Origin: Parcubacteria group bacterium LiPW_30
GTDB taxonomy: Bacteria > Patescibacteriota > Minisyncoccia > Phycocordibacterales > VMEP01
Length of the DNA stretch: 64,000 nt
Direction of reading: 5' to 3'
Assembly (NCBI GenBank): GCA_007375595.1
Contig: VMEP01000001.1
Coordinates: 340,694 to 404,693 of the forward strand
Position numbers and translations under genes: made by a program. Shown here piece by piece: positions 1 through 64,000 of the stretch. How positions within the stretch are numbered: position 1 is the stretch's first letter; every line of letters starts with the position of its first letter. The notes under the pieces are model-generated. The model was not told where the DNA came from. It ran no database searches and saw only the letters and a list, made by a program, of their open reading frames with translations.

Positions 1-27
1 AACCCTGGCCGAAGGGCCATTTTACAA

Positions 28-60
28 GGACGCCAAACAAGGCGTCCTTCTTCTTTTTAA
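28..60 (+). terminator. Rho-independent terminator of a gene that starts upstream of the window
   Basis: GC hairpin ggacgccaaacaaggcgtcc followed by a T-rich run. Confidence 0.5.
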
Positions 61-110
61 TTTTTTAATTAGTGAGATAAACGATAAAACAAATTAATAA
101 ACTAACTTTT

Positions 111-138
111 TTGTAATTGAAGAGTAAAATGCTATAAT
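111..138 (+). promoter_or_regulatory. sigma70-like promoter (TTGTAA - 16 nt - TATAAT)
   Basis: ttgtaa at 111-116 and tataat at 133-138, directly upstream of the ATG at 147. Confidence 0.4.
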
Positions 139-146
139 CCTCCATT

Positions 147-260
147 ATGCCAAAAGTAAAAGGTTTCAATATCGCAAGGGAAAAATCTCGCTCTAAAAAG
201 ACAAAGAAGCGTCTTGATATAAAAAAAGCGATGCTCGCATCCCGCAAGAAGAAAAAATAA
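147..260 (+). CDS. 37-aa lysine/arginine-rich small protein (MPKVKGFNIAREKSRSKKTKKRLDIKKAMLASRKKKK), apparently leaderless
   Basis: ATG about 9 nt after the -10 element with no SD sequence; basic composition like small ribosomal or nucleic-acid-binding proteins; followed by a bidirectional hairpin at 269-310; too short for the ORF track. Confidence 0.25.
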   Translation: MPKVKGFNIAREKSRSKKTKKRLDIKKAMLASRKKKK

Positions 261-339
261 TTTATCCTTAAAACAAAAAATCCCTACTTTTTATTAAGTA
301 GGGATTTTTGCAAGAAATAATAATAAAATCGACAATAAT

Positions 340-1011
340 ATGGCAAGTAAAAGAGAAATAAATTCTCAATATGACTTAATAGCCGAGGACTATGTAAATA
401 ACCAGAGGGGATTTTTTACAGGCAAGGATGATTGGACAAGGTCTAAGTTAAAACAGGAACTAAAAAAATACAAAGGAAAGAAAATTTTGGATATAGGATG
501 TGGCGCTGGGGACGATATCAAGTGGTGTGAGGAAAATGGAATTGAAGCATATGGCGTTGAGTATTCAGAAAAAATGCTCAATTTAGCTAAGAATAACGTT
601 GCATACCCCGAGAACGTAAAAATTGGTGATTATGAAAGTATTCCGTTTGATGATAATTACTTCGATTTAGTTATGGGAAGATTTTCTTTACATTATTTAA
701 AAAATTTTGAATTGGCGTATAAAGAAATAGGGCGTGTGTTAAAAAGTGGAGGACAGTTATTAATAGTGGCGAGTAATCCTACTTACGATACATTGAAACT
801 TCAGGAAACAGATGGGGATGGCTTAATTTCCGTTAATCTATATGGAGGCCGTGTTGTCGTTAAGTTTCCACCACATACGCTAACTGACTACTTCTCTCGG
901 GAATTTTTTAGGCAATTTGTTCTACAAGAAATTATAGAATCAGAATCTGTTGATGCAGAAAATCCACTGAAAATCCCCGAGACCTTATATTTTAAGGCGG
1001 TGAAATTATAA
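340..1011 (+). CDS. class I SAM-dependent methyltransferase
   Basis: glycine-rich motif I ILDIGCGAGDD; length and layout typical of Methyltransf_11/25. Confidence 0.7.
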   Translation: MASKREINSQYDLIAEDYVNNQRGFFTGKDDWTRSKLKQELKKYKGKKILDIGCGAGDDIKWCEENGIEAYGVEYSEKMLNLAKNNVAYPENVKIGDYESIPFDDNYFDLVMGRFSLHYLKNFELAYKEIGRVLKSGGQLLIVASNPTYDTLKLQETDGDGLISVNLYGGRVVVKFPPHTLTDYFSREFFRQFVLQEIIESESVDAENPLKIPETLYFKAVKL

Positions 1012-1119
1012 GTATCTTTATTTGACAAAACACTACTTTCCTGTTAATTTCAGGGCTGGTTTTAGTCCTGTTCCAATTTAAGTTTCTAAACTTTTTCACA
1101 CAGACAGAGGAGATTTTCC

Positions 1120-2607
1120 ATGGCACAACTTTCGCCCGTACGGGCAGGAGAACCGGTTCTTAAAGGCCTCAAGCTTTTGAACCGTGGCAAGGTGCGCGAC
1201 ACCTACGATCTCGGGAGCGGTTATCTACTCTCGGTTGCAACGGACGCAATCAGTATTTTTGATTTCGTTTTGAACGCAAAGGTTCCAGGAAAGGGAATGG
1301 TCTTGACGGCTATGACCCATTTCTGGATGACGAAACTCGAGGAAGCTGGTATCTGCAAGACACATCTCGTCGCCGCGGGTGCCGCAATTGACCACTACCT
1401 CCCGAAAGAGCATCAGGGGAACGTCGACTTGCAGTCTCGGGCGATGGTGGTGAAGCAACTCCAGATGGCTCCGGTCGAGTTCATCGCTCGCGGGTACCTG
1501 ACGGGGACGGCCTTCAAGGAATACCAGAAAACCGGCAAGGTTTTTGGGGTTGCTTTGCCATCTGATCTTCAAGATGGCGACAAGTTGCCGTGCGTTTTTG
1601 ACACTCCGACGACGAAAGAAGTCGAAGGGCACGACATTCCGATGAACAGCGAAGAGGTGCGGGTGAAATATCCCGAGGAAACAAAAACCTTGCTCGCAGT
1701 CTACGAGTTTGTGCGCAAGTTTGCCGAAGAGCACGGCGTCATTTTTGCCGACACCAAACTCGAGTTCGGGTTTGATGAAAAAGGCAACCTTGTCCTCGGC
1801 GACGAAGTGGCCACTCCGGACTCCAGTCGTTTCTGGAGTTTGATGGCATGGATGGCTGAGAAAAAGAAGGAAAAACGTAAGGCGCCATCGCCGTACGACA
1901 AGCAGTTGGTTCGAAACTGGGGAATCGAGGTCGGGGTGAATAATCTTGACCCGCTTTCTTCCGAAGATGTGGAAAAGGTTCACGGGATGGAAGTCCCCAA
2001 AGAGCTGATTACCGCGACTTCGGAGATGTATCGCTACATCTTCTGGTTGCTGACTGGCATGCGCGTTGATTCCTATGTCGCCTCGAAACTGAGGGTCGAC
2101 CGGGAAATACCGGCGCGGAAGCTGGCCGTGGTTTTTGGAAGTAGAAGCGACTACGCAAAGGCGGGAGTACAACTTGCTGTTGCTCAAAAGTACGTTGGGA
2201 ACCGGTTCCTCGGAAAGCTCGACGTTCATGTTTTGAGTTGCCACAGGAACCCGTTGTATCTCGTTGAGTTTGCGGGAAGCGGATGTCTTGGTGCAGATGT
2301 CGTCATCGCCGTCGGCGGAAAGGCATTTGCTTTGCCTGGGGTTCTCGATGCCCATCTTCATGCAGAAGGCTTTAGAATCCCCGTCATTGGTGTTGCTCTC
2401 GGCGAAGAAGGAAGCGAAGAGTTGCTTGCGGCAGAACTCTCGATTTCCCAGATACCAGGGCAGACGGTGCTCATGGACGAAAAGGCTGGTGTTGTCTACC
2501 GCAACACCGACGGCCTTTCAAGGGCTATCGTTCGGGCGACGTTCTCCGAATTGCCACCGATGCTTCCGCGGGTGGAAAAGAAACCGGAGTTTTTTATCAA
2601 GTCTTAA
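1120..2607 (+). CDS. purCE: bifunctional SAICAR synthetase / AIR carboxylase (PurC-PurE fusion, PAICS-like order)
   Basis: N-terminal half matches PurC (KVRDTYDL, LLSVATDAISIFDFVL); C-terminal half matches PurE (VVFGSRSDYA, GGKAFALPGV); region clearly more GC-rich than its surroundings. Confidence 0.8.
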   Translation: MAQLSPVRAGEPVLKGLKLLNRGKVRDTYDLGSGYLLSVATDAISIFDFVLNAKVPGKGMVLTAMTHFWMTKLEEAGICKTHLVAAGAAIDHYLPKEHQGNVDLQSRAMVVKQLQMAPVEFIARGYLTGTAFKEYQKTGKVFGVALPSDLQDGDKLPCVFDTPTTKEVEGHDIPMNSEEVRVKYPEETKTLLAVYEFVRKFAEEHGVIFADTKLEFGFDEKGNLVLGDEVATPDSSRFWSLMAWMAEKKKEKRKAPSPYDKQLVRNWGIEVGVNNLDPLSSEDVEKVHGMEVPKELITATSEMYRYIFWLLTGMRVDSYVASKLRVDREIPARKLAVVFGSRSDYAKAGVQLAVAQKYVGNRFLGKLDVHVLSCHRNPLYLVEFAGSGCLGADVVIAVGGKAFALPGVLDAHLHAEGFRIPVIGVALGEEGSEELLAAELSISQIPGQTVLMDEKAGVVYRNTDGLSRAIVRATFSELPPMLPRVEKKPEFFIKS

Positions 2608-2639
2608 TTGCCAGCAGGTTGGTAATCGAGCATACGGGC

Positions 2640-2712
2640 GGGTCGGTTCATTCTGACCCGTCTTTTTTTTTGTAAAAAAACAAGCGCCCATTACTAGGCG
2701 CTTGCGTTGATT
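2640..2712. terminator. two hairpins between the convergent purCE and purN genes
   Basis: cgggcgggtcggttcattctgacccgtc + T9, then caagcgcccattactaggcgcttg. Confidence 0.5.
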
Positions 2713-2720
2713 TGGAGACT

Positions 2721-3392
2721 CTATTCGTCAAAGGCCCGACCTGACATCATGCTGGGATAAACCGAGCGATGGTTCGCCCCATCCCAAGAGATGAACCCGT
2801 TGACTATCAGGTTGGTCACTTCTGCTTGATACATGTGCTCGCAGTGGTTGACGCGCTGTGCCAGAGTTTCCGGTGTGTCGTCGTCTTTGATGCACACTTT
2901 CATTTGGAAGAAGATTGGACCGAGGTCGTACTTCTCCGTAACGAAGTGCATCGAGACCGCAGAGTGTGAAATTTCACCACGGCGGAACGCCGCCATTACC
3001 GCTTCGTGAACACGGTGCCCATAAAGACCAGGGCCACCAAACTCCGGCAGGGGCCCAGGGTGAATATTGAACACCGTTTGCGAGTTGAAGTTCGTTCGCG
3101 GGTCAAGCCCAGTCACGAGCTTCAGCCAGCCAGAGAGAGCAAAAAAATCAGCCCCCGACTCCCTTGCGATACGTTGATACCCTTCAGCGTTCCATGGACC
3201 ACGGAAATGGATGAATGGGATATCAAGCTCTCCGGCCTTTTCCCAGACACCACCATTTTCGTGGTTTGAAACCACTCCGACAATCTTGGCATCAAGTATT
3301 CCTGTGCGCGATGCTTCCACGAGCTTCCTGAAACCACCGCCACCACCGTCTTTTGTGCCCGCCGCAAAAACGAGAGTCTTTGGTTTGCTCAT
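2721..3392 (-). CDS. purN: phosphoribosylglycinamide formyltransferase
   Basis: VFNIHPGPLPEFGG matches the PurN NIHPSLLP motif; Formyl_trans_N-like N-terminus; GC-rich. Confidence 0.8.
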   Translation of the reverse strand: MSKPKTLVFAAGTKDGGGGGFRKLVEASRTGILDAKIVGVVSNHENGGVWEKAGELDIPFIHFRGPWNAEGYQRIARESGADFFALSGWLKLVTGLDPRTNFNSQTVFNIHPGPLPEFGGPGLYGHRVHEAVMAAFRRGEISHSAVSMHFVTEKYDLGPIFFQMKVCIKDDDTPETLAQRVNHCEHMYQAEVTNLIVNGFISWDGANHRSVYPSMMSGRAFDE

Positions 3393-3519
3393 TTGCTACT
3401 CCTTTTTTGATGGGTTGTTCAATCTGCCGGCAAGTATCTCTTAAAAAAATATTTTTTGCAACCAAGTGCTTGCGCCGTCTTCTTTGAAGTTTGGTTTGGT
3501 TGTATAATGATAGCTAACC

Positions 3520-4677
3520 ATGAACTCAGAAGAACCAGTTGAAGTAGAAGTCTCCAATCAAGAGCAAATTGAAATTAAAGAAAAAAGAGCGCGAGAGATA
3601 GCAAATGGCGGGGTTTTTGAAAACATTGTCGAAGACCTATTTGACGAAAAACTACTTGAAGGGTGTATTGAAAAGACAAAAGAAGATTTTGGTGCACGTA
3701 TTAAAAACGCGCATTTTGAAGCAAAAGAAAAAGATTGGGAAATATTAACCGCAATACGATTATTTCATCTTGATACAGCAGAGCATTGTGTTCGTACCCT
3801 TGAAATTCTTTCACATAAAATACACGAAACTCTTACTCGTCCTGATGGAGGGAGTGTTAATCTCGACACAAACATTATTGCTGAAAATATAACCATTGAA
3901 GAATTTTTACGCGCAGCGTTACTTCATGATGTTGGTAAAATCATAGTTCCACGCTCAATTCTAGATAACCCTCTTTCGAATACTAATTGGTGGCAAGTAT
4001 TAAGCTTGGCGATTAATTCAGAAGGAGAAGACTCTGATTTAATTCGAAATCATATTGCTAAACTTTCCGGCGCTCCTTTTAATATCGATACATACAGAAA
4101 AGATCTCGATTCTCATGATGTGCGACCAATTCAGGTTTGTCCTGTTGATGTGATTCTTCCGCCAGAAGATATTTCTGATTTGGCTAAGCGCGGATTTACC
4201 AAAGAAAATACTATTTTGGAAATAATAATGGCACATGAGGAAGAATCACGTAGGATTTTAGAGGCGAGTGGTTTTCCTGTTGAGGCAAAACTTGCCAGTA
4301 TGCATCATAATTATTTACATAGAGATATTGGTGGGCAAAATTCTTCAGTTGAAGCTCTTCGTGTTGGGGCGGACGTTGTCGGTATTTCTATGGCAGATAT
4401 TATTCATCTCGCCGATGTTACCGACGCTCTTGTGAGTTCGCGCTCATACAAAGGGCCAATGCCAATATCGAAAGTACTCACTATTTTAATTCAACACGCA
4501 AATAGCGGTAAGGTTGGTAAAGAGATGACATATATGTGGATAAAAAGTGAGCTTTCAAAAAATAAAATTTCTGAAGACGAAAAAATGCAGTTTGCGGATG
4601 ATTTTAAAGAAATAAATTTATTTTTATCTAAGCAAGAAAAAGAAGCGCAAGTGGAGTTTATGGCGGAGGCAGCCTAA
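3520..4677 (+). CDS. HD-domain phosphohydrolase (HD/HD-GYP-like)
   Basis: AALLHDVGKIIVP His-Asp motif; further His-rich stretch MHHNYLHRD. Confidence 0.55.
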   Translation: MNSEEPVEVEVSNQEQIEIKEKRAREIANGGVFENIVEDLFDEKLLEGCIEKTKEDFGARIKNAHFEAKEKDWEILTAIRLFHLDTAEHCVRTLEILSHKIHETLTRPDGGSVNLDTNIIAENITIEEFLRAALLHDVGKIIVPRSILDNPLSNTNWWQVLSLAINSEGEDSDLIRNHIAKLSGAPFNIDTYRKDLDSHDVRPIQVCPVDVILPPEDISDLAKRGFTKENTILEIIMAHEEESRRILEASGFPVEAKLASMHHNYLHRDIGGQNSSVEALRVGADVVGISMADIIHLADVTDALVSSRSYKGPMPISKVLTILIQHANSGKVGKEMTYMWIKSELSKNKISEDEKMQFADDFKEINLFLSKQEKEAQVEFMAEAA

Positions 4678-4770
4678 AAATTATTCTAGACATTATGTTT
4701 AATATGTTTCATACTACCGAAAGTGACGTTCTTATGCATTGAATTTTATTTATTAAAAAGGGGGGCTACG

Positions 4771-5205
4771 ATGAGACGGCGAAGTTTTGACAGGAAGGTT
4801 TATCTCCTGGTGTTTGGATTTAATGACGATGAATGGGCCCATAGCGTCGAAGGGGAAAAATGTAGGCGTTGGTGCAAGGATTTAGGGTTTAGTGTTGAAA
4901 TTAAAGTGACCCCTTCCGTTGTTGAAACCATTAAGCACATAAGAGAACATAAAATGCTTGATTTGGTTTATTTTAGCGACAACAAGTCGTCTTCGCGCGG
5001 AGACCATGCCCTCTCTGATGCTATGGCTATTGCTCAGGTATTGAGCGAACATAGCCATAAACCATGGGTTGCCATTGCTCCAGTTTTCGATTACCTTTCC
5101 ACCGTATTTCGAGTGAGAGATGTCGTGGTTGGAGAGGGAGATCTTTTGAGTGTTGTTTGGTCGCGGTGGATGTCACTTGTGAAAGGATACAGACAAACAC
5201 CCTGA
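4771..5205 (+). CDS. hypothetical protein (start moved to MRRRSF after the RBS aaaaagggggg)
   Basis: ORF with good SD; no recognisable motif. Confidence 0.4.
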   Translation: MRRRSFDRKVYLLVFGFNDDEWAHSVEGEKCRRWCKDLGFSVEIKVTPSVVETIKHIREHKMLDLVYFSDNKSSSRGDHALSDAMAIAQVLSEHSHKPWVAIAPVFDYLSTVFRVRDVVVGEGDLLSVVWSRWMSLVKGYRQTP

Positions 5206-5303
5206 CCACCCTTAAAGTGGCCTCGCGAAAGCAGTGCCACTTTTTGTTTTTTTGGATTAGTTAATAGGGGATAATATTATCCTATTTAATTTATAATGTA
5301 AAA

Positions 5304-5753
5304 ATGACTTTATATTTTGCTTACGGTTCAAATCAAGACGAAAATCAAATGAGAGACAGATGTCCTTGTTCTAAACTTATTGGAAAAGCCGTATTGAAAG
5401 ACTATAAGCTTGCTTACACTTTTAAATGTTTAACACACCAAACTGGTTGTGCAGATATTTTAAAAAGTAAAGGAGATGAAGTTTGGGGTTTGTTGTATGA
5501 GGTTTGTGAATGCGACTTAAAAAGACTTGATGGTTTTGAAAAACATCCTGCTGGTTATCGGAGGTTTGCAGTGACTGTTCTAGACGAGTTTGGTAAGGAA
5601 AGAGAAGCGGAGGTTTATGAGGTTGTTTCAAAAATTGAAGGAGATGTCGCCCCATCTCGAAAGTATCACGATATCTTAATTAATGCCTCGGAGAAATATA
5701 ATTTCCCAGAGTCGTATAAAAAATTTCTTAAGTCTTTTAGGGTTGATAAGTAG
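5304..5753 (+). CDS. gamma-glutamyl cyclotransferase-like (AIG2/GGCT family) protein
   Basis: N-terminal YFAYGSNQ signature of the GGCT/AIG2 fold. Confidence 0.6.
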   Translation: MTLYFAYGSNQDENQMRDRCPCSKLIGKAVLKDYKLAYTFKCLTHQTGCADILKSKGDEVWGLLYEVCECDLKRLDGFEKHPAGYRRFAVTVLDEFGKEREAEVYEVVSKIEGDVAPSRKYHDILINASEKYNFPESYKKFLKSFRVDK

Positions 5754-5771
5754 TTATCTTTAGTCTGTCTT

Positions 5772-7139
5772 TTGGTTGTCCACAAAAATAATTTGTGTTC
5801 TTTGTGGTATATTTTAATGATGTTGTTTTTTCTAAAAAGAAAAGCTGCTCTTCTTGGAACACTAGTTGTTGTTTTAATTTTTGCTGGCGTTGGATATTAT
5901 AAATATTCACATCCCGCCGTTGCGCCGGTCACCTACAAAACTCCCGAGGAGTCGAATGTTTTTGTTCGTTTCGACATGGAGGCCTACGATATAATTTCAA
6001 AAAATTATTGGAATAAGATGAAAGATGAAGATATCGCAACATTATTCCAGCTATCTATTCAAAAAGCCCAAAATTCTTCAACTACGCCAGCGCTTATAAC
6101 AAAAGACAGGGCTGGTGTGGCTAAAATGGTTTCAGACGCAATAACTGCCATCCCAACAGACGAAGAAAAAAAGAAATTTGCTCTCAACACACTAGTAATC
6201 GCAACCTACAATCTTCAGCCTGTAAACAGGAACGGAATTCTTTCTTCAAAAGAAGAAACCTCCTTTAGGCAAAATGTCAGTAATATTAATCCCGAGAAAG
6301 ACCTTTATAAAGATCTTGGGATAGAGAAGGGGGCGACAAACGAGGTCATTGAACAGGCCTATAAAGAAAAGGTTGCGGTGCTTGAAAAAGCGACAACATC
6401 AGAAGCTAAAGAAGAATTAAAACAAGTTGCTTATGCGCGGGAGGTTCTTACAAATCAAAACTCAAAAGCACTTTATGATGAAAAACAAATAGAACCAACC
6501 GTTTTTAAGCGACTTATTGGAAATACAATGTATCTTTCAATTAGTAAAATTTCCCCAACAACTTTACAAGAATTTGGTATTGCTGTTGATAGTGCAAGTA
6601 CGACGCCAAGACTTGATAGCATGATAATTGATTTTCGAGGGAACATTGGTGGTTCTTTAGATTTCCTAAAGTACTTTCTAGGACTTTTTGTTGGGGAAAA
6701 ACAATATGCGTTTGATTTGTTTCATCAAGGAGATTATCAAGTAGAACGCACAGTTTTGGCAAAATTTGATCAGCTAGAGCGTTATAAAGAAATCGCAATT
6801 TTGACCGACAACATGACGCAATCAACCGCGGAATTAACTACGGCAACTTTTAAACGTTTTAATTTAGCCGGCGTTGTTGGGGGTACTACTCGCGGATGGG
6901 GAACCGTGGAAAACACTTACCCAATTGAAACTGTTATCGGAGAAGGTGAAAAATATTCTATTCTTTTGGTAAACAACATAACCTTGCGTGACGATAATCA
7001 ACCAATAGAAGGTCGTGGTGTCGATCCAGATATAGATATTAAGAATCCAAAGTGGAAAAGCGACCTCTCGAGGGTTTTTAGAAACCAATCCTTAATTGAG
7101 GCTATTTTAAAGACTGCGACAGTGGAACCATTGAGGTAG
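5772..7139 (+). CDS. membrane-anchored protein with an S41 (C-terminal processing peptidase)-like domain and a degenerate J-domain-like segment
   Basis: N-terminal TM helix; IIDFRGNIGGSL and GRGVDPDIDI resemble S41 IIDLRGNPGG / GVxPDI blocks; KDLYKDLGIEKGATNEVIEQAYKE resembles a J-domain helix II but lacks HPD. Confidence 0.45.
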   Translation: MVVHKNNLCSLWYILMMLFFLKRKAALLGTLVVVLIFAGVGYYKYSHPAVAPVTYKTPEESNVFVRFDMEAYDIISKNYWNKMKDEDIATLFQLSIQKAQNSSTTPALITKDRAGVAKMVSDAITAIPTDEEKKKFALNTLVIATYNLQPVNRNGILSSKEETSFRQNVSNINPEKDLYKDLGIEKGATNEVIEQAYKEKVAVLEKATTSEAKEELKQVAYAREVLTNQNSKALYDEKQIEPTVFKRLIGNTMYLSISKISPTTLQEFGIAVDSASTTPRLDSMIIDFRGNIGGSLDFLKYFLGLFVGEKQYAFDLFHQGDYQVERTVLAKFDQLERYKEIAILTDNMTQSTAELTTATFKRFNLAGVVGGTTRGWGTVENTYPIETVIGEGEKYSILLVNNITLRDDNQPIEGRGVDPDIDIKNPKWKSDLSRVFRNQSLIEAILKTATVEPLR

Positions 7140-7175
7140 AATTTACTTTTTCTATCTTCGGGTTAAAATAGACAG

Positions 7176-7421
7176 ATGGATAATAATACTGAAGAATTTA
7201 AGGTTTCTGGCGATGAAGTTATTAAAACTGTTAAGGACCTTGTTAAAAAGGGCAACGCTAGACGCATAATAATTAAAAACGAAGAAGGAAAAGTGTTGAT
7301 TGAGGTGCCTCTTACTATTGGTGCAGTCGGGGCAATTTTGGCTCCAGCGCTTGCAGCTGTCGGCACAATTGCCGCTCTCGTGACAAAATGCACTATTGTT
7401 GTTGAGAAAAAAGCAGAATAA
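7176..7421 (+). CDS. DUF4342-family small protein
   Basis: RRIIIKNEEGKVLIEVPLTIGAVGAIL...ALVTKCTIVVEK matches the conserved DUF4342 pattern. Confidence 0.55.
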   Translation: MDNNTEEFKVSGDEVIKTVKDLVKKGNARRIIIKNEEGKVLIEVPLTIGAVGAILAPALAAVGTIAALVTKCTIVVEKKAE

Positions 7422-7459
7422 TCTGAGGGGGTTAGTTTTAAAAAATTAATATTTTTTTA

Positions 7460-7497
7460 AATAACGTTTTAAGTAATCCTAAAACGTTATTTTTTAG
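7460..7497 (+). terminator. hairpin terminator
   Basis: aataacgttttaagtaatcctaaaacgttatttttt. Confidence 0.45.
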
Positions 7498-7559
7498 TAA
7501 AAAAACTTCTTGTCAATATTTCATTTTTAAAATGACCTGCTATACTGCTGACTTCGTTA

Positions 7560-8156
7560 TTGGTAAAAAAGTTTTTTCACATGCAATATACTCAAAAAAT
7601 CAAAGAAGCCATCCGTGTTGCGATCAGGATTCACGAAATAGATCAAAAACAAAAACGGAAAGGCAAAGATATCCCATACATAACACACCCGCTTGTTGTT
7701 GGCCTTATTCTTGCTAGAATTTCAAAAGACGAAGATGTTGTTGTTGCTGGAATATTGCACGATACCGTTGAGGATAGCGTTGATGAAAAGAAATTTACCA
7801 TTGGAATGATAAAAAAACGCTTTGGCGAAGAGGTTTCAAGGATGGTTGACGACGTTACCGAGAAAAATAGGCATGTTCCATGGCTTGAGCGTAAAAAACA
7901 GAATGTTAAGAAAATAGCCACTCTTCCTAAAAACTCGCTTTTAATAAAAGCTGCTGACACTGTGGCAAATTGTACTGAATTAATTTCCGATTTTCGTAGA
8001 GAAGGGGACGATACTTTTCGCAGATTCAATGTTCCTAAAGAAAATCTTATCGAACATTACGTTGAGATTATTGAAGCGATAAAAAAGGCTTGGCCAACAC
8101 ATCCTTTGCGAAGCGATCTTGATTACCACGTCTCTGAATTGAGGGCGATGTTTTAA
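7560..8156 (+). CDS. small HD-domain (p)ppGpp hydrolase-like protein (RelA/SpoT HD domain only)
   Basis: ITHPLVVGLILARI...VVAGILHDTVEDS matches the SpoT/RelA hydrolase HD motif; alternative start at M8 (7581). Confidence 0.6.
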   Translation: MVKKFFHMQYTQKIKEAIRVAIRIHEIDQKQKRKGKDIPYITHPLVVGLILARISKDEDVVVAGILHDTVEDSVDEKKFTIGMIKKRFGEEVSRMVDDVTEKNRHVPWLERKKQNVKKIATLPKNSLLIKAADTVANCTELISDFRREGDDTFRRFNVPKENLIEHYVEIIEAIKKAWPTHPLRSDLDYHVSELRAMF

Positions 8157-8359
8157 TTTTTTATGTTGCCCACGTGTTTCTGGGGAACATTGACATATTT
8201 CTACGTTTAAGGCTTAATACTCGAAGTTCTTTAATATTTTTTTGGTCATAGTTAAAAGGTACTGAATTTTTTGGTGTTTCTTAGCTATGACCAAAATGGT
8301 CTGGTCCGGCTCGTGGGTAGCGAGGGTATTAATCGGCAATTAGCCGAGAGGAGAATTTT

Positions 8360-9031
8360 ATGGGGCGAATCAACGAACTTAACGATTTCACTCGGGGTCA
8401 ACTAGACGCCGCTTTGATGAAAATCGGGCAAGATGCTGGCATGGGAACAGCAGAAGGTATCCGTGCGTTTCTTCGCGGCGAACTCTCGATTTCCTCACCA
8501 CCTCGTTCGTGGCGTGAGGAAGACGGTGTCATCTACTTCAGCGTCACCCCTGATGGTGCGGACGGCGAAACTTGGATTACCTTACTAGAAGGCAATATTT
8601 TTCTTGTCGAATACTGTGCTAAAGAGGTACTCCGTTCGCCTTCTTTCAAGTCGACCAATGGCGTGACGACCGAAGTCGCTGTTCTCAAGGGAATGCTCTT
8701 CGAGGATCAATGTCGGATCACCGAGTTGATTCGCGCACATGCGGAAGCTTTCAGAACGCCCGACAAGCGCAAGCTCGAAAAGCCGAATGCTGAACTGGCT
8801 TGCCTCATTCGTCGGAAGTTCACAGATAAAGAGATCGAGGCTATGGGGCTGACATGTATTGTCGCCATGCACGAACCCATCAATGACTCCGACGGCAATC
8901 CGGGCTTGCTGAGCGCGCGCCGTGACGGCGGTGGTCGCTGGCTCAACGCGTACAACGGCAGATCTGACTGTAGGTGGGGCCGTGACCACGGGTTTGCGTT
9001 CGCCGTGTCGCAAGCCCGTCCGACTGAATGA
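8360..9031 (+). CDS. hypothetical protein in a GC-rich island
   Basis: Long ORF with SD gagaggag; composition sharply more GC-rich than flanks; no motif recognised. Confidence 0.5.
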   Translation: MGRINELNDFTRGQLDAALMKIGQDAGMGTAEGIRAFLRGELSISSPPRSWREEDGVIYFSVTPDGADGETWITLLEGNIFLVEYCAKEVLRSPSFKSTNGVTTEVAVLKGMLFEDQCRITELIRAHAEAFRTPDKRKLEKPNAELACLIRRKFTDKEIEAMGLTCIVAMHEPINDSDGNPGLLSARRDGGGRWLNAYNGRSDCRWGRDHGFAFAVSQARPTE

Positions 9032-9060
9032 TCTTAGTCATTCGGGCGGGTTAGTTCTCA
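9025..9060 (+). terminator. hairpin terminator
   Basis: cccgtccgactgaatgatcttagtcattcgggcggg. Confidence 0.5.
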
Positions 9061-9451
9061 ACACTAAGACTCTCTTAGCTATTAGCCCTGTTCCGATCCG
9101 TCGGAGCAGGGCTAAATTTTTTCATAAATTTTACCATATTGACAACACAGTATTTACAGTGTAGTATGGGCAAGTAACTAAATATCTCATTGGTTTTTGT
9201 TTTTGAGGGGTTTCCCCACAATACCAAGGCTCACACAAATCGGAGCTTTATCTAAAAAACTGGCGAGACATAATGGTCGCCTTTTATCGTAATGACCTAT
9301 AGTTTTAAGGGTAAATAACCCTAATCTAAGCTTGTTAGCTTAGACGGGCGTTCATTTTTTTTGTGAAAATGATTTAGCCCTAAACCATTTTTATTCGGTC
9401 GGGCGTCGCGCCAGTATTATCAGGCGTGATTAGCCCTAATTAATTTGTTTT

Positions 9452-10924
9452 ATGTATACAAAAAGTTTCAAACCTAAAGAAGGGGGTGTTAAAAAACCTT
9501 TTTCTAAAACAAGATCATCGTCTTTTAAAAAAGAAGGTTCTTATTCGTCACGACCTACATCTTCATCTAGAAGCACTAGTTCCTCATCTTCACCAAGACC
9601 AACGTCTTCGTTTAGAAGTGGTAGCTACTCTTCGGCATCAAAGCCAACTTCCTCGTTTAGAGGTGGTAGTTCTTCGTATTCATCTCGACCAGCGTCTTCT
9701 AGAAGCGGTAGTTACTCATCACGACCTAGTTCAAGCGGAAGTAGAGGGTATGGCCGTAGCGGTAGTTCTCGTAGTCAATCTCGCGGAAGTGGGATGCGTG
9801 GCGAAAGAATAGATTTTTCTAGATTTATCAATAAAGCAGTTGAAGTTTCAGAAAAAATTGAACACTTCAAACCAGAACATCAGTTTAAGGATTTTAATAT
9901 TGAACAGGAGTTAAAGGATGCCATTATTAAAAAGGGCTACACCTTACCAACCCCGATTCAAGATAGAGCAATCCCGCACATAATTGATGGTTCAGATATC
10001 GTTGGTATTGCAAACACGGGAACAGGAAAGACGGCGGCATTTTTGATTCCGCTTATAAATAAGGTCCGTATTGATCCAAAGAATAATGTTTTAATTGTTG
10101 TTCCAACTCGCGAGCTTGCAATTCAGATTGACGAAGAATTAAAAGAATTTACTCGTGGAATTAAGACTGGCACAAGAATCTTTTCTGTGTGTTGTGTTGG
10201 AGGTGCAAGTATTGGAAAGCAGATTTCAGAATTGCGCTACAAAAATAATTTTATTATTGGTACTCCAGGACGCCTTAAAGATTTGATAGAGCGCGCAAAA
10301 ATTAAACTTTCAGATTTTAGCACTATTGTCTTAGACGAGGCAGACAGAATGCTTGATATGGGATTCATTAATGATATGCGTTTTGTTATGGCAGGAATGC
10401 CAAAGGATCATCACACTTTGTTTTTCTCAGCGACAATTTCACCAGAGATTGAAAAGCTTATTAAAGAATTTTTACGTGAACCAGTGCGTATTTCTGTTAA
10501 GACGGGAGACACTTCAAAAAATGTTGACCAAGACGTTATTAGGGTTAGTGTTGCCAATAAAATTGAAACTCTCCACGACCTTTTAAACCAGAAGGAATTC
10601 GTAAAAGTTCTAATTTTCGGGCGAACAAAACACGGAGTGGAGAAGTTATCAAATATACTCGTAGAGCGTGGTTTTAAGGCTGAATCAATCCATGGCGATA
10701 AAAACCATGTCCGTCGTCAGCGTTCTTTGGGAATGTTTAAAGATAACCGCGTACAAGTGCTCGTCGCAACGGACGTAGCGGCACGTGGTCTTGATATTCC
10801 AGATGTGTCTCATGTCATCAATTATGATATTCCAGCTACCTACGAAGATTACGTTCATCGTATCGGTAGAACTGGACGAGGAGACAAGAAAGGGAAAGCA
10901 TTAACATTTATTGAACACAAATAA
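9452..10924 (+). CDS. DEAD-box ATP-dependent RNA helicase with an N-terminal Ser/Arg-rich low-complexity extension
   Basis: Q-motif region, Walker A GTGKT, DEAD (VLDEADRM), SAT, HRIGRTGR; first ~110 aa are S/R/G/P/T repeats. Confidence 0.85.
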   Translation: MYTKSFKPKEGGVKKPFSKTRSSSFKKEGSYSSRPTSSSRSTSSSSSPRPTSSFRSGSYSSASKPTSSFRGGSSSYSSRPASSRSGSYSSRPSSSGSRGYGRSGSSRSQSRGSGMRGERIDFSRFINKAVEVSEKIEHFKPEHQFKDFNIEQELKDAIIKKGYTLPTPIQDRAIPHIIDGSDIVGIANTGTGKTAAFLIPLINKVRIDPKNNVLIVVPTRELAIQIDEELKEFTRGIKTGTRIFSVCCVGGASIGKQISELRYKNNFIIGTPGRLKDLIERAKIKLSDFSTIVLDEADRMLDMGFINDMRFVMAGMPKDHHTLFFSATISPEIEKLIKEFLREPVRISVKTGDTSKNVDQDVIRVSVANKIETLHDLLNQKEFVKVLIFGRTKHGVEKLSNILVERGFKAESIHGDKNHVRRQRSLGMFKDNRVQVLVATDVAARGLDIPDVSHVINYDIPATYEDYVHRIGRTGRGDKKGKALTFIEHK

Positions 10925-10925
10925 T

Positions 10926-11099
10926 ATGAAACCAAATCTTACAACTTCAACAAGGACATTCCAGAAAAATGGAAAGTGGGTGGAGAAAAAACATGTAACA
11001 GAGGTGCTCGTATGTGCTTGTGGTTATAAATACATCAAGACCCGAGAGGGGCAAACAACCTGCCTTAAGTGTATGCATGTTGCAAAAAATACCAGATAA
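10926..11099 (+). CDS. possible small zinc-ribbon protein
   Basis: CACG...CLKC Cys pairs; no clear SD; overlaps the helicase 3' end if the longer start is used. Confidence 0.2.
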   Translation: MKPNLTTSTRTFQKNGKWVEKKHVTEVLVCACGYKYIKTREGQTTCLKCMHVAKNTR

Positions 11100-11239
11100 A
11101 TAAATCTTAAAAATAAAAAAACGATTTCCAAAAGGAGTCGTTTTTTTTATTTTTAAACTTATCCCTCGGCAAAACGATTATAAAAGGGCATAATCTAAGT
11201 GGTTTCTAGTATTCAATATAAATAATTTAAAATATTTTT

Positions 11240-11767
11240 ATGACGTTACATTTTGTTGAACAGTCGCCGGTTTCCCATTTTTTGTTTTCAGACACCAAGA
11301 GCGCGGCGTTATGGTTGTTGGTGCGCCTTTATTTAGGGTGGGGATGGTTCACGGCTGGTATTGATAAGATGCAAGATTCGGCGTGGTTTGGTTACAACGC
11401 CGGCGCAAAGTTAACAGGATTTTTGCAGGGGGCTCTTTCTAAAACTTCCGGCGCTCACCCTGATGTGCAGATGTGGTACGCATCTTTTTTGAATAATTTA
11501 GTAATGCCAAATGTAATGTGGTGGTCAAACGCCGTTGCGGTTGGTGAGGTTTTAGTTGGGCTTGGTTTAATGGTCGGTTGTATTGTTGGGGTTACTGCAT
11601 TCTTTGGCGCTTTGATGAATCTAAACTTCTTGCTTGCCGGAACGGTTAGTATTAACCCAGAATTTCTTATCTTAGGAATCTTTTTGATTCTTGCCCGTCG
11701 CGTTGCTGGATACTATGGAGTTGATTACTTTATTTCTCCTTATTTAAGAAAATTACGTAAGAGTTAA
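11240..11767 (+). CDS. DoxX-family-like integral membrane protein
   Basis: four predicted TM helices; LWLLVRLYLGWGWFTAGIDKM resembles the DoxX N-terminus. Confidence 0.45.
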   Translation: MTLHFVEQSPVSHFLFSDTKSAALWLLVRLYLGWGWFTAGIDKMQDSAWFGYNAGAKLTGFLQGALSKTSGAHPDVQMWYASFLNNLVMPNVMWWSNAVAVGEVLVGLGLMVGCIVGVTAFFGALMNLNFLLAGTVSINPEFLILGIFLILARRVAGYYGVDYFISPYLRKLRKS

Positions 11768-11772
11768 ATTAA

Positions 11773-11806
11773 AAACAAAATCCCGCAAAAGCGGGATTTT
11801 GTTTTT
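11773..11806. terminator. bidirectional terminator
   Basis: aaaacaaaatcccgcaaaagcgggattttgtttt, perfect palindrome between convergent genes. Confidence 0.6.
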
Positions 11807-11811
11807 AAAGA

Positions 11812-13794
11812 CTACCAAATTTTCACACGGTCTTTTGGTTCTCGGTATAACTTATCTCCTTTTTTCACGTTAAACGCTTCGTAGAATTCAGAAAGATTTG
11901 AAGCTGGGCCATTAACTCTAAATATTGACGGTGAGTGCGGATCGTTAATTGCTAACATTTTTTCAAATTCTGGCCTGGAATTTTCTCTTTCAAACAGAGT
12001 AACCCCAAGGAAAAATCTTTGTTCTGGGGTAAAACCATCAATATTTTTTCGTTCTGTTTTTTTGAGATGCAATTGATAAGCATCAAGGGCAATCGCAAAG
12101 CCCGCTAAATCGGCGATATTTTCGCCAGCAGTTAACCTCCCGTTTACAGAAACTCCGTCAGCAACCTTATACTTACTAAACTGCTCTATTAGTGGTTTTG
12201 TTTTTTTCTTTAGATTTTCATGGTCAGATTTTGTCCACCAGTTTTTAAGATTTCCTTTTGTGTCAAACTTAGATCCTTGGTCATCAAAACCATGGGTGAT
12301 TTCATGACCAATAACCATGCCCATTGATCCGTAATTTACTGCATCATCGGCCTCTTTGTTAAAAAATGGTGGTTGGAGGATTGCCGCAGGGAACACGATT
12401 TCATTCATAGTTAGACTACAATATGCATTTACGGTTTGTGGACTCATGTGCCACTCTTTTCTATCTACTGGTTTTTTTATTTTTTTAACCATACGATGAT
12501 GCTCAAAAGTAGAAATACGAATTACATTTCCAAGATAATCACCCTCATCTATACGTAAGCCGTGATAAGATTTCCATTTGTCTGGATAGCCAATTTTTCT
12601 GTTCATAGCGTGTAATTTTTTTAACGCCATTTTTTTTGTTTTTGGTCCCATCCAATCAAGTTTTTTTATTCTTTGTTCGTATGCGATAAATAAATCGTCC
12701 ACCATAGAACTCGCTTTCCTCTTTGTTTCGCCGTCAAAATATTTTTTAACATATATTTTCCCCATCAATTCACCAAGACTCCCATTTACAACAGAAAGAA
12801 CTTGTCGCCATAAGGGTTTCATTTCTTTTGTGCCCAAAATTACTTTTCCGTAAAAATTGAAATTTTCTTTCAAGAAGGACTCAGAAAGGAAGCCAGATGC
12901 AGCCGTTACTAAATGCCATTTAAGATACATTTGCCAATCATAAATTGGAACTTTTTTAATTTCCTGATTTACTTTTGTGAAAAACTTAGGCTGACAGACT
13001 ACAAGAGTGTTTGGTGTGTCTATTCCGATAATTTTAAAGTACTTTACCCAGTTTATTTCCGGAGAAAGGTTTTTAAGTTGAGCTAAACTTTTTTTGTTGT
13101 AAATTTTTTCAACATCATGAATATCTTCTTTACTCATTGACGCTTCGGCGAGGCTATATTCAATTTTGTAAACCTTTTTCGTTAGTTCGTTTATTTCTGT
13201 TTTTTTAACACCAAAAAGCGCGAACATTGTTTTCATGTGTAGATGATAGGCATTTCTTACACGTTTAGATTCTTTGTCGTCTTTAAGGTAGTAGTCTTTG
13301 TCTGGCATACCAAGGCCACCTTGCCCAAGATAGACGGTATTTTTGTCTCCGTTTTTCAAATCTTGGTCAACGTCACACCACCACAGTAGACTTAATCCGA
13401 TTTTATGAAATTCTGCGACACAAATAAGAAGGTCATCTATTGTTTTAATAGCATCAACCTTTTTTAAATAGTTCTCAATTGGCTTCAATCCAAGACGGTT
13501 GCGTTCTTTTAGATTCATCCCCGAGCGGTAAAAATCTCTAATCATCTGCTCGGGGCTACCGACAGGAATCCTCTTTTGCTTATCAAGTTCTTTGAGTATG
13601 AGTTTCAGTCTTTTTTCTGTTTCGTAACGCAAAATGGTAAAAGAACCCCACCGAGATTCCGTTTTTGGAATTGGGTTTTTCTTGAGCCAGTTACCCCCTG
13701 CGTAATGATAAAAATCGTCTTGCGGGCGCACATTCTTATCCATGTCTTTTGGGTCAAATCCCCACGATTTTTTCTTCATGCGAGAATAGTACAT
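11812..13794 (-). CDS. pepO: M13-family zinc metallopeptidase (neprilysin/PepO-like)
   Basis: HEXXH as VIGHEITHGFDD; GENIADLAG motif; length about 660 aa. Confidence 0.85.
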   Translation of the reverse strand: MYYSRMKKKSWGFDPKDMDKNVRPQDDFYHYAGGNWLKKNPIPKTESRWGSFTILRYETEKRLKLILKELDKQKRIPVGSPEQMIRDFYRSGMNLKERNRLGLKPIENYLKKVDAIKTIDDLLICVAEFHKIGLSLLWWCDVDQDLKNGDKNTVYLGQGGLGMPDKDYYLKDDKESKRVRNAYHLHMKTMFALFGVKKTEINELTKKVYKIEYSLAEASMSKEDIHDVEKIYNKKSLAQLKNLSPEINWVKYFKIIGIDTPNTLVVCQPKFFTKVNQEIKKVPIYDWQMYLKWHLVTAASGFLSESFLKENFNFYGKVILGTKEMKPLWRQVLSVVNGSLGELMGKIYVKKYFDGETKRKASSMVDDLFIAYEQRIKKLDWMGPKTKKMALKKLHAMNRKIGYPDKWKSYHGLRIDEGDYLGNVIRISTFEHHRMVKKIKKPVDRKEWHMSPQTVNAYCSLTMNEIVFPAAILQPPFFNKEADDAVNYGSMGMVIGHEITHGFDDQGSKFDTKGNLKNWWTKSDHENLKKKTKPLIEQFSKYKVADGVSVNGRLTAGENIADLAGFAIALDAYQLHLKKTERKNIDGFTPEQRFFLGVTLFERENSRPEFEKMLAINDPHSPSIFRVNGPASNLSEFYEAFNVKKGDKLYREPKDRVKIW

Positions 13795-13858
13795 GAATTT
13801 TTTGTCTCATGCTATATTTTCCCTTATATATAAGGTTGTACGGAAACCCCCATTTTTA

Positions 13859-14713
13859 ATGAAAACTAAATCTAAAAATTCAAAAAAAAGCGTTTATCTT
13901 TTTTATAAGGAAGAAAACACACGGGCCGTTAAATGTTCTAAAAAAATTAAAGAATGGCTTCTTGGTAAAAATATACCGATAGTTGACGAGATACTTAAGG
14001 CTGATGCAGTTATTGTTTTAGGTGGTGATGGAACAATTTTGGAAGCTGCTCGGGCGCCAAAAGCCAAGAATGCAATCATTGTTGGTCTTAATCTTGGTAA
14101 CGTTGGTTTCTTGGCGTCGGTTCGTGAAGAAAGTAATTTTTTGAAAGCGTTAGAAAAGTTTTTTAAGGGGGAATATAAACCAGTTAAAAGGACGATGCTT
14201 TTAACAGAGGTGACGCGCCAAGGGAAAAAAGTTTTTTCGGCAACCGCATTGAACGAAGTTTTGGTAAGTAATTTACTAGGGGTGGTGGAGCTTGAAGTTT
14301 CTATTGGCGGTTATGGAATACAGTCTGTGAGGGGAAGTGGTGTTTTAGTTTCAAGCGCAACTGGTTCTACTGCTTATAATCTTTCAGCCCACGGCCCGAT
14401 TGTTTCTCCCGATATACAGTGTCTTGTAATCACGGAATTACTTGACCACGGGTTACCAACACCAAGTATTGTTATAAAACCAGAACACAAAGTAAAAGTG
14501 GTGATTGGCAATTTTAGGGAGCACCGTCTTTTGGCGAGTGTTGATGGCAGGGAGTCTATTGATGTTTTACTTCAAGCTGATGGCGACACAACTTTTCCCT
14601 TGAAAAAGAACGACGTTGTCTCAATTTCCGGATCGCCGTATTTGGTTACTTTTGCCGAGCTTGAAGATAGCTATTTTTTCAAGAGTTTAAGAGAAAAATT
14701 CTCTTTTCGATAG
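13859..14713 (+). CDS. ppnK: NAD(+) kinase
   Basis: GGDGT as VLGGDGTILEAA; NLGNVGFL motif; start moved to MKTKSK to avoid overlap with pepO. Confidence 0.8.
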   Translation: MKTKSKNSKKSVYLFYKEENTRAVKCSKKIKEWLLGKNIPIVDEILKADAVIVLGGDGTILEAARAPKAKNAIIVGLNLGNVGFLASVREESNFLKALEKFFKGEYKPVKRTMLLTEVTRQGKKVFSATALNEVLVSNLLGVVELEVSIGGYGIQSVRGSGVLVSSATGSTAYNLSAHGPIVSPDIQCLVITELLDHGLPTPSIVIKPEHKVKVVIGNFREHRLLASVDGRESIDVLLQADGDTTFPLKKNDVVSISGSPYLVTFAELEDSYFFKSLREKFSFR

Positions 14714-14742
14714 TGGTATAATAAGGTTTCTGTAGCTTAAAA

Positions 14743-15954
14743 ATGAAAAAAAGATTTTTATATTTAATAGTTGCTAGTATTTTGTTTTTCATTGTTTTAA
14801 TACCGGTTCCTAGCTATGGGGCAACAGGAACAACACTAACTAAATCTACTAAACCGCTTAAAAGCACCCTTGAGGTTTCTGGATGGATTCCTTATTGGAG
14901 AAAAGCGACTGGTACTGCTGATGCTTTAGTGCACATCGATTCTTTTACTGAGATAAATCCTTTTGGATACACAATGAAAAATGATGGTACTTTAAACGAC
15001 ACAGCAAAGATGGACGAAGAACCTTGGCTTACTTTAAGAGCGGAAGCGAAAAAGAAAAAAATCCGTTTTATTCCAACAGTTATGTCGAGCAATTCCGAGA
15101 TGTTGCATCGCATTCTTTCAAATCAAAAAACACGAATTGCTCTTGAGGACGAAATCGCCAAGTTGGTTAAAGAAAAAGGATTTGATGGTATAGATATAGA
15201 TTTTGAAGGGAAGAAGGCAGAAACAAAACCATATTTCGCGACTTTTTTGAAAGGGCTCTATATGCGTATGGGCAATAAATGGGTGATGTGCACTATTGAA
15301 GCGCGTACTCCGCTTGATTCACGATACGATAATATTCCCAAAGACATCCGCTATGCCAATGACTTCGTTGCGATAAATAAATATTGCGACCGAGTTAGGT
15401 TTATGACTTATGACCAAGGAACAATTGATATTGTTTTAAATCGCGCTCGTACCGCTCCTTATATACCAGTTGCTGATCCAGCTTGGGTAGAGAAATCAAT
15501 AAAGCTTGCAATGAAAGATATTTCTAAAAAGAAAATATCAATAGGTATCGCTACTTATGGTTATGAATATAAAGTGACAAAGTTGTCAGAATACGGATAT
15601 CGTTACGATTTACAATGGGCATTTAATCAAAAATATGCAATTGATCTTGCTGCTTCTCTCGGCATAACACCGAAACGTAATTCTTCCGGAGAAATCGGCT
15701 TTATTTATACACCGGTAGAAACGGTTCCACCTGTACAACCAAGTAACAACCCAGATCAGAACATCCCAACTTCAACGGTGGCTCAAAATCAACCTAGTAG
15801 TTTAGTTAAAGAATCGGTGAATATTGTTTGGTGGAGTGACGCCGAAGCGATTAAGACTAAAATTGATTTAGCAAAGAAACTCGGAGTGCGTGGTATTTCA
15901 ATATTTAAAATAGACGGCGGGGAAGATCCTTTAATGTGGGATTATCTCAAATAA
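14743..15954 (+). CDS. secreted glycoside hydrolase family 18 (chitinase-like) protein
   Basis: signal peptide; GH18 DxxDxDxE catalytic motif FDGIDIDFEG; YaaH/YdhD-like C-terminus. Confidence 0.75.
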   Translation: MKKRFLYLIVASILFFIVLIPVPSYGATGTTLTKSTKPLKSTLEVSGWIPYWRKATGTADALVHIDSFTEINPFGYTMKNDGTLNDTAKMDEEPWLTLRAEAKKKKIRFIPTVMSSNSEMLHRILSNQKTRIALEDEIAKLVKEKGFDGIDIDFEGKKAETKPYFATFLKGLYMRMGNKWVMCTIEARTPLDSRYDNIPKDIRYANDFVAINKYCDRVRFMTYDQGTIDIVLNRARTAPYIPVADPAWVEKSIKLAMKDISKKKISIGIATYGYEYKVTKLSEYGYRYDLQWAFNQKYAIDLAASLGITPKRNSSGEIGFIYTPVETVPPVQPSNNPDQNIPTSTVAQNQPSSLVKESVNIVWWSDAEAIKTKIDLAKKLGVRGISIFKIDGGEDPLMWDYLK

Positions 15955-16070
15955 ACTTTTGTCGCAGTGGAAAAGTAATTCGCAAAAATAAGTTGAGGGG
16001 TATACTATTAATAGTGTTAGGCGGCTACAGTCGTGTGGCGCTTTAATCGTTATACATTTGTTTAAAAATT

Positions 16071-16565
16071 ATGGAACCAAAAAATAATTATAGAAATTTA
16101 ATAATAGGAGCAGTTGTTTTGGCGGTAGTGGGTTATTACTTTTTTCAAAGTAGAGATGTTGTAGCCCCAGTGCAAGATGAATCAGTTTCTGGTATTTCAA
16201 CTAGTACTAATGGTACAACAGCAAAAACGCAGGCAACAAAGACTACCGCAAGTACACCAAAAAGTGGAACTGCTTTGCCAACGATGACTAAGGAGGGATA
16301 TTACCTAGTCAGTTATACAGATAAAGGGTTTGTTCCTAAGACACTTGAGATTAGCGCAGGTAAGTCAGTTAGGTTTGTTAACAATGCAAGCAAGGCAATG
16401 AGAATTTTTGCTGACGACAAGACGAGCTCTCTTTATAACGAAATGAATCAAAGCAAAACCGTCGGACGCGGTGGAATTTATGATTTCACGTTCGTTTCTG
16501 CTGGGACATGGGCCTATCACAATGAAAACAATACGGCTGATAAGGGGGTAGTTGTGGTTAAGTAG
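16071..16565 (+). CDS. membrane-anchored protein with a Thr/Ser-rich linker and a beta-rich (cupredoxin-like?) C-terminal domain
   Basis: N-terminal TM, T/S-rich spacer, beta-strand pattern KSVRFVNNASKAMRIF...; no Cu-ligand Cys. Confidence 0.35.
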   Translation: MEPKNNYRNLIIGAVVLAVVGYYFFQSRDVVAPVQDESVSGISTSTNGTTAKTQATKTTASTPKSGTALPTMTKEGYYLVSYTDKGFVPKTLEISAGKSVRFVNNASKAMRIFADDKTSSLYNEMNQSKTVGRGGIYDFTFVSAGTWAYHNENNTADKGVVVVK

Positions 16566-16586
16566 TTTTTGAAGACATAAATAGCT

Positions 16587-17075
16587 ATGGAAAAAATTTG
16601 GAAATATTTACCAAGAATATTATCGACGCTACTTTTAGTTGGGACGATTTTTGCTTGGACTACGGTTTATTCTGATTTTCAGAAATTCTATGGATTTGAG
16701 GGGACTGTCTTTAAGGTGACAGACTGTGTGATACCAAATCCAGTCACGACACCATGTTTTTATGGAGCATTTGCTTTTTTGGGCGCATTTATTTGGTCTT
16801 TGTATTTGAATAAGATGAGCGAAGAACAAAAAAGAAAGCAAGAACACTTTATGGCGTGGTTTCTCTCCGGGGCAACAGTTTTTGCTTGGAGTAACTTCCT
16901 CCCAGATTTAATTGCGTTTTATTCAAGCGCTGGACTCCCTGTGCGCGGATGTTCAGGGCAATTAATAACGAGCCCATTTACAACCCCGTGTTTTGTCGGG
17001 TCAGTTATTTTTTTGATTTCTCTAATTGTTGGTCTTTTGATTTACCTTAGAAATAAAGAAACGACACTTAGTTAA
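16587..17075 (+). CDS. integral membrane protein with an internal duplication
   Basis: two repeated halves each with ...TTPCF(Y/V)G... before a TM helix. Confidence 0.45.
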   Translation: MEKIWKYLPRILSTLLLVGTIFAWTTVYSDFQKFYGFEGTVFKVTDCVIPNPVTTPCFYGAFAFLGAFIWSLYLNKMSEEQKRKQEHFMAWFLSGATVFAWSNFLPDLIAFYSSAGLPVRGCSGQLITSPFTTPCFVGSVIFLISLIVGLLIYLRNKETTLS

Positions 17076-17122
17076 GTTTTTAAAAATATTTTCTTAATTA
17101 TTTTAATTGAGCCTGTTTTTTC

Positions 17123-17950
17123 GTGCGTTCAGATATCTCCTCTGCTACAATGTCGCGCATGGAAAGCGAACTTATTTCTTTTTCAAACCACAAAAAAGAA
17201 ACTCTCCGTGGAATTTTCAAACGAGCCCCAGGGAGTACGGGGGTAATTTTTGCCCACGGTTTTGGTAGGACCTCCATGGAGCCAAAGTTCAAAAATATTG
17301 CCAACAAATTGGAAGGCAAGGAGAATCTTTTCTTTTTTGATTTTTCTGGATGTGGGCTATCTGAGGGGTCTTTTGAAGATATTACCGCAGATAAGCTCGC
17401 CAAGGAGCTTTCATGCGCCGTTTCTGCGTTTCGCGATAGGGTCCCAAGACTAAAAAGTATCCGGTTGGTTTCTCATAGTTTTGCTTGTGCTGCAACAATT
17501 ATTTTATGCGCACGAGAAAAAGATGTTTTTGACAAAATTGTATTTTTGGGACCAGCCCTTAACATGAGTGAGATTTTAAAATATTCCTTTGTAAGACGAC
17601 GTAATCCCGGCGGGAAAATTAACTGGTCAAACTATAAAAAACATTTTGATTTGCGGGCATATCAACGCGAAATGAAGAAAGATAAGCAAATGACTTATTC
17701 TCATTTTATTTCTAATCTTCACTATCTTGAAAATAAAGATAGAGATTACCGAGAATTAATGGGAATAATTCCAAAAGAAAAACTACTTATTGTTCAGGGT
17801 GATAGCGACAGGTCAATCCCACTTGAAAGTCAGGGCGCTTATTTAAAGAATTTTAAAACGATATTAGTTAAAGGAGGGGATCATGATCTTGAAAGACCTG
17901 ATGTGGTTGCAAAATACTTACCGCAAATAGTTTCTTTCCTGTCTTCTTAA
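17123..17950 (+). CDS. alpha/beta-hydrolase fold protein
   Basis: GVIFAHGFG oxyanion region; nucleophile-elbow-like LVSHSFACAA; Asp/His later. Confidence 0.55.
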   Translation: MRSDISSATMSRMESELISFSNHKKETLRGIFKRAPGSTGVIFAHGFGRTSMEPKFKNIANKLEGKENLFFFDFSGCGLSEGSFEDITADKLAKELSCAVSAFRDRVPRLKSIRLVSHSFACAATIILCAREKDVFDKIVFLGPALNMSEILKYSFVRRRNPGGKINWSNYKKHFDLRAYQREMKKDKQMTYSHFISNLHYLENKDRDYRELMGIIPKEKLLIVQGDSDRSIPLESQGAYLKNFKTILVKGGDHDLERPDVVAKYLPQIVSFLSS

Positions 17951-18004
17951 TGTATAAAAACGGCGGAGCGCGAAATGTTGACAAATACTGCGTTTAGGTG
18001 TATA

Positions 18005-18120
18005 GTACTAGAGAGGTTCTTTGAATTATAACTTGCGTTTGCCACAGCAGAAAGTGGCTTAATATATAGGCCTTTTTCTGCTATGGCAAACCTTCGCACG
18101 AAGGAGCCCTCTAGTACACA
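18005..18120 (+). promoter_or_regulatory. long imperfect hairpin (~115 nt) immediately upstream of the RBS of the 18133 gene
   Basis: gtactagagagg...ccctctagtac outer stem; gtttgccacagcagaaag...ctttttctgctatggcaaac inner stem. Confidence 0.35.
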
Positions 18121-18132
18121 AGGAGAAAGACA

Positions 18133-18771
18133 ATGGGACAAATCACCATCGACCAATCCCATCAGGTTCTTGCCACTCTGGCTGTGAATACTGACTGGAC
18201 AACGATTGACTTCACGAACTCGGGGCTTCAGGATTTCATCGTTCGCAACCCGAAGGAAGCTGGCAGACAGTTCACGGCGTTCCTCAAGAACGGCGGGAAG
18301 GTCCTCGTCGGCGAACCGAAGGTCATCACCATCAAACGTGGTCGCTTCAATCCAACCGAGTTCATCGGACAGGGCTGGAGCATCATTACGGACGAGACGG
18401 ACACTCGTTCCACGGCGCTCACCGAACTGGACCTCACCAAGATTCAGCAGGTGACGATGCTCAAGAGCGGCGAGACGTACGTGAAGGGCGAGGAGAAGCT
18501 CAGGCGTCTGAAGAAGTCGGGCAACATCCGACTGGACGCCGACGTCTTCCACACGCTGTGGGAGAACCAGCATCTCATCCCCGAGTCGTGGAAGGAGAAG
18601 GTGAACGGGAACACTCGGTTCATCTACTTTGACGGCACGGTCCTTCGGGACTCGGACGGTAGCCGTTACGTTCTGTACCTGTATTGGAGTGACGGTGCGT
18701 GGAACTGGTACGTGGGTTGGCTCGGCAACGACTGGTACGATCACAACCCGTCTGCCGTTCTCGCAAGTTAG
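18133..18771 (+). CDS. hypothetical protein (GC-rich) with a Trp/Tyr-rich C-terminal module
   Basis: SD aaggagaaagaca; C-terminus RYVLYLYWSDGAWNWYVGWLGNDWYDHNPSAVLAS is duplicated at 19128-19253. Confidence 0.5.
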   Translation: MGQITIDQSHQVLATLAVNTDWTTIDFTNSGLQDFIVRNPKEAGRQFTAFLKNGGKVLVGEPKVITIKRGRFNPTEFIGQGWSIITDETDTRSTALTELDLTKIQQVTMLKSGETYVKGEEKLRRLKKSGNIRLDADVFHTLWENQHLIPESWKEKVNGNTRFIYFDGTVLRDSDGSRYVLYLYWSDGAWNWYVGWLGNDWYDHNPSAVLAS

Positions 18772-19111
18772 TACTCGGGCTTTGGTCATTGGCACTTTTT
18801 GGAGCCTTTGACCTTTGTCTTCGGACCCTGCATCTGCTTACACAGATGTGCAGGGTCTTTTCGTATATAAAAATATCTATATAATAATTTGTGGCAGTAG
18901 GTGGATATCAGTGCGTGTTTACGGATGCGTACCACCGAACCCAGTATCCTTATATCCAGAGTATTTGAGATTACGGTTTCAGATAGCGTGGTGTATGTCA
19001 GACACTTCAAAAAATGAAGCTACTTGGTATAGCGTATTAAGGCATTACAATGCCGAAGACAGTGGAACACCCACAGACAACCTTGAGAGTATTCGAGGGG
19101 TGGTGATATGG

Positions 19112-19330
19112 ATGATGTGCTATACAATCCTTCGGAACTCGGACGGTAACCGTTACGTTCTGTACCTGTATTGGAATGACGGTGCGTGGAACTGGAACGT
19201 GAATTGGCTCGACAACGACTGGAACGATAACAACCCGTCTGCCGTTCTCGCAACTCTCTTCATTTCTCTCCGGCTTTCGCTGGAGAGTTTTGTTTTGTGC
19301 GTCTTTAAATTTTTAATATTTGTGTTATAG
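19112..19330 (+). pseudogene. partial duplicate of the C-terminal module of the 18133 gene (fragment or small paralogue)
   Basis: about 125 bp near-identical to 18641-18768, encoding NRYVLYLYWNDGAWNWNVNWLDNDWNDNNPSAVLA; upstream part of the ORF-track reading frame looks non-coding. Confidence 0.3.
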
Positions 19331-19378
19331 TATTTTGGTCTTGAACTGGGCAGTCGCCACGTGAGATAATTGCGCAAT

Positions 19379-19621
19379 ATGTATTACGTATATGTGTTGA
19401 AAGGCCCCAAGCAGTTTTATATAGGTTCCACCAACGATTTAAAAAGGAGATTTGCCGAACATCAATCTAATAAGTCTCTTTCGACGAAAAATCGTGGACC
19501 GTGGAGACTTGTATATTACGAAGCGTCTATATCAAAATCTGACACTTTGATTCGAGAGAATTATTTAAAAACTGCTTGGGGCAGACGATACTTAAAAAAT
19601 CGTATAAAAAATAGTGCATAG
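19379..19621 (+). CDS. small GIY-YIG nuclease-superfamily protein (UPF0213/YhbQ-like) nested in the rnpB P3 loop
   Basis: MYYVYVLKG...FYIGSTNDLKRRFAEHQ...WRLVYYE = GIY-YIG catalytic-domain signature; ORF exactly bounded by the 13-bp inverted repeats that form P3. Confidence 0.75.
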   Translation: MYYVYVLKGPKQFYIGSTNDLKRRFAEHQSNKSLSTKNRGPWRLVYYEASISKSDTLIRENYLKTAWGRRYLKNRIKNSA

Positions 19622-19698
19622 TTATCTCACGTGGAGGAAAGTCCGAACACTTCCGGTCTAACCTTTGGGCGACCGGAGAAGGGTAGCGGGTAACGCCC

Positions 19699-19760
19699 GT
19701 CGTCCAGCACTTATTTTGTAGTTTGGAAACTTCTAAGTTGCAAAATAAGTGCTGGATAGA
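19699..19760 (+). repeat. 62-nt hairpin repeat copy 1 (in rnpB P12 position)
   Basis: gtcgtccagcacttattttgtagtttggaaacttctaagttgcaaaataagtgctggataga; 15-bp perfect stem. Confidence 0.7.
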
Positions 19761-20010
19761 GGTGCGAGCAGTGACGTCGATGCCGAAAGGCTAGACCTCC
19801 CACGTGGAGGAATCCCATAGAAATATGGGAGTGAAACGGCTAAATCCTTACTTAAGTGCAAGGCCGTGCCCCGTGGGATAAAAGATTCCGATTTTATTAA
19901 TAATACCCTGTTAATTTACAGTTTCAGTATTGTTACGTAGTTCGGAATTTGTTATCCCATGGGGAGTGCCGCTTGAGCCCGTGAGTAATCACGGGCCTAG
20001 ATAAATGACT

Positions 20011-20072
20011 GTCGTCCAGCACTTATTTTGTCATTTGGAATCTTCTAAGTTGCAAAATAAGTGCTGGATACA
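20011..20072 (+). repeat. 62-nt hairpin repeat copy 2 (between rnpB P2 3' and P4 3' strands)
   Basis: copy 1 and copy 2 differ only at about 4 loop positions. Confidence 0.7.
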
Positions 20073-20100
20073 GAATTCGGCTTATAAGTTCAGGACAAGC

Positions 20101-20130
20101 AAAAAAGCCCTAATATTTAGGGCTTTTTTG
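20101..20130 (+). terminator. Rho-independent terminator of rnpB
   Basis: aaaaaagccctaatatttagggcttttttg. Confidence 0.65.
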
Positions 20131-20230
20131 CTTGTCCACTTTTTATCAACCGATAAAATTGTGTGTTATTAGAAATTTCTTATATAATACGGAGCACTTA
20201 ATTAATAAATTTTTAACAAACTTTCATTTC

Positions 20231-22597
20231 ATGCAAGGAATAAAAAAACTGTTTTCTTTAGAGGTTTTACCGTTTAGTTTATTAGTTGGACTCGTTTTTC
20301 TTTTACCGGTCTTCTTTTTGTCGGTAGCTGGAATTTCTCTTGATGTTGGTAAGGGTGTTTTTGCTGTCGTTCTCATTGTTGCCTCAATGGCTTTGTGGTT
20401 GGTTGGTCGCATGGTAGACGGTAAAGTTGTTGTGCCGAAAACACTTCTTGTTTTATTTGCTGCGTTACTTCCTCTTGAATATTTGATTTCAGCTGTTACT
20501 TCAAAGGTTCCAGCTGTTTCACTTTTTGGACAAGGATTTGAAGTGGGAACATTTGCTTTTACTTTCGTGATGTTCATTCTTCTTTTCCTAACCTCAATCT
20601 TGGTTAGCTCAAGAGACAAGGTTTTTACAGTTTACGTTGCTGCAATAGCATCCTTTTTAGTAGTGGCGCTTTACCAAGCCGTTCGTTTGTTTGCCGGGGC
20701 AGACACTCTTACTTTTGGTGGAACTTTCTCTGGTGTTCTCGCTAATACTGTTGGTAAGTGGAACGATTTGGGCGCATTTTTCGGAATGATAGCAATTCTT
20801 TCAATGATAACGCTTGAAACACTACCTCTTAAGGGTTTTGTTAAATATCTAACCTACCTATCGCTTGCTGTTTCAATCTTCTTTTTGGCGATTGTTAACT
20901 TCAGTTTTACCTGGATAGCTCTTGCTGTAATTGCGGTGACGGTTTTTGTTTTTGCAATTTATCTAAACAAAAGTGAAAATCCTTCATCTGGGATTGAAGG
21001 TGGTTCTGTTTTGCCGATAAAAAATAAAATCCCGATGGTGGCCCTTGTTGTTCTCTTGATTTCACTCTTTTACGTTTTTTCTGGAGATAAAATCGGTGGT
21101 TTTTTGCCAACACAATTTAACGCTTCACAAGTAGAAGTTAGGCCATCGTGGAGTGCAACCTTTGATATTGTAAAAGGCGCGCTTTCCGATAATTTATTCC
21201 TAGGTAGTGGGCCCAACCGTTTTGCATCAGAATGGGCACTACATCGCCCAGCAGTTTTAAACGAGACAATCTTTTGGGCAACTGACTTTAACGCTGGAAT
21301 CGGCCTTATTCCATCTTTTGCTGTTACAACTGGAATCTTGGGTATTTTGGCTTGGATTTTATTCCTCGGATTCTTCTTGTTCCGTGGTATCAAGAGCATT
21401 CTTATGTTTGATATAGGGCGTACAGCTCAATACTCAATCCTTTCTTCGTTTTTGTTGGCGGTATACCTATGGCTCTTTGCAATCTTCTATGTTCCAAACG
21501 TAGTTATCTATACGCTGGCGTTCTTGATGACTGGTGTTTTTATCGCAACGTTAGTAAACGAGGGGGTTATTAAAACATATCAAATCTCGCTTTTGGGTAG
21601 TCCAAAGATTGGGTTTGTTTCAGTTCTTGTTTTGATAGCTCTTACAATTTCCTCCGCTGCTTTAGGTTATGTCTTTGTTGAAAAAGCAATTTCATCTATC
21701 AATTTCCAGAAAACTATTCAGGCTTTGAATACAGATGGAAATTTTGATAAGGCAGAAGTTGGTTTGATTAAGGCATCGCAGTTTTCAGAGAGTGACCTTT
21801 ATTACCGCTCCCTTTCACAGGTTTATCTCGTTAAGTTGAACAATTTATTCCAACAGAAAAACATTTCGGAAACAGAAGCAAAGTCTCAATTCCAATCAAT
21901 ACTTGGTAATGCTATTGATAACGCTAGAAGTGCTCGAGACTATGACGCAACAAATTACGCAAACTGGATGAACCTAGCTTCGGTTTACGAATCAGTTGTT
22001 CCACTAGGCGTCACTGGTGCTTACGACGAAGCAAAAAAAGCTTACGACCAGGCTGCATTACTAAATCCACAAAGCCCGTTAGTTTATTTGACATTGGCTC
22101 GACTCGAAGTTTCCAACAAAGACAACAAAGCAGCCCGTGAGAACTTAAACAAGGCGCTTGCCCTTAAAGGTAATTATACAGACGCGTTATTCTTCCTTTC
22201 ACAGCTTGAAGCAGGAGAGGGTAATATTGCAGAAGCTATTGCGAAAGCAGATCAGGCATCGCTACTTTCTCCAAACGATGTTGGTTTGTTCTTCCAGTTG
22301 GGGCTTTTGAAATACACCAACAGAGATTACAACGGAGCTATCGTTTCTCTTGAGCGTGCTGTAGCACTCAATACAAATTACTCAAACGCAATGTATTTCC
22401 TTGGGTTAAGTTACGATAAAGTTGGAAGAAAAGCTGATGCAATTGCTCAGTTTGAAAAAGTTGAATCCCTAAACCCAGAGAATCAGGAAGTTAAAAATAT
22501 TCTTATAAATCTCAGGGCTGGAAAGAGTGCCTTAACTGATGTTCCTCCTCCTACTCCAGAAAAGAAGAGTACTCCTCCAGTAAAGGACACAAATTAA
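20231..22597 (+). CDS. polytopic membrane protein (O-antigen ligase/Wzy_C-like) with C-terminal TPR repeats
   Basis: more than 10 TM helices, then TPR-like repeats (ALLNPQSP..YLTLAR..; ALALKGNYTDALFFLS; ALNTNYSNAMYFLGLSY); start moved to MQGIKK. Confidence 0.55.
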   Translation: MQGIKKLFSLEVLPFSLLVGLVFLLPVFFLSVAGISLDVGKGVFAVVLIVASMALWLVGRMVDGKVVVPKTLLVLFAALLPLEYLISAVTSKVPAVSLFGQGFEVGTFAFTFVMFILLFLTSILVSSRDKVFTVYVAAIASFLVVALYQAVRLFAGADTLTFGGTFSGVLANTVGKWNDLGAFFGMIAILSMITLETLPLKGFVKYLTYLSLAVSIFFLAIVNFSFTWIALAVIAVTVFVFAIYLNKSENPSSGIEGGSVLPIKNKIPMVALVVLLISLFYVFSGDKIGGFLPTQFNASQVEVRPSWSATFDIVKGALSDNLFLGSGPNRFASEWALHRPAVLNETIFWATDFNAGIGLIPSFAVTTGILGILAWILFLGFFLFRGIKSILMFDIGRTAQYSILSSFLLAVYLWLFAIFYVPNVVIYTLAFLMTGVFIATLVNEGVIKTYQISLLGSPKIGFVSVLVLIALTISSAALGYVFVEKAISSINFQKTIQALNTDGNFDKAEVGLIKASQFSESDLYYRSLSQVYLVKLNNLFQQKNISETEAKSQFQSILGNAIDNARSARDYDATNYANWMNLASVYESVVPLGVTGAYDEAKKAYDQAALLNPQSPLVYLTLARLEVSNKDNKAARENLNKALALKGNYTDALFFLSQLEAGEGNIAEAIAKADQASLLSPNDVGLFFQLGLLKYTNRDYNGAIVSLERAVALNTNYSNAMYFLGLSYDKVGRKADAIAQFEKVESLNPENQEVKNILINLRAGKSALTDVPPPTPEKKSTPPVKDTN

Positions 22598-22624
22598 TAT
22601 TAATTAACAATGGTTCTTGTCTAA

Positions 22625-24304
22625 ATGGTTAAAAGAATCATCAATGTTTTAAATAAAGAAGTAGGCGGTCTACATGAGGCCGCTTTTCTTCTTGGGTTCT
22701 TTGCTGTCGCATCTCAAGTTTTAGCGCTCTTGCGTGACCGTTTGTTCGCTAATTATTTTGGCGCGGGAACCGAGCTTGATGTTTATTACACTGCGTTCCG
22801 TATACCAGATGCGCTCTATGTTGTAATTGCTTCGTTTGTATCGGTGTCGGTTATTATTCCGTTCCTTTCTAAAATGGAAGGAGATGAGAATAAGGCAAAA
22901 CGTTTTGTCTCTGAAATATTTACCATTTTTTCTATAGTGATGGCTGTTTTCAGTTTCGCGATGTTTTTCCTAATTCCATACCTCGCTCCTTTTATAGCTC
23001 CTGGTTTTTCCAAAGAACAACTCGACTCACTTGTTTTGTTATCAAGAATACTTTTGTTATCGCCATTTATTCTCGGGTTATCAAACAATATTTTTGGTAG
23101 CATCACTCAGTTTTATAAAAGGTTTTTTGTTTATGCCCTTGCCCCGGTTTTATACAACCTAGGAATTATTTTCGGTGTTTTTTCCTTTTATCCGGTTTTT
23201 GGGATGAAAGGTCTTGCTTTCGGTGTTATTTTGGGCGCATTGCTTCATGTTTTGATTCAAATACCGATTGCTATTCAAAACGGGTTTACTCCGAGGTTTG
23301 TTAGAAAAATAGACTGGAAAGATATTTTTGAGGTTGTGACTGTGTCTTTACCACGAACAATAACTCTCTCTGCTAATCATCTTGTTTTGATTGCTCTTGG
23401 GGCCATTGCTTCAACGATGTATATCGGCTCTGTTTCTATTTTTAATTTCTCGTTTAATCTACAATCAGTTCCTCTTGCGACAATCGGAGTTGCGTATTCA
23501 ATGGCGGCATTTCCAATGCTCGCAGCTTTTTTTACGCGCGGGGAAAAAGAAAGATTTATGGAACATATGGTGATTGCTCTTCGACACATAATCTTCTGGG
23601 CAGTTCCAATTACGATTCTTTTCATTGTTCTTCGCGCGCAAATAGTTCGTACTATTTTGGGTTCAGGTGCTTTTAGTTGGAATGATACTCGTCTTACTGC
23701 GGCTGCTCTCGCCCTCTTCTCTCTTTCGGTGCTTACCCAGAGTTTGACAGTGTTGTTCTCTCGCGGTTATCACGCCTCAGGAAACACCAGAAAACCACTT
23801 TTCATTAATTTGTTTTCAAGTGTTTGTGCTATCGGTGGCGCTTTTTGGCTTACAATTGTCTTTGAGAAAACTCCCGAATTTCGTTATTTCATAGAGTCTA
23901 TTTTGAGAGTTGATCAAATTGATGGAACTGCTGTTTTGATGTTGCCTCTTGCGTATTCTATTGCTTCTATTATGAATGCATTTTTGCATTGGATTATTTT
24001 TGAAAGAGATTTTGAAATGAATCTTTCTTTAATTATAAGAAAAACTCTTTTTGAGAGTTTCTCGGCGTCGGTGTTTATGGGTTTCGTCGCTTATAACTGT
24101 TTAAATATTTTTGCGTTAATTTTAAATACAGAGACGGTTATTGGAATTTTCCTTCAAGGATTTTTGTCTGGAATAATTGGTATTATCGCGGGGGTTATTA
24201 TTTTGAGGATTTTAAAAAATGACGAAATTAAAGATATTTCAATTGCTTTGCATAAGAAATTCTGGAAGGTAGATGTTGTAGCTCCGGCTCAAGAGGAGCT
24301 CTGA
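22625..24304 (+). CDS. murJ: lipid II flippase MurJ (MviN)
   Basis: N-terminal LALLRDRLFANYFGAGTELDVYYTAFRIPD matches MurJ; 14-TM topology. Confidence 0.8.
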   Translation: MVKRIINVLNKEVGGLHEAAFLLGFFAVASQVLALLRDRLFANYFGAGTELDVYYTAFRIPDALYVVIASFVSVSVIIPFLSKMEGDENKAKRFVSEIFTIFSIVMAVFSFAMFFLIPYLAPFIAPGFSKEQLDSLVLLSRILLLSPFILGLSNNIFGSITQFYKRFFVYALAPVLYNLGIIFGVFSFYPVFGMKGLAFGVILGALLHVLIQIPIAIQNGFTPRFVRKIDWKDIFEVVTVSLPRTITLSANHLVLIALGAIASTMYIGSVSIFNFSFNLQSVPLATIGVAYSMAAFPMLAAFFTRGEKERFMEHMVIALRHIIFWAVPITILFIVLRAQIVRTILGSGAFSWNDTRLTAAALALFSLSVLTQSLTVLFSRGYHASGNTRKPLFINLFSSVCAIGGAFWLTIVFEKTPEFRYFIESILRVDQIDGTAVLMLPLAYSIASIMNAFLHWIIFERDFEMNLSLIIRKTLFESFSASVFMGFVAYNCLNIFALILNTETVIGIFLQGFLSGIIGIIAGVIILRILKNDEIKDISIALHKKFWKVDVVAPAQEEL

Positions 24305-24394
24305 AGCTAGGAGGTTAGGGAGTTAGCTCTTAGCTTCATTAGGCTTCATTAGCGAGAAAGAGCGATAAATTTTAATCTGGTTCAAACTTATCAT

Positions 24395-24465
24395 TCTAGT
24401 ATTTTGCAAAATACTAGAATGATAAGTTTGAAAAGAAAAATTCCTCCCGGTGAGGGGAGGAATTG
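24395..24465. terminator. two hairpins between convergent genes, including a 22-bp perfect palindrome
   Basis: caaacttatcattctagtattttgcaaaatactagaatgataagtttg; ttcctcccggtgaggggaggaa. Confidence 0.6.
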
Positions 24466-24491
24466 AGGGTGCCGAATGTGATTCGGCTAAT

Positions 24492-25406
24492 TCATTTCGC
24501 TTTTGCGGGAACGAGCTTGAGCCACCGGATTGAAACGAACTCGTAGTTGACGAAGCCGAGTACTGCCCCGACGACCGCACCGAGGACGGCGCTTCCGAGG
24601 GAGAAACCGACGACAGCACCAAGCGTTGCGTCGACGAAACAGAGCGTTCGGCGTTCGGAATGAACGTAAACGAAAGTCCGCACGACGAAACGCCAGGTCT
24701 CCCTGCAGAGGAAATAGGCTAGCGTGACGATGGCGTCCATGATGCGCGCCTTATTTTCCCAGAGATACTCGCCGACACCGCAAAGCGTGTGCGCGAAGAG
24801 CCACAACAGAAAAAACGGCAGGATGATTGGGTTGCCGTATTTGAAGACGAGCAACCCCATGGACATATCACGAGAGAGAAATTCTTGGTACGAGCCTTTT
24901 GTGTCGTAGTCCAATTTTTGCCAGTATTTTTTCTTGTTGGTGAACGGCCAGAAAAGCGCGCCGACGACCAACATGGTCGTAACAAGATAGAAACCGACCC
25001 CCACCCCAGAAATGAGACTGTGAACCACAGGCTCATTTTCTGGGGCGGGCCACTCGAGGTAAGAAAATATTGCGTGGGACATCAAGGCGAAAGACGTTGC
25101 GAGCGCCAAAAGCCCCAACACCGACGCAGCCGTCGCTTTCCAATACAGCGGATATCGCTTCCATGTGGTTGCCCTATGGTACGCACTAGCGACATTGCCG
25201 GCGCTTACGCGATACGAACGGGCGACACCGGCGCAGAAGTTCTGGAAGTCCACCGCACAGTAGGCAACAAGACCGCCGAAGATCGCGCCGACACCCCAGA
25301 AGTACGAGCCGTACTCGAAGCGCGCCGAGATTTCAATGGCGCTTAAGGCACCAATAAAGGCGCCAAGAGCACAGGCAAACATTACGGACAAAGATTCCTT
25401 TTTCAT
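24492..25406 (-). CDS. hypothetical integral membrane protein (GC-rich island)
   Basis: SD ggagg + ATG (MKKESL); multiple TM helices; GC-rich. Confidence 0.5.
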   Translation of the reverse strand: MKKESLSVMFACALGAFIGALSAIEISARFEYGSYFWGVGAIFGGLVAYCAVDFQNFCAGVARSYRVSAGNVASAYHRATTWKRYPLYWKATAASVLGLLALATSFALMSHAIFSYLEWPAPENEPVVHSLISGVGVGFYLVTTMLVVGALFWPFTNKKKYWQKLDYDTKGSYQEFLSRDMSMGLLVFKYGNPIILPFFLLWLFAHTLCGVGEYLWENKARIMDAIVTLAYFLCRETWRFVVRTFVYVHSERRTLCFVDATLGAVVGFSLGSAVLGAVVGAVLGFVNYEFVSIRWLKLVPAKAK

Positions 25407-25540
25407 GGTGTTCCTCCATTCGTTTAGGTTGTGACTCACTAACAAAGAGCCGATTTAACACGTTTACTGTCTCGTAACGTATAACGTTTACAGATCTTTG
25501 TCAACGCACCAAAAAAGTATGCTAAAATACGGCTCAATTT

Positions 25541-27337
25541 ATGAATTTAAAACATATTCGAAATTTCAGCATTATTGCGCACATTGATCACGGCAAATCG
25601 ACTCTTGCTGATCGTTTACTTGATGCGACTCATACAATTGAAAAACGTAAAATGCGTGACCAGGTTTTGGACCGTATGGACCTTGAAAGAGAGCGCGGTA
25701 TAACCATAAAAATGACCCCTGTTCGCATGGATTACGCCCTAAACGGCGAATCATACGTATTGAACCTAATCGACACTCCTGGACACATTGATTTTTCATA
25801 TGAAGTCTCACGGGCTCTTCAGGCGGTGGAAGGGTCTTTGCTTTTAGTTGATTCAACTCAAGGTGTGCAGGCTCAAACTTTAACTACCCTTGCGATGGCG
25901 CGAGAGCTTGGAATTAAAATTATTCCAGTTGTGACAAAAATTGATTCCCCAATCTCTCGCGTTGATGATGTTAAGCGTGAAGTTATGACCCTGCTTGATT
26001 GCAAAGAAGAAGATATCTTGGCAGTTTCTGGTAAAACAGGAGAGGGTGTTGCTGAACTTTTGAAAGTGGTAATAGAACGTATTCCACCACCAAGTGATAA
26101 GTACAGAGAAAAAAATAATTTTAGAGCATTAGTTTTTGATTTTGAATACTCAAACCATCAAGGGGTTATTGTTTATGTAAGAGTTTTAGACGGTGAAATT
26201 AAAAAAGGAGATGACCTTTCTTTTTGTGAGGCCAAGGAAAGATTTATTGCCTCTGATGTTGGTATTTTTACTCCAGAAAAAAAATCTGCAGAAAAAATCT
26301 CAGCGGGGGAGATTGGTTATATTGTCACTTCAATTAAGAAGCCTGGTATTGCTTCCGTCGGAGACACGATCACTCTTACAAAAAATCCACTACCAGCGCT
26401 TCCTGGATATCAAAATCCACGACCAGTTGTATGGGCATCGCTTTACCCAGAAAGTCAGGATGATTTTGATTTATTAAAAGAATCCCTCGTTAGACTTAAG
26501 CTTTCAGATTCATCACTTTCTTTTGAAGAGGAGGTTTCCGGTTCGCTCGGGCGCGGTTTTAGGTGTGGTTTTCTTGGAATGCTTCACTTGGAAATTGTTA
26601 CTGAAAGATTAAGAAGAGAGTTTAATCTTGAACTTATAGTTACTTCGCCATCTATTAATTACGAAGTTGTTTATCAAAGTGGGAAGCGCGAGAAAATTTA
26701 TTCGCCACACCTTTTTCCGAGAGACGGAACATACACAGAAGCCTTTGAGCCATGGGCTTCCATAACATTAATTACGCCACCAGATTATGTTGGGGGAATT
26801 ATGCAACTTCTTTATGAACACGAAGCGGAGGTTGGGGAGTCGAGTATTTTCGGCGATAATCGTGTTTCAATCAAAGCCCGCGTACCACTTCGCGAGCTGA
26901 TGAGAAACTTTTTTGATGAATTGAAAAGCGTTTCATCAGGATTTGCCTCACTTTCTTATGATATCGATGAAATGCGTAAGGCTGATGTGACGAGGCTTGA
27001 TATTGTGGTTGCGGAAGAAATTGTGCCAGCATTTACCCGTGTTATCTCGCGTAGAAGGGCCCAGGAAGACGCTGAAAAGGCTGTTGAGAGATTACACCAA
27101 ATCCTCCCAAGACAGCTTTTTGAGGTCAAAATACAAGCTACAGCGCTTGGTAGAATACTCTCCTCTAGAAGCCTAAAAGCGCTTAGAAAGGACGTTACTG
27201 GATATCTTTATGGTGGCGATATTACACGAAAGATGAAGCTTCGAGAAAAGCAGAAAAAAGGTAAGAAGAGAATGAAGGCAGGCGGAAGAGTCAATATTCC
27301 AAAAGAGGTATTTCTTAATATGATGAAAAACCAGTAG
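25541..27337 (+). CDS. lepA: elongation factor 4 (LepA) GTPase
   Basis: NFSIIAHIDHGKSTLADRLL (G1), DTPGH, RERGITIK; LepA C-terminal domain. Confidence 0.9.
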   Translation: MNLKHIRNFSIIAHIDHGKSTLADRLLDATHTIEKRKMRDQVLDRMDLERERGITIKMTPVRMDYALNGESYVLNLIDTPGHIDFSYEVSRALQAVEGSLLLVDSTQGVQAQTLTTLAMARELGIKIIPVVTKIDSPISRVDDVKREVMTLLDCKEEDILAVSGKTGEGVAELLKVVIERIPPPSDKYREKNNFRALVFDFEYSNHQGVIVYVRVLDGEIKKGDDLSFCEAKERFIASDVGIFTPEKKSAEKISAGEIGYIVTSIKKPGIASVGDTITLTKNPLPALPGYQNPRPVVWASLYPESQDDFDLLKESLVRLKLSDSSLSFEEEVSGSLGRGFRCGFLGMLHLEIVTERLRREFNLELIVTSPSINYEVVYQSGKREKIYSPHLFPRDGTYTEAFEPWASITLITPPDYVGGIMQLLYEHEAEVGESSIFGDNRVSIKARVPLRELMRNFFDELKSVSSGFASLSYDIDEMRKADVTRLDIVVAEEIVPAFTRVISRRRAQEDAEKAVERLHQILPRQLFEVKIQATALGRILSSRSLKALRKDVTGYLYGGDITRKMKLREKQKKGKKRMKAGGRVNIPKEVFLNMMKNQ

Positions 27338-27620
27338 TAGGACTTACGCAAATGGCACATTTCTTTGTTGCACTTCGCAAAATGTCGTTCAATGTGCATT
27401 AGCACAGCTCACTCCATTTTGTTTGTGCTCCTAGAACTGCACTCATTTGCGTAAGCCCTAGGCAATGTTTTGGTTAGAGGGCTGGGGCGATATACAAAAG
27501 AATCATACTTACGATAACTAGTAGGCTTAGTATTATCCATGTGATACGGACAGCTTTGCGGTTTTCTTTGTTGAACATCATATAATATATAAAGTTTAAT
27601 TAAGAGTATAATATCAGAAA

Positions 27621-27989
27621 ATGCTTGAATTTCAAGACAAAAAAAGATTTAGAAGAATTCTGTATTCTCGGGTTACTTTTGTTTTGGTTTTTATTCTTTG
27701 CGTTTTTGTTGGTAGAGCAGCGGTTAGTATGTATAAAAGCGATAGTCTAACCGGGGAGAAAAGAAAGATAGCCGAAGATGAGTTGGTGGCGGTCAGGGCG
27801 CGGGAAAATTCGTTAAAGGCGCAAATTATTAGTCTTAAGACAGAGAGGGGGGTTGAAGAGGAGCTTAGGGGGAAGTTTAGGGTTGTTAAAAACGGAGAAG
27901 GGGTTATTATTGTTGTTGATCAGGAAAAAAAAGAGGCAACGACCACAAAATCTGGCTTTGCCAATTTTTTTAAATGGTTTTTAAAATAA
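27621..27989 (+). CDS. FtsB/DivIC-like septum-formation initiator (TM plus coiled coil)
   Basis: single N-terminal TM followed by a heptad-like segment. Confidence 0.4.
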   Translation: MLEFQDKKRFRRILYSRVTFVLVFILCVFVGRAAVSMYKSDSLTGEKRKIAEDELVAVRARENSLKAQIISLKTERGVEEELRGKFRVVKNGEGVIIVVDQEKKEATTTKSGFANFFKWFLK

Positions 27990-28012
27990 GTTTTAGTTTT
28001 GTGAGATAAAAA

Positions 28013-28081
28013 GCGAGTATAGTTTAGTGGTAGAATGACTGCTTCCCAAGCAGTAGATCGGAGTTCGATTCTCCGTACTCG
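28013..28081 (+). tRNA. tRNA-Trp (anticodon CCA)
   Basis: cloverleaf: acceptor GCGAGTA/TACTCGC, anticodon loop TCCCAAG, T-loop GGAGTTCGATTCTCC. Confidence 0.85.
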
Positions 28082-28089
28082 CACATTAT

Positions 28090-28123
28090 AAAAAATACCC
28101 CATCTTTGCGGGGTATTTTTTAT
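28090..28123 (+). terminator. terminator hairpin after tRNA-Trp
   Basis: aaaaataccccatctttgcggggtatttttt. Confidence 0.6.
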
Positions 28124-28132
28124 AATGACGAG

Positions 28133-28222
28133 GGGGATCGAAAGCCGGAGGCAGACGTGCCGAGGCGGGGTCGCGCAAATTTCTAGCAAGAAATTATGCG
28201 TGACCGATTCTCCGTACTCGCA
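28133..28222 (+). repeat. tRNA-3'-end-associated repeat element, short form (copy S1), ending in an 18-nt direct copy of the tRNA-Trp 3' end
   Basis: tcgaaagccggaggcagacgtgccgaggcggggtcgcgcaaatttctagcaagaaattatgcgtgac + cgattctccgtactcgca (= tRNA-Trp 28064-28081). Confidence 0.7.
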
Positions 28223-28337
28223 CGAATTCTTGTTAAAAACTTGATTATGGTTATTTTGTATTATTTTCGTGTAGATTTGTGTTTTGGCTTTATGATATAA
28301 TCAGCGTCCATTAGAAATTAACGGGTGTGGAATATGA

Positions 28338-28450
28338 ATCCCGTTAGAGGCCGCGGTCGCGCGGGATGGGAAATAAATAATATAAGAAGTAGAAGTACGA
28401 TTTATAAGTTTAATTAATTTGCAGGAAGTGGATTGACCGCGACCTGCCTC
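28338..28450 (+). promoter_or_regulatory. long-range stem-loop in the 5' leader of the glutaredoxin gene
   Basis: cccgttagaggccgcggtc (28338-) pairs with gaccgcgacctgcctctaaacggg, which ends at the start codon. Confidence 0.3.
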
Positions 28451-28458
28451 TAAACGGG

Positions 28459-28692
28459 ATGAAAAAAGTCACTATTTATAGCACTCCAACTTGCGTTTAT
28501 TGTAATATGGCAAAAAGCTATTTTCAGGAAAAAAATGTTCCTTACGAGGAGTTCAATGTTGGGCAAGATTTTGAAAAACAAAAGGAAATGATTGAATTAA
28601 CTGGTCAGCGTGGTGTGCCAGTAATTGTTATAGACGGAGAAGCAATAGTTGGTTTTAATAAACCAAGGGTTCAGGAGCTGTTGGGTTTATAG
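28459..28692 (+). CDS. glutaredoxin-like (NrdH/Grx) thioredoxin-fold protein
   Basis: CVYC active site after beta1; GVPVIVIDGE motif. Confidence 0.75.
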   Translation: MKKVTIYSTPTCVYCNMAKSYFQEKNVPYEEFNVGQDFEKQKEMIELTGQRGVPVIVIDGEAIVGFNKPRVQELLGL

Positions 28693-28699
28693 GTTTAGA

Positions 28700-28870
28700 T
28701 AATTCAGGGCGGAATCGGTCACGAATAAAATTTTGCTAAATTTTTGCGCTGTCACAGATATTTTCCTGCTGGAAAATTCTGCGACCCCGACTCGGCTCGA
28801 CAGCCTCCGTCTCTCAATTGCTTCACTTATCGCAATTGAGCCCGCCTCGCGCCGTCGCGCTCCGGCCGGC
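28700..28870 (-). repeat. tRNA-associated repeat element, long form (copy A), downstream of tRNA-Arg
   Basis: about 150 nt near-identical to 36945-37085; read on the minus strand it is ccggagcgcgacggcgcgagg..ggggtcgc..hairpin..cgtgaccgattcc, the same termini as the short form. Confidence 0.7.
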
Positions 28871-28924
28871 ACCATGTAAAAACACTCACTTATGTGAGTG
28901 TTTTTACATGGTGCCCTCGGCAGG
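28866..28924. terminator. 22-bp palindromic hairpin incorporating the tRNA-Arg 3' end
   Basis: ggcaccatgtaaaaacactcac ttat gtgagtgtttttacatggtgcc. Confidence 0.6.
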
Positions 28925-28985
28925 AATCGAACCCACAATTACCCCTTAGGACGGGGTAGTTATATCCATTTAACTACGAGGGCGC
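28909..28985 (-). tRNA. tRNA-Arg (anticodon CCT), CCA encoded
   Basis: acceptor GCCCTCG/CGAGGGC, anticodon loop GTCCTAA, T-loop TTCGATT; the T-stem has two G.U pairs. Confidence 0.7.
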
Positions 28986-29169
28986 TTTAAAACCATACCA
29001 TATTAAGATGTTTTTGGTTGTTGATTATCGCCATTGTTTATTTTTATTTAGTATTGTATAGTTTGGGCTGATTTTCCATTTAATTTAAAGAAAGGTAGGT
29101 GGAAAAGTTCTTTGAGCTTAACGAGCTTTGGAGGTTTTGTTTTCAAAAACATACAAAAAGGAAAGAGCT

Positions 29170-29577
29170 ATGCAACAAGTGCAAACTGTATCCAAAAAGA
29201 AGGCCAAGCCAGCCTTCGGCAGGAAATCTTCCGCTCGGGCTGATCATTTTTTCGACCGGCATTCGCCGGTCGAAGCTCGGCCAGTGGTGGCGTACTCGCC
29301 GGGATTTGCGGCGAGGCACATGGTTCCAGTACGCGTCGGAGAAAACGGGCACATCACCGCCAGTGTTTCCGAACTTTGCGGTTTTTTGCGCAATGGCAAC
29401 GCATCGGTTATCGGCGTGAAGAAGATGGTCGAAGTCGAAATCATGCGCGGGAAGCGAATGCGTGTTGTCACGCGCGAAGTGATTGACCCCGGTCCCAACT
29501 GCGATGTCGTCGTTTTCACGAACATGACGACGCCACATTGCTACGCCCTGAAGTCTCAGGTCAAGAGCGGCCTATAA
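29170..29577 (+). CDS. hypothetical protein in a GC-rich island
   Basis: SD aaaggaaagag + ATG (MQQVQT); GC-rich; terminator follows. Confidence 0.45.
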   Translation: MQQVQTVSKKKAKPAFGRKSSARADHFFDRHSPVEARPVVAYSPGFAARHMVPVRVGENGHITASVSELCGFLRNGNASVIGVKKMVEVEIMRGKRMRVVTREVIDPGPNCDVVVFTNMTTPHCYALKSQVKSGL

Positions 29578-29596
29578 GAAGGGAGGCCCAAGATAA

Positions 29597-29625
29597 AAGG
29601 CGCGCTTTAATACAGCGCGCCTTCG
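29597..29625 (+). terminator. hairpin terminator
   Basis: aaggcgcgctttaatacagcgcgcctt. Confidence 0.55.
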
Positions 29626-29664
29626 ATATTTATCACTATTTATCTATATGCTATAGTATTCCCC

Positions 29665-29967
29665 ATGGACCAGGAATTACGCGATTTACTTGAAAAGAAT
29701 CTTCAAATATCAGAGGAGAATAACGAGCTTTTAAGGAAATTATACCGTTCTCAAAAATGGTCTCAGTTTATGAGTATTATGTATTGGGTGCTTATAATAG
29801 GTATTACTTTTGGAACGTATTACTATCTTCAGCCATACATAGAAACGCTTTTAGGAACATACATTGATTTAATGAGTGGGATTGATACGATAAACCAAAA
29901 AAGTCAGTCACTCCCAAACATGAATACGATTAGTGATTTTCTAAGAGGAATAAGTGCTCCTAAGTAA
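29665..29967 (+). CDS. small membrane protein, hypothetical
   Basis: one central TM helix; no motif. Confidence 0.35.
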   Translation: MDQELRDLLEKNLQISEENNELLRKLYRSQKWSQFMSIMYWVLIIGITFGTYYYLQPYIETLLGTYIDLMSGIDTINQKSQSLPNMNTISDFLRGISAPK

Positions 29968-29978
29968 GAAATAAATAT

Positions 29979-30051
29979 GCCGAGGTAGCTCAGTTGGTAG
30001 AGCATTTCCCTGAAGAGGAAGGGGTCGCCGGTTCAAATCCGGCCCTCGGCA
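29979..30051 (+). tRNA. tRNA-Phe (anticodon GAA)
   Basis: GCCGAGGTAGCTCAGTTGGTAGAGC...CTGAAGA anticodon loop...GGTTCAAATCCGGCCCTCGGCA. Confidence 0.85.
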
Positions 30052-30215
30052 CACGAACAAAGTGAAGTGGGATGAGGGAACGAGTGAACTGCTTCACTCG
30101 TGTCCGGATTTGAAGGTCGGAACATGTCGCAAAGCGACAGTGAGACGGGGTCGAGAGTACTTATGAGCGTAGCGAATTAGTAACTCGTGACCAAATCCGG
30201 CCCTCGGCACACGAA
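30052..30215 (+). repeat. repeat element downstream of tRNA-Phe plus a direct repeat of the tRNA-Phe 3' end and downstream flank
   Basis: interior gtgaactgcttcactcgtg..gacggggtcgagag..ctcgtgac related to the S1/S2 elements; caaatccggccctcggcacacgaacaaagtgaggtggg (30192-) repeats 30034-30071. Confidence 0.65.
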
Positions 30216-30891
30216 CAAAGTGAGGTGGGGTGATGGAGCTTTTTAACAGAAGAGAACCATTGATTTGTGGTTTATTTGGTCTGCAGAATATACTTTATAC
30301 TGATATACTTTAAAAATGGAAAAAGTTGAAGTAGAAATAACCACGAAAGAATTGCTTGAACGGTATAACGAAAGATTCGCCGACAAAAAGGATATAACTC
30401 TTAAAGATCTTTCTGAAATGAAAGAAAGTGGAATCTCCGCTGAAATGTTTCTTGAGTTTCTTCGAGAAAAGTACGACTATTTATTTCACGGCTCAAGAAA
30501 TGAGATTTCTTTTGCGGATGGAGTAAAACCTTCAAAAGATGGCGTTATTTTTTCTTCAGATAATCCTTCCGTTGCAATACTTAAAGCTATTTACCGTAAT
30601 AACGCTAAAAATCTCGGCTATCCACTTAATTTAAAGGAAGACAAGTCTAATATGGTATTGGTTATTGATGAACCACAAGAAGATACTATTGGCGAGAAAG
30701 GTTACGTTTATGTTATTTCTGATAAAACAGGTTTTAAAAGAGATCCCAATAGTAATTGGCAATACTTAAAAGAAAATACAGCGGAAGAAAATACCCCTTT
30801 TGTTAAAAGGGTTGAGGTAGAAAGAGCTGATTTTAAATATCCCGTGCAAGTAAATTAGTAACCAGCGATTGAGTCCAGCCCTCGGCACACT
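30192..30891 (+). mobile_element. about 0.7-kb insert bounded by the second and third copies of the tRNA-Phe 3' end, carrying one ORF (candidate decayed integrative islet)
   Basis: third copy gagtccagccctcggcaca at 30873-30891 (1 mismatch to tRNA-Phe ATCCGGCCCTCGGCACA); no integrase present. Confidence 0.45.
30316..30858 (+). CDS. hypothetical protein (cargo of the tRNA-Phe-flanked insert)
   Basis: 180-aa ORF; no recognisable motif. Confidence 0.45.
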   Translation: MEKVEVEITTKELLERYNERFADKKDITLKDLSEMKESGISAEMFLEFLREKYDYLFHGSRNEISFADGVKPSKDGVIFSSDNPSVAILKAIYRNNAKNLGYPLNLKEDKSNMVLVIDEPQEDTIGEKGYVYVISDKTGFKRDPNSNWQYLKENTAEENTPFVKRVEVERADFKYPVQVN

Positions 30892-30895
30892 ACAA

Positions 30896-30925
30896 AACAA
30901 AAACTCCGCGATGTGCGGAGTTTTT
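30896..30925. terminator. bidirectional terminator
   Basis: aaaaactccgcgatgtgcggagtttttgtttt. Confidence 0.6.
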
Positions 30926-30933
30926 TGTTTTTA

Positions 30934-31440
30934 TTATATTGAGCGAACTTTAAGTTTGGTTTGTTTTTCGCGATCAACTTTTGGAAGGCGAATGACAAGT
31001 AGCCCGTGTTTTTCAATTGCTTCGGTTTCTTCAGGCTCTATTTCTTGTGGAAGCATTATTGTTCTTGAGAATGAACCCCAATAGAGTTCATTGTAAAAAT
31101 AGTCATCATCCTCACCTTCTTTATTTTCTTCGCGTTTACCACGGATTGTTACCATGTCGCGAGTTATAGATATTTGAAGATCGTCTGGTTTTACTCCAGC
31201 AACAATTGATTTTATTATTATCTCAGTTGGTGTTTGGTAAACATCAACTGTTAGTTGAGCTTCTTCGTTTTCTTCTTCTAACCAACCAGCCTCTCCTTTG
31301 TGGGCTCCTTTTTCTTCATTTTCCTCTCGAGTTTCCTCGCTCTCCTCATTTAAAGAAACACTGCCAGTTAATTTTTCGAAAAATGATCTTTTATCTTTTG
31401 ACATAGGGGGCTTAGTTAATTTTTTATAAAATTTATTCAC
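30934..31440 (-). CDS. Hsp20/alpha-crystallin family small heat-shock protein
   Basis: alpha-crystallin domain VDVYQTPTEIIIKSIVAGVKPDDLQISIT...GLLVIRLPK. Confidence 0.8.
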   Translation of the reverse strand: MNKFYKKLTKPPMSKDKRSFFEKLTGSVSLNEESEETREENEEKGAHKGEAGWLEEENEEAQLTVDVYQTPTEIIIKSIVAGVKPDDLQISITRDMVTIRGKREENKEGEDDDYFYNELYWGSFSRTIMLPQEIEPEETEAIEKHGLLVIRLPKVDREKQTKLKVRSI

Positions 31441-32134
31441 GCAACAACTTTATTTTTTCAAAGACAAGAAGGATTAAAACGGCGACAATCCAAAAGAATG
31501 CAAATACAACTAGAACATTCTTGTTTTCATCATTCATTATAAAAAAATTAAACAAAGTATGCAACGCAGTTGCGGATATTAAACCAAGAAGAAGTGCAAC
31601 TGTACGACTAAAGACACTTCTGTAAAAAGTAAGTCCAAGTGCGATACCGATAAAGGCGCTGCCTTCCGCGTGTAAAACCGCTGCTCCTAAAAAGCGGAGA
31701 TTTCCAGTAATGAGGCCCTCTAATAGATGTCCGTTTTTTATTGGGTCAAATAAAAATAACGCGCTTTCGGCGGCGGCAAAACCTAAGGCAGCAGTAATGA
31801 GATACATTGAATAGTCTATCGGCTCGTCTAAGAAACGTCTTGACCAAAAGATAATCGCCAAAAAGGCTAAAAATTTTGTGAGTTCTTCTATAAAGGCCCA
31901 AGCTGATAGTGTTGCCACACCCTCTGCTAGGAAAACTTGGACATATTGTTGTAGTGGTAAAACAAACTCAACCCCGACCATTCCGGCAATAAAAACAAAA
32001 GTAAGAAGAATTTTCGGTTCTGGATTTAGTTTGTCTTGTCTTAACCAAAACCAAAGCCAAAATATTGCAGGTAAAATTCCACCAAGTAGGGAATAAAAAA
32101 TTATGAGGTTATTTGAACTTATCATATTGGCCAT
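31433..32134 (-). CDS. PrsW-family intramembrane protease-like membrane protein
   Basis: EELTKF (EExxK), FAAAES (FxxxE) and HTLFN (HxxxN) motifs in TM helices. Confidence 0.5.
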   Translation of the reverse strand: MANMISSNNLIIFYSLLGGILPAIFWLWFWLRQDKLNPEPKILLTFVFIAGMVGVEFVLPLQQYVQVFLAEGVATLSAWAFIEELTKFLAFLAIIFWSRRFLDEPIDYSMYLITAALGFAAAESALFLFDPIKNGHLLEGLITGNLRFLGAAVLHAEGSAFIGIALGLTFYRSVFSRTVALLLGLISATALHTLFNFFIMNDENKNVLVVFAFFWIVAVLILLVFEKIKLLRE

Positions 32135-34314
32135 TTTTCAACCATTAATATTTCTCGGCCTTTCATTTTTGATTTTGGAAGATGTTGCCAAATTGATTCT
32201 GTCGCGAACGGCATGAAAGGATGAAGTGCTTTTAGTAGTTTATGAAGAATTTCTTGAAGCATTATGGCTGTGGCACTTTTATCTTTTTCGTCACTACCAT
32301 TTAAGCGTACCTTACTTTCCTCAATTATTTTGTCTGCAAAAATGTGCCATGCGTAATGATATAATTTTTCTCCGGCAAGATAGAAGCGATAGTTTTCGAT
32401 ATCACCAGTAATTTCTTCAAGGGTTTTTTCAAACTCTTTTATTTGCTCTTGTTGCCAAGCGCCAAGTTCTATATTTTCAGTATTTATCTCTTCTGTGTTT
32501 TCTAAAACAAATCTGGTTATATTCCAGAGCTTATTGGCGAAGTTTTTATATCCGCGGATTTTATCTTCTGAGAGTTTAGAATCATTTCCTGGGGCGGTGC
32601 CGACAATAAGCGAAAGACGAACAGCATCGGTGCCGAATTTGTCGGACATATCAACGGGGTCGATTATGTTGCCAAGAGATTTAGACATCTTGCGTCCTTG
32701 TCCGTCACGAACTAATCCATGCAGGTAAACTTTTTTAAAAGGAATTTGTCCTGTGAGATATGTACTCATTAAAATCATGCGTGCCACCCAGAAAAATAAA
32801 ATATCATAACCAGTTTCAAGCACGTCTGTTGGATGGTATCTTTTTAGGTCGTCTGTTTTCTCTGGCCACCCCAAAGTGGAGAAGGTCCAAAGACCAGAAG
32901 AGAACCAGGTATCAAGGGTGTCTTCATCTTGCTTCCAGCCATCGCCCTCTGGGGCTTCTACTCCAGTATAGGTTTCATCTCCTCGGTACCAGACGGGGAT
33001 TCTATGTCCGTACCAAATTTGTCGCGAAATACACCAATCTCTCAAATTGTTTATCCAATGGAAGTAAATTTTTGAAAAATGGTCTGGAATAATTTCTACT
33101 TGCCCGTTTTCGACGACATGAATCATCAGCTTTTTGAGCGTGACCATTTCTCCTGAGGCAATGCCATTTATTTCTGAATAAGGCAATTTGAACTCTTTAT
33201 TAACATCAATAAACCACTGCATCATTATTTGTGGCTCTATTACACCTCCACCACGGCTGTCGGTGGCGATATTGTGTATATAGTTTTCGTCAGTCTTGAC
33301 GACCAAGCCTTTGCTTTTTAATTTTTCAACAATAAGCGCGCGCGCTTTTTTAATATGTTGTCCGGCAAATTCTCCAGCGATGGGTAGAAGCTTCCCTTTG
33401 TAGTCAATGATTTGTTCTTTATCAAGATTATGTCGCTCGGCTATTTCAAAGTCGACTACATCGTGCCACGGTGTAATAGTCATGACTCCAGTCCCAAACT
33501 CCATATCAATTGCTTTGTCTTTAATTATCGTTGCTTTGATAGGTCCGTTTATCCACTCTAATTCTATTTCTTGCCCCTCTTTATATTCTTCATAACGCTT
33601 ATCATTTGGATGCATCACGACATATTTATCTCCAAATTTTGTTTCTGGGCGGGCGGTACCAATAACGAATGGTCCATATTGTAGGTAATAGAAAGTTGTT
33701 TTTTCTTCCACGTGTTCAACTTCTTCGTCAGAGACGGTTGTTTGAAGTTTTGGATCCCAATTGACGATACGATGGCCTCGGTAGATTAAATCATCGTCAT
33801 ACATTTTTTTGAACGCTGTTCTAACAGCAAGGTTACGCGCTTTATCTAAGGTGTACGCCTCACGACTCCAGTCAATTGAAGAGCCCATGCGTTTAATCTG
33901 GCCGACTATTGTGTCACGGCTTTCTTGGGCATAATCTTCAACTCGTTTTAAAAATACTTCACGACCTAAATCATGGCGTGTTTTTTCTTCTTCTTTATAG
34001 ATATTTTTTTCAACTTTTTCTTGGGTCGCAATTGCGGCATGGTCTGTTCCAGGGAGCCAAAGGGTGCGTTTTCCGCGCATACGATTAAAACGAACAAGAA
34101 TGTCTTCAATAGCGAGCATTGCGGCGTGTCCGACATGGAGAGTTCCAGTGACATTTGGGGGAGGAAGGACGATAGAAAAAGATTCTGCTTCGCTATCTGT
34201 GATTCCTTTCTCAACACATACGTCTGGGTTAAAAAATCCACTATCCTCCCATAGTTTGTATATAGCGCCTTCCGTTTCTTTCGAGTCGTATGGTTTAAGG
34301 AATTTATCGTCCAT
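32122..34314 (-). CDS. valS: valyl-tRNA synthetase (compact form)
   Basis: HIGH region PPPNVTGTLHVGHA, KMSKS as KMSKSLGN, TDHAAIATQ block; lacks the long C-terminal coiled coil. Confidence 0.85.
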   Translation of the reverse strand: MDDKFLKPYDSKETEGAIYKLWEDSGFFNPDVCVEKGITDSEAESFSIVLPPPNVTGTLHVGHAAMLAIEDILVRFNRMRGKRTLWLPGTDHAAIATQEKVEKNIYKEEEKTRHDLGREVFLKRVEDYAQESRDTIVGQIKRMGSSIDWSREAYTLDKARNLAVRTAFKKMYDDDLIYRGHRIVNWDPKLQTTVSDEEVEHVEEKTTFYYLQYGPFVIGTARPETKFGDKYVVMHPNDKRYEEYKEGQEIELEWINGPIKATIIKDKAIDMEFGTGVMTITPWHDVVDFEIAERHNLDKEQIIDYKGKLLPIAGEFAGQHIKKARALIVEKLKSKGLVVKTDENYIHNIATDSRGGGVIEPQIMMQWFIDVNKEFKLPYSEINGIASGEMVTLKKLMIHVVENGQVEIIPDHFSKIYFHWINNLRDWCISRQIWYGHRIPVWYRGDETYTGVEAPEGDGWKQDEDTLDTWFSSGLWTFSTLGWPEKTDDLKRYHPTDVLETGYDILFFWVARMILMSTYLTGQIPFKKVYLHGLVRDGQGRKMSKSLGNIIDPVDMSDKFGTDAVRLSLIVGTAPGNDSKLSEDKIRGYKNFANKLWNITRFVLENTEEINTENIELGAWQQEQIKEFEKTLEEITGDIENYRFYLAGEKLYHYAWHIFADKIIEESKVRLNGSDEKDKSATAIMLQEILHKLLKALHPFMPFATESIWQHLPKSKMKGREILMVEKWPI

Positions 34315-34461
34315 AATGACAAAAGCATATCATAAATAAGGGTTTTTTCTATCGTTCTTAATTTTACAAGAATTAACAATTCAATACTTATTTTGTTTGG
34401 TATTGATAATTTTTTATTTTGTTGTATAGTTAAAAAGGCAGTATCTTTAAGGAGGGTTCAA

Positions 34462-34860
34462 ATGAACAACGACGAGAAAGAATTGACCAGATCCTTCTCA
34501 ATGGTCTTTGGTAGCAAAAGCGATGAAGGTCGCTCTCCTGGGCCAACGTTTCTCGAGGAGGTTTTTTCCGCACTGGAAGATTTCAGATTCAGTAGTTATT
34601 TTGGCGGACGAAAGTCCAAGCTCGACATTGAGAGGGAGCGACAAGATTATGAAGCCCAGAAGCACGTTGCCCTCAATATGTTTCGGAAGTCTGCAAGGCT
34701 TCATGGGGCAAGCGCCGGGCTGAAAGAGTATTTGGCCCATCGTTACTTTCTCTCCGCCATGGTCAAGGAAAAGGATTGGGTGGTGGTTTGGGAAAAGTTT
34801 CGGGCAAATTGCAGGGCCAATCCCAAGCTTTCTGCCTACATTGATCACCTCATGATCTAA
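34462..34860 (+). CDS. hypothetical protein (GC-rich island)
   Basis: SD aaggagg + ATG (MNNDEK); GC-rich. Confidence 0.4.
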   Translation: MNNDEKELTRSFSMVFGSKSDEGRSPGPTFLEEVFSALEDFRFSSYFGGRKSKLDIERERQDYEAQKHVALNMFRKSARLHGASAGLKEYLAHRYFLSAMVKEKDWVVVWEKFRANCRANPKLSAYIDHLMI

Positions 34861-36101
34861 AACGAGAGGTTCCCCATAGCGCGGATTCGTGAAAGCGAAG
34901 TCCGCGCAACTTTTTTATCTGATTTAAAATATCCAGCAAGACCAATCATGATTGCGTTGTCGGTTGTGAGGGTTTGTGAAGGAATGAAAAGTTTTGTTTC
35001 TGGAAAATTATCGGCGAACGATTTTTCAAAAGAACGGCGGATATGTTTGTTTGCTGAAACACCACCACCGAGTGAGAATGTTTTTATTTTATATTTTTTT
35101 ACCGCTCGTTCACTTTTTGAAAGTAAAACTTCTGTTGCAGAATCTTCAAACTCGCAAGCAATTGATTCTTTAATGTTTGCAGTAATTTTAGCTAAAACAT
35201 CCGGCTTTGATGGATGTTCGCCCGACCCAGCTGACGCTGGGTTTAGGGAAATTTTTTTTAATGTATAAAGTACGGCGGTTTTTAACCCGGCAAAAGAAAA
35301 ATCAAAATCTTTTGAATGAAGCATTGGTCGTGGTAGTGGGTATAGTGATTTTTCTCCAAGATGTTTTTCGCGATATTTTTCAGCAAGACGCGATATTTCC
35401 GGACCTCCAGGATATGGTAGGGAAAGCATTCGCGCGACCTTATCAAAAGCTTCGCCGACAGCATCATCTCTCGTTTGTCCGATTAGCTTGTAGACACCCC
35501 ATTTTTTAGCCAAAACAAGCTCAGTATGACCGCCAGAGATAAGAAGAGACAACATTGGGAATAGTGGTTTTTTGAGCGTAAAATTGCCATTTTTTACGCC
35601 TTTAAGAAGAGAGGCGAGTAAGTGTCCTTCCATGTGGTTTGCCGGAATAACCGGTATGCCCCAAAGGAAATTTAAAGCTTTAGCAAAGTTAATTCCAACC
35701 CAAAGCGCTGGTTCAAGTCCTGGGCCATTGGTTACAACAATCAGGTCTATTTTAGGAGTTTTTATATTTGGTAGTTCTTCACAAATCAATTCAAAAAGTT
35801 CCGGTTCGTGGGAGAGAAGTGTTTTTAGTTTGTTTGTGTCTTTGGTGCTAAAAGTTTTTGTTTTTTCATTTTTTAACAGACCGCTTTCTTTCAGGGCCGT
35901 TTTTAAAATTGGAACAAGATTTTTTGAGTGTTCGCGTTTGGCGAGTGCTGGATATACGCCCCCATATTGCTCGTGGATTTTGATTTGTGAAATAAGCGCA
36001 TTACCCAAAACAGAAACTTTTGTTTCCGTTTTAGTTTCTTTGATATCGAGAATTGCTATCGCAGTTTCATCGCACGATGTTTCTATGGCTAAGATTTTCA
36101 T
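34857..36101 (-). CDS. tsaD: tRNA N6-threonylcarbamoyladenosine synthase TsaD (Kae1/Gcp family), with insertions
   Basis: MKILAIETSCDETAIAIL N-terminus; HMEGHLL metal-binding motif; LLISGGHTELV. Confidence 0.8.
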   Translation of the reverse strand: MKILAIETSCDETAIAILDIKETKTETKVSVLGNALISQIKIHEQYGGVYPALAKREHSKNLVPILKTALKESGLLKNEKTKTFSTKDTNKLKTLLSHEPELFELICEELPNIKTPKIDLIVVTNGPGLEPALWVGINFAKALNFLWGIPVIPANHMEGHLLASLLKGVKNGNFTLKKPLFPMLSLLISGGHTELVLAKKWGVYKLIGQTRDDAVGEAFDKVARMLSLPYPGGPEISRLAEKYREKHLGEKSLYPLPRPMLHSKDFDFSFAGLKTAVLYTLKKISLNPASAGSGEHPSKPDVLAKITANIKESIACEFEDSATEVLLSKSERAVKKYKIKTFSLGGGVSANKHIRRSFEKSFADNFPETKLFIPSQTLTTDNAIMIGLAGYFKSDKKVARTSLSRIRAMGNLSF

Positions 36102-36136
36102 AACATTTGCATATTATCCGAACAAAGCCAAAAAGG

Positions 36137-36847
36137 CTAATTGTGTAGATAAGACAATCTTTTCTCTTCAGGAAAGCGTTCTATGGCATAACGAAGTGTG
36201 GTTCGTGGAATTTGTTTGAGGTGTTTTTTAAGGAATTTTTCTTCCTCTGCCTGAGAACATCTTTTTCCGATTTCACGAAGCATCCAGCCAACTGCTTTAT
36301 GAATTAAGTCATGTTTATCACCTAATAAAATTTCGGCAATTTTTAGTGTTTCTTTTGGTTGACCTTGTTTTATAAAATGAAATGTTGAAAGTATTGCAAT
36401 TCGGCGTTCCCAAAGATTTTTTGAGCGCGCAAGTTTTAAGAGGGTGGAAGTCTCTTGTTTTGTTTGATAAAGATATGCGCCAACAATTTTATCTGCTGAA
36501 AGATCAACTAAATCCCAGTTGTTTATTTGTTTTGTATGCTTTAAATAAAAGTTGAAGATGTCTTTTTTAGTTTTTTCGTCTCCTTCTTCAAACTGACGAA
36601 CTAAAATTAAAATTGCGACTAATCTTTCCTCGTGTATTTTTGAGGAAAGAAGTTGTTCGGTCTTTGATATAGAAAGGTCTTTGTATTTTAAAGAAATGGA
36701 GCGAGATTTTGGAACAGTTACTCCAAAAAAAATATCTCCCTCGGCATATTCACCAGGGCCGGTTTTGAAGAAGCTTTGTAGGACTTTCTTCTTTTTTGGA
36801 TCGGCTAGTTTTTTTAAGTCGTTTTTAAGAGAGATGATTTGTGGCAT
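36137..36847 (-). CDS. DNA alkylation repair enzyme (AlkD/AlkC-like HEAT-repeat glycosylase family)
   Basis: N-terminal LKKLADPKKKKVLQSFFKTGPGEYAEGDIFFGVTVP matches DNA_alkylation family. Confidence 0.6.
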   Translation of the reverse strand: MPQIISLKNDLKKLADPKKKKVLQSFFKTGPGEYAEGDIFFGVTVPKSRSISLKYKDLSISKTEQLLSSKIHEERLVAILILVRQFEEGDEKTKKDIFNFYLKHTKQINNWDLVDLSADKIVGAYLYQTKQETSTLLKLARSKNLWERRIAILSTFHFIKQGQPKETLKIAEILLGDKHDLIHKAVGWMLREIGKRCSQAEEEKFLKKHLKQIPRTTLRYAIERFPEEKRLSYLHN

Positions 36848-36876
36848 GGGTGGTTATGGGTTAGTGTCGTCGCGCT

Positions 36877-36912
36877 CTATTATAACTTACGCTTGTGGTC
36901 AGGAATAATTTA
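36877..36912 (+). repeat. left copy of a ~32-nt direct repeat flanking long-form element B
   Basis: tataacttacgcttgtggtcaggaataattt vs tatagcttacgtttgtggtcaggaataattt at 37104-37135. Confidence 0.6.
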
Positions 36913-36919
36913 CACTCTG

Positions 36920-37090
36920 CATGGTTGGGGGGTCGGCTACACATAAAATTTTGCTAAATTTTTGTGCAGTCACAGATATTTTCCTGCTGGAAAATTCTGC
37001 GACCCCGACTCGGCTCGCCAGCCTCCGTCCCTCAATTGCTTCACTTATCGCAATTGAGCCCACCTCGCGCCGTCGCGCTCCGGTTTTCGA
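36920..37090 (-). repeat. tRNA-associated repeat element, long form (copy B)
   Basis: near-identical to 28727-28865; includes hairpin ctcaattgc..gcaattgag and palindrome attttcctgctggaaaat. Confidence 0.7.
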
Positions 37091-37103
37091 CTCCTCACTA
37101 TAT

Positions 37104-37135
37104 ATAGCTTACGTTTGTGGTCAGGAATAATTTTA
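37104..37135 (+). repeat. right copy of the ~32-nt direct repeat flanking element B
   Basis: see 36877-36912. Confidence 0.6.
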
Positions 37136-37139
37136 TTGC

Positions 37140-37200
37140 CGTCGCAATAAAATTTTCACGACCCTGGCTCGCGATTTTGTCTGCTGACAAAATATCGCTC
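37140..37200 (-). repeat. E2-type repeat element downstream of tRNA-Val
   Basis: cacgaccctggctcgcgattttgtctgctgacaaaatatcgctccgcctcg, homologous to 39360-39425 and 63720-63770. Confidence 0.6.
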
Positions 37201-37210
37201 CGCCTCGCAC

Positions 37211-37245
37211 AAGCTAAAAATCTCCCGCAGGGGAGATTTTTTTGC
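37211..37245. terminator. palindromic terminator after tRNA-Val
   Basis: aaaaatctcccgcaggggagattttttt. Confidence 0.6.
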
Positions 37246-37250
37246 GCTTG

Positions 37251-37323
37251 TGCGCGATAGAGGAGTCGAACCTCTGACCTACCCCACGTCAAGGGGTCGC
37301 TCTACCAACTGAGCTAACCGCGC
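37251..37323 (-). tRNA. tRNA-Val (anticodon GAC)
   Basis: revcomp GCGCGGTTAGCTCAGTTGGTAGAGC..CTTGACG anticodon loop..GGTTCGACTCC..ATCGCGCA. Confidence 0.8.
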
Positions 37324-37457
37324 ATAAAATAAATACAAAATATCCGGCAATACAATCAGGACTAAGTACCAAATTGTACGAGTATAATAGTAGTTTTTTG
37401 GTGATTTGAATAGGGCCAAATTTTCAGCGCCAAATAAACGAAAAAGTTGACCCCGTG

Positions 37458-38597
37458 TTATATTTCGCCATCAACATTATGTATTCTGTGCGGTATTTTG
37501 ATCCGGCGAATCTGATTTTGCATTTTTACTAACACCCAGGCTAAAACTAAAAGAAGAATAAGATTAAAAACCATAGCCAGCCAAGCAGGGAATAGTTTAA
37601 AAAACAAATCGTAGCGTGATACCAGTGGCCAGTGAATCAGGTAAATTTCATAGGCGTAAATGCCGAAAATATGAAAAACCTTAATTTCAAATTTTTTCAT
37701 TATGAAAAAAAGTATTATCGCGCCCATAGTGACGAGACTAATTAATTGCTCTTTCCATGGGTTTTCTCCCACACCAGAATAATATGCCGTATAACCAATT
37801 AAGATTAATAGGGCAATTAAGGTGAGGTAATAGGCAATACTTTTTATAACGTTTAAGCTTTGTGGAAAAATTCTAGATATTTTTATTTTATTAAAATAAT
37901 GTGGTTTAAAAAATAATGAGGCAAGAGCCACACCAAGAGGGAAAGCTAATAAGTGCAATTGATATAAATGCAAAACGTCTTCAGTGATTGGAAGTTTTAA
38001 TTGGATTATGAAATAAGAAGAAAGATAAATAAGAACCGCTGTTAACCAAGGGTACTTTTTGAAAAAAAAGAATGGAAAAACTAGATAATAAAATAATATT
38101 GGGGTAAAAAACCAAAGCGGGGAATTAATATCAATAAATAAGTCGGCTCTTGGGAAAAATCCAATAAGAGATTGAGTTATGTATAGCGAGCCGTAGGAAA
38201 TATGCAGAAGAAAAAAGTCTAGTAGGAAAAATGCGATAACGACAATCCAAAAAGGGATGAATAATTTTAATAAACGTTTTTTGTAAAATTCACCCAGTGG
38301 TAATTTTTCTTTTAGCTCACTAACAGTTAAACCAAACCCGGATAAAAATAAAAATAGATTTACCCCTACACCAGAGATAATCGAGAGGGGAAATAAAAAA
38401 CCATGGTCATTGGAAAGGAAATAACCAATATGGGCAAAAATTACAGACAAAATAGCTAGCCCTTTAAGCTCTTGCGTTAACGCTAGTGAAAATAATTCCT
38501 GATCTTCTTTTCGTTTTATTGAGAGAAGTAACGTAAAAACAAAAATTGCAATGAAGATACTAGTTGATAGAAGCGGATTATTTATAGAAATTGGCAT
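37458..38597 (-). CDS. acyltransferase family 3 (OafA/YrhL-like) integral membrane protein
   Basis: about 10 TM helices; N-terminal LKGLAILSVIFAHIGYFL typical of Acyl_transf_3. Confidence 0.5.
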   Translation of the reverse strand: MPISINNPLLSTSIFIAIFVFTLLLSIKRKEDQELFSLALTQELKGLAILSVIFAHIGYFLSNDHGFLFPLSIISGVGVNLFLFLSGFGLTVSELKEKLPLGEFYKKRLLKLFIPFWIVVIAFFLLDFFLLHISYGSLYITQSLIGFFPRADLFIDINSPLWFFTPILFYYLVFPFFFFKKYPWLTAVLIYLSSYFIIQLKLPITEDVLHLYQLHLLAFPLGVALASLFFKPHYFNKIKISRIFPQSLNVIKSIAYYLTLIALLILIGYTAYYSGVGENPWKEQLISLVTMGAIILFFIMKKFEIKVFHIFGIYAYEIYLIHWPLVSRYDLFFKLFPAWLAMVFNLILLLVLAWVLVKMQNQIRRIKIPHRIHNVDGEI

Positions 38598-38719
38598 AAA
38601 TTATTTTTGCCTGTAGTCTACACCTATTCAAGGTCGTCTTTGCGAATCGTTGCAGGCTACGTGGGTTAAGTACCATGGTGGTGATACGTCACAAGGATAA
38701 TTTGGCGGACTTTCGAAGC

Positions 38720-39313
38720 TCAGTTTGAAGCACTCGGGTCGTTGGTTAAAATCTGAATTGATGTCTCCCACGCTTCGTCTGGAGTCTCGAATACTGGATA
38801 TCCGTATTTATTTGATTCTTCCTTATAGCGCGGTCGTTCGCCATTGAAAAACGCATCTGATTCTAATTTCTGCAATTCTTCTGAAGCGCCCCAACGGGGT
38901 TCCTTCATGTTTCTCTCCAGTGTCTCTTCGAAAGACCGTCCGATTATTGCAATACCCGGAATACCCAAGTCTTTATGTGCTAAATGCGGAAGTATGTTCA
39001 CGCCCTCAAAAATAATTGGACGTACCTCGTTGGCATATTGAGCAAGTCCCGCAAGGATTCCTGGCCAGAATCCCTCAGACTGTGTCACAAGATTCTTCCA
39101 TTGTTCGTCGTAATTGGTGGTTGTGTAGTATGTGTATTCATCCTGATCGAGGTAATAGTTTACCCACTTCTTCCAGTGTTCATCTTTCGCCAAATCCTCG
39201 CGCATATCATCAATTGACACGCAAATACCTCCAACTTCTTCGGCGAGCCTCTTGCCTAGGTACGACTTTCCTGCGGTCGGAATTCCTGTGATGAATAATC
39301 GTTGTTTGTTCAT
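38720..39313 (-). CDS. P-loop NTPase / small kinase-like protein
   Basis: Walker A GIPTAGKSYLGKRLA near the N-terminus. Confidence 0.5.
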   Translation of the reverse strand: MNKQRLFITGIPTAGKSYLGKRLAEEVGGICVSIDDMREDLAKDEHWKKWVNYYLDQDEYTYYTTTNYDEQWKNLVTQSEGFWPGILAGLAQYANEVRPIIFEGVNILPHLAHKDLGIPGIAIIGRSFEETLERNMKEPRWGASEELQKLESDAFFNGERPRYKEESNKYGYPVFETPDEAWETSIQILTNDPSASN

Positions 39314-39351
39314 ATTTTAGGTACTCGGGTCTACCTTATACTAAGTTCTCG

Positions 39352-39496
39352 GTGCGGAGATGGGAGGAATTTCTCCCTCGGCTAAATTTTTGTCGCCACA
39401 AAAATTTGCCTAGGCACCAGCTCGTCATTTTGTCTGCTGACAAAATAAGACTCCGCTGTTCGAATCCTCACGCAAGTGAAGCAGTTCACTTGCTCC
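39352..39496 (-). repeat. E2-type repeat element downstream of tRNA-Ser, ending in a 16-nt direct copy of the tRNA-Ser 3' end
   Basis: tgcggagatgggagga at 39352-39367 equals 39531-39546; interior hairpin attttgtctgctgacaaaat; inverted partial T-loop copy gttcgaatcctc at 39440-39452. Confidence 0.65.
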
Positions 39497-39530
39497 ACTC
39501 CACAAATAAAAAACTGCTGGTTTTTTATTT
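39497..39530. terminator. palindromic terminator after tRNA-Ser with a TGCTG loop
   Basis: caaataaaaaactgctggttttttatttg. Confidence 0.55.
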
Positions 39531-39531
39531 G

Positions 39532-39618
39532 CGGAGATGGGAGGATTCGAACCTCCGATGAGGTTACCCCCATGCCTGATTTCGAGTCAGGTGCCTTCAA
39601 CCGCTCAGCCACATCTCC
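39532..39618 (-). tRNA. tRNA-Ser (anticodon CGA), class II with long variable arm
   Basis: revcomp GGAGATGTGGCTGAGCGGTTGAAGGC..CTCGAAA anticodon loop..long variable arm..GGTTCGAATCCTCCCATCTCCG. Confidence 0.8.
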
Positions 39619-39747
39619 AATATTTGAGTGGCTTGAATGATAACGTTTTTTTGCATTTTTAGCAAAAAATGTTATGATTTCACGGTGTTTTTGGCTAAAA
39701 CAATTTCTTATGAAATTGTTCGCCCGACCAAGCAAAGCTTGGATTAG

Positions 39748-39819
39748 GGCCCTATCGTCTAACGGTTAGGACACAAGCTTTTCAAGCTTGGAACCAGGGT
39801 TCGATTCCCTGTAGGGTCA
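39748..39819 (+). tRNA. tRNA-Glu (anticodon TTC)
   Basis: GGCCCTATCGTCTAACGGTTAGGAC..CAAGCTTTTCAAGCTTG..GGTTCGATTCCCTGTAGGGTCA. Confidence 0.8.
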
Positions 39820-39882
39820 CAAAAATTTGCGGAAGCATAATTTTTTATGATTTTTAAAAGTGACAAATTCACTTTGTAAAAA

Positions 39883-39968
39883 ATCGAAAACCGGAGCGCG
39901 ACGGCGCGAGGTGGGGTCGAGCAAATTTCTAGCAAGAAATTATGCGTGACCGATTCCCTGTAGGGTCA
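39883..39968 (+). repeat. tRNA-3'-end-associated repeat element, short form (copy S2), ending in an 18-nt direct copy of the tRNA-Glu 3' end
   Basis: atcgaaaaccggagcgcgacggcgcgaggtggggtcgagcaaatttctagcaagaaattatgcgtgac + cgattccctgtagggtca (= 39802-39819). Confidence 0.7.
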
Positions 39969-40188
39969 TTCGGTTTTCAGTAAAGGTTAGTTGTTTCGAT
40001 TTATCCCCCATCTCCGCTAAGATTAAAACATGAAAAATTTTTCATTTTCTAACGTAACAGTATTCATAATCTTTTTCGGAATAGCTTTAATTGAGGCGAT
40101 TCAGAAAGATAATTGGCTAGAAGCGTTTCTTTTTCTTGCATTAGGGGCAATGTCTCTCTGGGCTGATTTTCAGAAAAAATAATTATTT

Positions 40189-40599
40189 ATGAAAATATTC
40201 ATTGTTTGTAGTAAACATTTTTATCATCTGGTTCCACCAATCAAAGAGGCTCTTGAAAAAGATGGGCATGTAATAACCGTTCCTAATAGTTATGACGAGC
40301 CTTTTAAAGAAGAAGAGATGAAGAAAATAGGGAAGGAAGAACACAGAGAGTGGAAAGCGGGGATGATCCATCTTCAATCGGAAAAGGTAAAAAATAATGA
40401 CGCTGTTCTTGTTCTTAATTTTGAAAAAAATGGACAGAGAAATTATATCGGCGGAGCAACCTTTTTAGAGATATTTAGAGCATTTGATTCGGGTAAGAAA
40501 ATTTTTCTCTACAACCAAATTCCACAGAACATTTTTGAAGACGAGTTAACGGGAATGGGTCCCGTTATGATTGGAGGAGATTTATCACTGATACAATGA
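40189..40599 (+). CDS. hypothetical protein (Rossmann-like; possibly nucleoside 2-deoxyribosyltransferase-like)
   Basis: MKIFIVCS..N-terminal beta-strand, DAVLVLNF, YIGGATFLE pattern; weak. Confidence 0.3.
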   Translation: MKIFIVCSKHFYHLVPPIKEALEKDGHVITVPNSYDEPFKEEEMKKIGKEEHREWKAGMIHLQSEKVKNNDAVLVLNFEKNGQRNYIGGATFLEIFRAFDSGKKIFLYNQIPQNIFEDELTGMGPVMIGGDLSLIQ

Positions 40600-40847
40600 A
40601 ACCTTTTACTAAAAAAGTTTTTGGGGTGGTTTCTAAAATTCCAAAAGGTAAAACTTTAACTTATAAGGAAGTAGCAAAGAGGGCAGGGAATGAAAAGGCT
40701 TGTCGGGCGGTTGGAAATATTTTAAACAAAAACTATAACCCAAAAATACCATGTCATCGCGTAGTGCGAAGCGATGGAAAGATTGGTGGATATAATCGTG
40801 GAGTAAAAATAAAACTTGAAATGTTGAAAAAAGAAAAAGCCCGCTAA
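40596..40847 (+). CDS. methylated-DNA-protein-cysteine methyltransferase DNA-binding domain protein (Ogt C-terminal domain, stand-alone)
   Basis: active-site IPCHRVV (PCHRV) motif; about 83 aa. Confidence 0.75.
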   Translation: MKPFTKKVFGVVSKIPKGKTLTYKEVAKRAGNEKACRAVGNILNKNYNPKIPCHRVVRSDGKIGGYNRGVKIKLEMLKKEKAR

Positions 40848-40860
40848 CAGCGGGCTTTTT
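40828..40860. terminator. bidirectional terminator
   Basis: aaaaagcccgctaacagcgggctttttc. Confidence 0.65.
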
Positions 40861-40881
40861 CTTTTAAAATTACTTTTTAAA

Positions 40882-42696
40882 CTAAAATGCAACAATCTGG
40901 TGTTTGACCAAATTTTTGTACGGTTCACACCTCTTCATTAGAGCAGAGTGTTTGCCAGTGTCGACAACAGTGCCTCCATCCATCACGATAATTTTGTCAG
41001 CGTCTTTAATGGTGGAGAAACGATGGGCAATTATAATACCGGTGCGTCCAGTAAGAGCCTCTTTCATTGCTTCGTGGATTAAGGACTCGTTTTCGGCGTC
41101 TAGGTTAGAAGTTGCTTCATCGAAAATTAATATTTCCGGATGTTTTAAGAGAGCCCGCGCAATGCCGACTCTTTGGCGTTCACCACCAGAAAGCTTAATA
41201 CCGTTTTCGCCGATTAATGTATCAAACCGTTTTTCACCCAAGCGTTCATAGAATTGGTCGATACGGGTTTTTCTCGAAATTTCATCTAGTTCTTCCTCTG
41301 TTATATCTTGTGGGTTCTTAACACCAAATGTCATGTTATATCGCAGAGTATTGTCGAAAATTTCAACGACCTGTGGGACGAAACCTGCTTTGTGTATATA
41401 ACTATCCATATCAAGGTCACGGAGGTTGATATCGTCAACAAAAATACCACCTTCATCGGGGTCATATCCCCGGAAAAGAAGATTAACAATTGTAGTCTTT
41501 CCGGCACCAGAAGAACCGACGATTGCGACTGTTTCACCTTTATTTATTGTGAAGGTGATATCTTTTAGAACCTCTTTGCTTACGTCGTTATTTTCTTCGT
41601 CGCCTAGATCAGATTCTTCAGCTTTTCCGCTATCTGTAGTTAAGATAGGGTAGGTGAATGAAACATTTCTGAATTCAATTTTACCGCCTATTTTGGGGAG
41701 GACTATTGGGTTTAAGGGCTCTTTTACAGACGGTTCACGCGAAAGCATTTCGCGGAGTTTGTTGATATCGGTAAGTTGTAGAATCATGTTTCTTTGTATC
41801 CAACCCAAGCTACCAACATTACCAAAAACACTTCCCATCCACCCAACAAGCATTACAATTTTTCCAGGAGATTCAACTCCAGTTGAAACGAGCCACACTC
41901 CGGCAATTAAAGCGGAAACTTGACCAATAGAGACTAGCGTATCTCTTTTGTAATAAGCGCCGATGTATTCCGTCCACATTGATTTTGTTGGTGTTGTAAC
42001 GTTGTCCCAATGTTCACGGTATTCTCGGATCATTTCTTTTTCTTTTCCGGACATTTTTATAAGCTTAATGTTGCGGAGAATCTCGCTGAAATGTTTTGAT
42101 TGGTCATTCCATCGCTTGCGGTCTTCTGCGAATCTTGGATAGAAAACGACATTAAATCGGAATTGTATGAAGAGATAAATAACGGTGAATATTAAAACAA
42201 TAACTCCAAGTGTCCAGTTAACGAAGATAATTGCAATAGAAGCGAAAATTATTTGTGTTAAAAATGGAAGTAGGGAGTAGATAAAGATGTTTAAGAAATT
42301 TCCCAGAGCTGAAACTCCTCGGTTTATTACCGTGGACCTTAGTCCAGAGTTTTCATTAATGTGTTGTCCTAGCGAAAATCCAAAAAGTTTTTCGAGAATT
42401 TTCTCAGTGGCAACAGCTTGGAGGTCAAAGTTGAGATGCTTTACCTCATATTTTTCACGAGTGTAATTGATTACGTTTGAAGTAAGGTAAACTACAAGAA
42501 TAATAAGTCCTAAATAAAACGAATCAATAAATGGAGTTTTTGACGCAAGGTTGTCGAATATCCTACCTTGGAAGTAGGGAAGAGAGAGGAACATCAGTTG
42601 TCCAACTGTGAGCATTGCGAAAATTACCGTCGCCTTACTAATGAAGGGTTTGTAGTTTTCGTAGGCTATTTTTAAAAACTCCTTGGTCTTTTTCAT
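40882..42696 (-). CDS. ABC exporter, fused permease/ATP-binding subunit
   Basis: 6-TM domain, then Walker A GSSGAGKTT, signature LSGGERQRVGIARAL, Walker B ILIFDEATSNLD; start could be 42735. Confidence 0.85.
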   Translation of the reverse strand: MKKTKEFLKIAYENYKPFISKATVIFAMLTVGQLMFLSLPYFQGRIFDNLASKTPFIDSFYLGLIILVVYLTSNVINYTREKYEVKHLNFDLQAVATEKILEKLFGFSLGQHINENSGLRSTVINRGVSALGNFLNIFIYSLLPFLTQIIFASIAIIFVNWTLGVIVLIFTVIYLFIQFRFNVVFYPRFAEDRKRWNDQSKHFSEILRNIKLIKMSGKEKEMIREYREHWDNVTTPTKSMWTEYIGAYYKRDTLVSIGQVSALIAGVWLVSTGVESPGKIVMLVGWMGSVFGNVGSLGWIQRNMILQLTDINKLREMLSREPSVKEPLNPIVLPKIGGKIEFRNVSFTYPILTTDSGKAEESDLGDEENNDVSKEVLKDITFTINKGETVAIVGSSGAGKTTIVNLLFRGYDPDEGGIFVDDINLRDLDMDSYIHKAGFVPQVVEIFDNTLRYNMTFGVKNPQDITEEELDEISRKTRIDQFYERLGEKRFDTLIGENGIKLSGGERQRVGIARALLKHPEILIFDEATSNLDAENESLIHEAMKEALTGRTGIIIAHRFSTIKDADKIIVMDGGTVVDTGKHSALMKRCEPYKNLVKHQIVAF

Positions 42697-42793
42697 ATAT
42701 TTTCTCTGCGTATCTGGAAACAAAAAAATCCCCAAATACGGCGGTATTTACATAATAGCATATTTATTGGCTTATTAAAAACCAATAATGACC

Positions 42794-43735
42794 TTAGTTT
42801 TTTCCGTGGAGGTAGATATAAATATCTTCTAATGCTTTAACAGCATCACCTGCGGCGATATTGTTTTGGTGATACAAACCGTCGGTAACATCTCCAGCTG
42901 CCCAGATACCTAAAGTTTTTGTGCGTTGGTTTTTAGGGTCAACAACAATATTTTTACGTTCGTTTAGTTCAACAAGTCCATCTACTAATTCGGTATTTGG
43001 CACTTGTCCGATTTCGACAAAGATTCCGTCAGTTTTCATTGTGTGTTCTTCTCCGGTTTTTATATCACGATAGGTTAGTGATTCTGCAAAATCGTTTCCA
43101 TCAACACGGATAGTTTCAGCGTTTGAAATTACTTTTGTTTTTTCATTTTTTAAAACGGCCTCTACTGTCCCAGGATCAGCTTTATTGAAATCGTTTCCAC
43201 GGTTTAACAAGGTGACACTTTTACAATATGCGAGAAGTTGAGCCGCTGACTCAAATCCAGCATTTCCGGCGCCAATAACAATTACATCTTTGTCGGCATA
43301 AAGAGGTCCGTCACAAGAAGCACAGTAGGTAATACCTTTGTGTTCAAACTTGTCGGCATTTATAGCTTCTAGTTTTCTTCTTGCGCTACCTGTTGTAATA
43401 AGAACAGCGCGCCCTGAAAAATTTTTACCACTTGATGTTTTTATGGAAAAATTTTCTCCATCTTTTTCTATTTTAACGATATCTTCACCATCTTTTAGTT
43501 CAAGGACATCATCGGCATAAGCTTTTAAATGTTTTTTAAAACTTTCCGCAAGTTCAATTCCAGAGATTGAAGGTGTCCCTATCCAGTTGTGAATATCAGG
43601 AGAAACAACCGATTGACCGCCGAAGTCATTTGTCAGGAGGAGTGTTTTTAAACGCTTGCGCGCTGCATAAATACCAGCAGCACTTCCTGCTGGACCACCG
43701 CCTATTATAACGAGGTCATAAGAAGAAGGTGTCAT
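42794..43735 (-). CDS. trxB: thioredoxin-disulfide reductase
   Basis: FAD motif YDLVIIGGGPAGSAAGIYAAR; redox CASCDG; NADPH-binding GAGNAG. Confidence 0.85.
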   Translation of the reverse strand: MTPSSYDLVIIGGGPAGSAAGIYAARKRLKTLLLTNDFGGQSVVSPDIHNWIGTPSISGIELAESFKKHLKAYADDVLELKDGEDIVKIEKDGENFSIKTSSGKNFSGRAVLITTGSARRKLEAINADKFEHKGITYCASCDGPLYADKDVIVIGAGNAGFESAAQLLAYCKSVTLLNRGNDFNKADPGTVEAVLKNEKTKVISNAETIRVDGNDFAESLTYRDIKTGEEHTMKTDGIFVEIGQVPNTELVDGLVELNERKNIVVDPKNQRTKTLGIWAAGDVTDGLYHQNNIAAGDAVKALEDIYIYLHGKN

Positions 43736-43738
43736 TAA

Positions 43739-44917
43739 TTATTTTTGTTTTGAACGTCGCAAGAAAGCTGGAACAGCACCCCAATCATCATCGTCGTCTT
43801 TTTCTTCTTTTTTCACTTCCTTCTGGTCTTTGGTGTCTTTTGGTTGTTCTGTTTTTACAGGTTCGTTTGTGATATTTGCAACAGGAGAACTAACTGTTGG
43901 TGCTCCTTCTTTTTTCTCGTCTTTTGGAGAGAACTGAAAGAGAGATGGTTTTCTTGGTAGGGCTGTTGGGAAGCCTGTTGCAATAACAGTGATTCTTACC
44001 TCGTCTTTCTTTAGTCTTTCGTCGCGAATTGCACCGAAGATAACCTTAGCGTCTTTGTCGATTGATTCAGTAATGACTTTTGCTGCTTCCTGAACTTCAT
44101 GCATTGTTAGGTCATCTCCTCCAGCGATAGCAAACAAAACACCCTTCGCTCCCTCAATAGAGATTTCAAGAAGAGGGGAGTTAATCGCGGCAACAGCTGC
44201 TTTTTCGGCGCGCTTTTCACCTGTTGCTCGTCCGATACCCATAAGTGCTGAACCAGCGTCTGCCATAACTGCACGAATATCAGCGAAGTCGACGTTGATG
44301 ATTCCAGGAATAGTGATGAGCTCAGAAATCCCTTCAACGGCTTGACGTAATATCTCATCACACATAGCGAAAGAGTCCTTAAGGCTTGTGTCTTTTCCAA
44401 CAGCGGCGAGTAAGCGATCATTTGGAACAACAATAAGGGCATCAACTTCTTTTTCAAGTTCTTCAAGACCTTTTTCCGCTAAACGCATTCTTTGGTTTCC
44501 TTCAAAAAAGAATGGCTTGGTCACAACGCCAACAGTAAGTATTCCTTGTTCTTTAGCAATTTTAGCAACAATAGGGGAAGCACCGGTTCCTGTTCCACCA
44601 CCCATACCACAAGCAATGAAAACCATATCAGCGCCTTTTATGGAATCAACAATTTCATCTTTTGTCTCTTCGGCCGCGCGTTTACCAACTTCTGGGTTCA
44701 TTCCAGATCCGAGTCCTTTGGTTAGATTTTTACCGATATGAATTTTTTTAGGAGCGAGAGAGTAATGAAGGTCTTGAGTATCCGTGTTCATCGCCACGAA
44801 ATCAACTCCTTTAACTTTTGAGTTAATCATGTGATTTAGGGCATTGTTACCCGAACCACCGACACCTAAAACTTTAATTCTGGCGAATGCTTCTATTACT
44901 GGATTTATTTTTGGCAT
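43739..44917 (-). CDS. ftsZ: cell division protein FtsZ
   Basis: tubulin signature GMGGGTGTGASP; acidic/basic C-terminal tail. Confidence 0.9.
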   Translation of the reverse strand: MPKINPVIEAFARIKVLGVGGSGNNALNHMINSKVKGVDFVAMNTDTQDLHYSLAPKKIHIGKNLTKGLGSGMNPEVGKRAAEETKDEIVDSIKGADMVFIACGMGGGTGTGASPIVAKIAKEQGILTVGVVTKPFFFEGNQRMRLAEKGLEELEKEVDALIVVPNDRLLAAVGKDTSLKDSFAMCDEILRQAVEGISELITIPGIINVDFADIRAVMADAGSALMGIGRATGEKRAEKAAVAAINSPLLEISIEGAKGVLFAIAGGDDLTMHEVQEAAKVITESIDKDAKVIFGAIRDERLKKDEVRITVIATGFPTALPRKPSLFQFSPKDEKKEGAPTVSSPVANITNEPVKTEQPKDTKDQKEVKKEEKDDDDDWGAVPAFLRRSKQK

Positions 44918-45073
44918 ATTTTTTCTTTAAGGTCTTTCTGGGACCCTCCCTAATTGCTTATTAAAAGTTTTATCATCATAACAGATAAATCTTAAAAAAA
45001 GAAAGGCTGTTTTTTGGCCATTATTCTTAAAAACACGCATAAAAATGTGAAAACAGCAGTGTTCCTTGGCGGT

Positions 45074-46234
45074 TTATGGCAAAAGGCTTTTTATGAAATC
45101 TTTTGCGCTAGAAGAAATATCACCCCACATACTAACCTCTTTTTCGTGGTCATCCTTTCCAAGTACACATAGTCCATAGGAAACAAACCAAGTAGAATCG
45201 AGCATTCTTGGTTTACCAGAGCTCATGTCTACAACTTCCTTTCCAATAACCTTAACAGGAAGAGCAAGGGATGCTCTCGCTAAATCTTCAACCGTTGCGA
45301 TACCAGAGCCACCTCCTGTGATAAAGATACCAGCGGGCAAAAGCCCACTTCGTCCGATTTTTTTGAGATGATTATCAATTAGTTCAAAGATGTCGGTTAG
45401 ACGAGCTTCGATAATTTCTTCAAGACGCTTACGTGGATATTGTTCTCGTTTATCACCACGTTTGATAACTTCAGCTTCTTCAAGTGATACGCGTAAACCT
45501 AAAGCAATGTCGCTTGTTATATCAGTTGAGCCAATTTGGAAAACATGGAGCGAGATTGGAACATCGTTTTCAAAAACTATTAAAGAAACTGTTTCTGCTC
45601 CAATGTTTACGATTGCGCAACCAACTGTTTTTTGTCTTTTGTTGACGGCAACATAACTTGCGGCAAGTGGGGAAGCGACCACTTCAATAACTTGGATGCC
45701 AGCATCCTCAACAGCCGAAACCATGTCTTCCATGTGTTGTTTTAAACAAGTAATGAAAAGTGTTTTTACTTCAAGCTTCAATCCTTTCATCCCCACCGCT
45801 CGGCCGTGTACGTCTTTCCCATCAATTTTAAAACCAACTGGAATTGTTTGTATTATTTTTTTGTTATTTAATGCCCCTAAGTTTTTTCTACTTTCATCAA
45901 GTGCCTTAGTGATATCACCCTCGGAAACCTCACTGTCTCCTCGCGATATTACGGCGCTACCAGAAGATAATGTTGAATCAAGACTAATCCCACCCAAAGA
46001 CAAAAACGCCCTCTTAATAGTGATATGAGAATTTTTTTCTGCTTCTTTTATTGCTTTTTCAATAGATTTTGTCGCTTCTTCTGGTTGGATAATATAACCA
46101 TGTCTTAATCCGCGAGACTCAGCGACCCCCGTTCCGATTATTCTTGGTATTTCTACGTTAGGAAAACACTCCGCGACTACAACGCGGACAAGAGAAGTTC
46201 CAACATCAATGCCAACAACTATTTTTCTCGCCAT
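45074..46234 (-). CDS. ftsA: cell division protein FtsA
   Basis: actin-fold phosphate-1 VGIDVGTSLVRVVVAE; immediately upstream of ftsZ. Confidence 0.85.
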   Translation of the reverse strand: MARKIVVGIDVGTSLVRVVVAECFPNVEIPRIIGTGVAESRGLRHGYIIQPEEATKSIEKAIKEAEKNSHITIKRAFLSLGGISLDSTLSSGSAVISRGDSEVSEGDITKALDESRKNLGALNNKKIIQTIPVGFKIDGKDVHGRAVGMKGLKLEVKTLFITCLKQHMEDMVSAVEDAGIQVIEVVASPLAASYVAVNKRQKTVGCAIVNIGAETVSLIVFENDVPISLHVFQIGSTDITSDIALGLRVSLEEAEVIKRGDKREQYPRKRLEEIIEARLTDIFELIDNHLKKIGRSGLLPAGIFITGGGSGIATVEDLARASLALPVKVIGKEVVDMSSGKPRMLDSTWFVSYGLCVLGKDDHEKEVSMWGDISSSAKDFIKSLLP

Positions 46235-46291
46235 GAGCTTAAAAATTAAGCAGTGAGAGATTAAATAATATGAGCTTTCCTTAGTTGTTAA

Positions 46292-46690
46292 TTAAAGCAA
46301 ACCGAATTTTTTCATCACCGCCCTTTCTTTAGCTTCCATTGTACTACTATGATCCATTCCTTTCAAATGAAGCATGGCGTGGATAACTAGATGGCCGACA
46401 AAATTTAGATAACTTTTTTTAAAAAGGGGAGCATCTTTACGAGCAGTTTTTAGAGAGATGATTATTTCTCCATCATTTTTATCATAAGCAAACGAGAGAA
46501 CATTCGTTGGTTTATTTTTATTGCGATGTTTTTTATTTAATTCTTGCGATTTGGTTGGGCTAACAAAAACAATAGAAAGATTGTAATTTTTTCCTAGAAC
46601 TAAATTTTTTAATGCCACAAAAGGCAAGCTTGGGAGCTTGCCTTTTGTTTGCCTTATTATTGAAATATTATTTTCCTCTATGATTTTCAC
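46292..46690 (-). CDS. ybeY: rRNA maturation endoribonuclease YbeY
   Basis: HxxxHxxGxxH zinc motif as HLVIHAMLHLKGMDH. Confidence 0.75.
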   Translation of the reverse strand: MKIIEENNISIIRQTKGKLPSLPFVALKNLVLGKNYNLSIVFVSPTKSQELNKKHRNKNKPTNVLSFAYDKNDGEIIISLKTARKDAPLFKKSYLNFVGHLVIHAMLHLKGMDHSSTMEAKERAVMKKFGLL

Positions 46691-46935
46691 CTGTATGATC
46701 GCTTCTTTTTTTCAGGTAATTTACCAAGTTTTTTTAGTCTTTCGTATTCAGCTCGGCGTCCAATTACCACTAAAGCGCTTCTTTTCTTTCCCAGTTTTGT
46801 TTTTTCACGTTGGCGGTATCTTAGGCTTCTAACTCTTCGTAAAACGCCAGATTCCTGGACACGCTTAGTAAAGCGACGCAAAAGATTTGTGCCGTTTTCG
46901 TTATTATTCTTAGTGACTTCAACGTTTACTCCCAT
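46687..46935 (-). CDS. rpsU: 30S ribosomal protein S21
   Basis: LLRRFTKRVQESGVLRRVR..YRQREKTKLGKKRSA parallels S21 [29 protein letters not shown]. Confidence 0.6.
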   Translation of the reverse strand: MGVNVEVTKNNNENGTNLLRRFTKRVQESGVLRRVRSLRYRQREKTKLGKKRSALVVIGRRAEYERLKKLGKLPEKKKRSYR

Positions 46936-46981
46936 GAAGGCAAATCCTATCACATAGGATGAAAGTGAGCAAGGCTTTAAA

Positions 46982-48361
46982 TTAACGGTCTTTTATCTTT
47001 TTTATGTAGTCTGCAAGCTCGTCTATTTTTACTGTGTCTTGTGAGCGTGTGGCCATGTCGCGGACAATAACCGTGCCTTCGAGTGCTTCTTTTTGGCCGA
47101 AAATGACAGTATAAGGGACCTCGAGTCGTTCGGCTGTTGCAAGTTGGGCAGAAAGGTTGTCTTTGGCTAGGGTTTGAGCCATAGGGATTCTTGCTTTGCG
47201 AAGTATTTCTACGATGGCGAGGCTTTTTAGTTTTGCTTCAAAACCAAGCTGAATGAAACAGACTTTCGGTTTTTTAATGATACGAGGGGAGAGTGGTTTG
47301 TGGTGTTTGGACATAATAATTCTATCTACCCCAATACTTCCGCCGATAGAGGGAACATCTTTTTTAGAACCAAGAAGTTTTCCAAGATAGTCATATCTTC
47401 CGCCACCAGCAAGTGAAAGGGGCTGTCGTTCAATATTTTCTGTTTTTTCTTCAGTTACTATTTCTCCATTTTCTCCGACAATAGGAACTTCTTCCTCTGG
47501 TATTTCCAAAAATTCAAAAACAGTTTTTGTGTAATAGCTCAAGCCACGAACAAGATTGTGGTTAATTCGATAAGGAATACCCATCTCCTCTAAATACTCA
47601 AGCACTTCTTTGAAGTGTGATTTACAGGAGCTACAAAGGAAGCTCATTGAGTTTGGTGCAGATTCTTTTACGACTGCGCATTTTTCGTTTTTACAATCAA
47701 GTAAACGAAGAGGATTGGTTTTTAGTCGGTCGCGACAATTTCCACAAATATTATCTAAATGCTTTTTGTAATAATTCGTGAGTTCGCGAACGTATGCTGG
47801 GCGACAATCTTTATCTCCAATACTATTTATATCAAGAGAAATTTTTTCAATACCAGCTTCGCTTAGAATAGTGGAAAGCGTTTTGATAACAATCGCATCA
47901 GCAATACTTTTTTGAGTTCCTAATATTTCTAAACTGAATTGGCGTAATTCACGCAAACGTCCTTTTTGTGGGTTGTCGTGTCTAAAATATGGACCGTAAG
48001 AATAGAGCATTACCGGTTGTGGTAGTGCTTGCATTCCGTTTTCAATATAGGCGCGCATGATTCCGGCAGTTCCTTCTGGACGCATCGCCAAATGGTCGCC
48101 ACCTTTTGTTTTTAAGGTGTACATCTCCTTATCAATAATATCGGTGCCTTCGCCGATACCCGAAGTAAAGACCTCTTCTTTTTCAAGAATAGGAGTTTCT
48201 ATTGGCTTGAATCCATAATAGATAGCAATCTCTTGCGCTTTTTCAAAAAAACCTTGGTACTGATAATACTCATTGTCTACAATATCGCGCATCCCCTTTG
48301 GCGCATTTAAGGATTCTTTGTTTTGTTTTTTTTCTTGGTTCATATTTTTATTTAATTCCAC
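46982..48361 (-). CDS. hisS: histidyl-tRNA synthetase
   Basis: class II motif 2 region MRPEGTAGIMRAY; HisRS-specific GGGRYD. Confidence 0.85.
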   Translation of the reverse strand: MELNKNMNQEKKQNKESLNAPKGMRDIVDNEYYQYQGFFEKAQEIAIYYGFKPIETPILEKEEVFTSGIGEGTDIIDKEMYTLKTKGGDHLAMRPEGTAGIMRAYIENGMQALPQPVMLYSYGPYFRHDNPQKGRLRELRQFSLEILGTQKSIADAIVIKTLSTILSEAGIEKISLDINSIGDKDCRPAYVRELTNYYKKHLDNICGNCRDRLKTNPLRLLDCKNEKCAVVKESAPNSMSFLCSSCKSHFKEVLEYLEEMGIPYRINHNLVRGLSYYTKTVFEFLEIPEEEVPIVGENGEIVTEEKTENIERQPLSLAGGGRYDYLGKLLGSKKDVPSIGGSIGVDRIIMSKHHKPLSPRIIKKPKVCFIQLGFEAKLKSLAIVEILRKARIPMAQTLAKDNLSAQLATAERLEVPYTVIFGQKEALEGTVIVRDMATRSQDTVKIDELADYIKKIKDR

Positions 48362-48980
48362 CTGGGTAATAGGAGATACGAGTTGGTGGAAAAAGCCGGA
48401 GAAGAGCTTCCCCGATTATTGCATCGCGTCTCACTGGACCAACTATTCTTGAGTCGAGCGAGACCGGACGGTTATCTCCCATAACAAAGTACTGGTCATT
48501 TCCTAATGTTGCTTCAAAGTCGCTTGTTTTAATGTTTGTTAAATAAGGTTCAGAAATAATTAACCCGTCAGGGTTTTCTTTATTTATTACAGTAAGAACA
48601 TTATTTTTATAACGCAAAGTTTCCCCTGGTAACCCCATTATTCGTTTAATTAAATTTTCAGAAGTATTGCCTGGCTTTTTAACAATAACAACATCACCTC
48701 TTTCTGGGTTATTAAAGCGATATGAAATTTCATCAACGATTAAGTATTCGCCAGTTTCAAATGTTGGAGACATTGAAACGCCTTTTACGATAAATGGCTG
48801 GGCGATAAAGTATCGGAACGGAAGAACGATAAGTGCGGCAATAATTGCAAAACGGAAAAGTTCTCCCCAGAGTGACTCCGAAGGTTTTTCTTTTTCGCTT
48901 TCGTTGATAGTCGGTGGCGTATTTTTTTCCCACTCAGTCATATTGTTTGCGAATGATACTACGTTTTTGTGTATTGACAC
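48348..48980 (-). CDS. lepB: signal peptidase I
   Basis: catalytic Ser box GVSMSPTF; Lys box; VMGDNRPVSLDSR. Confidence 0.8.
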   Translation of the reverse strand: MSIHKNVVSFANNMTEWEKNTPPTINESEKEKPSESLWGELFRFAIIAALIVLPFRYFIAQPFIVKGVSMSPTFETGEYLIVDEISYRFNNPERGDVVIVKKPGNTSENLIKRIMGLPGETLRYKNNVLTVINKENPDGLIISEPYLTNIKTSDFEATLGNDQYFVMGDNRPVSLDSRIVGPVRRDAIIGEALLRLFPPTRISYYPGGIK

Positions 48981-49544
48981 AAGATTTTCTTACGTGCTGT
49001 GGTATTTTTTATTAATCCCGTTAGAGATCACCAATGTTGGCTTACTTTAAAATAATAGCGAGGGGAAATATTGTTTAGAATAATTAACTTAAATAAATAT
49101 TCCCTTGTCCATCTGCGATGGACTATCTCTAATGGGATAAAAATAATATTAATTCACAAAAATGTGAAAACCCCGACACGATATTTCGTGTCAGGGTTTT
49201 GTTTGCATGCGAGATTTTGATTCGCGTGCTCTCTTGCGGTTGCGGACCTGGGCGAAAGGGGTTCGCCTTTTTCGGGGCTTTTCGGAAGTTGTTGTTTCCG
49301 GATAGCTTTGTTGCGGTGGTCCAGGTATATCCGATAATGTAATTTTTGGCGGTTTGTTTCGCTCCGAAACGGGCAAAGTCTTCGCCAAAAATAACGCAAT
49401 CAAGGACGACAACTTACTAAATCGCCAGCTGCGCATAAGGATTACCTCGCGTGTAATGAACAGAATGTCATTATGACATACTTTTTACGAAACTGGAATA
49501 CTTTCGTTTTTGAAAGGTTGATTTAATAAGGTATATTTATTGTT

Positions 49545-50135
49545 ATGAATTATACAATTGTTGGTCTTGGAAACCCTGGAGAAGAATACGAATTAACACG
49601 ACACAATACTGGGCGCATTGTTCTTTCGGCTCTTCATAAAAAAGAAAATTTATCTCCTTTTAAATTAGATAAAAAACTGAAGGCTTTGGTTTCGGAAGGG
49701 AAGATTGGTAAGGATAAAATTGAAGTTATCTTCCCAGAAACTTTCATGAATAAATCAGGGGTAAGTATCACTCCTTTAATAAAAAACAAAAAACAAGCTG
49801 AGAGATTAATTGTTGTGCACGATGATTTGGATTTACCACTAGGCACAATGAAAATCTCATTTAATCGTGGTTCTGGTGGACACAAGGGGATTGAATCAAT
49901 AATTAAGGCAATTAAAACGGAAGCATTTGTTCGCGTGCGAATTGGGGTTTCGCCCAAGACAACAAAGGGTAAGGCCAAAAAACCAAAAGGGGAGGAAAAA
50001 ATTGTAAATTTTATTATTGGTAAATTTTCTAAAATAGAACAAGAGACACTAAAGAAGGTTGGGAAGCAAGTCTCCGAGGCCATTGTCACTCTTGTCAAAG
50101 ACGGTCGCGAAAAGGCGATGGGGGATTTTAATTAA
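49545..50135 (+). CDS. pth: peptidyl-tRNA hydrolase
   Basis: N-terminal IVGLGNPGEEYELTRHNTG with catalytic His. Confidence 0.85.
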   Translation: MNYTIVGLGNPGEEYELTRHNTGRIVLSALHKKENLSPFKLDKKLKALVSEGKIGKDKIEVIFPETFMNKSGVSITPLIKNKKQAERLIVVHDDLDLPLGTMKISFNRGSGGHKGIESIIKAIKTEAFVRVRIGVSPKTTKGKAKKPKGEEKIVNFIIGKFSKIEQETLKKVGKQVSEAIVTLVKDGREKAMGDFN

Positions 50136-50206
50136 ATTTTAGTTTTTGTTTAAACATCTTTTGTGTTAACTTTTGATAAGCATTTTCTTTGAGGGAGGGG
50201 TGGATT

Positions 50207-50539
50207 ATGAAATATCGCAAAAGGTTGGTTCACAAGGGTATTTGGTGCGACAGGGTGAAGATGGAAGATGGTACTGGGCCGAGAGAGAAGGCTTTTGCTG
50301 ACGCGTGGGAAAAAGAAAACGCCCGTACGCGTTACTTCCTATTTTCGGCCGCATGCTCAAGGCTCGAAATGCTCATGCGGGACGAAAACCGACTGATTCC
50401 TGTTTCCCAAGAATCAGCAACGGCTGTTGCGACAATCGTTCAATGGCTCGGTTCAAATTGCGGTTGGGTCTTTCTTGAATCGGCACTGCATAATGCCGGG
50501 TACCGCATCGTCCCTTTGAACGGCGAGACGAAGAAATAA
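50207..50539 (+). CDS. hypothetical protein (GC-rich island)
   Basis: SD gagggaggggtgg + ATG (MKYRK); GC-rich; terminator aaaaatcgccccagcggggcgattttttt follows. Confidence 0.4.
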   Translation: MKYRKRLVHKGIWCDRVKMEDGTGPREKAFADAWEKENARTRYFLFSAACSRLEMLMRDENRLIPVSQESATAVATIVQWLGSNCGWVFLESALHNAGYRIVPLNGETKK

Positions 50540-50582
50540 CGAGCAACAAAAATCGCCCCAGCGGGGCGATTTTTTTCATTTA

Positions 50583-51725
50583 CTATTTCTTGCTTTCGTC
50601 GAGATAGGTTAGGGTCATTCTTTGCTCTTTTGGTTCAAAGAAAGTGATTTGGAAGTTATAAGTTTTTCCAAGCTCTAGTGCTTCGCGAATTTTTTCTTCA
50701 GAACCAAATTCGGAAACATGAGCCAACCCAGCAACTCCTTCCTCAATAGAAACAAGCGCGCCGTGTTTGTTAAACTTGATAACAACACCGTTCACAATAT
50801 CTCCTTTCTTGTATCTCTTTTCAATACCTTTCCATGGGTTCTCCTTGAGAGCTTTGATAGACAGGGAAATCTTGCTGTCTTTAATTTCAATTATCTTAAC
50901 CTTTATCTTGTCTCCAACGCGGAACATTGAGCGTGGATCTTCCACAAGACCCCAATCAATCTCTGAGATGTGAACAAGCCCTTCAAGTCCCTCTTCAATC
51001 TTGATGAAGATACCGAAATCAACAATACCGGTGACTTCTCCTAATAGTTCGTCACCAACTTCAAATTTAGAAAGGACCGCGTCTCGCTCCTTATGATCCT
51101 CACCTTTTTCAGAAAAGATAAGTTTCCCTTCTTTTGGACTTGCCGAGATTATGTAAACAGCAAGTTTTGTTCCAACAAGCTTTTTCAATTCACGTAAGAT
51201 TTTGTCTTTGTCGCCATCTTCAACACGTGGGTAGTGTTCAGGTTTCAGCTGTGAAGCAGGGAGGAAACCAACGATTCCTTGCCATTCAATAATGAGACCA
51301 CCTTTGTTGGCTTCTTTAATAGGTAGCTCAAGAGTTGTTTTTGCTTTGATTGCTGTTTCGGCGTCGCTCCAAATGAGAGCTTGTCGCGCTTCCTTAAGAG
51401 AAAGCTCTATATAACCATCTTCGTTTTCCGTTGAAACAACTTTCGCTTTGACAGAATCACCAATGTTTATTTTCTTGATAATTTCTCGGGCGTTTATAAA
51501 TTCACGGCCGAAAATGATACCTGTTCCAAAAGGTTTCAAGTTAACAAATACAGCTGCGCGCTCAATTCCAATAACTGGACCTTCAACTAAGTCTTCTTCC
51601 TTTAGCATTGCGCCACTGTGGTCAATTACCATCTTAAGCGCATTCGCTTTCTTTAACGCTTCCTCATACTCTGCGAGTTCTGAAAACTCGGCTAAGTCAA
51701 ACTTTTCTTTCTTTTTTGCTGACAT
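50583..51725 (-). CDS. rpsA: 30S ribosomal protein S1 (four S1 domains)
   Basis: repeated S1 OB-fold motifs (VGDELLGEVTGIVDFGIFIKIEEGLEGLVHISEI etc.). Confidence 0.8.
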   Translation of the reverse strand: MSAKKKEKFDLAEFSELAEYEEALKKANALKMVIDHSGAMLKEEDLVEGPVIGIERAAVFVNLKPFGTGIIFGREFINAREIIKKINIGDSVKAKVVSTENEDGYIELSLKEARQALIWSDAETAIKAKTTLELPIKEANKGGLIIEWQGIVGFLPASQLKPEHYPRVEDGDKDKILRELKKLVGTKLAVYIISASPKEGKLIFSEKGEDHKERDAVLSKFEVGDELLGEVTGIVDFGIFIKIEEGLEGLVHISEIDWGLVEDPRSMFRVGDKIKVKIIEIKDSKISLSIKALKENPWKGIEKRYKKGDIVNGVVIKFNKHGALVSIEEGVAGLAHVSEFGSEEKIREALELGKTYNFQITFFEPKEQRMTLTYLDESKK

Positions 51726-52674
51726 AATAATTAATTAAAAAAATCCGCCACCTTTATGGGTGAAGCAGATTATTTCCCAGATTCGCTTGTGTACTACTTA
51801 AACTGGAGCCAAGCGAGGTTAACTGAGAAATCCGCTATTAATGACAAGAAGGTAACATAAAAGCCCCAAAAACTCAATATTCATGATTTTACTTTTCCTT
51901 TTTAAAAACACGATAAAATTCTGCTGAATTTTTCTATACTCACGCCGAGCGTTCCGTAATGTTTTTAAAAAGGAAAAGCTTTAGTTTTTTTGAATAAAAA
52001 ACAACAAAAAGAAAATAAAAATTCTAAATAAAAAAAGTTAAAAGCCCGCAATGATGCGGGCTCCCCCAATTCGGCTTTTACGGTCGTCTGGGGGGACGAC
52101 GATAGGGCTCGTTTCGGCGCATGGCGGTCTCCATTGTGTGGACATGCCGTTTCGGGTTTTTGTCAGGAACCCGAAATTAAACAACTACCTCCTTTTTGTT
52201 GTTGAAGATGTGAATGAGGATACGGCCGGGGCAACGCGCTGTCGCCCCGGCCTCCCCAAACGCGGGAGAGTTTCCCGCGAACAGTCGTCCGCCGATGGCG
52301 TTATCCCAAGATGGGACAGGCCGAGCGAGGCGTGACGGCTGGTGCTACCCCAACTTTCGTTGGGTCTTGCTGGCTTGCCGCCGGCCTGGTTTCAGGTCGC
52401 GCCGGCGCTGCCGAGCTTCTTCTCGATGATGGCCTTGCCCTTGTCGTCGATGGCGTTATGGAATACATTCCTCTTTGCCGTTGCCGGCGGGCTGTGCACT
52501 TGCATGGGGGGGGCTCCTTTCAGAACTTCAACTTTTGGTTTTTAGGTTAGAAACCAAGGGTACCAAACTGCCCCTTTTTGAAACGTGCTGCTAGGGAAAA
52601 GGTTAGCACACAGCCATGTTATTGTCAATAGCCAAAATATCCTTTATTTAAAGGATATTTTGGTATATTAACGT

Positions 52675-53952
52675 TTAAATTTCATGGAAAAGTGTCTTTT
52701 TTCTCTCCTCAAAAAAGAGAACAAACGTTAGCCAGGCGAGAATACTCATGGCGCCGGCGATTAAAATCGGAAGATTAACAGAGATTGTGGCAGCAAATCC
52801 AGCGAGTATTGGTGGAAGTGCTTGGGCAAGCGACTGGATTGATTGATTGATTCCAAGAATTTCACCTTGGGATTCTCCGTCAGCTAAGTTTGAAACGATT
52901 GCGTTGTAGTTTGGCATTGAGAGGCCATTCCAAATTGAAATAAAAGGAACAATTAAATAAAGATAAACTGCTTTGTCTGGCAAAAGTAAAAATGGGAAAG
53001 TTAACCCAAGTAGTAATGTTGAAAAGCGGAGAATTTTTACGGAGGAAAATTTAAAGGAAAGTGGGCGAACAATGAATCCTTGGGTTATTGCGATACAAAG
53101 CCCCATGTATGCGAAAAGATTTCCGATATTGCTTTGGGTAAAAGAAAACTTATCTATAAGAAATACTTGGAAGAATTGAGTAAAAAAAGAAAAACCGAAA
53201 GCTAAAAGAAAAATAACAATGAAAATAACTCGGAGATTTTCCATGCGAAAAGCTTTGTTGATATTTTGGAACCCAGTTAGTAGTGAGATTTTTTTGTGAA
53301 CTCTTGTTTTTAGTGTTTCTTCAAATTGGGAATGAACTAGTAGAATGTTTGCAATTGTAAGAATTGCTGAAAAGAAAAATGGCGTTGCGTAATTGAAGGA
53401 GCTTGAAATTGATGGATCGGAAAGCACTCCACCTAAAAACGGTCCGATAATAAAACCAAAACCGAACATCATTCCAACGAGACCGAAGTTTCGAGCTTTG
53501 TTATTTTCGTCACTAATGTCAGCTATGGAACTATAAGCAACAGACAAACTTCCTCCGGTAAAACCAGAAACGATTCGACCCAAAAACATAATAGGTAAAC
53601 TAGCGGTAATTATCCCCACCGCTGTCATTAAATATCCAAGAAACATTCCACTTAATGATGCGAGGAAAATTGGCTTACGTCCGATTCTATCTGATAGTCC
53701 GCCTAAAATTGGAGCCCCGAAGAATTGTGCTAGTGGATAACAGGCAAGAAGAAAGCCTAAGATAATGTTTCGCACTTCGGTGCCATATGATGGTGGGAGG
53801 ATGCCCGTTTGGTGCATATCAAGGAGGAGTGGGGCAAAAATCGGGATAACGATACCAAGCCCGACTAAGTCGATAAAGACAATTGCGATTATTGGGAGTA
53901 GGGGGTTTTTTCTTAGTGACATAAATTTTTTTAAAATACTTTTGAAAAACAC
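52675..53952 (-). CDS. major facilitator superfamily transporter
   Basis: 12 TM; MFS motif A GGLSDRIGRKP between TM2 and TM3. Confidence 0.8.
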   Translation of the reverse strand: MFFKSILKKFMSLRKNPLLPIIAIVFIDLVGLGIVIPIFAPLLLDMHQTGILPPSYGTEVRNIILGFLLACYPLAQFFGAPILGGLSDRIGRKPIFLASLSGMFLGYLMTAVGIITASLPIMFLGRIVSGFTGGSLSVAYSSIADISDENNKARNFGLVGMMFGFGFIIGPFLGGVLSDPSISSSFNYATPFFFSAILTIANILLVHSQFEETLKTRVHKKISLLTGFQNINKAFRMENLRVIFIVIFLLAFGFSFFTQFFQVFLIDKFSFTQSNIGNLFAYMGLCIAITQGFIVRPLSFKFSSVKILRFSTLLLGLTFPFLLLPDKAVYLYLIVPFISIWNGLSMPNYNAIVSNLADGESQGEILGINQSIQSLAQALPPILAGFAATISVNLPILIAGAMSILAWLTFVLFFEERKKTLFHEI

Positions 53953-54100
53953 GTATAATTTTCTGCTGAAAATTTACTATGCTCGCGTCGCCACGCTGTG
54001 CAATGTTTTTCAAAAGTATTTTGGGATGACTAAGTGCAAAAATGGTATTTTAAAAAAGACACTTTAAAGCAACCAAAATATTTGGTATAGTCATTGGAAT

Positions 54101-54733
54101 ATGATTATTACACACTACGGCAAACAATTTTTCAAGGTTCAGCTCGGCGACACGATAATCGCCTTCAATCCAATTGGCAAAGAATCAAAACTTAAATCGG
54201 CGCGTTTTGGTGCTGATGTTGCGATTTGTTCGGTTAATCATCAAGATTATAATGGTGTTGACGCTGTTGTTTATGGAGAAAAAGAGCCATTCGTGATTAA
54301 AGGTCCTGGTGAATACGAGACGCGTGGAATCTTTATAAAAGGGATTCCGACAGAGATAGTGATTTCTGGGAAAAAATATATCAATACAATTTATTATTTT
54401 GAACTTGATAGTATAAAGATTTGTTTTTTGGGAGCTTATGCTGGGAAACAATTACCAGCCGTGACCAATGAAGTTATAGAAGACATTGATATCCTTTTTG
54501 TCGCAATTGACGGGAACGAAGGAGTAACTCCAGCGGAAGCTTATGCGCTCGCTGTTTCGCTTGAGCCTAAAGTTATTATCCCAATGGATTACGATGACAA
54601 CGGTAAAGCTTTAAAAACTTTTCTTAAAGAAGGTGATTCTGAAGATTTGAAACCAGTAGACAAGTACACGATTAAAAGAAAAGATTTGGAAGGTTGTGAA
54701 GGAGACATTGTTGTTTTGGATTCGCAGGCGTAG
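54101..54733 (+). CDS. metallo-beta-lactamase-fold hydrolase (Lactamase_B_3-like)
   Basis: MIITHYGKQFFKVQLGDTIIAFNP matches the MKITWLGHS..DP start of UlaG-like MBL-fold proteins. Confidence 0.55.
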   Translation: MIITHYGKQFFKVQLGDTIIAFNPIGKESKLKSARFGADVAICSVNHQDYNGVDAVVYGEKEPFVIKGPGEYETRGIFIKGIPTEIVISGKKYINTIYYFELDSIKICFLGAYAGKQLPAVTNEVIEDIDILFVAIDGNEGVTPAEAYALAVSLEPKVIIPMDYDDNGKALKTFLKEGDSEDLKPVDKYTIKRKDLEGCEGDIVVLDSQA

Positions 54734-54821
54734 GTAGAAAGTAGATAGTAGAGAGTGGAAAATGGGAAGATAAAGAAAATAAGAAGTTCGTAAAGTAAGA
54801 GAAAAAAACGAATACAATACA

Positions 54822-55094
54822 ATGCAAGAAATAGAAAAATTTTTAATAGAGCTTCGCGCAAAACCGATACAAACACGAAAAACTATTTTAATTGTTGCCA
54901 CGACTGCGATTACTATTTTTGTTGCAATTATTTGGGTTTACTCGCTTCAGGGTAGGTTGGCGCGATTAAATGGAGAAAGAGCTGTTGCCTCAACAGCGTC
55001 TGCCCCCTCATCAATTATAGCGAAAGATGCTTCCAGTTTTTGGGGCGGAATATCTGTTTTGGTTGATGAATTGAAGCATCAGTTGTCGTTTTAA
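54822..55094 (+). CDS. small membrane protein, hypothetical
   Basis: one TM helix; preceded by a purine-rich GTAGA-repeat leader. Confidence 0.3.
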   Translation: MQEIEKFLIELRAKPIQTRKTILIVATTAITIFVAIIWVYSLQGRLARLNGERAVASTASAPSSIIAKDASSFWGGISVLVDELKHQLSF

Positions 55095-55198
55095 TCTTCC
55101 ATGAAATTAGGCCTTAAAAGGGGCCTGATTTTGACTTACTTTTCGCTTTAAAATAGTTCCCAAATTAGCTCATTTATGCTAGAATTACCTGAAATAAT

Positions 55199-57658
55199 AT
55201 GGCCAAAGAGAAGGATGTAGAAATAAAAGAAGAGCGAAAAGACGGGGTAGTTCCCGTCAATATTAGTTCTGAAATGAAGGAGTCGTATCTTGATTACGCG
55301 ATGTCGGTTATTACCCAGCGCGCTCTTCCTGATGTCCGAGACGGATTGAAACCAGTGCACCGTCGTATTCTTTATGCGATGAACGAAATGGGTTTAACCT
55401 CTTCTGCAAAATTCCGAAAATCGGCTGCTGTTGTTGGAGACGTTTTGGGAAAATACCACCCACACGGTGACGTTGCTGTTTATGACACGATGGTAAAAAT
55501 GGCTCAGACTTTTTCTTATCGTTACCCACTCATCTTAGGTCAGGGAAACTTTGGTTCTATTGATGGTGACTCTGCCGCAGCAATGCGTTATACCGAAGCC
55601 AAGATGTCGCGTCTTTCTAGTGATTTATTAAACGACATAGATAAAAATACTGTTGATTTTCGTCCAAACTATGACGGTTCAAGAAAAGAACCTATTGTTT
55701 TGCCGGCAGCAATGCCAAACCTCGTTTTAAACGGCACTCTCGGTATTGCTGTTGGTATGGCGACAAATATCCCACCGCACAATATAAGTGAGGTTATTGA
55801 TGCTTGCGTCACTCTTATTGATAAAGACGATGTAACCAACGAAGACATTTTGGAACATATAAAGGGGCCAGATTTTCCAACAGGTGGAATGATTTTTGCC
55901 GATAAAGAAATGCGTCATGCATATGTCTCTGGGCGTGGTGGGGTTGTTTGTCGCGGAGAAGCAGAAATTTTAGAAACAAAACAGGGGTTATTTCAGATTA
56001 TAATTACCTCAATTCCATATCGTGTAAACAAAAGCGAACTTATTGTTCACATTGCGGATCTTGTTCGTGATAAAAAATTAGAGGGGATTAAGGATATTCG
56101 AGATGAATCAACAAGAGATATTCGTGTTGTTATTGATTTAAAAAACGGTATTCATCCACAAAAAGTACTCAACTATATATATAAACATTCTGAACTCGAG
56201 ACGAAGTTTCACTTTAATACCCTTGCTCTACTTGATGGTGTTCCACAAACGCTTTCGTTTAAATCAATGCTTGAGGCATTTTTGGCGCACAGACAAGTTG
56301 TTATTAGGCGCCGAACACAGTTTGATTTAGACAAAGCTCTTGAACGAGAGCATATTTTGATTGGTTTGAAAAAAGCGCTTGATCACATTGAAGCGATTAT
56401 TAAGACAATCAAGAAATCAAAAGATACTCCGACTGCTCAGCTTAACTTGATGAAGGAGTTTAAATTTTCAGACAGACAAGCAAACGCAATTCTTGAGATG
56501 CGACTTCAGAAACTTGCTGGACTCGAGCGTAAGAATATTGAACTTGAACTTGAAGAGAAGCAAAAACTAATTAAGGAGCTAAAGACACTTTTGGCTAGTG
56601 AGAGAAAAATTCTTGAATTAATAAAAACAGAAATGCTTGAGATTAAAGCAAAGTATGGCGATGCTCGTCGAACAAAGGTTGTTCGTGGTGGGGTAAAAGA
56701 AATTTCTGAAGAAGATTTGGTTGAAGACAAAGAATCAGCTCTCGTGTTTACCCAAGGTGGATATGTTAAGCGCACAGACCCAGCAGAGTATCGCGTGCAG
56801 AAGCGTGGTGGTGTTGGCGTTGTTGATTTGAACACTAAAGAAGAGGATATAGTTTCAATATTACTCACGACCTCAACTCATAGCGACCTTCTTTTCTTTA
56901 CAGACAAAGGAAAGGCTTATCAAATGAAGATGTACGATATTCCAGAAGGAAGAAGGGCTACTCGCGGAAAATCAATTATGAACTTCCTTTCATTGTCTGC
57001 AGATGAAAATGTGACTTCGATTTTGCCGATGCCAAAATCGCTTAAGGACGAAAAAATGTCACTTGCGATGTTAACAAAGAACGGAACTATTAAAAAAGTT
57101 TCAGCAGATAGTTTTAAAGATGTGCGTAGAAGTGGTCTTATCGCCATTAAACTTGAACAAGGAGACGAGCTTCTTTCGGCATTTTTTGTTCGTAAAGGAG
57201 ACAGTATGATTCTTGCAACGAAGAAAGGGCAATCGATTCGTTTTAAAGAAACCGACGTTCGTGAAATGGGACGAGCGGCAGGTGGTGTTCGTGGAGTTAA
57301 GCTTGGCAAAGGAGATGTTGTTGTCGGTGCTGATGTTGTTCGCCCAGATTTTAAAAATCCAAACATGCTCGTGATGATGGAGAACGGTTACGGCAAAAGA
57401 ACTCCAATGAAGGAATATAAGATACAAAAACGCGGTGGTTCTGGCATGAAGACAGCAAAGGTTACCCCAAAAACAGGTAATGTTATTTCAGCAAAAATTG
57501 TAACCGACGAACTTACACAAGTTATCGCGATGTCAAAAAAGAGTCAGGTTGTAAAAGTTGATCTTTCGACCATTCCAATTTTAGGGCGCGCGACTCAAGG
57601 TGTGCGTATTATGAAACCAAGAGAAGGGGATAGTTTGGCTTCACTTACTTGTCTCTAA
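55199..57658 (+). CDS. gyrA: DNA gyrase subunit A
   Basis: [28 protein letters not shown] with catalytic Tyr region; GyrA-box-like QKRGGVG; beta-pinwheel C-terminal domain. Confidence 0.85.
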
Positions 57659-57660
57659 CA

Positions 57661-57695
57661 AAAAACACTTTTCGTAAATGAAAAGTGTTTTTTGT
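57661..57695 (+). terminator. terminator after gyrA
   Basis: aaaaacacttttcgtaaatgaaaagtgttttttg. Confidence 0.65.
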
Positions 57696-57760
57696 TAGTC
57701 TAAATTAATTGAAAGCTTGCTCTCATGTCTAATAACTTTTATAATTTGAGTTAATAATTT

Positions 57761-58294
57761 ATGGCATTTCTAGTACCAGACGAGATTATAAAAAGCCTTC
57801 CTCTTGAAAACGGAATGATAGTTGCAGATATAGGAGCCGGCTCTGGTGCGTTTGCAATTCCTCTTGCTCGCAATGTTGGTGATGGTGGTAAGGTCTATGC
57901 AATTGATATAAACAAAGAAGTCTTGGTTAAGATAAAAAAGGATGCAAAAGAAGCCAACCTTTCAAACGTAGAAATTATTTGGGCAAATGCTGAGGTTAAA
58001 GACGGAACGAAGCTTTCCGATAATTCAGTTGATTTTGTTTTAGTCTCCAATCTTCTTTTCCAGGCAGAAGATAAAAAAGGTTTAGTTGAAGAGATTAGCC
58101 GAATCCTAAAACCAAAAGGAATGATTGCAGTTATAGAATGGAAGGGGTCATTTGGCGGGATTGGTCCAAAAGAGAGCGCAGTCGTTAGCGAAAGCGAAGC
58201 GCAGAAACTTTTTAGTGATTCTTTGTTTGCGGAGTATAATAAATTTAACGCCGGAGATTATCATTACGGGGTTGTTTTTGTAAAAATTAAATGA
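57761..58294 (+). CDS. class I SAM-dependent methyltransferase
   Basis: motif I VADIGAGSGAFAIPLA; acidic residue after beta2. Confidence 0.65.
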   Translation: MAFLVPDEIIKSLPLENGMIVADIGAGSGAFAIPLARNVGDGGKVYAIDINKEVLVKIKKDAKEANLSNVEIIWANAEVKDGTKLSDNSVDFVLVSNLLFQAEDKKGLVEEISRILKPKGMIAVIEWKGSFGGIGPKESAVVSESEAQKLFSDSLFAEYNKFNAGDYHYGVVFVKIK

Positions 58295-59595
58295 AACCTT
58301 TTCAAATTATTGTTCTCTTGATTTTTGGTGTTTTCCTAGTAATTGGAGTGCTTATTTTTTCTGGGATTATAAAACTTCCCGGTGGTGGTGATAATAGTGG
58401 TGTTTCTGGTGAGGTTGTTATTTGGGGAACACTACCTAATTCGTATTTTGATAAATTATTGAGCGATTTTAATTTGGCCCACCAAAAGGAATCTTTCTCG
58501 GTTCGCTATGTAGAAAAAGACAAAACAACATTTGATAATGATTTAGTTGAGGCGATAGCAGCGAACGTTGGCCCAGATTTGGTGTTTTTGCCACAAGATT
58601 TAATTTTGAGACACGTTAGTAAAATATATCCGCTCCCATTAACAACAATTTCCGAGCGCGATTTCAAAGATATGTTTATTGAAGAGGGGGAATTATTCTT
58701 CTTTAATGGAAACGCGATTGCAATACCGTTTACGATTGATCCAATAATGCTTTATTGGAATCGGGATTCTTTTTCGGCGGCTGGTTTTTCCAAACCACCA
58801 CAATACTGGGAAGAGTTTATGGCTATAGTTCCACAACTAACAACCAAAGATAGCGCCACCAATATCACCAAAAGTGCGCTTGCTTTTGGTGAAGCAAAAA
58901 ATATTTTAAACGCGAAAGACATTTTATCGATGCTCATAATGCAAGCGGGGAGTAAAATAGTCGCATATTCTCCGGAGAAAGGAGTTGAGGTTTCTTTAGG
59001 TCAAAATAACACAAGTGGACTTAGGGCGGGCGAAGCAGCACTCCAGTTTTATACCGAGTTTTCTAATCCTGTTAAGCAACATTATTCTTGGAATAAATCA
59101 CTTCCATCCTCTCGAAATATGTTTTTGTCGGGAGATTTAGCTATGTACTTTGGATATGCAAGTGAAATTTTGGATTTGAGGGCACGCAACCCGCATTTGA
59201 ATTTTGATGTTGCGATGGTCCCACAGTCAAAAGGTGTTAATAAAAAAATAACGTTCGGAAGAATGCACGGACTCGCAGCTCTTAAGAGTTCAAAGAATTT
59301 AACCACAGCGCTTTATGTCGAGGTTCTTTTGTCTCAAGCTGATTTTATGAAGAATATTCCGGAGCGTTCTTACCTACCGCCAACTCGCCGTGATTTACTT
59401 CAAGTTCGACCTTCCGATCCGTATCTTTCTATTTTTTATGATTCAGCCATTATTTCAAACGCATGGCTTGATCCAGCGCCAAAGGAAACAACAGCTATTT
59501 TTGCTAGTATGATTGATAACGTTGTTTCAGGTAGATTCAGACCACAAGAAGCCGTTTCCGATACCGCCTCACAATTAGAAAAACTTGTAAAATAA
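58291..59595 (+). CDS. extracellular solute-binding protein (ABC-transporter SBP-like), membrane-anchored
   Basis: N-terminal TM anchor, about 430 aa, alpha/beta pattern typical of SBP_bac_1/8; weak. Confidence 0.45.
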   Translation: MKPFQIIVLLIFGVFLVIGVLIFSGIIKLPGGGDNSGVSGEVVIWGTLPNSYFDKLLSDFNLAHQKESFSVRYVEKDKTTFDNDLVEAIAANVGPDLVFLPQDLILRHVSKIYPLPLTTISERDFKDMFIEEGELFFFNGNAIAIPFTIDPIMLYWNRDSFSAAGFSKPPQYWEEFMAIVPQLTTKDSATNITKSALAFGEAKNILNAKDILSMLIMQAGSKIVAYSPEKGVEVSLGQNNTSGLRAGEAALQFYTEFSNPVKQHYSWNKSLPSSRNMFLSGDLAMYFGYASEILDLRARNPHLNFDVAMVPQSKGVNKKITFGRMHGLAALKSSKNLTTALYVEVLLSQADFMKNIPERSYLPPTRRDLLQVRPSDPYLSIFYDSAIISNAWLDPAPKETTAIFASMIDNVVSGRFRPQEAVSDTASQLEKLVK

Positions 59596-59598
59596 AAT

Positions 59599-60006
59599 AT
59601 GAAAATAAGTAAAAATTTTTGGATAGCGAGAAAAATAGCAATTACTACGTTTGTGGCATTTGTGATTTTTTCACCGCTTACTGTTTTAGGGGCAGGGCTT
59701 GTTCCTTGTGACGGTGTTAATGTTAAGTGTGACTACAATCAGCTAGTTATGCTTGCTCAAAAAATTATTAGATTTTTACTTGAGGCGTCTGTGATTATTG
59801 CGATGCTTTTATTTACTTATGCTGGGTTCCAATTAGCATTTAGTGGTGGAGATACAGGTGCTATGGCAAAAGCTAAAGCAGTATTTTTTAGCGCAGCAAA
59901 AGGTTTAATTATTGCACTTGCGGCTTGGCTTATTGTTGAGACAATTCTTAGAGTGCTTCTTAAGGGTGAAGGTTTTGGACAATATATTCCGCTTGGGGGT
60001 TTTTAA
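59599..60006 (+). CDS. pilin-like small membrane protein (VirB2/TrbC-like topology), paralogue 1 of 5
   Basis: signal/TM segment, hydrophilic spacer, then two TM helices separated by a short loop. Confidence 0.45.
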   Translation: MKISKNFWIARKIAITTFVAFVIFSPLTVLGAGLVPCDGVNVKCDYNQLVMLAQKIIRFLLEASVIIAMLLFTYAGFQLAFSGGDTGAMAKAKAVFFSAAKGLIIALAAWLIVETILRVLLKGEGFGQYIPLGGF

Positions 60007-60019
60007 TGTATAATTATTT

Positions 60020-60439
60020 ATGAATAATTTAAACTTAAATAAATTGACGAAAAGAATTCAAACGAAGAAGTTTTATACTTTATTGGCAGCAAGCCTAGTT
60101 ATCTTTTTTGCTGTTTTGACTCCTTTATTTGTTGACGCTCAGACGGCGAGTGGGCAGAGAGAAGCTACAAAATTACAAAATCCACTTGGCAGTGGTAACG
60201 ACAGTCTCACTGCTTTTGCTAACTCTGTTGTTGATGCTGTGGTTACTGTTGGCTTACCAATTGCCGCGTTAATGATTGTTTACTCTGGTTTTCTTTTTGT
60301 TGCAGCAAGGGGGAATGAAACCAAGCTTAAAGACGCAAAAAATGCTTTCCTTTATGCTGTTATCGGTATTGCTATAATTTTGGCTGCAAAAGTTTTATCG
60401 GAGGTTATAAGGGGAACAATAGACGCCTTAAGAGGTTGA
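60020..60439 (+). CDS. pilin-like small membrane protein, paralogue 2
   Basis: same architecture; signal peptide ending VDA|QT; TM1 VVTVGLPIAALMIVYSGFLFV, TM2 LYAVIGIAIILAAKVL. Confidence 0.45.
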   Translation: MNNLNLNKLTKRIQTKKFYTLLAASLVIFFAVLTPLFVDAQTASGQREATKLQNPLGSGNDSLTAFANSVVDAVVTVGLPIAALMIVYSGFLFVAARGNETKLKDAKNAFLYAVIGIAIILAAKVLSEVIRGTIDALRG

Positions 60440-60452
60440 TTAATAAATAATT

Positions 60453-60866
60453 ATGAAAATTATGAAAAAGGGAAATTTTTTAGTTTTGGGGTTGTTAGGG
60501 TTAGTAATGGTTCCGTCGGTTGTGTATGGAATCTCTAGTTTGACTGGTCTTATAGAGTTCCTTACAAATTCTATAATTATGCCAATCATTGGGCTTATTG
60601 GCGCACTTGCTGTTTTATTTTTCTTGTGGGGAGTTATGAAGTTTATTAAAGATGCAGACAATGAAACTAAGAGGGCTGAAGGACGACAATTCATACTTTA
60701 CGGCATTATTGGGCTTTTTGTTATGGTCTCTGTTTACGGTCTTGTTAGGGTTTTGGAAAATACCTTCCAGTTACCGGTTACTAATAATTCGACGAGAAAC
60801 ACAAATGTGGTAAATACAACGGCGCCGGGTGCGACATATAATAACCGCAACGCTCAAATGGAATAA
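60453..60866 (+). CDS. pilin-like small membrane protein, paralogue 3
   Basis: shares FILYGIIGLFVMVSVYGLVRVLENTF block with paralogues 4 and 5; N/T-rich C-terminal tail. Confidence 0.45.
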   Translation: MKIMKKGNFLVLGLLGLVMVPSVVYGISSLTGLIEFLTNSIIMPIIGLIGALAVLFFLWGVMKFIKDADNETKRAEGRQFILYGIIGLFVMVSVYGLVRVLENTFQLPVTNNSTRNTNVVNTTAPGATYNNRNAQME

Positions 60867-61027
60867 TTGTAAAGTTATTGAACTGTTAGGGTGACCATGA
60901 TGTTGAAATGGCGGCTTGGCTAATGATTCTTTTATCCCCAGACTAGTCGGAAAAAGAAGCAGTCTTGTGTTAAAATAAGAGAGAATTTAATAAAGTCGTT
61001 TAATTAGTATTAATTTTTAGAAATATA

Positions 61028-61444
61028 TTGCGTATGAAAAAAGTAGTTACATTAGTAGCAGCATCAGCACTTCCTGTAGTTGCTCTTGCTCAGACAGTAG
61101 ATGCCATTTTTAGTAAGATTATAACGCTCATTAATTACCTAACGATTATTGTTGTGGCGTTATCTGTTTTGGCGTTTTTCTGGGGTTTGTTTAAGTTTAT
61201 TACCAAGGCAGGAGAAGACAAAGAGGAGGGTCGCCACATAATGATTTGGGGAATCCTCGCACTATTTGTTATGGTTTCTGTTTGGGGTCTTGTTGGTGTT
61301 GTCGGGAATACTTTCGGTGTGCAACAAGGAGGAGCAGTTAATATCCCAGGCATCGGTGGTTCTTACGGCGGTGTTAATACTGGTGGTACTGGAGTTTCTG
61401 GGGGAGTTAATGTCACAGGTGGTATTAATATTCCAATTCGATAA
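61028..61444 (+). CDS. pilin-like small membrane protein, paralogue 4 (Gly-rich C-terminal tail)
   Basis: IMIWGILALFVMVSVWGLVGVVGNTFG block; tail GGAVNIPGIGGSYGGVNTGGTGVSGGVNVTGG. Confidence 0.45.
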   Translation: MRMKKVVTLVAASALPVVALAQTVDAIFSKIITLINYLTIIVVALSVLAFFWGLFKFITKAGEDKEEGRHIMIWGILALFVMVSVWGLVGVVGNTFGVQQGGAVNIPGIGGSYGGVNTGGTGVSGGVNVTGGINIPIR

Positions 61445-61492
61445 TCTATAGACACGAAGCGCGCGATAGCGCGCTTTTGTCACTTGTAAAAA

Positions 61493-61765
61493 ATGATTGC
61501 TGAAGCTGCAACACAACTACAAAGCGGAGCAAACAGCCTTGTTCAAAAACTTGTTGTTAATATCTTAGACCCAATTACGGGATTATTAGGCTCACTTGCA
61601 ATAGCTTATTTTCTTTTCGGGGTACTTCAATACATAATGAATTCTGATAATGAAGACGGGATAGCTCGCGCAAAGAAGTATATGATGTGGGGTCTTATTG
61701 GTTTGTTTATTATGGTTAGCGCATGGGGGATTATAAACCTCATTGAAGGAAGTCTTCCAAGGTAA
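61493..61765 (+). CDS. pilin-like small membrane protein, paralogue 5 (shortest)
   Basis: YMMWGLIGLFIMVSAWGIINLIEG block. Confidence 0.4.
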   Translation: MIAEAATQLQSGANSLVQKLVVNILDPITGLLGSLAIAYFLFGVLQYIMNSDNEDGIARAKKYMMWGLIGLFIMVSAWGIINLIEGSLPR

Positions 61766-61879
61766 GATTTAAATAATCCAGAATTAAAAAATAGTCTCGG
61801 CGAAAGTTGAGGCTATTTTGCTTTTTGGGCAAAGAAAAAGGGCGGGCGCATTACTGCGTCCGCCCGTTTGACGACGAAT

Positions 61880-62341
61880 TTATATCTGGAGCCCCATCTT
61901 GATTGGCGTTGTTTCCCCGTCGTCGAGGATAACGCAAACCCTTTCTCCACCTTCGAAGTTTCGCATGATCCGTTGTTTTGGACCAACACGCGCCACATAT
62001 CCGTCGGGGTAGATGAACTTGACGTTCCCTTCCTTCCCGATTGGGTAGATAGTGAACGGCCCAACTGGGATGGTAAAACATGAGGGAAAGTCGGCCGTGA
62101 CCAGGATCTCAGTAGGGTTTCGTGGTGCCGCTGGACCACGCGCGATTTCCTCGGCTTTGGCTTTTTCAGCCTCGGCGCGATACTCCTTCACGTAGTCTTT
62201 TCCAGACCAGTATAGTGGGATGACAAGAAGGATGATGACGGGCCACTTCGCCGCTTTTTTGATGAAATTAAGCGGTTTCTGGCTTTCGGCCACTATCCCA
62301 GCTTCCTTTGTTCGGCTTTCGTGTGTATCTGTCGTTGCCAT
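61880..62341 (-). CDS. NfeD-like membrane protein (putative partner of the adjacent SPFH protein)
   Basis: N-terminal TM plus C-terminal beta-rich domain; gene order SPFH-NfeD typical of stomatin operons; GC-rich. Confidence 0.4.
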   Translation of the reverse strand: MATTDTHESRTKEAGIVAESQKPLNFIKKAAKWPVIILLVIPLYWSGKDYVKEYRAEAEKAKAEEIARGPAAPRNPTEILVTADFPSCFTIPVGPFTIYPIGKEGNVKFIYPDGYVARVGPKQRIMRNFEGGERVCVILDDGETTPIKMGLQI

Positions 62342-62356
62342 GATGACTCTCCTAAA

Positions 62357-63463
62357 TCATTTCTTAGGGAAAAGGCTAGTGAGGAAGTTGGCGACTGCGT
62401 TCATCCCTTCGCCTCTTATTTCCTGAACATTGTGTTGAATGGTTTTGGTGGTATTTTTATTGACCACCAGCGCCGCTTCCATTGCTTCCGCATCGGTAAT
62501 CGGCTTACCACCATCCGCGCCTTTTTCTTGAAGCGTTTTGGCTGTTTCCTTGATCTTCTTTGCGGTTTCTCTCGCAGACAACGCCTGTTGAAACACAGGG
62601 TCATAGTCGACGTCGGAAATTGCAACGAGAATCAGGTCAATGCCGTACTTCTCTTCATACGAAGCGAGCTTGGGATCCTCGTGCCTTTCAAGCGCTTCCC
62701 TCCTTTCCTTGTCGAGAGCGTTTATGGACTTGAGATACTCGTCAATTTTTTTGATTACAAGCTTCTCCCGTTTTTTTCTGACTTCTTCCTCGGTGCCACC
62801 GGGCAATGTTGCGGGCATCTGCAGGTCCAAGGACAACTCATGTTCATAGTGACCCTTCATGCAACCTTCAATGCGCTTGATGTTTTTTCGAGCAGTTTCG
62901 GCGGTGAGGTTGGCAATAATCTGCGCGAGAAAACTCGAGCCGATGTCATGCAAACCGCGATCAATCACTGTCTTGTCGACGGCGATATACTTGCCGATAT
63001 TGCCCTTCATTCCCCGGTACTGGAAACTCCACACCACATGGAGCATTACGCCGTCGAGGGCGGGATATGTTTCCCCTTTCTCGAATTCTTTGGCGAATAT
63101 CCTCAGGTTTATGTAGTTTCCAGACTTTGTTTGTTCCCAAGGGTACTTGAAATGAATCCCCGTTGGGTATTCTTTGAGCTCTCCACCGAAAAGATTGACC
63201 GTAATAAGTGAGGTCACTTCGGGGACGGACACAAGAAAGTAGGGAAGGAAATGGCTTACGGCTAAGAGCCAGAAGCCGAACGAAAACCAACTGTTGTATT
63301 TTTGGAACAGCATCATGCCAAGTTCGTTGAAAACTAAACCAAGCAGAAGGTTGATGACCAAATACACAACTACTGAAAACGACAACAGAAAAGTAATTTC
63401 TGGTGCCTTTTCCCAGCGGAACAGGTTGACTGGTCCGTCTTTTGAAACAGTGGTAGTAGCCAT
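62357..63463 (-). CDS. SPFH/band-7 (stomatin/HflK/C-like) domain membrane protein
   Basis: N-terminal TM helices; GIHFKYPW and KYGIDLILVAISDVDYDPVFQQALSARETA match SPFH blocks; coiled-coil C-terminus. Confidence 0.65.
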   Translation of the reverse strand: MATTTVSKDGPVNLFRWEKAPEITFLLSFSVVVYLVINLLLGLVFNELGMMLFQKYNSWFSFGFWLLAVSHFLPYFLVSVPEVTSLITVNLFGGELKEYPTGIHFKYPWEQTKSGNYINLRIFAKEFEKGETYPALDGVMLHVVWSFQYRGMKGNIGKYIAVDKTVIDRGLHDIGSSFLAQIIANLTAETARKNIKRIEGCMKGHYEHELSLDLQMPATLPGGTEEEVRKKREKLVIKKIDEYLKSINALDKERREALERHEDPKLASYEEKYGIDLILVAISDVDYDPVFQQALSARETAKKIKETAKTLQEKGADGGKPITDAEAMEAALVVNKNTTKTIQHNVQEIRGEGMNAVANFLTSLFPKK

Positions 63464-63577
63464 GATGACTCCTTTTCAATGTGCGTTTAGCTAGGCGAAA
63501 TACCAAGCTATTACTGTCTATCATTATACATAAAATGACCAAAAAGTCAAGGTGGGGAAGGGGGTTATAAAATGAAA

Positions 63578-63836
63578 AGAGGGAGACTCGGTCAGGGGTA
63601 AAATTCAAGAAGAGATGGAGACCCGGTCATGAATAATTTTGAAGACAAAATAAGTTCACATAGATTGTGAGGAGAGATTCGGTCAAGAACATTTTTACTC
63701 GTCGTCACTCGTAAAAATTTCTCGACCCTGCTCGTTCGACCATTTCTGCTGAAATGGTACCCGAACTCGCTTTCGAGTCTCCCCTCCGAGCAACAAACAA
63801 AATCACCCGATGTTTTCACATCGGGTTCTTTGTTTG
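63578..63836 (-). repeat. array downstream of tRNA-Leu: terminator, inverted copy of the tRNA 3' end, E2-type element, and three degenerate direct copies of the tRNA-Leu 3' end
   Basis: ttcgagtctcccctccgagca (63773-63793) is an inverted copy; gagggagactcggtca (63578-), gatggagacccggtca (63613-), gaggagagattcggtca (63669-) are degenerate direct copies of ggaggggagactcg; E2 core ctcgaccctgctcgttcgaccatttctgctgaaatgg. Confidence 0.55.
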
Positions 63837-63921
63837 TGGTGCTGGAGGGGAGACTCGAACTCCCAAGCCTTGCGGCACTAGTTCCTAAGACTAGCGCGTA
63901 TACCAATTCCGCCACTCCAGC
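63837..63921 (-). tRNA. tRNA-Leu (anticodon TAG), class II, CCA encoded
   Basis: revcomp GCTGGAGTGGCGGAATTGGTA..CTTAGGA anticodon loop..long variable arm..GGGAGTTCGAGTCTCCCCTCCAGCACCA. Confidence 0.8.
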
Positions 63922-63954
63922 ATGTTTTTAAATTGTAAAAAATTAATTTAACTT

Positions 63955-64000
63955 ACCTAGCTTGTCGTCACGGATATTTTTCTGCTGAAAAATTCCGCGA
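63955..64000 (-). repeat. partial long-form tRNA-associated repeat (truncated by the window end)
   Basis: gtcacggatatttttctgctgaaaaattccgcga parallels gtcacagatattttcctgctggaaaattctgcga of copies A and B. Confidence 0.5.

Follow-up and report, generated by a model that had tools for sequence, protein, structure and literature searches.

Structured E repeats behind the tRNA genes of Patescibacteria seem to be mobile cassettes of a kind not yet described

Each of the seven tRNA genes in the window (the whole stretch of DNA analysed here, 64 kb in length) is trailed by members of one repeat family, named E. The insertions that bear E seem to represent an undescribed type of mobile cassette, and neither a tRNA signal nor a pseudogene. 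The initial annotation had proposed repeat elements 3' of at least six tRNAs, and this was borne out at 7/7. The core pattern, CCGGAG-N4-ACG-N4-GAGG-N-GGG-S-TC, has four exact matches in the window and two more with three mismatches, against an expectation of 0.00 in shuffles, and a covariance model of the core (R1) gives 77-87 bits on four window copies and also picks up the weaker E2, Phe and E3 variants. The parts of a unit are seen again and again in the order tRNA, terminator, B, E, C, in which arm B, an inverted copy of the tRNA end directly 5' of the core, was missing from the initial annotation. The features of the window are listed below, with the strand and the basis of each assignment.

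28013..28084 (+): resident tRNA-Gly(CCC), with segment A at its positions 56-73 (28066-28083) (ARAGORN, Rfam)
28085..28126 (+): terminator hairpin X, an 18-bp palindrome between tRNA-Gly and the inverted arm (sequence, palindrome search)
28127..28140 (+): arm B, inverted and degenerate relative to the tRNA-Gly 3' end that it copies (sequence)
28141..28204 (+): E1 core with AAAG linker, comprising HP1, GGG, HP2 and GTGAC (R1 86.9 bits, pattern, fold)
28205..28222 (+): segment C, an exact 18-nt direct copy of tRNA-Gly positions 56-73 (repeat comparison)
28711..28717 (-): decayed remnant of segment C (cgattcc) in the Arg unit (sequence)
28718..28865 (-): E1-long 3' of tRNA-Arg, with the HP1 module duplicated and extra hairpins (covariance matches on the next line)
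28821-28869, 28750-28814 and 28721-28749 (-): matches in the Arg E1-long (covariance model)
28875..28983 (-): tRNA-Arg(CCT) with encoded CCA at 28909-28983, and its terminator at 28875-28908 (ARAGORN)
29979..30071 (+): tRNA-Phe at 29979-30052, and segment A of the 38-nt repeat at 30034-30071 (ARAGORN, repeats)
30080..30112 (+): Phe accessory hairpin gtgaactgcttcac at 30080-30101, and arm B ccggatttg at 30104-30112 (repeats, fold)
30113..30191 (+): divergent E core, Phe variant (covariance model, 34.7 bits)
30192..30229 (+): Phe segment C, a 38-nt direct copy of tRNA positions 56-73 plus 20 nt of trailer (97.4%)
36936..37096 (-): Val array, with E1-long at 36936-37083 and arm B gaggagtcg at 37088-37096 (covariance model, repeats)
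37120..37206 (-): E2 unit adjoining tRNA-Val (covariance model, 18.2 bits)
36881-36911 and 37103-37133 (-): 31-nt direct repeat bracketing the Val E1-long (repeat comparison)
37250..37323 (-): tRNA-Val(GAC) (ARAGORN)
39353..39493 (-): Ser unit, with C at 39353-39368, E2 at 39369-39458, B gaggattcgaa at 39459-39469 and an accessory hairpin at 39472-39493 (covariance model, repeats)
39531..39618 (-): tRNA-Ser(CGA) (ARAGORN)
39748..39820 (+): tRNA-Glu(TTC) (ARAGORN)
39882..39968 (+): Glu unit, with B aatcg at 39882-39886, linker and E1 core at 39887-39950 and C at 39951-39968 (covariance model, 84.4 bits)
40006..40017 (+): orphan tRNA-Ser 3' fragment, an inversion breakpoint relative to L121 (sequence, L121 comparison)
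51892..51978 (-): E3b, a second reduced core in its own perfect 18-bp inverted repeat (covariance model, 20.3 bits; fold z -5.75)
53933..54022 (-): E3a, a reduced core in a perfect 18-bp inverted repeat, with no tRNA (covariance model, 27 bits; fold z -7.96)
63560..63792 (-): Leu array, with B at 63772-63792 and E2 at 63682-63771 (covariance model, repeats)
ends at 63626-63634 and 63591-63598 (-): decayed '..TGAC|CGxGTCTCC' junctions of the Leu array (sequence)
63837..63921 (-): tRNA-Leu(TAG) with encoded CCA (ARAGORN, Rfam)
63967..64000 (-): 3' half of another E core, truncated by the window end (covariance model, 33.3 bits)

The tRNAs for Gly(CCC), Glu and Phe are followed by copies of their own ends, 18-38 nt long and starting at T-loop position 56. 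The Gly repeat (cgattctccgtactcgca) lies at 28066-28083, within the tRNA, and at 28205-28222, and the Glu repeat (cgattccctgtagggtca) at 39802-39819 and 39951-39968; both are exact over 18 nt, as first described, although the tRNA at 28013-28084, initially called tRNA-Trp, is identified by ARAGORN as tRNA-Gly(CCC). The Phe copy does consist of the tRNA end plus flank, with an extent of 38 nt (30192-30229, of which 20 nt are trailer) and 37/38 positions identical (97.4%) to 30034-30071, while the 16-nt Ser copy is present at 39353-39368, one base off from where it had been placed. The long-form Arg and Val copies (28725-28865 and 36943-37083) are indeed near-identical, at 96.5% over 141 nt; their homology starts at CCGGAG and stops near GTGAC, and their arms are locus-specific, equal to the local tRNA end. 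At Leu, arm B (63772-63792) matches over 16/16 nt and more; at Ser it lies at 39459-39469, at Val at 37088-37096 and at Phe at 30104-30112. It shows full complementarity to arm C. In the Gly and Glu units, which retain perfect A and C, B is either short or degenerate, and at related loci with a decayed C (L007, L010, L058, L060) it matches the active gene end. Absent from the initial annotation were also the two E copies away from tRNAs (53933-54022 and 51892-51978) and the copy truncated by the window end (63967-64000). The units are ORF-less and occur nested or in arrays. Segment C begins at tRNA position 56 and is usually an exact copy of 18-23 nt, most related loci have perfect repeats of 17-28 nt, direct repeat lengths range from 7 to 60 nt across loci, and the junction with the tRNA copy is invariably at T-loop position 55/56.

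The 60-nt core consists of two hairpins (HP1-GGG-HP2) that covary strongly among 119 cores from different genomes. Covariance analysis across copies, which had been put forward as a way to look for RNA structure, gave 97.8% pairing over the 119 cores and compensatory change in 14/21 pairs, a score reached by 0/500 shuffles, and the same two hairpins were recovered independently by RNAalifold. The consensus of these cores starts with AAAG-CCGGAG and ends with GTGAC. A G33.T63 wobble is retained in 118/119 copies, which indicates that one particular strand folds; other features are a bulged A that never varies, a G7 left unpaired and, possibly, tandem G.A pairing with a bulged G. About 25 of the 60 positions are invariant across the sampled lineages, and these lie in single strands or at junctions while the stems covary freely. 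The first hairpin of the element is formed, in a 'CACAAAC' class, by the tRNA end together with B and the conserved loop GAGCGAAGCGAA; in the upstream-of-gene context, E has its own P1 hairpin and sits within a partial gene copy. These two contexts are related to each other by circular permutation of a single three-way junction. Against Rfam 15, only tRNAs reached the gathering score in the window, and nothing relevant appeared on 28085-28905 up to an E-value of 10.

A genome scan for the core returned at least 120 stretches. Among those listed, 118/120 are from Patescibacteria (CPR), in many lineages, and 66/124 cores lie less than 400 nt 3' of a tRNA on the same strand, with almost any isotype represented; at least 90% of cores point the same way as the tRNA beside them. 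Variants of E also occur upstream of tRNAs, beside 5S rRNA, where they are mostly antisense, and at non-RNA sites, with junction sequences that differ among T-loop, D/anticodon, 5S and other sites. Most copies are preceded by a strong terminator and lack a dedicated promoter. The core had no matches in viral contigs (scan) or in phage and plasmid collections (blastn).

Comparison of strains showed that unit turnover outpaces point mutation. Homologues of a 180-aa ORF led to a single syntenic relative, L121 (~93% identity), the other contigs being not syntenic, and units differ at 5/6 tRNA loci shared with it. At tRNA-Arg, the window and L080 carry the tRNA with CCA, an old terminator and E1-long; L132 carries the tRNA, a new terminator, B and E2; and L121 carries the tRNA, the new terminator, B and E2, followed by the old end with CCA and the old terminator, then B and E1-long. 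The L121 arrangement is the product expected if an L132-type cassette entered a window-type allele, and the window's terminator (28875-28908) follows the displaced copy in L121; the terminator beside this tRNA differs between alleles and moves with the unit. We infer the direction of this change (insertion as against deletion), which is a weakness of the cassette reading discussed below. A displaced copy with CCA beside an active end without it was found at 4/28 loci and at Arg in L121, and the reverse at 0. Sites in relatives are not uniformly filled: E3a is absent from L129, where the intergenic region is 52 nt instead of 148 nt and holds no palindrome. Compensatory changes preserve the hairpin of gene end, terminator and B, core-to-core gene conversion was seen in L080, and inversions and deletions between repeats were found among the compared strains. 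Being ORF-less, polymorphic at ~93% identity, nested or arrayed, empty at one site and joined at 55/56, the units fit the non-autonomous element acting on tRNA 3' ends that the initial annotation had suggested. Its other suggestion, that the units are scars left by one element of relaxed specificity, does not agree with arms that match their own tRNA and with units that each bring their own gene end and terminator.

The search for an enzyme covered both the window and the units with cargo. Between E-bearing repeats, 1.5-7 kb of cargo was found, including a defence island, NUDIX and HAD genes, and a peptidase S51 gene. No integrase, transposase or reverse transcriptase was detected with Pfam and NCBIfam in ~55 window ORFs or in 17 ORFs of cargo-bearing units, integrases being absent from the cargo-bearing units L018, L028 and L063 as well as from the window, and no integrase-bearing parent element was found. 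The proposed likeness to tyrosine integrases holds for the T-loop crossover position, always 55/56; the window and the cargo units contain no tyrosine integrase or other recombinase. When 904 ORFs around 120 loci were clustered, only housekeeping families recurred, with no E-specific enrichment and no Y1 transposase family among the recurrent neighbours. A housekeeping XerC/D-like gene lies 3-6 kb off in 5/120 loci, not tightly linked, and a DprA-like competence gene is present in L123.

We give just under an even chance to the reading that E belongs to ORF-less integrative cassettes, each with a gene end, a terminator and an inverted arm besides, which recombine with the end of the resident gene and are probably recognised, as a folded single strand, by a factor acting in trans. 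It would connect what is directly seen: the structure, the part order, the insertion polymorphism, the displaced old gene end and the lack of a local enzyme. E would be the conserved, hairpin-folded recognition module of tiny Patescibacteria-specific cassettes, mostly gene-less and sometimes with cargo, in the order replacement gene end (tRNA position 56 to ~75), terminator, B pairing with the gene end, AAAG, E and GTGAC. Entry would be by a single Campbell-type crossover within ~20 nt of identity with the resident end of a structural-RNA gene, leaving the gene intact, now with the cassette's end and terminator, and displacing the old end C, with its former CCA and terminator, past E. Repeated entry would produce arrays, and recombination between repeats could delete, swap or invert units. 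The free form may be circular or a folded single strand, with a stem of gene end and B beside the E hairpins, comparable to integron attC sites or the CTX-phage attP hairpin; the recombinase would act in trans, host Xer-type or other, possibly helped by natural transformation and RecA. Repeat lengths of 7-60 nt fit a crossover in shared sequence and do not fit a fixed staggered cut. Several observations count against the cassette reading. No candidate enzyme came to light in the 64-kb window, and nothing E-specific is enriched at the 120 loci. Because E cores 96.5% alike stand at different tRNAs of one genome yet have own-tRNA arms, frequent gene conversion or arm re-templating is required, and arm re-templating lies outside the simple cassette model. 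The ~25/60 invariant positions exceed what known att and attC sites show, and resemble a catalytic or tightly bound RNA. The different geometry of the upstream-of-gene context counts against it as well, and 20 nt of identity is short for RecA.

The locus-specific arms could instead reflect guide-programmed transposition, an unlikely alternative in which only the (loop)-B-E part is mobile, B is a 6-18 nt guide pairing with a single-stranded target (a tRNA end or some other sequence), E is a scaffold to which a protein supplied in trans attaches and C is a target duplication, with a logic akin to IS200/IS605, IS110 bridge RNAs and group II EBS/IBS. It would explain why E1-long homology is bounded by CCGGAG and GTGAC, why the first hairpin of the 'CACAAAC' class is built from tRNA end, GAGCGAAGCGAA and B, why the 18-bp arms of E3a and E3b differ from each other while each is perfect, and why, at loci with a decayed C (L007, L010, L058, L060), B tracks the active gene end. 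Against it, the tRNA-proximal terminator varies by allele and moves along with the unit, a defined staggered cut would not yield duplications as variable as 7-60 nt, units such as Gly and Glu combine perfect A and C with a short or degenerate B, and the searches above turned up no candidate protein. With similarly low probability, E might be the scaffold of a protein-gene-free, nucleic-acid-programmed mobile element, with B a rewritable guide that picks its target through base pairing. The unit (gene end, terminator, B, E) would then cycle as a circle of folded single-stranded nucleic acid, which may be DNA or else viroid-like RNA self-cleaved at GUGAC|C. If so, it would represent a new programmable class or a new ribozyme, confined to Patescibacteria, and the restored gene end would allow essential RNA genes to be targeted without host death.

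A functional structured RNA is rather improbable, whether as a self-cleaving or self-ligating ribozyme (a viroid- or retrozyme-like circle between GUGAC|C sites) or as a cis element for processing, termination or decoy of the tRNA transcript; in both versions the gene-end copies would serve RNA pairing. The ~25 invariant unpaired or junction nucleotides amid freely covarying stems, the conserved G.U wobble and possible tandem G.A with bulged G, a circularly permuted three-way junction as in hammerhead and twister ribozymes, the shared orientation with the tRNA in at least 90% of cores, and a gene-end/terminator/B hairpin maintained by compensatory changes all favour it. Against it stand the strong terminators before most copies and the lack of an own promoter, the mostly antisense 5S-adjacent copies, and the lack of an Rfam family even at E-value 10. 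Moreover, the C copies carry genomic trailer and have no CCA unless it is encoded, so they are not derived from mature tRNA, and a retro-route would need a reverse transcriptase, against which the reported absence of group II introns from Patescibacteria (PMC13011429) speaks only indirectly. Passive spread with no dedicated machinery, by RecA after natural transformation (with tRNA and 5S homology arms) plus template switching at hairpins, from which the direct and inverted copies of gene ends would arise, is less probable again. Quasi-palindrome correction is an established mutational route, which counts in its favour, as do variable repeat lengths, inversions, inter-repeat deletions, core-to-core conversion and competence genes such as the DprA-like gene in L123; it leaves unexplained, however, the 60-nt near-invariance across many Patescibacteria lineages, the fixed 55/56 junction, the fixed orientation and de novo appearance at almost every isotype. 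Tandem tRNA pseudogenes, or a termination or processing signal at every orthologous tRNA locus, are scarcely credible: gene-end copies and terminators do adjoin tRNAs, but copying confined to positions 56-75 and an inverted left arm show that the repeats are not pseudogenes, as the initial annotation had allowed, while presence and absence between close strains, one empty site and copies at non-RNA-gene sites also argue against both. Narrower candidates were also set aside: a remnant of a group I or group II intron (small unit size, no match in Rfam, and an intact gene always alongside), a reverse-transcribed copy of mature tRNA from the CCA end (copies lack CCA and carry trailer), double snap-back synthesis (new and old terminators differ), insertion into an existing palindrome (the empty site in L129 has none), fixed-length target duplication (direct repeats of 7-60 nt), and mimicry of a tRNA minihelix (the pairing of B extends through the T-loop, so that the stem is continuous).

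Among known systems, integron cassettes and attC sites, including CALINs, share with E short, strand-specific folded hairpins with conserved structure and bulged bases, arrays at one entry point, cassettes that can be empty or hold promoterless cargo, and an enzyme outside the cassette. The strand-specific attC hairpin with extrahelical bases is matched by the bulged A, the unpaired G7 and the G.T pair (118/119). However, the 119-core consensus has no RYYYAAC/GTTRRRY core sites, no intI or attI lies nearby (~55 window ORFs), a tRNA gene stands at the head of the arrays, cassettes enter at a tRNA or 5S gene and each brings it a replacement end and terminator, and it is the E sequence itself, beyond structure, that is conserved across many Patescibacteria lineages. 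For CTX-phage IMEX, which uses a hairpin attP and host XerCD, the order predicted after integration (site copy, loop, inverted copy, spacer, site copy) corresponds to A, X, B, E, C, and no element-encoded recombinase is needed; in contrast, the E target is not dif, its stem sequence changes per locus with no recognised Xer-binding consensus, and its units are 130-300 nt rather than a phage genome. Integrase islands at tRNA and tmRNA genes, and CIMEs, resemble E in their crossover between T-loop and 3' end, the restored gene end and displaced old end, tandem arrays, and direct repeats of the tRNA 3' segment around the insert with the intact gene on one side (18-38 nt in the window). E units are, however, 100 times smaller, lack an integrase in the window and in cargo-bearing units, have an extra inverted arm, and use one module for all tRNA isotypes, 5S rRNA and other sites.

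MITEs and REP/REPINs are, like E, small, non-coding, multicopy, hairpin-forming, intergenic and non-autonomous. Unlike those of MITEs, the arms of E are target-derived per locus rather than conserved termini, and its duplications of 7-60 nt are not fixed; unlike REP/REPIN-RAYT palindromes of 20-40 nt, E has a 60-nt two-hairpin core with no RAYT or transposase partner seen. IS200/IS605-derived PATE elements have no duplication and a fixed tetra- or pentanucleotide, whereas E has duplications and varying junctions. The layout of inverted arms and hairpins is similar to that of retron ncRNAs, with their a1/a2 inverted repeats around msr-msd; no reverse transcriptase gene adjoins E in the window, and E is multicopy. 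TIGR-Tas dual guides (PMC12045711) and group I introns in Patescibacteria tRNAs (PMC13011429) do not match E; compared with the dual guides of TIGR-Tas and IS110, B and C are mutually complementary, and there are no arrays of 36-nt units and no Nop-domain or DEDD gene. A further parallel exists in plasmids, in which one core is joined to different tRNAs, enters the matching gene and leaves duplicated tRNA segments. These are the Mauriceville and Varkud retroplasmids of Neurospora, variants of which, as Chiang, Kennell and Lambowitz reportedly found in 1994, become fused to tRNA sequences and recombine homologously into tRNA genes. The retroplasmids depend on a reverse transcriptase for this, with mature tRNA copied from the CCA end, whereas E copies start at position 56, include genomic trailer and have no CCA unless it is encoded.

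If the cassette reading is true, the ends, terminators and promoters of essential RNA genes would be remodelled phylum-wide, neighbourhoods would be inverted and shuffled, and defence and metabolic genes would be imported, with no recognisable recombinase in the unit. This would account for tRNA-adjacent assembly breaks and strain variation in Patescibacteria genomes. Should the arms prove to be rewritable guides, or the core a ribozyme, E would be a new programmable, tool-like system. E points towards an activity, of protein or RNA, able to recognise a fold conserved with great precision, and its core is a 60-nt marker for the phylum. Patescibacteria genomes are tiny and streamlined, yet nearly all of the tRNA genes examined carry units.

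Seven tRNA genes were called in the window by both ARAGORN and Rfam, and one repeat family is represented behind each of the seven, on the tRNA strand. Its core, E, comprises about 60 nt in two hairpins (HP1-GGG-HP2, ending in GTGAC), and the general part order is tRNA (positions 56-73, segment A), terminator X, arm B, AAAG, E, GTGAC and a direct copy of the tRNA end, C. Arm B, not recorded in the initial annotation, is an inverted copy of the same tRNA's end directly 5' of every core.

Genes, inverted arms (B) and direct tRNA-end copies in the window
28013-28084, + strand, tRNA-Gly(CCC); B degenerate; direct copy 28205-28222 (18 nt, exact)
28909-28983, - strand, tRNA-Arg(CCT)
29979-30052, + strand, tRNA-Phe; B 30104-30112; direct copy 30192-30229 (38 nt, 37/38 identical, 20 nt being trailer)
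37250-37323, - strand, tRNA-Val(GAC); B 37088-37096
39531-39618, - strand, tRNA-Ser(CGA); B 39459-39469; direct copy 39353-39368 (16 nt)
39748-39820, + strand, tRNA-Glu(TTC); B degenerate; direct copy 39951-39968 (18 nt, exact)
63837-63921, - strand, tRNA-Leu(TAG); B 63772-63792 (16/16 nt matched, extending further with one extra base)

The Gly gene had been taken for tRNA-Trp; the copies described behind it, Glu and Phe lie where they were placed, while that of Ser had been set one base off. The two long forms (E1-long, at Arg and Val) are near-identical as claimed (96.5% over 141 nt). The core pattern has four exact matches in the window and two with three mismatches, against 0.00 expected, in DNA of 40% GC carrying housekeeping genes. 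Since B is able to pair with A or C, the predicted fold places E at a three-way junction. Some tRNA genes encode CCA (Arg 28909-28911, Leu 63837-63839) and most do not; discriminator-CA-A/G is the near-universal reading of active gene ends adjoining E units. A small hairpin, gtgaactgcttcac, recurs inside B exactly between its acceptor-stem and T-stem parts (window 30080-30101 and 39472-39493; also L121 and L133, L numbers denoting stretches from other genomes). In several unrelated genomes (L045, L092, L119, L028, L133-L135) the T-loop of C is broken, immediately 3' of GTGAC, by an inserted AAGCGTACTCGCG-like hairpin about 14 nt long.

The family is genuine, abundant and conserved over many Patescibacteria lineages. 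In a scan of one genome per species at least 120 stretches matched, and among the matches listed 118 of 120 were from Patescibacteria, including Saccharibacteria, Parcubacteria/Paceibacterota, Nomura-, Kaiser-, Berkel-, Vogel- and Taylorbacteria and Minisyncoccia; the other two were rejected as chance matches to GC-rich sequence. E had no match in 2.9 million viral contigs or in phage or plasmid collections and no Rfam family, and a literature search found no description of it; the family is apparently undescribed.

An alignment of 119 distinct cores (2 from the window, 117 from other genomes) showed about 25 of 60 positions to be invariant or nearly so, among them CCGGAG, the ACG of the GACG loop, GAGG, GGG, TCG, a bulged A, the AGCA loop and GTGAC. 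The proposed two-hairpin structure is paired in 97.8% of cells, with two-sided changes in 14 of 21 pairs (438 cells) and an observed score reached in none of 500 shuffles; slid-structure controls paired in only 33-49%, and RNAalifold, given no prior structure, returned the same two hairpins. The base preceding CCGGAG covaries with the variable base following GAGG (G-C 90, A-U 20), which extends HP1 across an internal loop that may hold tandem G.A pairs. A G33.T63 wobble kept in 118/119 cores indicates that the folding strand is the G-rich, tRNA-sense strand, as RNA or single-stranded DNA. Divergent copies flanking the ribosomal protein S20 gene (L073:1400-3000) have a different closing stem (GTGCCCA.../...TGGGTAC) with the G.T wobble in the same place, and further small hairpin repeats lie nearby.

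Among the matches listed, 66 of 124 cores have a tRNA, of nearly any isotype, on their own strand less than 400 nt upstream. C begins at T-loop position 56 and is usually a perfect copy through two bases beyond the discriminator; in a "CACAAAC" subclass the copied segment is the last tRNA bases plus trailer, and B and the tRNA end, with a conserved loop between them, make up the first hairpin. In a second context, upstream of tRNAs and beside 5S rRNA, E with its own P1 hairpin sits inside a partial direct copy of the gene start, after which come a spacer and the gene itself, intact. Upstream-of-tRNA units read positions 1-24, E, 27-45 (L086, L024, L103, L015, L052, L079); those at 5S rRNA share this arrangement at differing sites (L038, L002, L042, L046, L013), mostly antisense to 5S, an orientation that counts against an RNA-level origin of these copies. 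Reduced (E3a, E3b) and divergent copies also occupy ordinary intergenic sites, where intergenic copies are enclosed by perfect, locus-specific 18-bp inverted repeats. At L103:2335-2690, an E unit holding a copy of the first 24 nt of a tRNA is followed directly by that tRNA, which is interrupted by a group I intron (Rfam, 70 bits) and was not called by ARAGORN.

Comparison with relatives provides evidence that E units are insertions with high turnover. In the relative L129 the E3a site stands empty (intergenic 52 nt vs 148 nt); no palindrome is present there, so the inverted arms arrive with the insertion or result from it. Against L121, a syntenic relative of about 93% identity, units differ at five of six common tRNA loci: there is one additional unit at Arg and one additional decayed unit at Gly, Val is longer in the window by about 300 nt, and the tRNA-Ser/tRNA-Glu pair is inverted with different units (window 39353-40017 vs L121:18040-18520), beside an orphan tRNA-Ser 3' fragment in the window at 40006-40017. 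The window ORF 38720-39313 (AAA_18) is missing from L121, and in L133-L135 the orientation of tRNA-Arg to its neighbour is reversed.

Most is learned from the alleles at tRNA-Arg.

tRNA-Arg alleles, gene-proximal parts first
Window and L080: CCA-ending tRNA, terminator-old, a short B, E1-long and a decayed C
L132: that tRNA lacking CCA, terminator-new, B, E2 and that decayed C
L121, gene-proximal part: tRNA without CCA, terminator-new, B, E2, GTGAC
L121, distal part: tRNA-end copy with CCA, terminator-old, B, E1-long

These alleles suggest that a unit brings a gene end and a terminator of its own, displacing the previous gene end, and that the two cassette types substitute for each other at one site and can stack. 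CCA is present in the displaced copy and absent from the active end at 4 of 28 loci, the opposite pattern at none of the 28, and the long gene end-terminator-B hairpin is preserved between strains by compensatory changes. At L121:16600-16800 (- strand), a cassette about 120 nt long, with 14-nt inverted repeats CCCCGCCCGAACGG on either side, interrupts the D-loop of the resident tRNA-Val(GAC). The cassette is itself an entire second tRNA-Val, whose acceptor stem differs and whose CCA is encoded; this insert targets tRNA in another way and likewise replaces what insertion breaks.

The best-supported model, rated slightly less likely than not, is an integrative cassette (gene end, terminator, B and E) whose conserved module would be recognised in folded form and which would recombine by one crossover inside the shared gene-end segment. 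It would account for the part order, displaced old ends, arrays, variable repeat length and inversions or swaps. What it leaves unexplained is one core serving every tRNA with matching arms. Core-to-core conversion occurs in L080, but the arms may instead be re-templated, so a guide-programmed mechanism is a serious rival. The unusually strict conservation of the core sequence, and two contexts related by circular permutation, also keep alive a role for E as a ribozyme or other RNA. The family behaves similarly to integron cassettes, IMEX-type cassettes and tRNA-targeting islands, yet falls outside each as defined.

Some units bracket cargo. Beside tRNA-Asn at L018:288-7700, a defence island of 6.9 kb (GmrSD-like endonuclease, EcoRI-type methylase, SDH protease, AbiEii/AbiEi) is enclosed by a pair of direct repeats, both about 200 nt long and both containing an E module and tRNA-Asn fragments; accessory genes are likewise bracketed in L028 (4.4 kb) and L063 (1.5 kb). 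The cargo of these three holds no recombinase gene, and no enzyme for E was identified among window ORFs, cargo-bearing units or ORFs around the listed loci. In L005, L069, L078, L087 and L099 (5 of 120 loci among the matches listed, vs roughly 1 expected from a random 8-kb sample), the core has a highly conserved gene for an XerC/D-like tyrosine recombinase 3-6 kb away; this may reflect synteny with a tRNA-Arg/Gly cluster or be a lead to the enzyme.

GC-rich patches (48-53%) of possible foreign origin occur in the window at 1001-3000, 8001-9000, 18001-19000, 24500-25500, 29128-29577, 52040-52560 and 62001-63000. One holds purine-synthesis genes, and in several, ORFs occupy both strands and match neither Pfam nor NCBIfam; the 149-aa ORF at 29128-29577 is conserved beside tRNA-Arg in L121 and L133-L135.

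Follow-up and report, generated by a model that had tools for sequence, protein, structure and literature searches.

Repeated tRNA-Phe tails in a Parcubacteria genome as probable scars of nested insertions by small structured DNA elements

The window analysed in this study, a stretch of 64,000 nucleotides from a Parcubacteria group genome, carries an intact tRNA-Phe(gaa) gene on the plus strand at 29979..30052 (29979-30051/52 by ARAGORN and Rfam, 73.3 bits with the Rfam tRNA model). Its T-loop reads TTCAAAT, with A57, and the CCA end is not encoded by the gene. The 3′ part of the gene opens the first copy of a direct repeat (30034..30079, plus strand), which consists of the intragenic tail S1 (tRNA nucleotides ~56-74) and a trailer, y1. 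A second copy, S2 followed by y2, was detected on the same strand at 30192..30237 by a repeat search of the window and by comparison with the locus L157 of a relative. Both copies are 93% identical across 46 nt and comprise the 3′ half of the T-loop, the 3′ strands of T-stem and acceptor stem, and 27 nt of trailer. The trailer y1 holds a degenerate antisense acceptor strand, GATGAGGG, which is the 5′ strand of P0; in the DNA fold, 30073-30078 pairs with 30201-30206.

Between these copies lies the element E1 (30080..30192, plus strand), delimited by the covariance model R1, by the DNA fold and by the inverted repeat I2. The model R1 matches at 30096-30212 with 59.4 bits (E 1.5e-19), and the minimum-free-energy DNA fold of -31.1 kcal/mol (z -4.5) recovers all helices. 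On the plus strand, E1 comprises hairpin H1 with the loop CTGC (30080-30101), an antisense T-arm, CCGGATTTGAA (30104-30114), the P-stem GTC/GAC (30116-18 / 30144-46) flanking GGA/GAG, hairpin H2 (30122-30141), and GGGG followed by hairpin H3 (30149-30192), whose 3′ end is CGTGACC. Immediately 3′ of this motif, S2 begins at the T-loop position equivalent to nucleotide 56/57.

A second element copy, E2, has the trailer y2 as its left arm; the y sequence of L157 stops at ...ggagc, exactly at the start of H1. In place of the E2 interior we found a cargo segment (30238..30852, plus strand) with a 78-nt leader and ORF180 (30316-30858), the 180-aa reading frame that the initial annotation had placed there. 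The right end of E2 survives as a relic (30853..30872, plus strand) consisting of the 3′ strand of H3, AATTAGTAAC, and a decayed CGTGACC, now CAGCGATT. This relic overlaps the stop codon of ORF180 and aligns with ...gaattagtaactcgtgacc of L157 and with 30175-30192; AATTAGTAAC occurs just upstream of both repeat copies 2 and 3 (30175-84 / 30853-62), within 45 nt of 76% identity. The third, decayed tail copy S3 (GAGTCCAGCCCTCGGCACA, 30873..30891, plus strand) follows, and after it a bidirectional intrinsic terminator (30899..30925, no strand assigned), which was found by the terminator scan and is ancestral, with orthologous hairpins in L152 and L157. tRNA-Phe shares it with HSP20, the convergent gene on the minus strand (30934-31440), and there is no other plus-strand terminator-like site between the two. 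The order in the window is tRNA-Phe, E1, S2, E2 with its interior replaced by ORF180, S3 and the original terminator.

Three copies of the tRNA-Phe tail had been reported at this locus, and the repeat search, ARAGORN and Rfam, and shuffled sequences all confirm them: the 64-kb window contains GCCCTCGGCACA three times, where 0.1 occurrences would be expected, and 0/100 shuffles reached three. The second copy, given as 30192-30230, is present and extends further, to 30237 (46 nt). The third had been described as 19 nt with one mismatch; the comparison with the tRNA gives three mismatches in 19 nt, or one in the last 16 nt, and its exact 13-nt core is GCCCTCGGCACAC (30878-30890). A coincidence related to the terminator had been considered for this copy. 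This is answered by L157, where the same sequence and the terminator follow right after the element, with the junction of GAACCCGGCCCTCGGCACA and ctacaaaacaaaaaactccgc... directly 3′ of its CGTGACC end.

The gene order of a 100-aa gene, tRNA-Phe and the reversed genes for HSP20 and PrsW is kept in about 25 relatives, in which the locus exists in three states. In the empty state (L152/L153, L162, L169, L171, L175, L176 and L177), the gap between tRNA and HSP20 gene is 11-56 nt without element or ORF, and in L152 and others tRNA-Phe adjoins the HSP20 terminator. The element alone is present in L157, whose HSP20 is 96% identical. In the window and L021 the element is joined by a 678-bp unit that contains ORF180 and has the repeat GCCCTCGGCACAC at its boundaries; the cargo segment is missing from L157, L152 and about 20 further syntenic loci. 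From these states it follows that the third copy is the original, displaced tRNA end, and S3 is contiguous with the ancestral terminator, matching the arrangement in L157 and L152. Orthologous loci in empty, element-only and element-plus-ORF states support the earlier view of tRNA-Phe as an integration hotspot with successive insertions; they also fit the proposed site-specific integration, an event that we infer from them. We read the tail copies as scars of nested insertions by a small structured DNA element. An element of 135 nt had been regarded as something that the repeats enclose; the element is rather the unit whose insertion recurs, found at every tRNA gene of the window and throughout the phylum. 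These empty sites were seen between strains. Close relatives differ at tRNA-Arg, tRNA-Gly and tRNA-Ser by gain, loss and module swaps, element presence varies between strains with 92-97% identical proteins, and a tRNA-Ser/tRNA-Glu pair is inverted with the breakpoints within the elements.

ORF180 encodes a hypothetical protein of 180 aa with homologues confined to Patescibacteria, none of which (0/21) contains a Pfam domain. An AlphaFold2 model (pLDDT 90.7) gave weak matches to the ADP-ribosyltransferase fold, and a fold weakly resembling this type may be predicted on the basis of the model. Elsewhere, the homologues reside in unrelated, non-tRNA contexts and operons. These contexts, together with the orthologous loci, support the former description of the ORF as non-integrase cargo that is either decayed or moved in trans. 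ORF180 as the own gene of the element was ruled out, since homologues lie in non-tRNA operons and the cargo at other loci is unrelated.

All seven tRNA genes of the window have a family member downstream on the same strand, as detected by sequence inspection and R1. The copy at 28124..28225 (plus strand, 99.7 bits), 3′ of tRNA-Gly(ccc) (28013-28084), represents the canonical short form, with the end GTGACC followed by GATTCTCCGTACTCGCAC. One or more members on the minus strand at 28726..28866 (63.1 and 18.3 bits, and a four-way comparison of relatives) follow tRNA-Arg(cct) (28909-28983, minus strand), and two tandem members at 36948..37224 (minus strand; 63.6, 25.9 and 37.1 bits) follow tRNA-Val(gac) (37250-37323, minus strand). 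One of the Val cores is 94% identical to the Arg copy across 151 nt (repeat D1), and these cores at different tRNAs carry entirely different arms. Behind tRNA-Ser(cga) (39531-39618, minus strand), the copy at 39352..39477 (minus strand, 33.1 bits) contains an antisense segment, GAGGATTCGAAC, matching the Ser T-arm. The remaining members are located 3′ of tRNA-Glu(ttc) (39748-39820), at 39870..39971 (plus strand, 90.3 bits), and 3′ of tRNA-Leu(tag) (63837-63921, minus strand), at 63661..63790 (minus strand; 43.4 bits and sequence), the latter being followed by more decayed TGACCGRRTCTCC relics. Two copies have no adjoining tRNA: a diverged member at 53931..54020 (minus strand), closed off by a perfect inverted repeat, AT-rich and 18 nt long, and a similar one at 51890-51976 (minus strand), for which R1 yields 31.4 and 25.2 bits.

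A pattern scan of genome contigs revealed at least 120 loci, mostly in Patescibacteria. Among the 123 pattern matches listed, 95 have a same-strand tRNA upstream, 88 of them at a distance of 13-90 nt, and 35 anticodon types are covered; copies were also found downstream of tmRNA genes. TCGAA and GTGACC were fixed in the search pattern, so their apparent invariance is partly a matter of ascertainment. A typical unit is noncoding and about 100-150 nt long. At its head is new trailer sequence, frequently a palindromic terminator and in some cases cargo genes. Next there is usually an antisense copy of the tRNA 3′ end that stops at T54, and then a conserved three-helix core, CGTGACC and a sense copy from nucleotide 57, this start being found in 74/85. 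The core combines a short covarying stem and a tandem-GA loop (GGA/GAG) with hairpin H2, GGGG and the long hairpin H3 ending in CGTGACC; in some copies, the antisense arm is split by hairpin H1. Exact antisense runs have a mode of 11 nt, the arm covers the last ~21 nt of the tRNA gene, and 80-110 nt separate it from the sense arm. Direct repeats range in length from about 10 to 46 nt. In 53 sequences, the structure was 89% paired compared to 73% in shuffles and 33-45% in slid controls, and the covariation score was 0.43 against 0.15 in shuffles (0/500 shuffles). The P-stem was 100% paired, with four pair types. One subfamily, found at Lys, Arg and Glu tRNAs and including the Glu copy of the window, lacks the antisense T-stem arm but keeps the tRNA-specific direct repeats. 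A second tRNA-like gene, a split tRNA or an intron was rejected as an explanation, since the antisense arm complements the T-loop, discriminator and trailer too. We rate the elements as tRNA-targeting integrative elements, previously undescribed in the literature searched.

We consider it moderately probable that the locus is a nested insertion scar, left at the T-loop of tRNA-Phe by phylum-wide, noncoding, strand-specific hairpin elements. These are presumably non-autonomous and moved in trans by an enzyme that is encoded elsewhere and acts on a folded single strand. The insertion point would be exactly C56|G57 on the sense strand of the tRNA; the tRNA would be rebuilt upstream, and the displaced tail (nucleotide 57 to ~74 or beyond) would persist as a direct repeat on the downstream side. 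A stem that mimics the T-arm/acceptor duplex of the tRNA gene might be formed by the antisense arm and the sense tail, with the core as a cap. Strands would be transferred after GTTC, the tetranucleotide that the IS91 family targets, and a tyrosine recombinase or an HUH nuclease is the candidate enzyme. The tRNA-specific arms may belong to the element itself or may be copied from the target during insertion. Several observations speak against this scheme: the 94%-identical cores with different arms need frequent module exchange if the att site is purely element-borne, and a direct repeat of about 10-46 nt is atypical of one recombinase. The existence of the armless subfamily means that the proposed stem is not obligatory. 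Antisense arm and right-hand sense copy have each drifted from the tRNA by ~21-22%, independently of one another, and selection for their pairing after insertion was ruled out by a three-way comparison.

No recombinase, transposase or reverse transcriptase was detected among the window ORFs scanned (of 59, about half directly and others via the gene calls of the syntenic L021, with about 20 small ORFs left out), and no recombinase gene lies between 30053 and 30891. Y1/Y2 HUH transposases were absent from the window ORFs scanned and from the neighbour ORFs (64-kb window, 8-kb loci). Among 110 nearest-neighbour ORFs, no enrichment of recombinases was found, one encoding a Phage_integrase; UPF0102 was observed in five of them, probably owing to synteny. 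The specific pattern gave 0 matches in IMG/VR, and blastn searches of the INPHARED phages and PLSDB plasmids gave none. A loose pattern, GGGGTCGN{20,50}GTGACCGATTC, produced 19 matches in IMG/VR, which were discarded as chance hits in GC-rich phage coding regions. At Rfam gathering thresholds the tRNA alone passes, and at E<=5 nothing credible was obtained across 27950-30300. The literature search yielded analogies and no description of the element.

Bacterial MITEs include Correia, RUP, ERIC, Nezha and others, and PATE is named among the miniature derivatives of HUH elements of the IS91/IS200-IS605 families. As MITEs, the elements are small, noncoding, multicopy and non-autonomous, with a long hairpin and presence/absence polymorphism. 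In contrast to MITEs, the inverted arms consist of local target (tRNA) sequence where a MITE has transposon ends, and a long, variable duplication that is anchored at a single nucleotide takes the place of a short one of fixed length; the targeting of one structural feature in all tRNAs is extremely specific. In Dehalococcoides, the ssrA islands are reportedly genomic islands that integrate into tRNA/tmRNA genes. Tycheposons of Prochlorococcus are tRNA-integrating islands as well (bioRxiv 10.1101/2020.12.28.424599), and that preprint cites Williams 2002 for integrases with a T-loop sublocation. With tRNA/tmRNA islands the elements share insertion in the 3′ part of a regenerated gene, partial tRNA scars, tandem arrays with older units outward, cargo and rearrangements between copies; a direct repeat of the tRNA 3′ segment is found at both ends and the intact tRNA at one, as in islands and tycheposons. 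However, the unit is noncoding, 100-150 nt long and has no integrase or replication module in or beside it, a single family occupies at least 35 tRNA species plus tmRNA and not one or few tRNA genes, and a covarying strand-specific hairpin core is combined with an antisense copy of the target.

The attP(+) site of the CTX phage is a forked hairpin, and IMEX elements exploit XerCD (PMC3089051). Opposed target-like half sites ~80-110 nt apart in a one-strand hairpin of ~120-150 nt resemble CTX attP(+) and integron attC, in geometry only, and here, too, the stem imitates the chromosomal target, hairpin tips vary in length, the recombinase is not encoded in the cassette-like unit and an ORF sometimes lies upstream of the structured site. 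As in attC, the palindrome is strand-specific and imperfect, with structure conserved above sequence. Unlike in CTX IMEX, the target is the tRNA/tmRNA T-loop instead of dif with the host XerC/XerD; unlike in attC, R″ (RYYYAAC) and R′ (GTTRRRY) are absent, and the borders read ...TCGAA and CGTGACC followed by GA. Arrays begin at tRNA genes, not at a platform of IntI, attI and Pc as in integrons, and the window ORFs scanned contain no integrase. Furthermore, in contrast to attP(+) and attC, the stem arms undergo decay once the element is inserted, and they are missing from one subfamily. The IS91 family has the target GTTC and a subterminal palindrome (bioRxiv 10.1101/2025.01.24.634351). Similar to HUH elements of the IS91 and IS200-IS605 type, insertion is oriented and occurs 3′ of GTTC (G53-C56; the target of IS801 and IS1294) in 74/85, a subterminal imperfect palindrome abuts the right-end cleavage site (H3...GACC) and classical terminal inverted repeats are absent. 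HUH elements cause no target duplication, whereas a 10-46-nt target repeat is always located downstream here, although the rule could still hold if the left copy is element-borne. Other differences are the left end, which is not fixed, and the absence of a Y1/Y2 transposase from the ORFs scanned.

A bolder reading, which we regard as possible but unlikely, is that the elements constitute a novel class of mobile DNA, homing to the tRNA/tmRNA T-loop and writing an antisense copy of the target 3′ end beside a conserved hairpin core. The process would start with a nick between C56 and G57, after which the tRNA tail would be synthesised anew and fold-back copying would follow. A "flap" model starting from the native trailer was dismissed for most copies, because only 2/85 have the trailer duplicated beyond 10 nt, the sequence being mostly new. 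If the elements are such a homing class, Patescibacteria would possess a strand-transfer enzyme not yet described, or else a host enzyme of tRNA or DNA processing would have been hijacked, and the elements would be among the main forces behind turnover at tRNA loci, inversions and the uptake of small genes in these reduced genomes.

Rather improbable is a spread of the core between tRNA genes without any dedicated enzyme, in the course of host replication or repair; the palindromic and near-universal T-loop sequence TTCGAA would anchor template switching or gene conversion. Fold-back at the terminator palindrome would then yield the antisense arm, and natural transformation with homologous recombination would spread the filled alleles. 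The borders, which are inverted halves of the T-loop (TCGAA on the left, GA(A/T)TC on the right), would agree with this, as would the long near-perfect palindromes centred on the terminator loop and reaching into the tRNA tail, the identical cores with target-specific arms, the module shuffling between close relatives, the inverted Ser/Glu pair and the neutrality of the arms after insertion. Passive copying, however, should not preserve compensatory changes in three helices across the phylum, and the junction is precise to the nucleotide in 74/85 with a trailer that is usually new and no native duplicate.

Quite improbable are relics of integrase-encoding islands or prophages in the T-loop, with the core as an attP-proximal arm that survived deletion. 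Tail repeats starting in the T-loop, a rebuilt tRNA, the newest copy nearest to the tRNA and cargo would be classical attL/attR scars, tycheposons share these features (bioRxiv 10.1101/2020.12.28.424599), and one neighbour in 110 is a Phage_integrase. Integrase families are site-specific, whereas one core is found at 35 anticodon types and tmRNA; cargo-less units of 100-200 nt are the overwhelming majority, matches in IMG/VR, INPHARED and PLSDB are absent, and strand-specific helix covariation is unexpected for protein-binding arms of double-stranded DNA.

Very improbable is a role as functional RNA of tRNA transcription units, either a processing or stability module or a tRNA-mimicking sRNA, whose arms would form an acceptor/T-arm-like helix and whose repeats would be mimicry. 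The strong covariation, the many G.U (G.T) pairs restricted to the tRNA-sense strand, an orientation that is always that of the tRNA, and the tandem-GA and GNRA-like motifs would suit an RNA. At tRNA-Phe no terminator was found between tRNA and element, which would therefore be co-transcribed. But most copies sit behind an intrinsic terminator, only ~20% of the non-index tRNAs in element-bearing genomes have an element, and its presence differs between strains with 92-97% identical proteins. Tandem decayed copies, copies without tRNA, the neutral decay of the arms and a direct repeat that may include at least 25 nt of non-tRNA trailer also disagree with this role. Least probable of all is retro-insertion through an RNA intermediate, in which a T-loop nick would prime reverse transcription of an element RNA ending in ...GUGACC, or priming would start from the tRNA 3′ end, with an antisense arm analogous to a retroviral primer-binding site copied from tRNA: one fixed junction with variable repeat length, as in target-primed reverse transcription, an arm spanning the last ~21 nt of the tRNA gene and a G.U-paired structure on the transcribed strand would fit, but a reverse transcriptase is absent among the window ORFs scanned and the neighbours, the arm reproduces the precursor or gene, with trailer and without CCA, and not mature tRNA, and most copies are preceded by terminators.

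A large part of bacterial diversity falls within Patescibacteria, whose tiny genomes have so far yielded few descriptions of mobile elements. As interpreted here, hairpin elements inserted at the T-loop occupy the 3′ flanks of many tRNA and tmRNA genes, regenerate the gene and leave att-like scars; occasionally, they import genes behind a strong tRNA promoter, and they mediate inversions between tRNA loci. This would account for much of the strain-level variation and of the assembly breaks at tRNA loci in Patescibacteria. The elements point to a trans-acting enzyme with nucleotide precision for the T-loop of tDNA, which would be of mechanistic interest and might become a tool. The covariance model R1 offers a practical handle for annotation, and, given the empty and filled alleles, the idea of mobility can be put directly to the test in available read sets. 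Cargo-bearing parallels to the tRNA-Phe locus were observed at tRNA-Asp (L129) and tRNA-Ser (L064).

The tRNA-Phe(gaa) gene lies on the plus strand at 29979-30051/52 (ARAGORN, Rfam). As proposed in the initial annotation, its tail is found three times (S1 from 30034, S2 from 30192 and S3 at 30873-30891), which a repeat finder and a 12-mer count confirmed. According to the repeat finder, 30034-30079 recurs at 30192-30237 (46 nt, 93% identity); the repeated stretch begins with the T-loop 3′ half and extends past the acceptor 3′ strand to include 27 nt of trailer. Three occurrences of the 12-mer GCCCTCGGCACA were counted in the window, where 0.1 would be expected. S3 contains the exact 13-nt core GCCCTCGGCACAC; it had been described as 19 nt with one mismatch, but there are three mismatches over those 19 nt. 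Shortly 5′ of both the second and the third copy stands AATTAGTAAC. The cargo ORF, here termed ORF180, has the position (30316-30858) and the length (180 aa) first assigned to it. Two short-read Logan contigs with ORF180 (L001, L022) start within the 46-nt repeat, 108-122 nt 5′ of the ORF; the elements break assemblies at tRNA loci.

A metagenome search with the 100-aa protein encoded directly 5′ of tRNA-Phe delivered 29 loci, about 25 of which keep the order 100-aa gene, tRNA-Phe, HSP20 and PrsW, the last two in reverse orientation. Three states can be distinguished. In L152/L153 (HSP20 87% identical), L162, L169, L171, L175, L176 and L177 the site is empty, and the tRNA-HSP20 gap of 11-56 nt holds a shared bidirectional terminator only. 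L157 (HSP20 96% identical) has no ORF at this locus; 3′ of its tRNA come the trailer y, a single element, CGTGACC and GAACCCGGCCCTCGGCACA, and then the terminator shared with the empty sites. The window and L021, a syntenic contig with a 97% identical ORF180, carry element and ORF; in a four-way alignment they have an extra 678 bp bounded by GCCCTCGGCACAC. The reading of the locus as the product of successive integrations is supported by these states. From their comparison, S3 is the original tRNA-Phe tail, AATTAGTAAC 5′ of it is the 3′ strand of an H3 hairpin of the element, and y2 (30212-30237) remains as the left arm from a second element copy, in which the ORF180 segment has replaced the interior. 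Since the ancestral terminator (30899-30925) is the sole plus-strand terminator between tRNA-Phe and HSP20, the tRNA-Phe element copy E1 (30080-30192) and ORF180 are predicted to belong to the tRNA-Phe transcription unit.

The wider significance lies in the element family, which the initial annotation had labelled "E". Inspection of the 3′ flanks revealed that all seven tRNAs of the window are followed by a GC-rich structured element on their own strand. It usually begins with a palindromic terminator, followed by a stretch complementary to the T-arm of that very tRNA (Phe CCGGATTTGAA, Ser GAGGATTCGAAC, Leu GGGAGACTCGAA), CGGAG-hairpin-CGAG, GGGGTCG, a long hairpin closed by CGTGACC and a direct copy of the tRNA from the T-loop on. 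A search with a 25-base, two-gap core pattern in one genome per species detected at least 120 loci; most carry the label Patescibacteria/Paceibacteria or Saccharibacteria, and a few are labelled otherwise or are unclassified. Among the matches listed, 95 of 123 have a same-strand tRNA upstream within the 8-kb locus, 88 of these at 13-90 nt, and 35 anticodon types are covered. In 74 of 85 cases among these matches, GTGACC is directly followed by the equivalent of tRNA nt 57. Exact antisense runs up to the terminal TCGAA, which is the complement of T54-A58, are most often 11 nt long. The invariance of TCGAA and GTGACC is partly by construction, because both were fixed in the search pattern; copies found by the covariance model alone have the same borders and the local T-loop sequence, for example TTTGAA at Phe. 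No match to the family was obtained in Rfam.

Several copies lacking an upstream tRNA (L135, L131, L043, L048, L120, L150) adjoin 3′ ends which by eye resemble tmRNA (ssrA; ...GGGTTCGATTCCC..ATCTCCAC), and their antisense and sense copies match these ends, so that the target would be the T-arm/acceptor module and not tRNAs as such. A subfamily in L034, L044, L059, L098, L102 and L152 shares an AT-rich left part without antisense T-stem; its tRNA tail is separated from GTGACC by 14 additional nt, GAAAG(C/T)GTACTC(A/G)C, resembling an older H3 3′ strand. The T-loop of the window tRNA-Phe (30032-30038) reads TTCAAAT (A57), that of L152 TTCGAAT and that of L157 TTCGAAC. As the antisense arm in L157 is already TTTGAA, the antisense copy of the element may have served as template for the window tRNA-Phe gene itself, by palindrome correction.

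For structural analysis, 53 short-form copies were aligned and a three-way junction with four helices was tested: P1 (antisense T-arm with sense copy), a 3-bp stem flanking GGA/GAG, and the hairpins H2 and H3. The paired fraction of cells in this alignment is 89%, where shuffles give 73% and a slid partner 33-45%, and the covariation score of 0.43 (versus 0.15) was reached in none of 500 shuffles. The 3-bp stem is paired to 100%, with C-G, A-U, G-C and U-A all occurring at one position, and H3 to 96%, with changes on both sides in 10 of 16 pairs. The many G.U (G.T) pairs seen on this strand assign the fold to the tRNA-sense strand, as RNA or single-stranded DNA. Folded as DNA, the window Phe copy adopts exactly the tested shape (-31.1 kcal/mol, z = -4.5). 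The covariance model R1 finds a copy after every window tRNA (Phe: 30096-30212, 59 bits) and two diverged members away from tRNAs at 53931-54020 and 51890-51976, both on the minus strand. These two lack the GGGGTCG/GTGACC foot and are closed by perfect AT-rich inverted repeats of 13-18 nt (AAAATACTTTTGAAAAAC / GTTTTTCAAAAGTATTTT).

Although the core retains compensatory changes, the family behaves like a mobile or recombinogenic element and unlike a conserved RNA gene. In element-bearing genomes, a copy is present at only about 20% of non-index tRNAs. L021 has elements of the same type, but compared to the window it has an additional element between tRNA-Arg and the older one and a second element 3′ of tRNA-Gly, and lacks the one 3′ of tRNA-Ser. 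Four close relatives differ at tRNA-Arg(cct), having element a alone, b alone, a plus tail plus b, or a variant of a, with H1 and H2 hairpins swapped among them, and tRNA-Gly elements likewise differ among close relatives. The window (39531-40040) and L021 (18258-18520) carry the tRNA-Ser(cga)/tRNA-Glu(ttc) pair in opposite orientations, with breakpoints inside elements; together with a Ser 3′ remnant and Ser trailer (tcgatttatcccccatctccgc...attaaaacatgaaaaattttt) 3′ of the window Glu element, this points to recombination between oppositely oriented elements. Furthermore, over nt 59-65 divergence from the tRNA amounts to about 21-22% in the antisense arm as well as in the right-hand sense copy, and the two have drifted essentially independently: at deviating positions of the right copy, the arm agrees with the tRNA 88 times, with the right copy 21 times and with neither 20 times. 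Both arms are thus decaying relics of insertion, and their pairing is not maintained.

If a folded unit and the tRNA gene exchanged strands at C56|G57 in the Campbell manner, the product would show the observed order, with tRNA[1-56] leading into the element-borne tail, then trailer/cargo, the antisense arm, the core and, last, the displaced tail. In its simple form, such an exchange is at odds with 94%-identical cores at Arg and Val that have completely different arms, with the subfamily at Lys, Arg and Glu tRNAs lacking the antisense T-stem, with repeat lengths from about 10 to 46 nt and with long terminator-centred palindromes. The latter suggest fold-back copying. The arms are either exchangeable modules, as swapping was directly seen at tRNA-Arg, or copied from the target on insertion, and the chemistry would be either that of a tyrosine recombinase or of the HUH type. 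There is a real, though lesser, chance that the insertion chemistry is new.

Among known systems, tRNA-integrating islands and tycheposons (bioRxiv 10.1101/2020.12.28.424599) leave the same scar architecture, but encode an integrase and choose their tRNA site-specifically, both of which are absent here. The fixed junction after G53-T-T-C56 recalls GTTC, the target of IS801 and IS1294, and with a palindrome directly next to the cleavage site the element resembles the terIS end of IS91-family members (bioRxiv 10.1101/2025.01.24.634351); however, the family does not follow the no-duplication rule of IS91 and IS200/IS605. Two opposed target-like arms, 80-110 nt apart in a one-strand forked hairpin, resemble integron attC and CTX-phage attP(+), a forked hairpin imitating dif (PMC3089051), whereas the sequence and platform features of integrons are missing. 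MITEs differ by element-encoded terminal repeats. We found no description of the family in Rfam or the literature searched, and rate its members as probable tRNA-targeting, trans-mobilised integrative elements.

No recombinase, transposase or reverse transcriptase was detected among the window ORFs checked, about half of the 59 called against Pfam directly and others via L021 gene calls, with about 20 small ORFs outside this survey. The nearest downstream ORFs of 110 elements belong to 107 Pfam families, with Phage_integrase once and UPF0102 five times. Nor was the element found in 2.9 million viral contigs, 50,697 phage records and 72,556 plasmid records. If mobile, it is non-autonomous. UPF0102 (YraN-like, PD-(D/E)xK nuclease family) is the nearest downstream neighbour in L039, L049, L095, L132 and L136, which may reflect conserved synteny with a tRNA and not a functional link.

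ORF180 matches neither Pfam nor PADLOC. Its 21 homologues all derive from Patescibacteria or metagenomes; those in L023, L025 and L028/29 are located in unrelated operon-like contexts without tRNA, and the C-terminus is conserved there. The AlphaFold2 model is confident (pLDDT 90.7). Its best PDB matches, all sub-significance, are Tpt1, rifampin ADP-ribosyltransferase (Arr), PARP16, tankyrase and pertussis toxin; together with a profile search touching ARR-2 and the motif F57-H-G-S-R61 (FHGSR), invariant across all homologues, they suggest an ADP-ribosyltransferase-like fold, as a lead and not a finding. Cargo is rare, the second tail being 100-200 nt from the tRNA in nearly all cases, and at analogous loci it is unrelated to ORF180: an ORF named RibD_C-like from sequence inspection at tRNA-Asp of L129, and two other ORFs at tRNA-Ser of L064. 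Both cargoes are placed between the inner tRNA tail and a decayed element, with the outer tail beyond it.

Other insertions were observed as well. In L021 (16650-16860, minus strand) the resident tRNA-Val(gac) is split in the D-loop by an insertion with inverted ends (CCCGCCCG.../...CGGGCGGGG) carrying a second, different tRNA-Val(gac) gene; the window tRNA-Val (37250-37323) is intact. The insertion seems to belong to a different element family, one which brings its own replacement tRNA. Partial 5′ copies of tRNA-Phe (GCCGAGGTA...CTCAGTTGGTA), split by a GC-rich hairpin (cctgcccgaatgtacgattcgg...cgggcgggg), are located upstream of the real gene in L021 (9561-9644) and L157 (206-317); none is present at 29960-29978 of the window or in L151. 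They are 5′-side insertion scars and share their inverted ends with the tRNA-Val insertion. Finally, a 126-nt direct repeat (18641-18766 / 19128-19253, 93% identity) and two copies of a 54-70-nt palindromic unit (19692-19761 / 20004-20073) in the window appear unrelated to the tRNA elements.

Follow-up and report, generated by a model that had tools for sequence, protein, structure and literature searches.

A large part of bacterial diversity falls within the Patescibacteria, which appear to live attached to host cells. Their VirB2-like pilin arrays were catalogued in studies that appeared from 2023 to 2025. A total of 441 arrays of 2 to 11 divergent pilin genes has been described in 383 Patescibacteria assemblies, with the highest abundance in Microgenomatia and Saccharimonadia, and VirB2-like pilins were found in 1,948 VirB4-positive assemblies, near virB4 in 1,135 of them (Quinonero-Coronel et al. 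2025, PMC12102498). In Southlakia epibionticum ML1, the one genetically tractable Patescibacteria species, the T4SS is essential, as is the six-gene pilin array inside its locus (Wang et al. 2023, PMC10633639; PMC12857230). No pilus has been seen in Patescibacteria or reported for their T4SS (PMC11665869; PMC12857230), the role of which has been called completely unknown (PMC11665869). Their VirB4 is akin to that of the monoderm MPF-FATA class, a group generally without pili (PMC12102498; PMC10633639).

Here, we describe an array of five genes, p1 to p5, in Parcubacteria group bacterium LiPW_30, a member of the Paceibacteria that belongs to the dataset of PMC12102498. We refer to the whole stretch of DNA analyzed, 64 kb in length, as the window. 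The array shares its Pfam family, its phylum, and its tandem divergent paralogues with the described Patescibacteria arrays, and its pairwise identities of 17% to 39% compare with a mean of 25% and a maximum of 54% among them (PMC12102498). Unlike the Southlakia array, it lies outside a T4SS locus, in a block formed by gyrA, a methyltransferase gene, the gene for a solute-binding-protein homologue (SBP), the array, and a convergent SPFH operon, and virB4 is absent within 10 kb of the array. Because 441 arrays (PMC12102498) and the essential Southlakia array (PMC10633639) have been described, arrays of this kind are already known. The locus therefore adds detail and not a new kind of system: its subunits appear to be anciently ordered and differentiated, probably into one major and several minor ones, and a Paceibacteria array is kept in a chromosomal block away from virB4, beside an SBP homologue and an SPFH operon. 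New here with respect to the main text of PMC12102498 are the conserved block, the fixed order of the types, the lack of a signal in the last gene, and a separate unit for p4; purifying selection on all five genes and allele replacement in p3 and p5 are further details added here.

Five genes of a VirB2-like pilin family

The array occupies positions 59599-61765 on the forward strand (Table 1). The preliminary description had listed five consecutive same-strand genes of 135, 139, 137, 138, and 90 aa, and these coordinates and lengths proved exact, with other gene callers choosing ATG 61034 as the start of p4 (136 aa). Pairwise comparison gave 39% identity for p3 and p5 (E 1e-22), 34% for p3 and p4 (E 2e-18), 29% for p1 and p2 (E 1e-7), and 25% for p2 and p3 (E 2e-7). 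Orthologues of the array genes occur in the same order at 12 other loci. When all window ORFs of 60 aa or more were searched with an HMM of the five paralogues, no further copy came up.

Table 1. Coordinates of the array genes, putative transcription signals, and neighbouring genes in the window
Feature	Coordinates	Strand	Description
Signal peptidase I gene	48348-48980		In window
Methyltransferase gene	57761..58294	+	Class I SAM-dependent methyltransferase, 177 aa; Pfam Methyltransf_31/11/25, Ubie_methyltran, E down to 1e-18
SBP gene	58291..59595	+	Solute-binding-protein homologue, 434 aa; SBP_bac_8 65 bits, SBP_bac_1 46 bits
p1	59599..60006	+	135 aa, pilin-like paralogue; PF18895 26.9 bits
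p2	60020..60439	+	139 aa, most VirB2/TrbC-like; PF18895 49.0 bits; 100% identical to NCBI LiPW30_409
p3	60453..60866	+	137 aa; PF18895 38.0 bits
Conserved part of p3-p4 spacer	60930..61033	+	Extended -10-like TGTTAAAAT at 60968-60976
p4	61028..61444	+	138 aa from TTG 61028; PF18895 32.1 bits
Intrinsic-terminator-like hairpin	61461..61480	+	GCGCG-ATAG-CGCGC then TTTTG, directly after p4 (terminator scan)
p5	61493..61765	+	90 aa, signal-less two-helix paralogue; PF18895 43.7 bits
Two hairpins	61788..61866		Between convergent p5 and orf153 (terminator scan)
orf153 and Band_7 genes	61880..63463	-	Convergent pair: 153-aa membrane-anchored protein (orf153) and 368-aa SPFH/Band_7 protein; Band_7 39 bits

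All five proteins score above the gathering cut-off of PF18895 T4SS_pilin (26.6 bits, whole-protein score), p1 only barely so (Table 1), and precomputed PF18895 matches on the orthologues agree. For PF04956 TrbC/VirB2, p2 is the sole paralogue above the cut-off (30.5 against 27.9 bits); p5 reaches 15 bits, which is below it, and p1, p3, and p4 gave no match at E up to 1. In NCBIfam NF045849 (Mbov_0395 family), p5 passes the cut-off of 40 with 42.5 bits, while p2 (28.8 bits), p3 (29.8 bits), and p4 (16.5 bits) remain below it and p1 has no match. Together, these matches bear out the VirB2/TrbC-like assignment, which had originally been made from topology alone. The best match of a 73-sequence family profile among PDB sequences was the pKM101 TraM pilin (8cw4), at a marginal E of 0.0097 and partly over the leader, and a profile of the five paralogues returned only GPCR noise from the same sequences. 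A tblastn search of plasmids with p2 gave only two weak matches. The informative one, on a Pontibacillus plasmid, carries a pilin-like annotation, and 4 kb away are genes for a peptidoglycan hydrolase and a VirB4-like ATPase of the CD1110 type.

Other families of small membrane proteins were also considered. Type IV pilins were recognized by a prepilin leader with the G↓F/M-T-L-I-E N-methylation motif or by the Flp motif; the prepilin motif is absent, no N_methyl or Flp Pfam family matched at E up to 1, and this assignment was dismissed. A holin or phage origin was likewise dismissed, as PHROGs gave a single weak match, between p2 and a family of unknown function. In some sources the orthologues are misnamed, for example as 'FtsH-binding integral membrane protein'.

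Leaders, hairpins, and tails

The preliminary description had assigned one architecture to all five proteins, and this holds in part. Two hydrophobic segments joined by a short polar loop form the core in every paralogue, as seen in hydropathy profiles and in AF2 hairpins for p2 and p4. The N-terminal signal or transmembrane segment is present in p1 to p4 but missing from p5, and the hydrophilic region of about 30 aa is not general, being shorter in p2 (about 20 aa) and cut down to a few residues in both p3 and p4. A sequence block said to be shared by p3 to p5 is found at 17 of its 18 positions, but the pattern as written fits only p3; with its first position removed, it matches p3, p4, and p5.

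Leaders were sought with a simple heuristic that looks for a positively charged n-region, an h-region, and small residues at -3 and -1. It predicted AXA-like signal-peptidase sites in p1 to p4: VLGA↓G in p1, which is a likely site, VDA↓Q in p2, VYG↓I in p3, and the canonical ALA↓Q in p4. Two cysteines lie just past the p1 leader (LVPCDGVNVKCDY), and p2 has a long leader and a conserved LQNPLG motif. The hydropathy profile of p5 contains just two hydrophobic segments. A longer p5 ORF is ruled out by an in-frame TAA 3 nt ahead of the ATG, and the signal-less form is kept in orthologues of 75 to 104 aa.

The tails differ in the way the preliminary description had proposed, one being Gly-rich and one Asn/Thr-rich, as tail composition confirms. 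The p4 tail has 15 Gly in 43 aa, with a GGxN-like Gly-rich repeat, and the p3 tail has 8 Asn and 6 Thr in 33 aa and is hypervariable across orthologues. The C-terminal end of p1 is short and Gly-rich, and p2 and p5 are nearly tailless. AF2 predicts a leader helix followed by a helical hairpin. In the model of p2, helices span residues 6-41, 61-95, and 100-138, and pLDDT exceeds 90 from residue 70 onwards. In that of p4, helices span residues 22-58 and 63-93 (pLDDT 71-87), and the tail is disordered from residue 94 (pLDDT about 48-59). A Foldseek search of the PDB with both models gave no significant match, a helical hairpin being a fold that does not discriminate.

Ordered paralogue types under purifying selection

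Orthologous paralogue types keep a fixed order across the nine arrays compared. The p2 type and the p5 type occur in all nine, the latter always as the last gene, and the p1 type occurs in five. Whole-gene dN/dS values of 0.07-0.28 across the array genes indicate purifying selection, and with such values positive selection was dismissed as the driver of divergence. The values for p1 are 0.16-0.28, and p4 has the lowest (0.07-0.09) and is the most conserved paralogue, with 87-96% identity to its orthologues at loci L011, L014, and L015. Because each ORF passes a curated Pfam threshold, orthologue order is kept, and dN/dS lies in this range, the five ORFs are genuine genes and not chance ORFs. 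Judged from the arrays compared, the paralogues are ancient, ordered orthologous types and not interchangeable variants. Between near-identical strains, p3 and p5 show allele replacement; p3 has 64% identity to its L014 orthologue at a dS of 1.30, with gyrA at 99.6% identity and a dS of 0.33.

These results bear on the earlier suggestion that the array provides antigenic or adhesive variation. The tails do vary, and that of p3 most rapidly, but they are carried by ancient, ordered types under purifying selection, and differentiated subunits therefore fit better than a system of variation cassettes. Tandem divergent VirB2 copies are also found in the intracellular pathogens Anaplasma, Bartonella, and Rickettsia, where they have been proposed to act in surface variation. 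The array described here differs from them in that its types are ancient and of fixed order and not recently amplified variable copies, and its partner is presumably a bacterium and not an animal immune system.

Putative transcription signals within and after the array

A stretch of about 100 nt in the p3-p4 spacer is better conserved than the p3 coding sequence in a four-locus alignment, and we infer that it contains the p4 promoter and 5' UTR (Table 1). A simple sigma-70 consensus scan did not flag this spacer and did no better than on shuffled sequence; the promoter assignment therefore rests on conservation. The terminator-like hairpin after p4 is kept in four loci, with compensatory changes in L011 (ACGCGCC...GGCGCGT).

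Of the two hairpins between p5 and orf153, the first (61788-61819) is followed by a T-run, and the second is GC-rich (GGGCGGGCGC...GCGTCCGCCC). L011, L014, and L015 keep both hairpins, with compensatory changes, and the two together look like a terminator region that could serve both transcription directions. Rfam returned only noise for the p3-p4 spacer and the flanks of the array.

A conserved neighbourhood away from virB4

Gene order in the LiPW_30 lineage is conserved across the whole block that runs from an S1-domain gene up to the array. The methyltransferase gene, flanked by gyrA and the SBP gene in 12 of the 13 loci, overlaps the SBP start with its stop by 4 nt and is probably the first gene of a transcription unit running into the array. 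The SBP gene ends 3 nt before p1, and in 12 of the 13 distinct loci it directly precedes the array, even where SBP identity falls to 38%, a linkage that the main text of PMC12102498 does not mention. Its product is distantly MalE/GacH-like with an N-terminal transmembrane anchor and matches GacH, a trehalose/maltose-binding protein, and MalE among PDB sequences (E 5e-9 to 1e-3). No permease gene was found beside it at this locus. Downstream, the pair formed by orf153, which matched no Pfam family, and the Band_7 gene follows the array in seven loci, including Lloydbacteria L024. This locus keeps the pair in the absence of the gyrA-methyltransferase-SBP part, and L023 keeps the SBP gene in the absence of Band_7. 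As regards function, the pair is best described as a conserved neighbour only.

As the preliminary description had noted, neither VirB4 nor VirD4 is encoded within the 64 kb, where no other T4SS machinery gene was found either, and none of the 13 loci has one within 10 kb of the array. LiPW_30 and the related C7867-005 are both listed as VirB4-positive (PMC12102498 Table S1). A parent ATPase is therefore presumably encoded outside the window, and by this listing the genome does not lack a secretion ATPase, an absence that had been named as a ground for rejecting the pilin assignment. Because no machinery gene is near the array, a dependence on VirB4 is suggested solely by association at the family level.

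Proposed role and alternatives

We consider it fairly probable that the products of the five genes are VirB2-like pilin subunits, part of a Patescibacteria-type T4SS. They resemble the TrbC/VirB2 pilins (Agrobacterium VirB2, RP4 TrbC, pKM101 TraM, F TraA) in being small and in having a hydrophobic two-helix hairpin with a short charged loop behind a long leader (p5 excepted), in addition to the PF04956 score of p2 and the TraM match of the family profile. They differ from these diderm pilins in that only p2 passes the threshold, the host is a monoderm, the pilus is only predicted, and there is no VirB5, outer-membrane core, or adjacent virB3/virB4. An unlikely reading, though one to be taken seriously, is that the proteins belong to a T4SS which builds no extended pilus and serve as a short stalk spanning membrane and wall, or as a channel element, in a monoderm-type (MPF-FATA-like) machine. 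This is presumably the role of the related Mbov_0395-family proteins in Mycoplasma ICEs and Firmicute conjugation loci. The NF045849 score of p5 and the 29-30 bits of p2 and p3 point in this direction, as do the position of the Firmicute relative in a locus with CD1110-type VirB4 and the kinship of Patescibacteria VirB4 with the generally pilus-less MPF-FATA class (PMC12102498; PMC10633639). The Mbov_0395 family has an 80-residue two-TM core without a leader, as p5 does, but its members are single genes in mobile-element T4SS loci of Mycoplasma ICEs and Firmicutes, whereas here five chromosomal paralogues, four with leaders and two with long tails, lie outside any mobile-element context. Leaders, long variable exposed tails, and 5-6 differentiated paralogues seem to go beyond the needs of a simple channel lining, and p2 reaches the threshold of TrbC/VirB2, a family whose solved members form pili.

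The neighbourhood suggests a different role, which we regard as improbable: a VirB4-independent envelope module in which the hairpins would act with the SBP and the SPFH/Band_7 pair, as a membrane or fibre component, in the capture or uptake of host-derived glycans. The SBP gene lies 3 nt upstream in 12 of 13 loci even at 38% SBP identity, the Band_7 pair persists in L024 without gyrA, methyltransferase, or SBP, and the SBP persists in L023 without Band_7; moreover, no permease or virB4 gene is nearby, and the SBP-array linkage is absent from the main text of PMC12102498. Against this, synteny from the S1-domain gene to the array means that the linkage may be inherited gene order. To our knowledge, no transporter uses VirB2-like hairpin subunits. 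Across the family, pilin genes are near virB4 in 1,135 of 1,948 assemblies (PMC12102498). In its fullest form, in which a Paceibacteria lineage builds a glycan-capturing or glycan-importing fibre or conduit from a virB4-independent module of methyltransferase, membrane-anchored SBP, ordered pilin-like subunits, and SPFH scaffold, the idea is a long shot, but if true it would give VirB2-type subunits a novel function. Hairpins of two TM segments are common, Foldseek returned no pilin, and some orthologues carry spurious names, all of which would suit unrelated small membrane proteins (holins, bacteriocin immunity, or stress proteins) that merely share the topology. Nevertheless, no holin or immunity family, which the preliminary description had named as a possible contrary outcome, matched any of the five in Pfam or PHROGs, and each passes a curated pilin-family threshold. 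The neighbours are gyrA, a methyltransferase, an SBP homologue, and SPFH, with no phage or toxin context, so that family searches and gene context already largely refute this highly improbable explanation.

Returning to the VirB2-like pilin reading, we propose the following course from leader cleavage to filament. Sec-type leaders would direct p1 to p4 into the membrane, where the signal peptidase I encoded in the window would cleave them, and p5 would insert without a leader. The mature subunits, each a two-helix hydrophobic hairpin with a short charged loop, would be held in a membrane pool until the VirB4 ATPase and a VirB6/VirB3-like platform, encoded elsewhere, extract them, and would then polymerize into a filament, or a conduit, that crosses the wall in the direction of the host cell. 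Solved VirB2-family pili suggest the orientation: the loop would point into the lumen, while the termini would lie on the outside, together with the disordered tails, both the Gly-rich and the Asn/Thr-rich one.

Within such a filament, p4 is the candidate major subunit because of its own conserved promoter-like spacer, its terminator, and its conservation; it would be transcribed as a monocistronic unit. The remaining paralogues, p1, p2, p3, and p5, would likely be minor, initiating, or tip subunits, with p3 bearing the fastest-changing exposed tail. It follows from this proposal that p4 should be the most abundant paralogue and that p3 should carry an exposed variable epitope, and the array and the SBP gene may be expressed together.

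Identity and architecture of the array

The five tandem small membrane proteins (p1 to p5, numbered in gene order) all matched PF18895, the T4SS_pilin family, with 26.9, 49.0, 38.0, 32.1, and 43.7 bits, respectively, against a Pfam curated cut-off of 26.6. In addition, p2 matched the TrbC/VirB2 model PF04956 (30.5 bits; cut-off 27.9), and p5 matched NCBIfam NF045849, “Mbov_0395 family pilin-like conjugal transfer protein” (42.5; cut-off 40). These matches support the VirB2/TrbC-like pilin reading in the preliminary description. The unrelated identities it had wanted checked, holin and immunity protein, found zero matches for the array in Pfam or PHROGs, as did Flp and type IV pilins.

The five same-strand ORFs were recovered at exactly the coordinates and lengths described (see table), and sequence comparison identifies them as mutually homologous, with pairwise identities of 39% (p3-p5), 34% (p3-p4), 29% (p1-p2), and 25% (p2-p3). 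Searched against every window ORF of ≥60 aa, an HMM built from p1-p5 turned up no additional copy. NCBI protein LiPW30_409, encoded on a 680-kb contig, matches p2 at 100% identity, and contigs near-identical to this one come from Hainich groundwater. The observation is real with minor corrections, and its interpretation is supported. The shared architecture with an N-terminal signal/TM segment does not extend to p5, which has only two hydrophobic segments; a longer p5 ORF is ruled out because an in-frame TAA lies three bases 5' of its ATG. The hydrophilic region after the leader, put at ~30 aa, is ~20 aa in p2 and shrinks to a few residues in p3 and p4, and the shared sequence block agrees at 17 of its 18 positions and fails at the remaining one. 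The tails are as claimed, with 15 Gly in the 43 aa of p4 and 8 Asn and 6 Thr in the 33 aa of p3.

AlphaFold2 models consist of a leader helix and a two-helix hairpin for both p2 (helices 61-95 and 100-138, pLDDT >90) and p4 (helices 22-58 and 63-93, pLDDT 71-87), with the Gly-rich p4 tail disordered. The T4SS_pilin family is very large and already curated: the five-paralogue profile recovered >600 proteins, nearly all labelled PF18895, and an exhaustive profile search reached 80,900 cluster representatives at E ≤1e-3. Among the profile matches listed, one protein carries the NCBI name “pilin.” On a Pontibacillus plasmid, tblastn found a weak relative of p2 with the annotation pilin-like conjugal transfer protein; a VirB4-like ATPase and a peptidoglycan hydrolase are encoded 4 kb away. 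Many family members carry tandem T4SS_pilin modules, 2-17 per polypeptide, such as P0232 (1775 aa, 17 matched stretches) and P0212 (1147 aa, 11 stretches), and the Niyogibacteria array is headed by a 446-aa multi-module gene (L023:7248-8588). Such proteins could be poly-pilin fusions, or artefacts of gene calling or genetic code.

Features of the array and of genes discussed with it (window coordinates)
Feature	Position	Strand	Remarks
Signal peptidase I gene	48348-48980
p1	59599-60006	+	135 aa
p2	60020-60439	+	139 aa
p3	60453-60866	+	137 aa
TGTTAAAAT	60968-60976		within conserved proximal ~100 nt of p3-p4 spacer
p4	61028-61444	+	138 aa from TTG 61028; other gene callers: ATG 61034, giving 136 aa
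GC hairpin and T-run	61461-61480		after p4; kept with compensatory changes
p5	61493-61765	+	90 aa

Conserved chromosomal context

We compared 13 distinct loci (L009, L011, L014-L021, and L023-L025). In 12 of them, gyrA, a SAM methyltransferase gene (MTase), and a gene for a membrane-anchored SBP_bac_8 protein (SBP) lie upstream of the array, an order kept down to ~60% gyrA identity and 38% SBP identity, Kaiserbacteria and Niyogibacteria genomes included. Downstream, a convergent small membrane protein gene and an SPFH/Band_7 gene (the Band_7 pair) follow in 7/13 loci, and several Paceibacteria families share the full block from gyrA to this pair. The Lloydbacteria locus has the Band_7 pair and lacks gyrA-MTase-SBP, and the Niyogibacteria locus has SBP and lacks Band_7; each link to the array outlasts a rearrangement that removes the other.

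Tight spacing (a 4-nt MTase/SBP overlap, a 3-nt SBP-p1 gap, and 13-nt p1-p2 and p2-p3 gaps) suggests that MTase, SBP, p1, p2, and p3 are co-transcribed. SBP is a predicted distant MalE/GacH-like sugar binder, and a permease was not found adjacent to it. The main text of PMC12102498 does not mention the SBP-array linkage.

Several loci have further features. In Lloydbacteria, a 1636-aa Peptidase_S74/Ig-like surface protein (L024:1-4907) lies by the array in place of gyrA-MTase-SBP. Locus L020 encodes, after clpB and 9 kb from its array, one more protein with a T4SS_pilin match, which is longer (≥277 aa; L020:19558-20351). The Band_7 operon region (62001-64000) has 47% GC, well over the genome average; a minus-strand tRNA-Leu gene (63837-63921) marks its end, where several metagenome contigs break. 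The GTDB representative MAGs L014 and L015 carry near-identical copies of the locus (SBP 98% and 85% identical). Because the matching genome, LiPW_30, is classed as Paceibacteria, their record titles, “uncultured Candidatus Saccharibacteria bacterium,” are probably mislabelled.

Paralogue types, selection, and expression signals

In a phylogeny of 45 proteins drawn from 9 arrays, the p1-, p2-, p4-, and p5-type proteins fell into one clade each, spanning many loci. Gene order in these arrays is fixed: an optional p1-type (marked by a Cys pair), a p2-type (the TrbC-like one, marked by an LQNPLG motif), one to three p3/p4-types, and the signal-less p5-type last. By tree and order, the paralogues are ancient, ordered types. 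Purifying selection on the five genes is relaxed but clear, and all of them are maintained: dN/dS is 0.07-0.28 for p1-p5 (gyrA, 0.01-0.02; SBP, 0.03-0.07).

Relative to strain L014, whose gyrA is 99.6% identical (dS 0.33), p1, p2, and p4 have dS similar to neighbouring genes. The values for p3 (64% identical to L014:8003-8407, dS 1.30) and p5 (83% identical to L014:8981-9253, dS 0.92) are out of line with gyrA, which points to recombinational allele replacement of these single genes inside the array. The p3 tails are completely different between orthologues.

The p3-p4 spacer is 161 nt long, and its proximal ~100 nt exceed the p3 coding sequence in conservation. Based on this spacer, the terminator-like hairpin after p4, and the highest conservation among the paralogues, we infer that p4 is a separately, strongly expressed major subunit; p5 would be expressed via read-through. 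Additional conserved hairpins lie 3' of p5. A consensus promoter scan performed no better than on shuffled sequence.

Proposed mechanism and alternatives

In the mechanism we favor, Sec would export p1-p4, and signal peptidase I would cut at AXA-like sites predicted heuristically from sequence (p1 VLGA|G, p2 VDA|Q, p3 VYG|I, p4 ALA|Q), while p5 would enter the membrane leaderless. The later steps draw on knowledge of the VirB2 family: the hairpins would form a membrane pool, from which a VirB4/VirB6/VirB3-type machine encoded elsewhere would extract and polymerise them. VirB2-family pili of solved structure have the charged loop on the lumen side and the two termini outside; with the same orientation here, the disordered tails of p4 and p3 would be exposed at the surface. 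The major subunit would be p4, with p1, p2, p3, and p5 as minor, initiating, or tip subunits. We give this mechanism as a whole, T4SS extraction and polymerisation of VirB2-like subunits, a somewhat better than even chance.

As first described, the window holds no VirB4/VirD4 gene, and virB4 was absent within 10 kb of the array in 13/13 loci. A VirB4-independent module of the array with SBP and SPFH proteins, the genes linked to it across genomes, is improbable in our judgment. In Table S1 of Quinonero-Coronel et al. (2025; PMC12102498), the entry for LiPW_30 (GCA_007375595.1; class Paceibacteria; 790 CDS in 780,595 bp) reads “Presence of VirB4: Yes,” so by this listing refutation by a genome without any secretion ATPase does not apply; C7867-005, a second genome with an orthologous array, is also “Yes.” That survey of 3,035 Patescibacteria genomes, using PF18895 and PF04956, found VirB2-like pilins in 1,948 VirB4-positive assemblies, near virB4 in 1,135 of the 1,948. 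The function of the Patescibacteria T4SS has been termed completely unknown (PMC11665869), and a pilus on a monoderm T4SS an intriguing possibility (PMC12857230). We regard a non-filamentous channel or stalk role inside a monoderm-type T4SS as rather unlikely. An unrelated function as small membrane proteins, set against PF18895 matches for all five, seems very remote.

Because earlier work describes such pilin series, we count this kind of feature as known. A predicted pilin subunit series inside the Southlakia epibionticum T4SS cluster was essential by Tn-seq (Wang et al. 2023; PMC10633639), a 2025 review notes six sequence-divergent VirB2-like pilins in that cluster (PMC12857230), and the survey that used this Pfam model to catalogue the feature had LiPW_30 among its genomes (PMC12102498). 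Our additions are incremental: the conserved context, ordered subunit types, signal-less terminal paralogue, separate p4 unit, and p3/p5 allele replacement. These locus details serve the design of tests.

Other features of the window

The housekeeping genes of the window, including gyrA, ftsZ/ftsA, valS, lepA, murJ, and signal peptidase I, are ordinary for Patescibacteria. Between an S1-domain gene and an MFS gene lies a ~950-bp gap (51726-52674) without a convincing ORF, whose core (52026-52525) has 54-69% GC in a genome of 38% GC. The gap is conserved (87% in L015, 69-91% in L011). RNAalifold of three sequences gave many GC-rich hairpins (9-12 pairs with compensatory changes), and the 3' end on the minus strand has a terminator-like hairpin. 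Rfam gave no match, and no tmRNA was called. The minus strand of the gap may encode a structured RNA not described before.

Two GC-rich islands (17947-19621 and 24492-25445; 0.46-0.48 against ~0.38) contain ORFs of 282 aa (-), 171 aa (+), and 317 aa (-) with no Pfam match. The small ORF at 19370-19621 beside them looks GIY-YIG nuclease-like by eye, and the island DNA may have been horizontally acquired.
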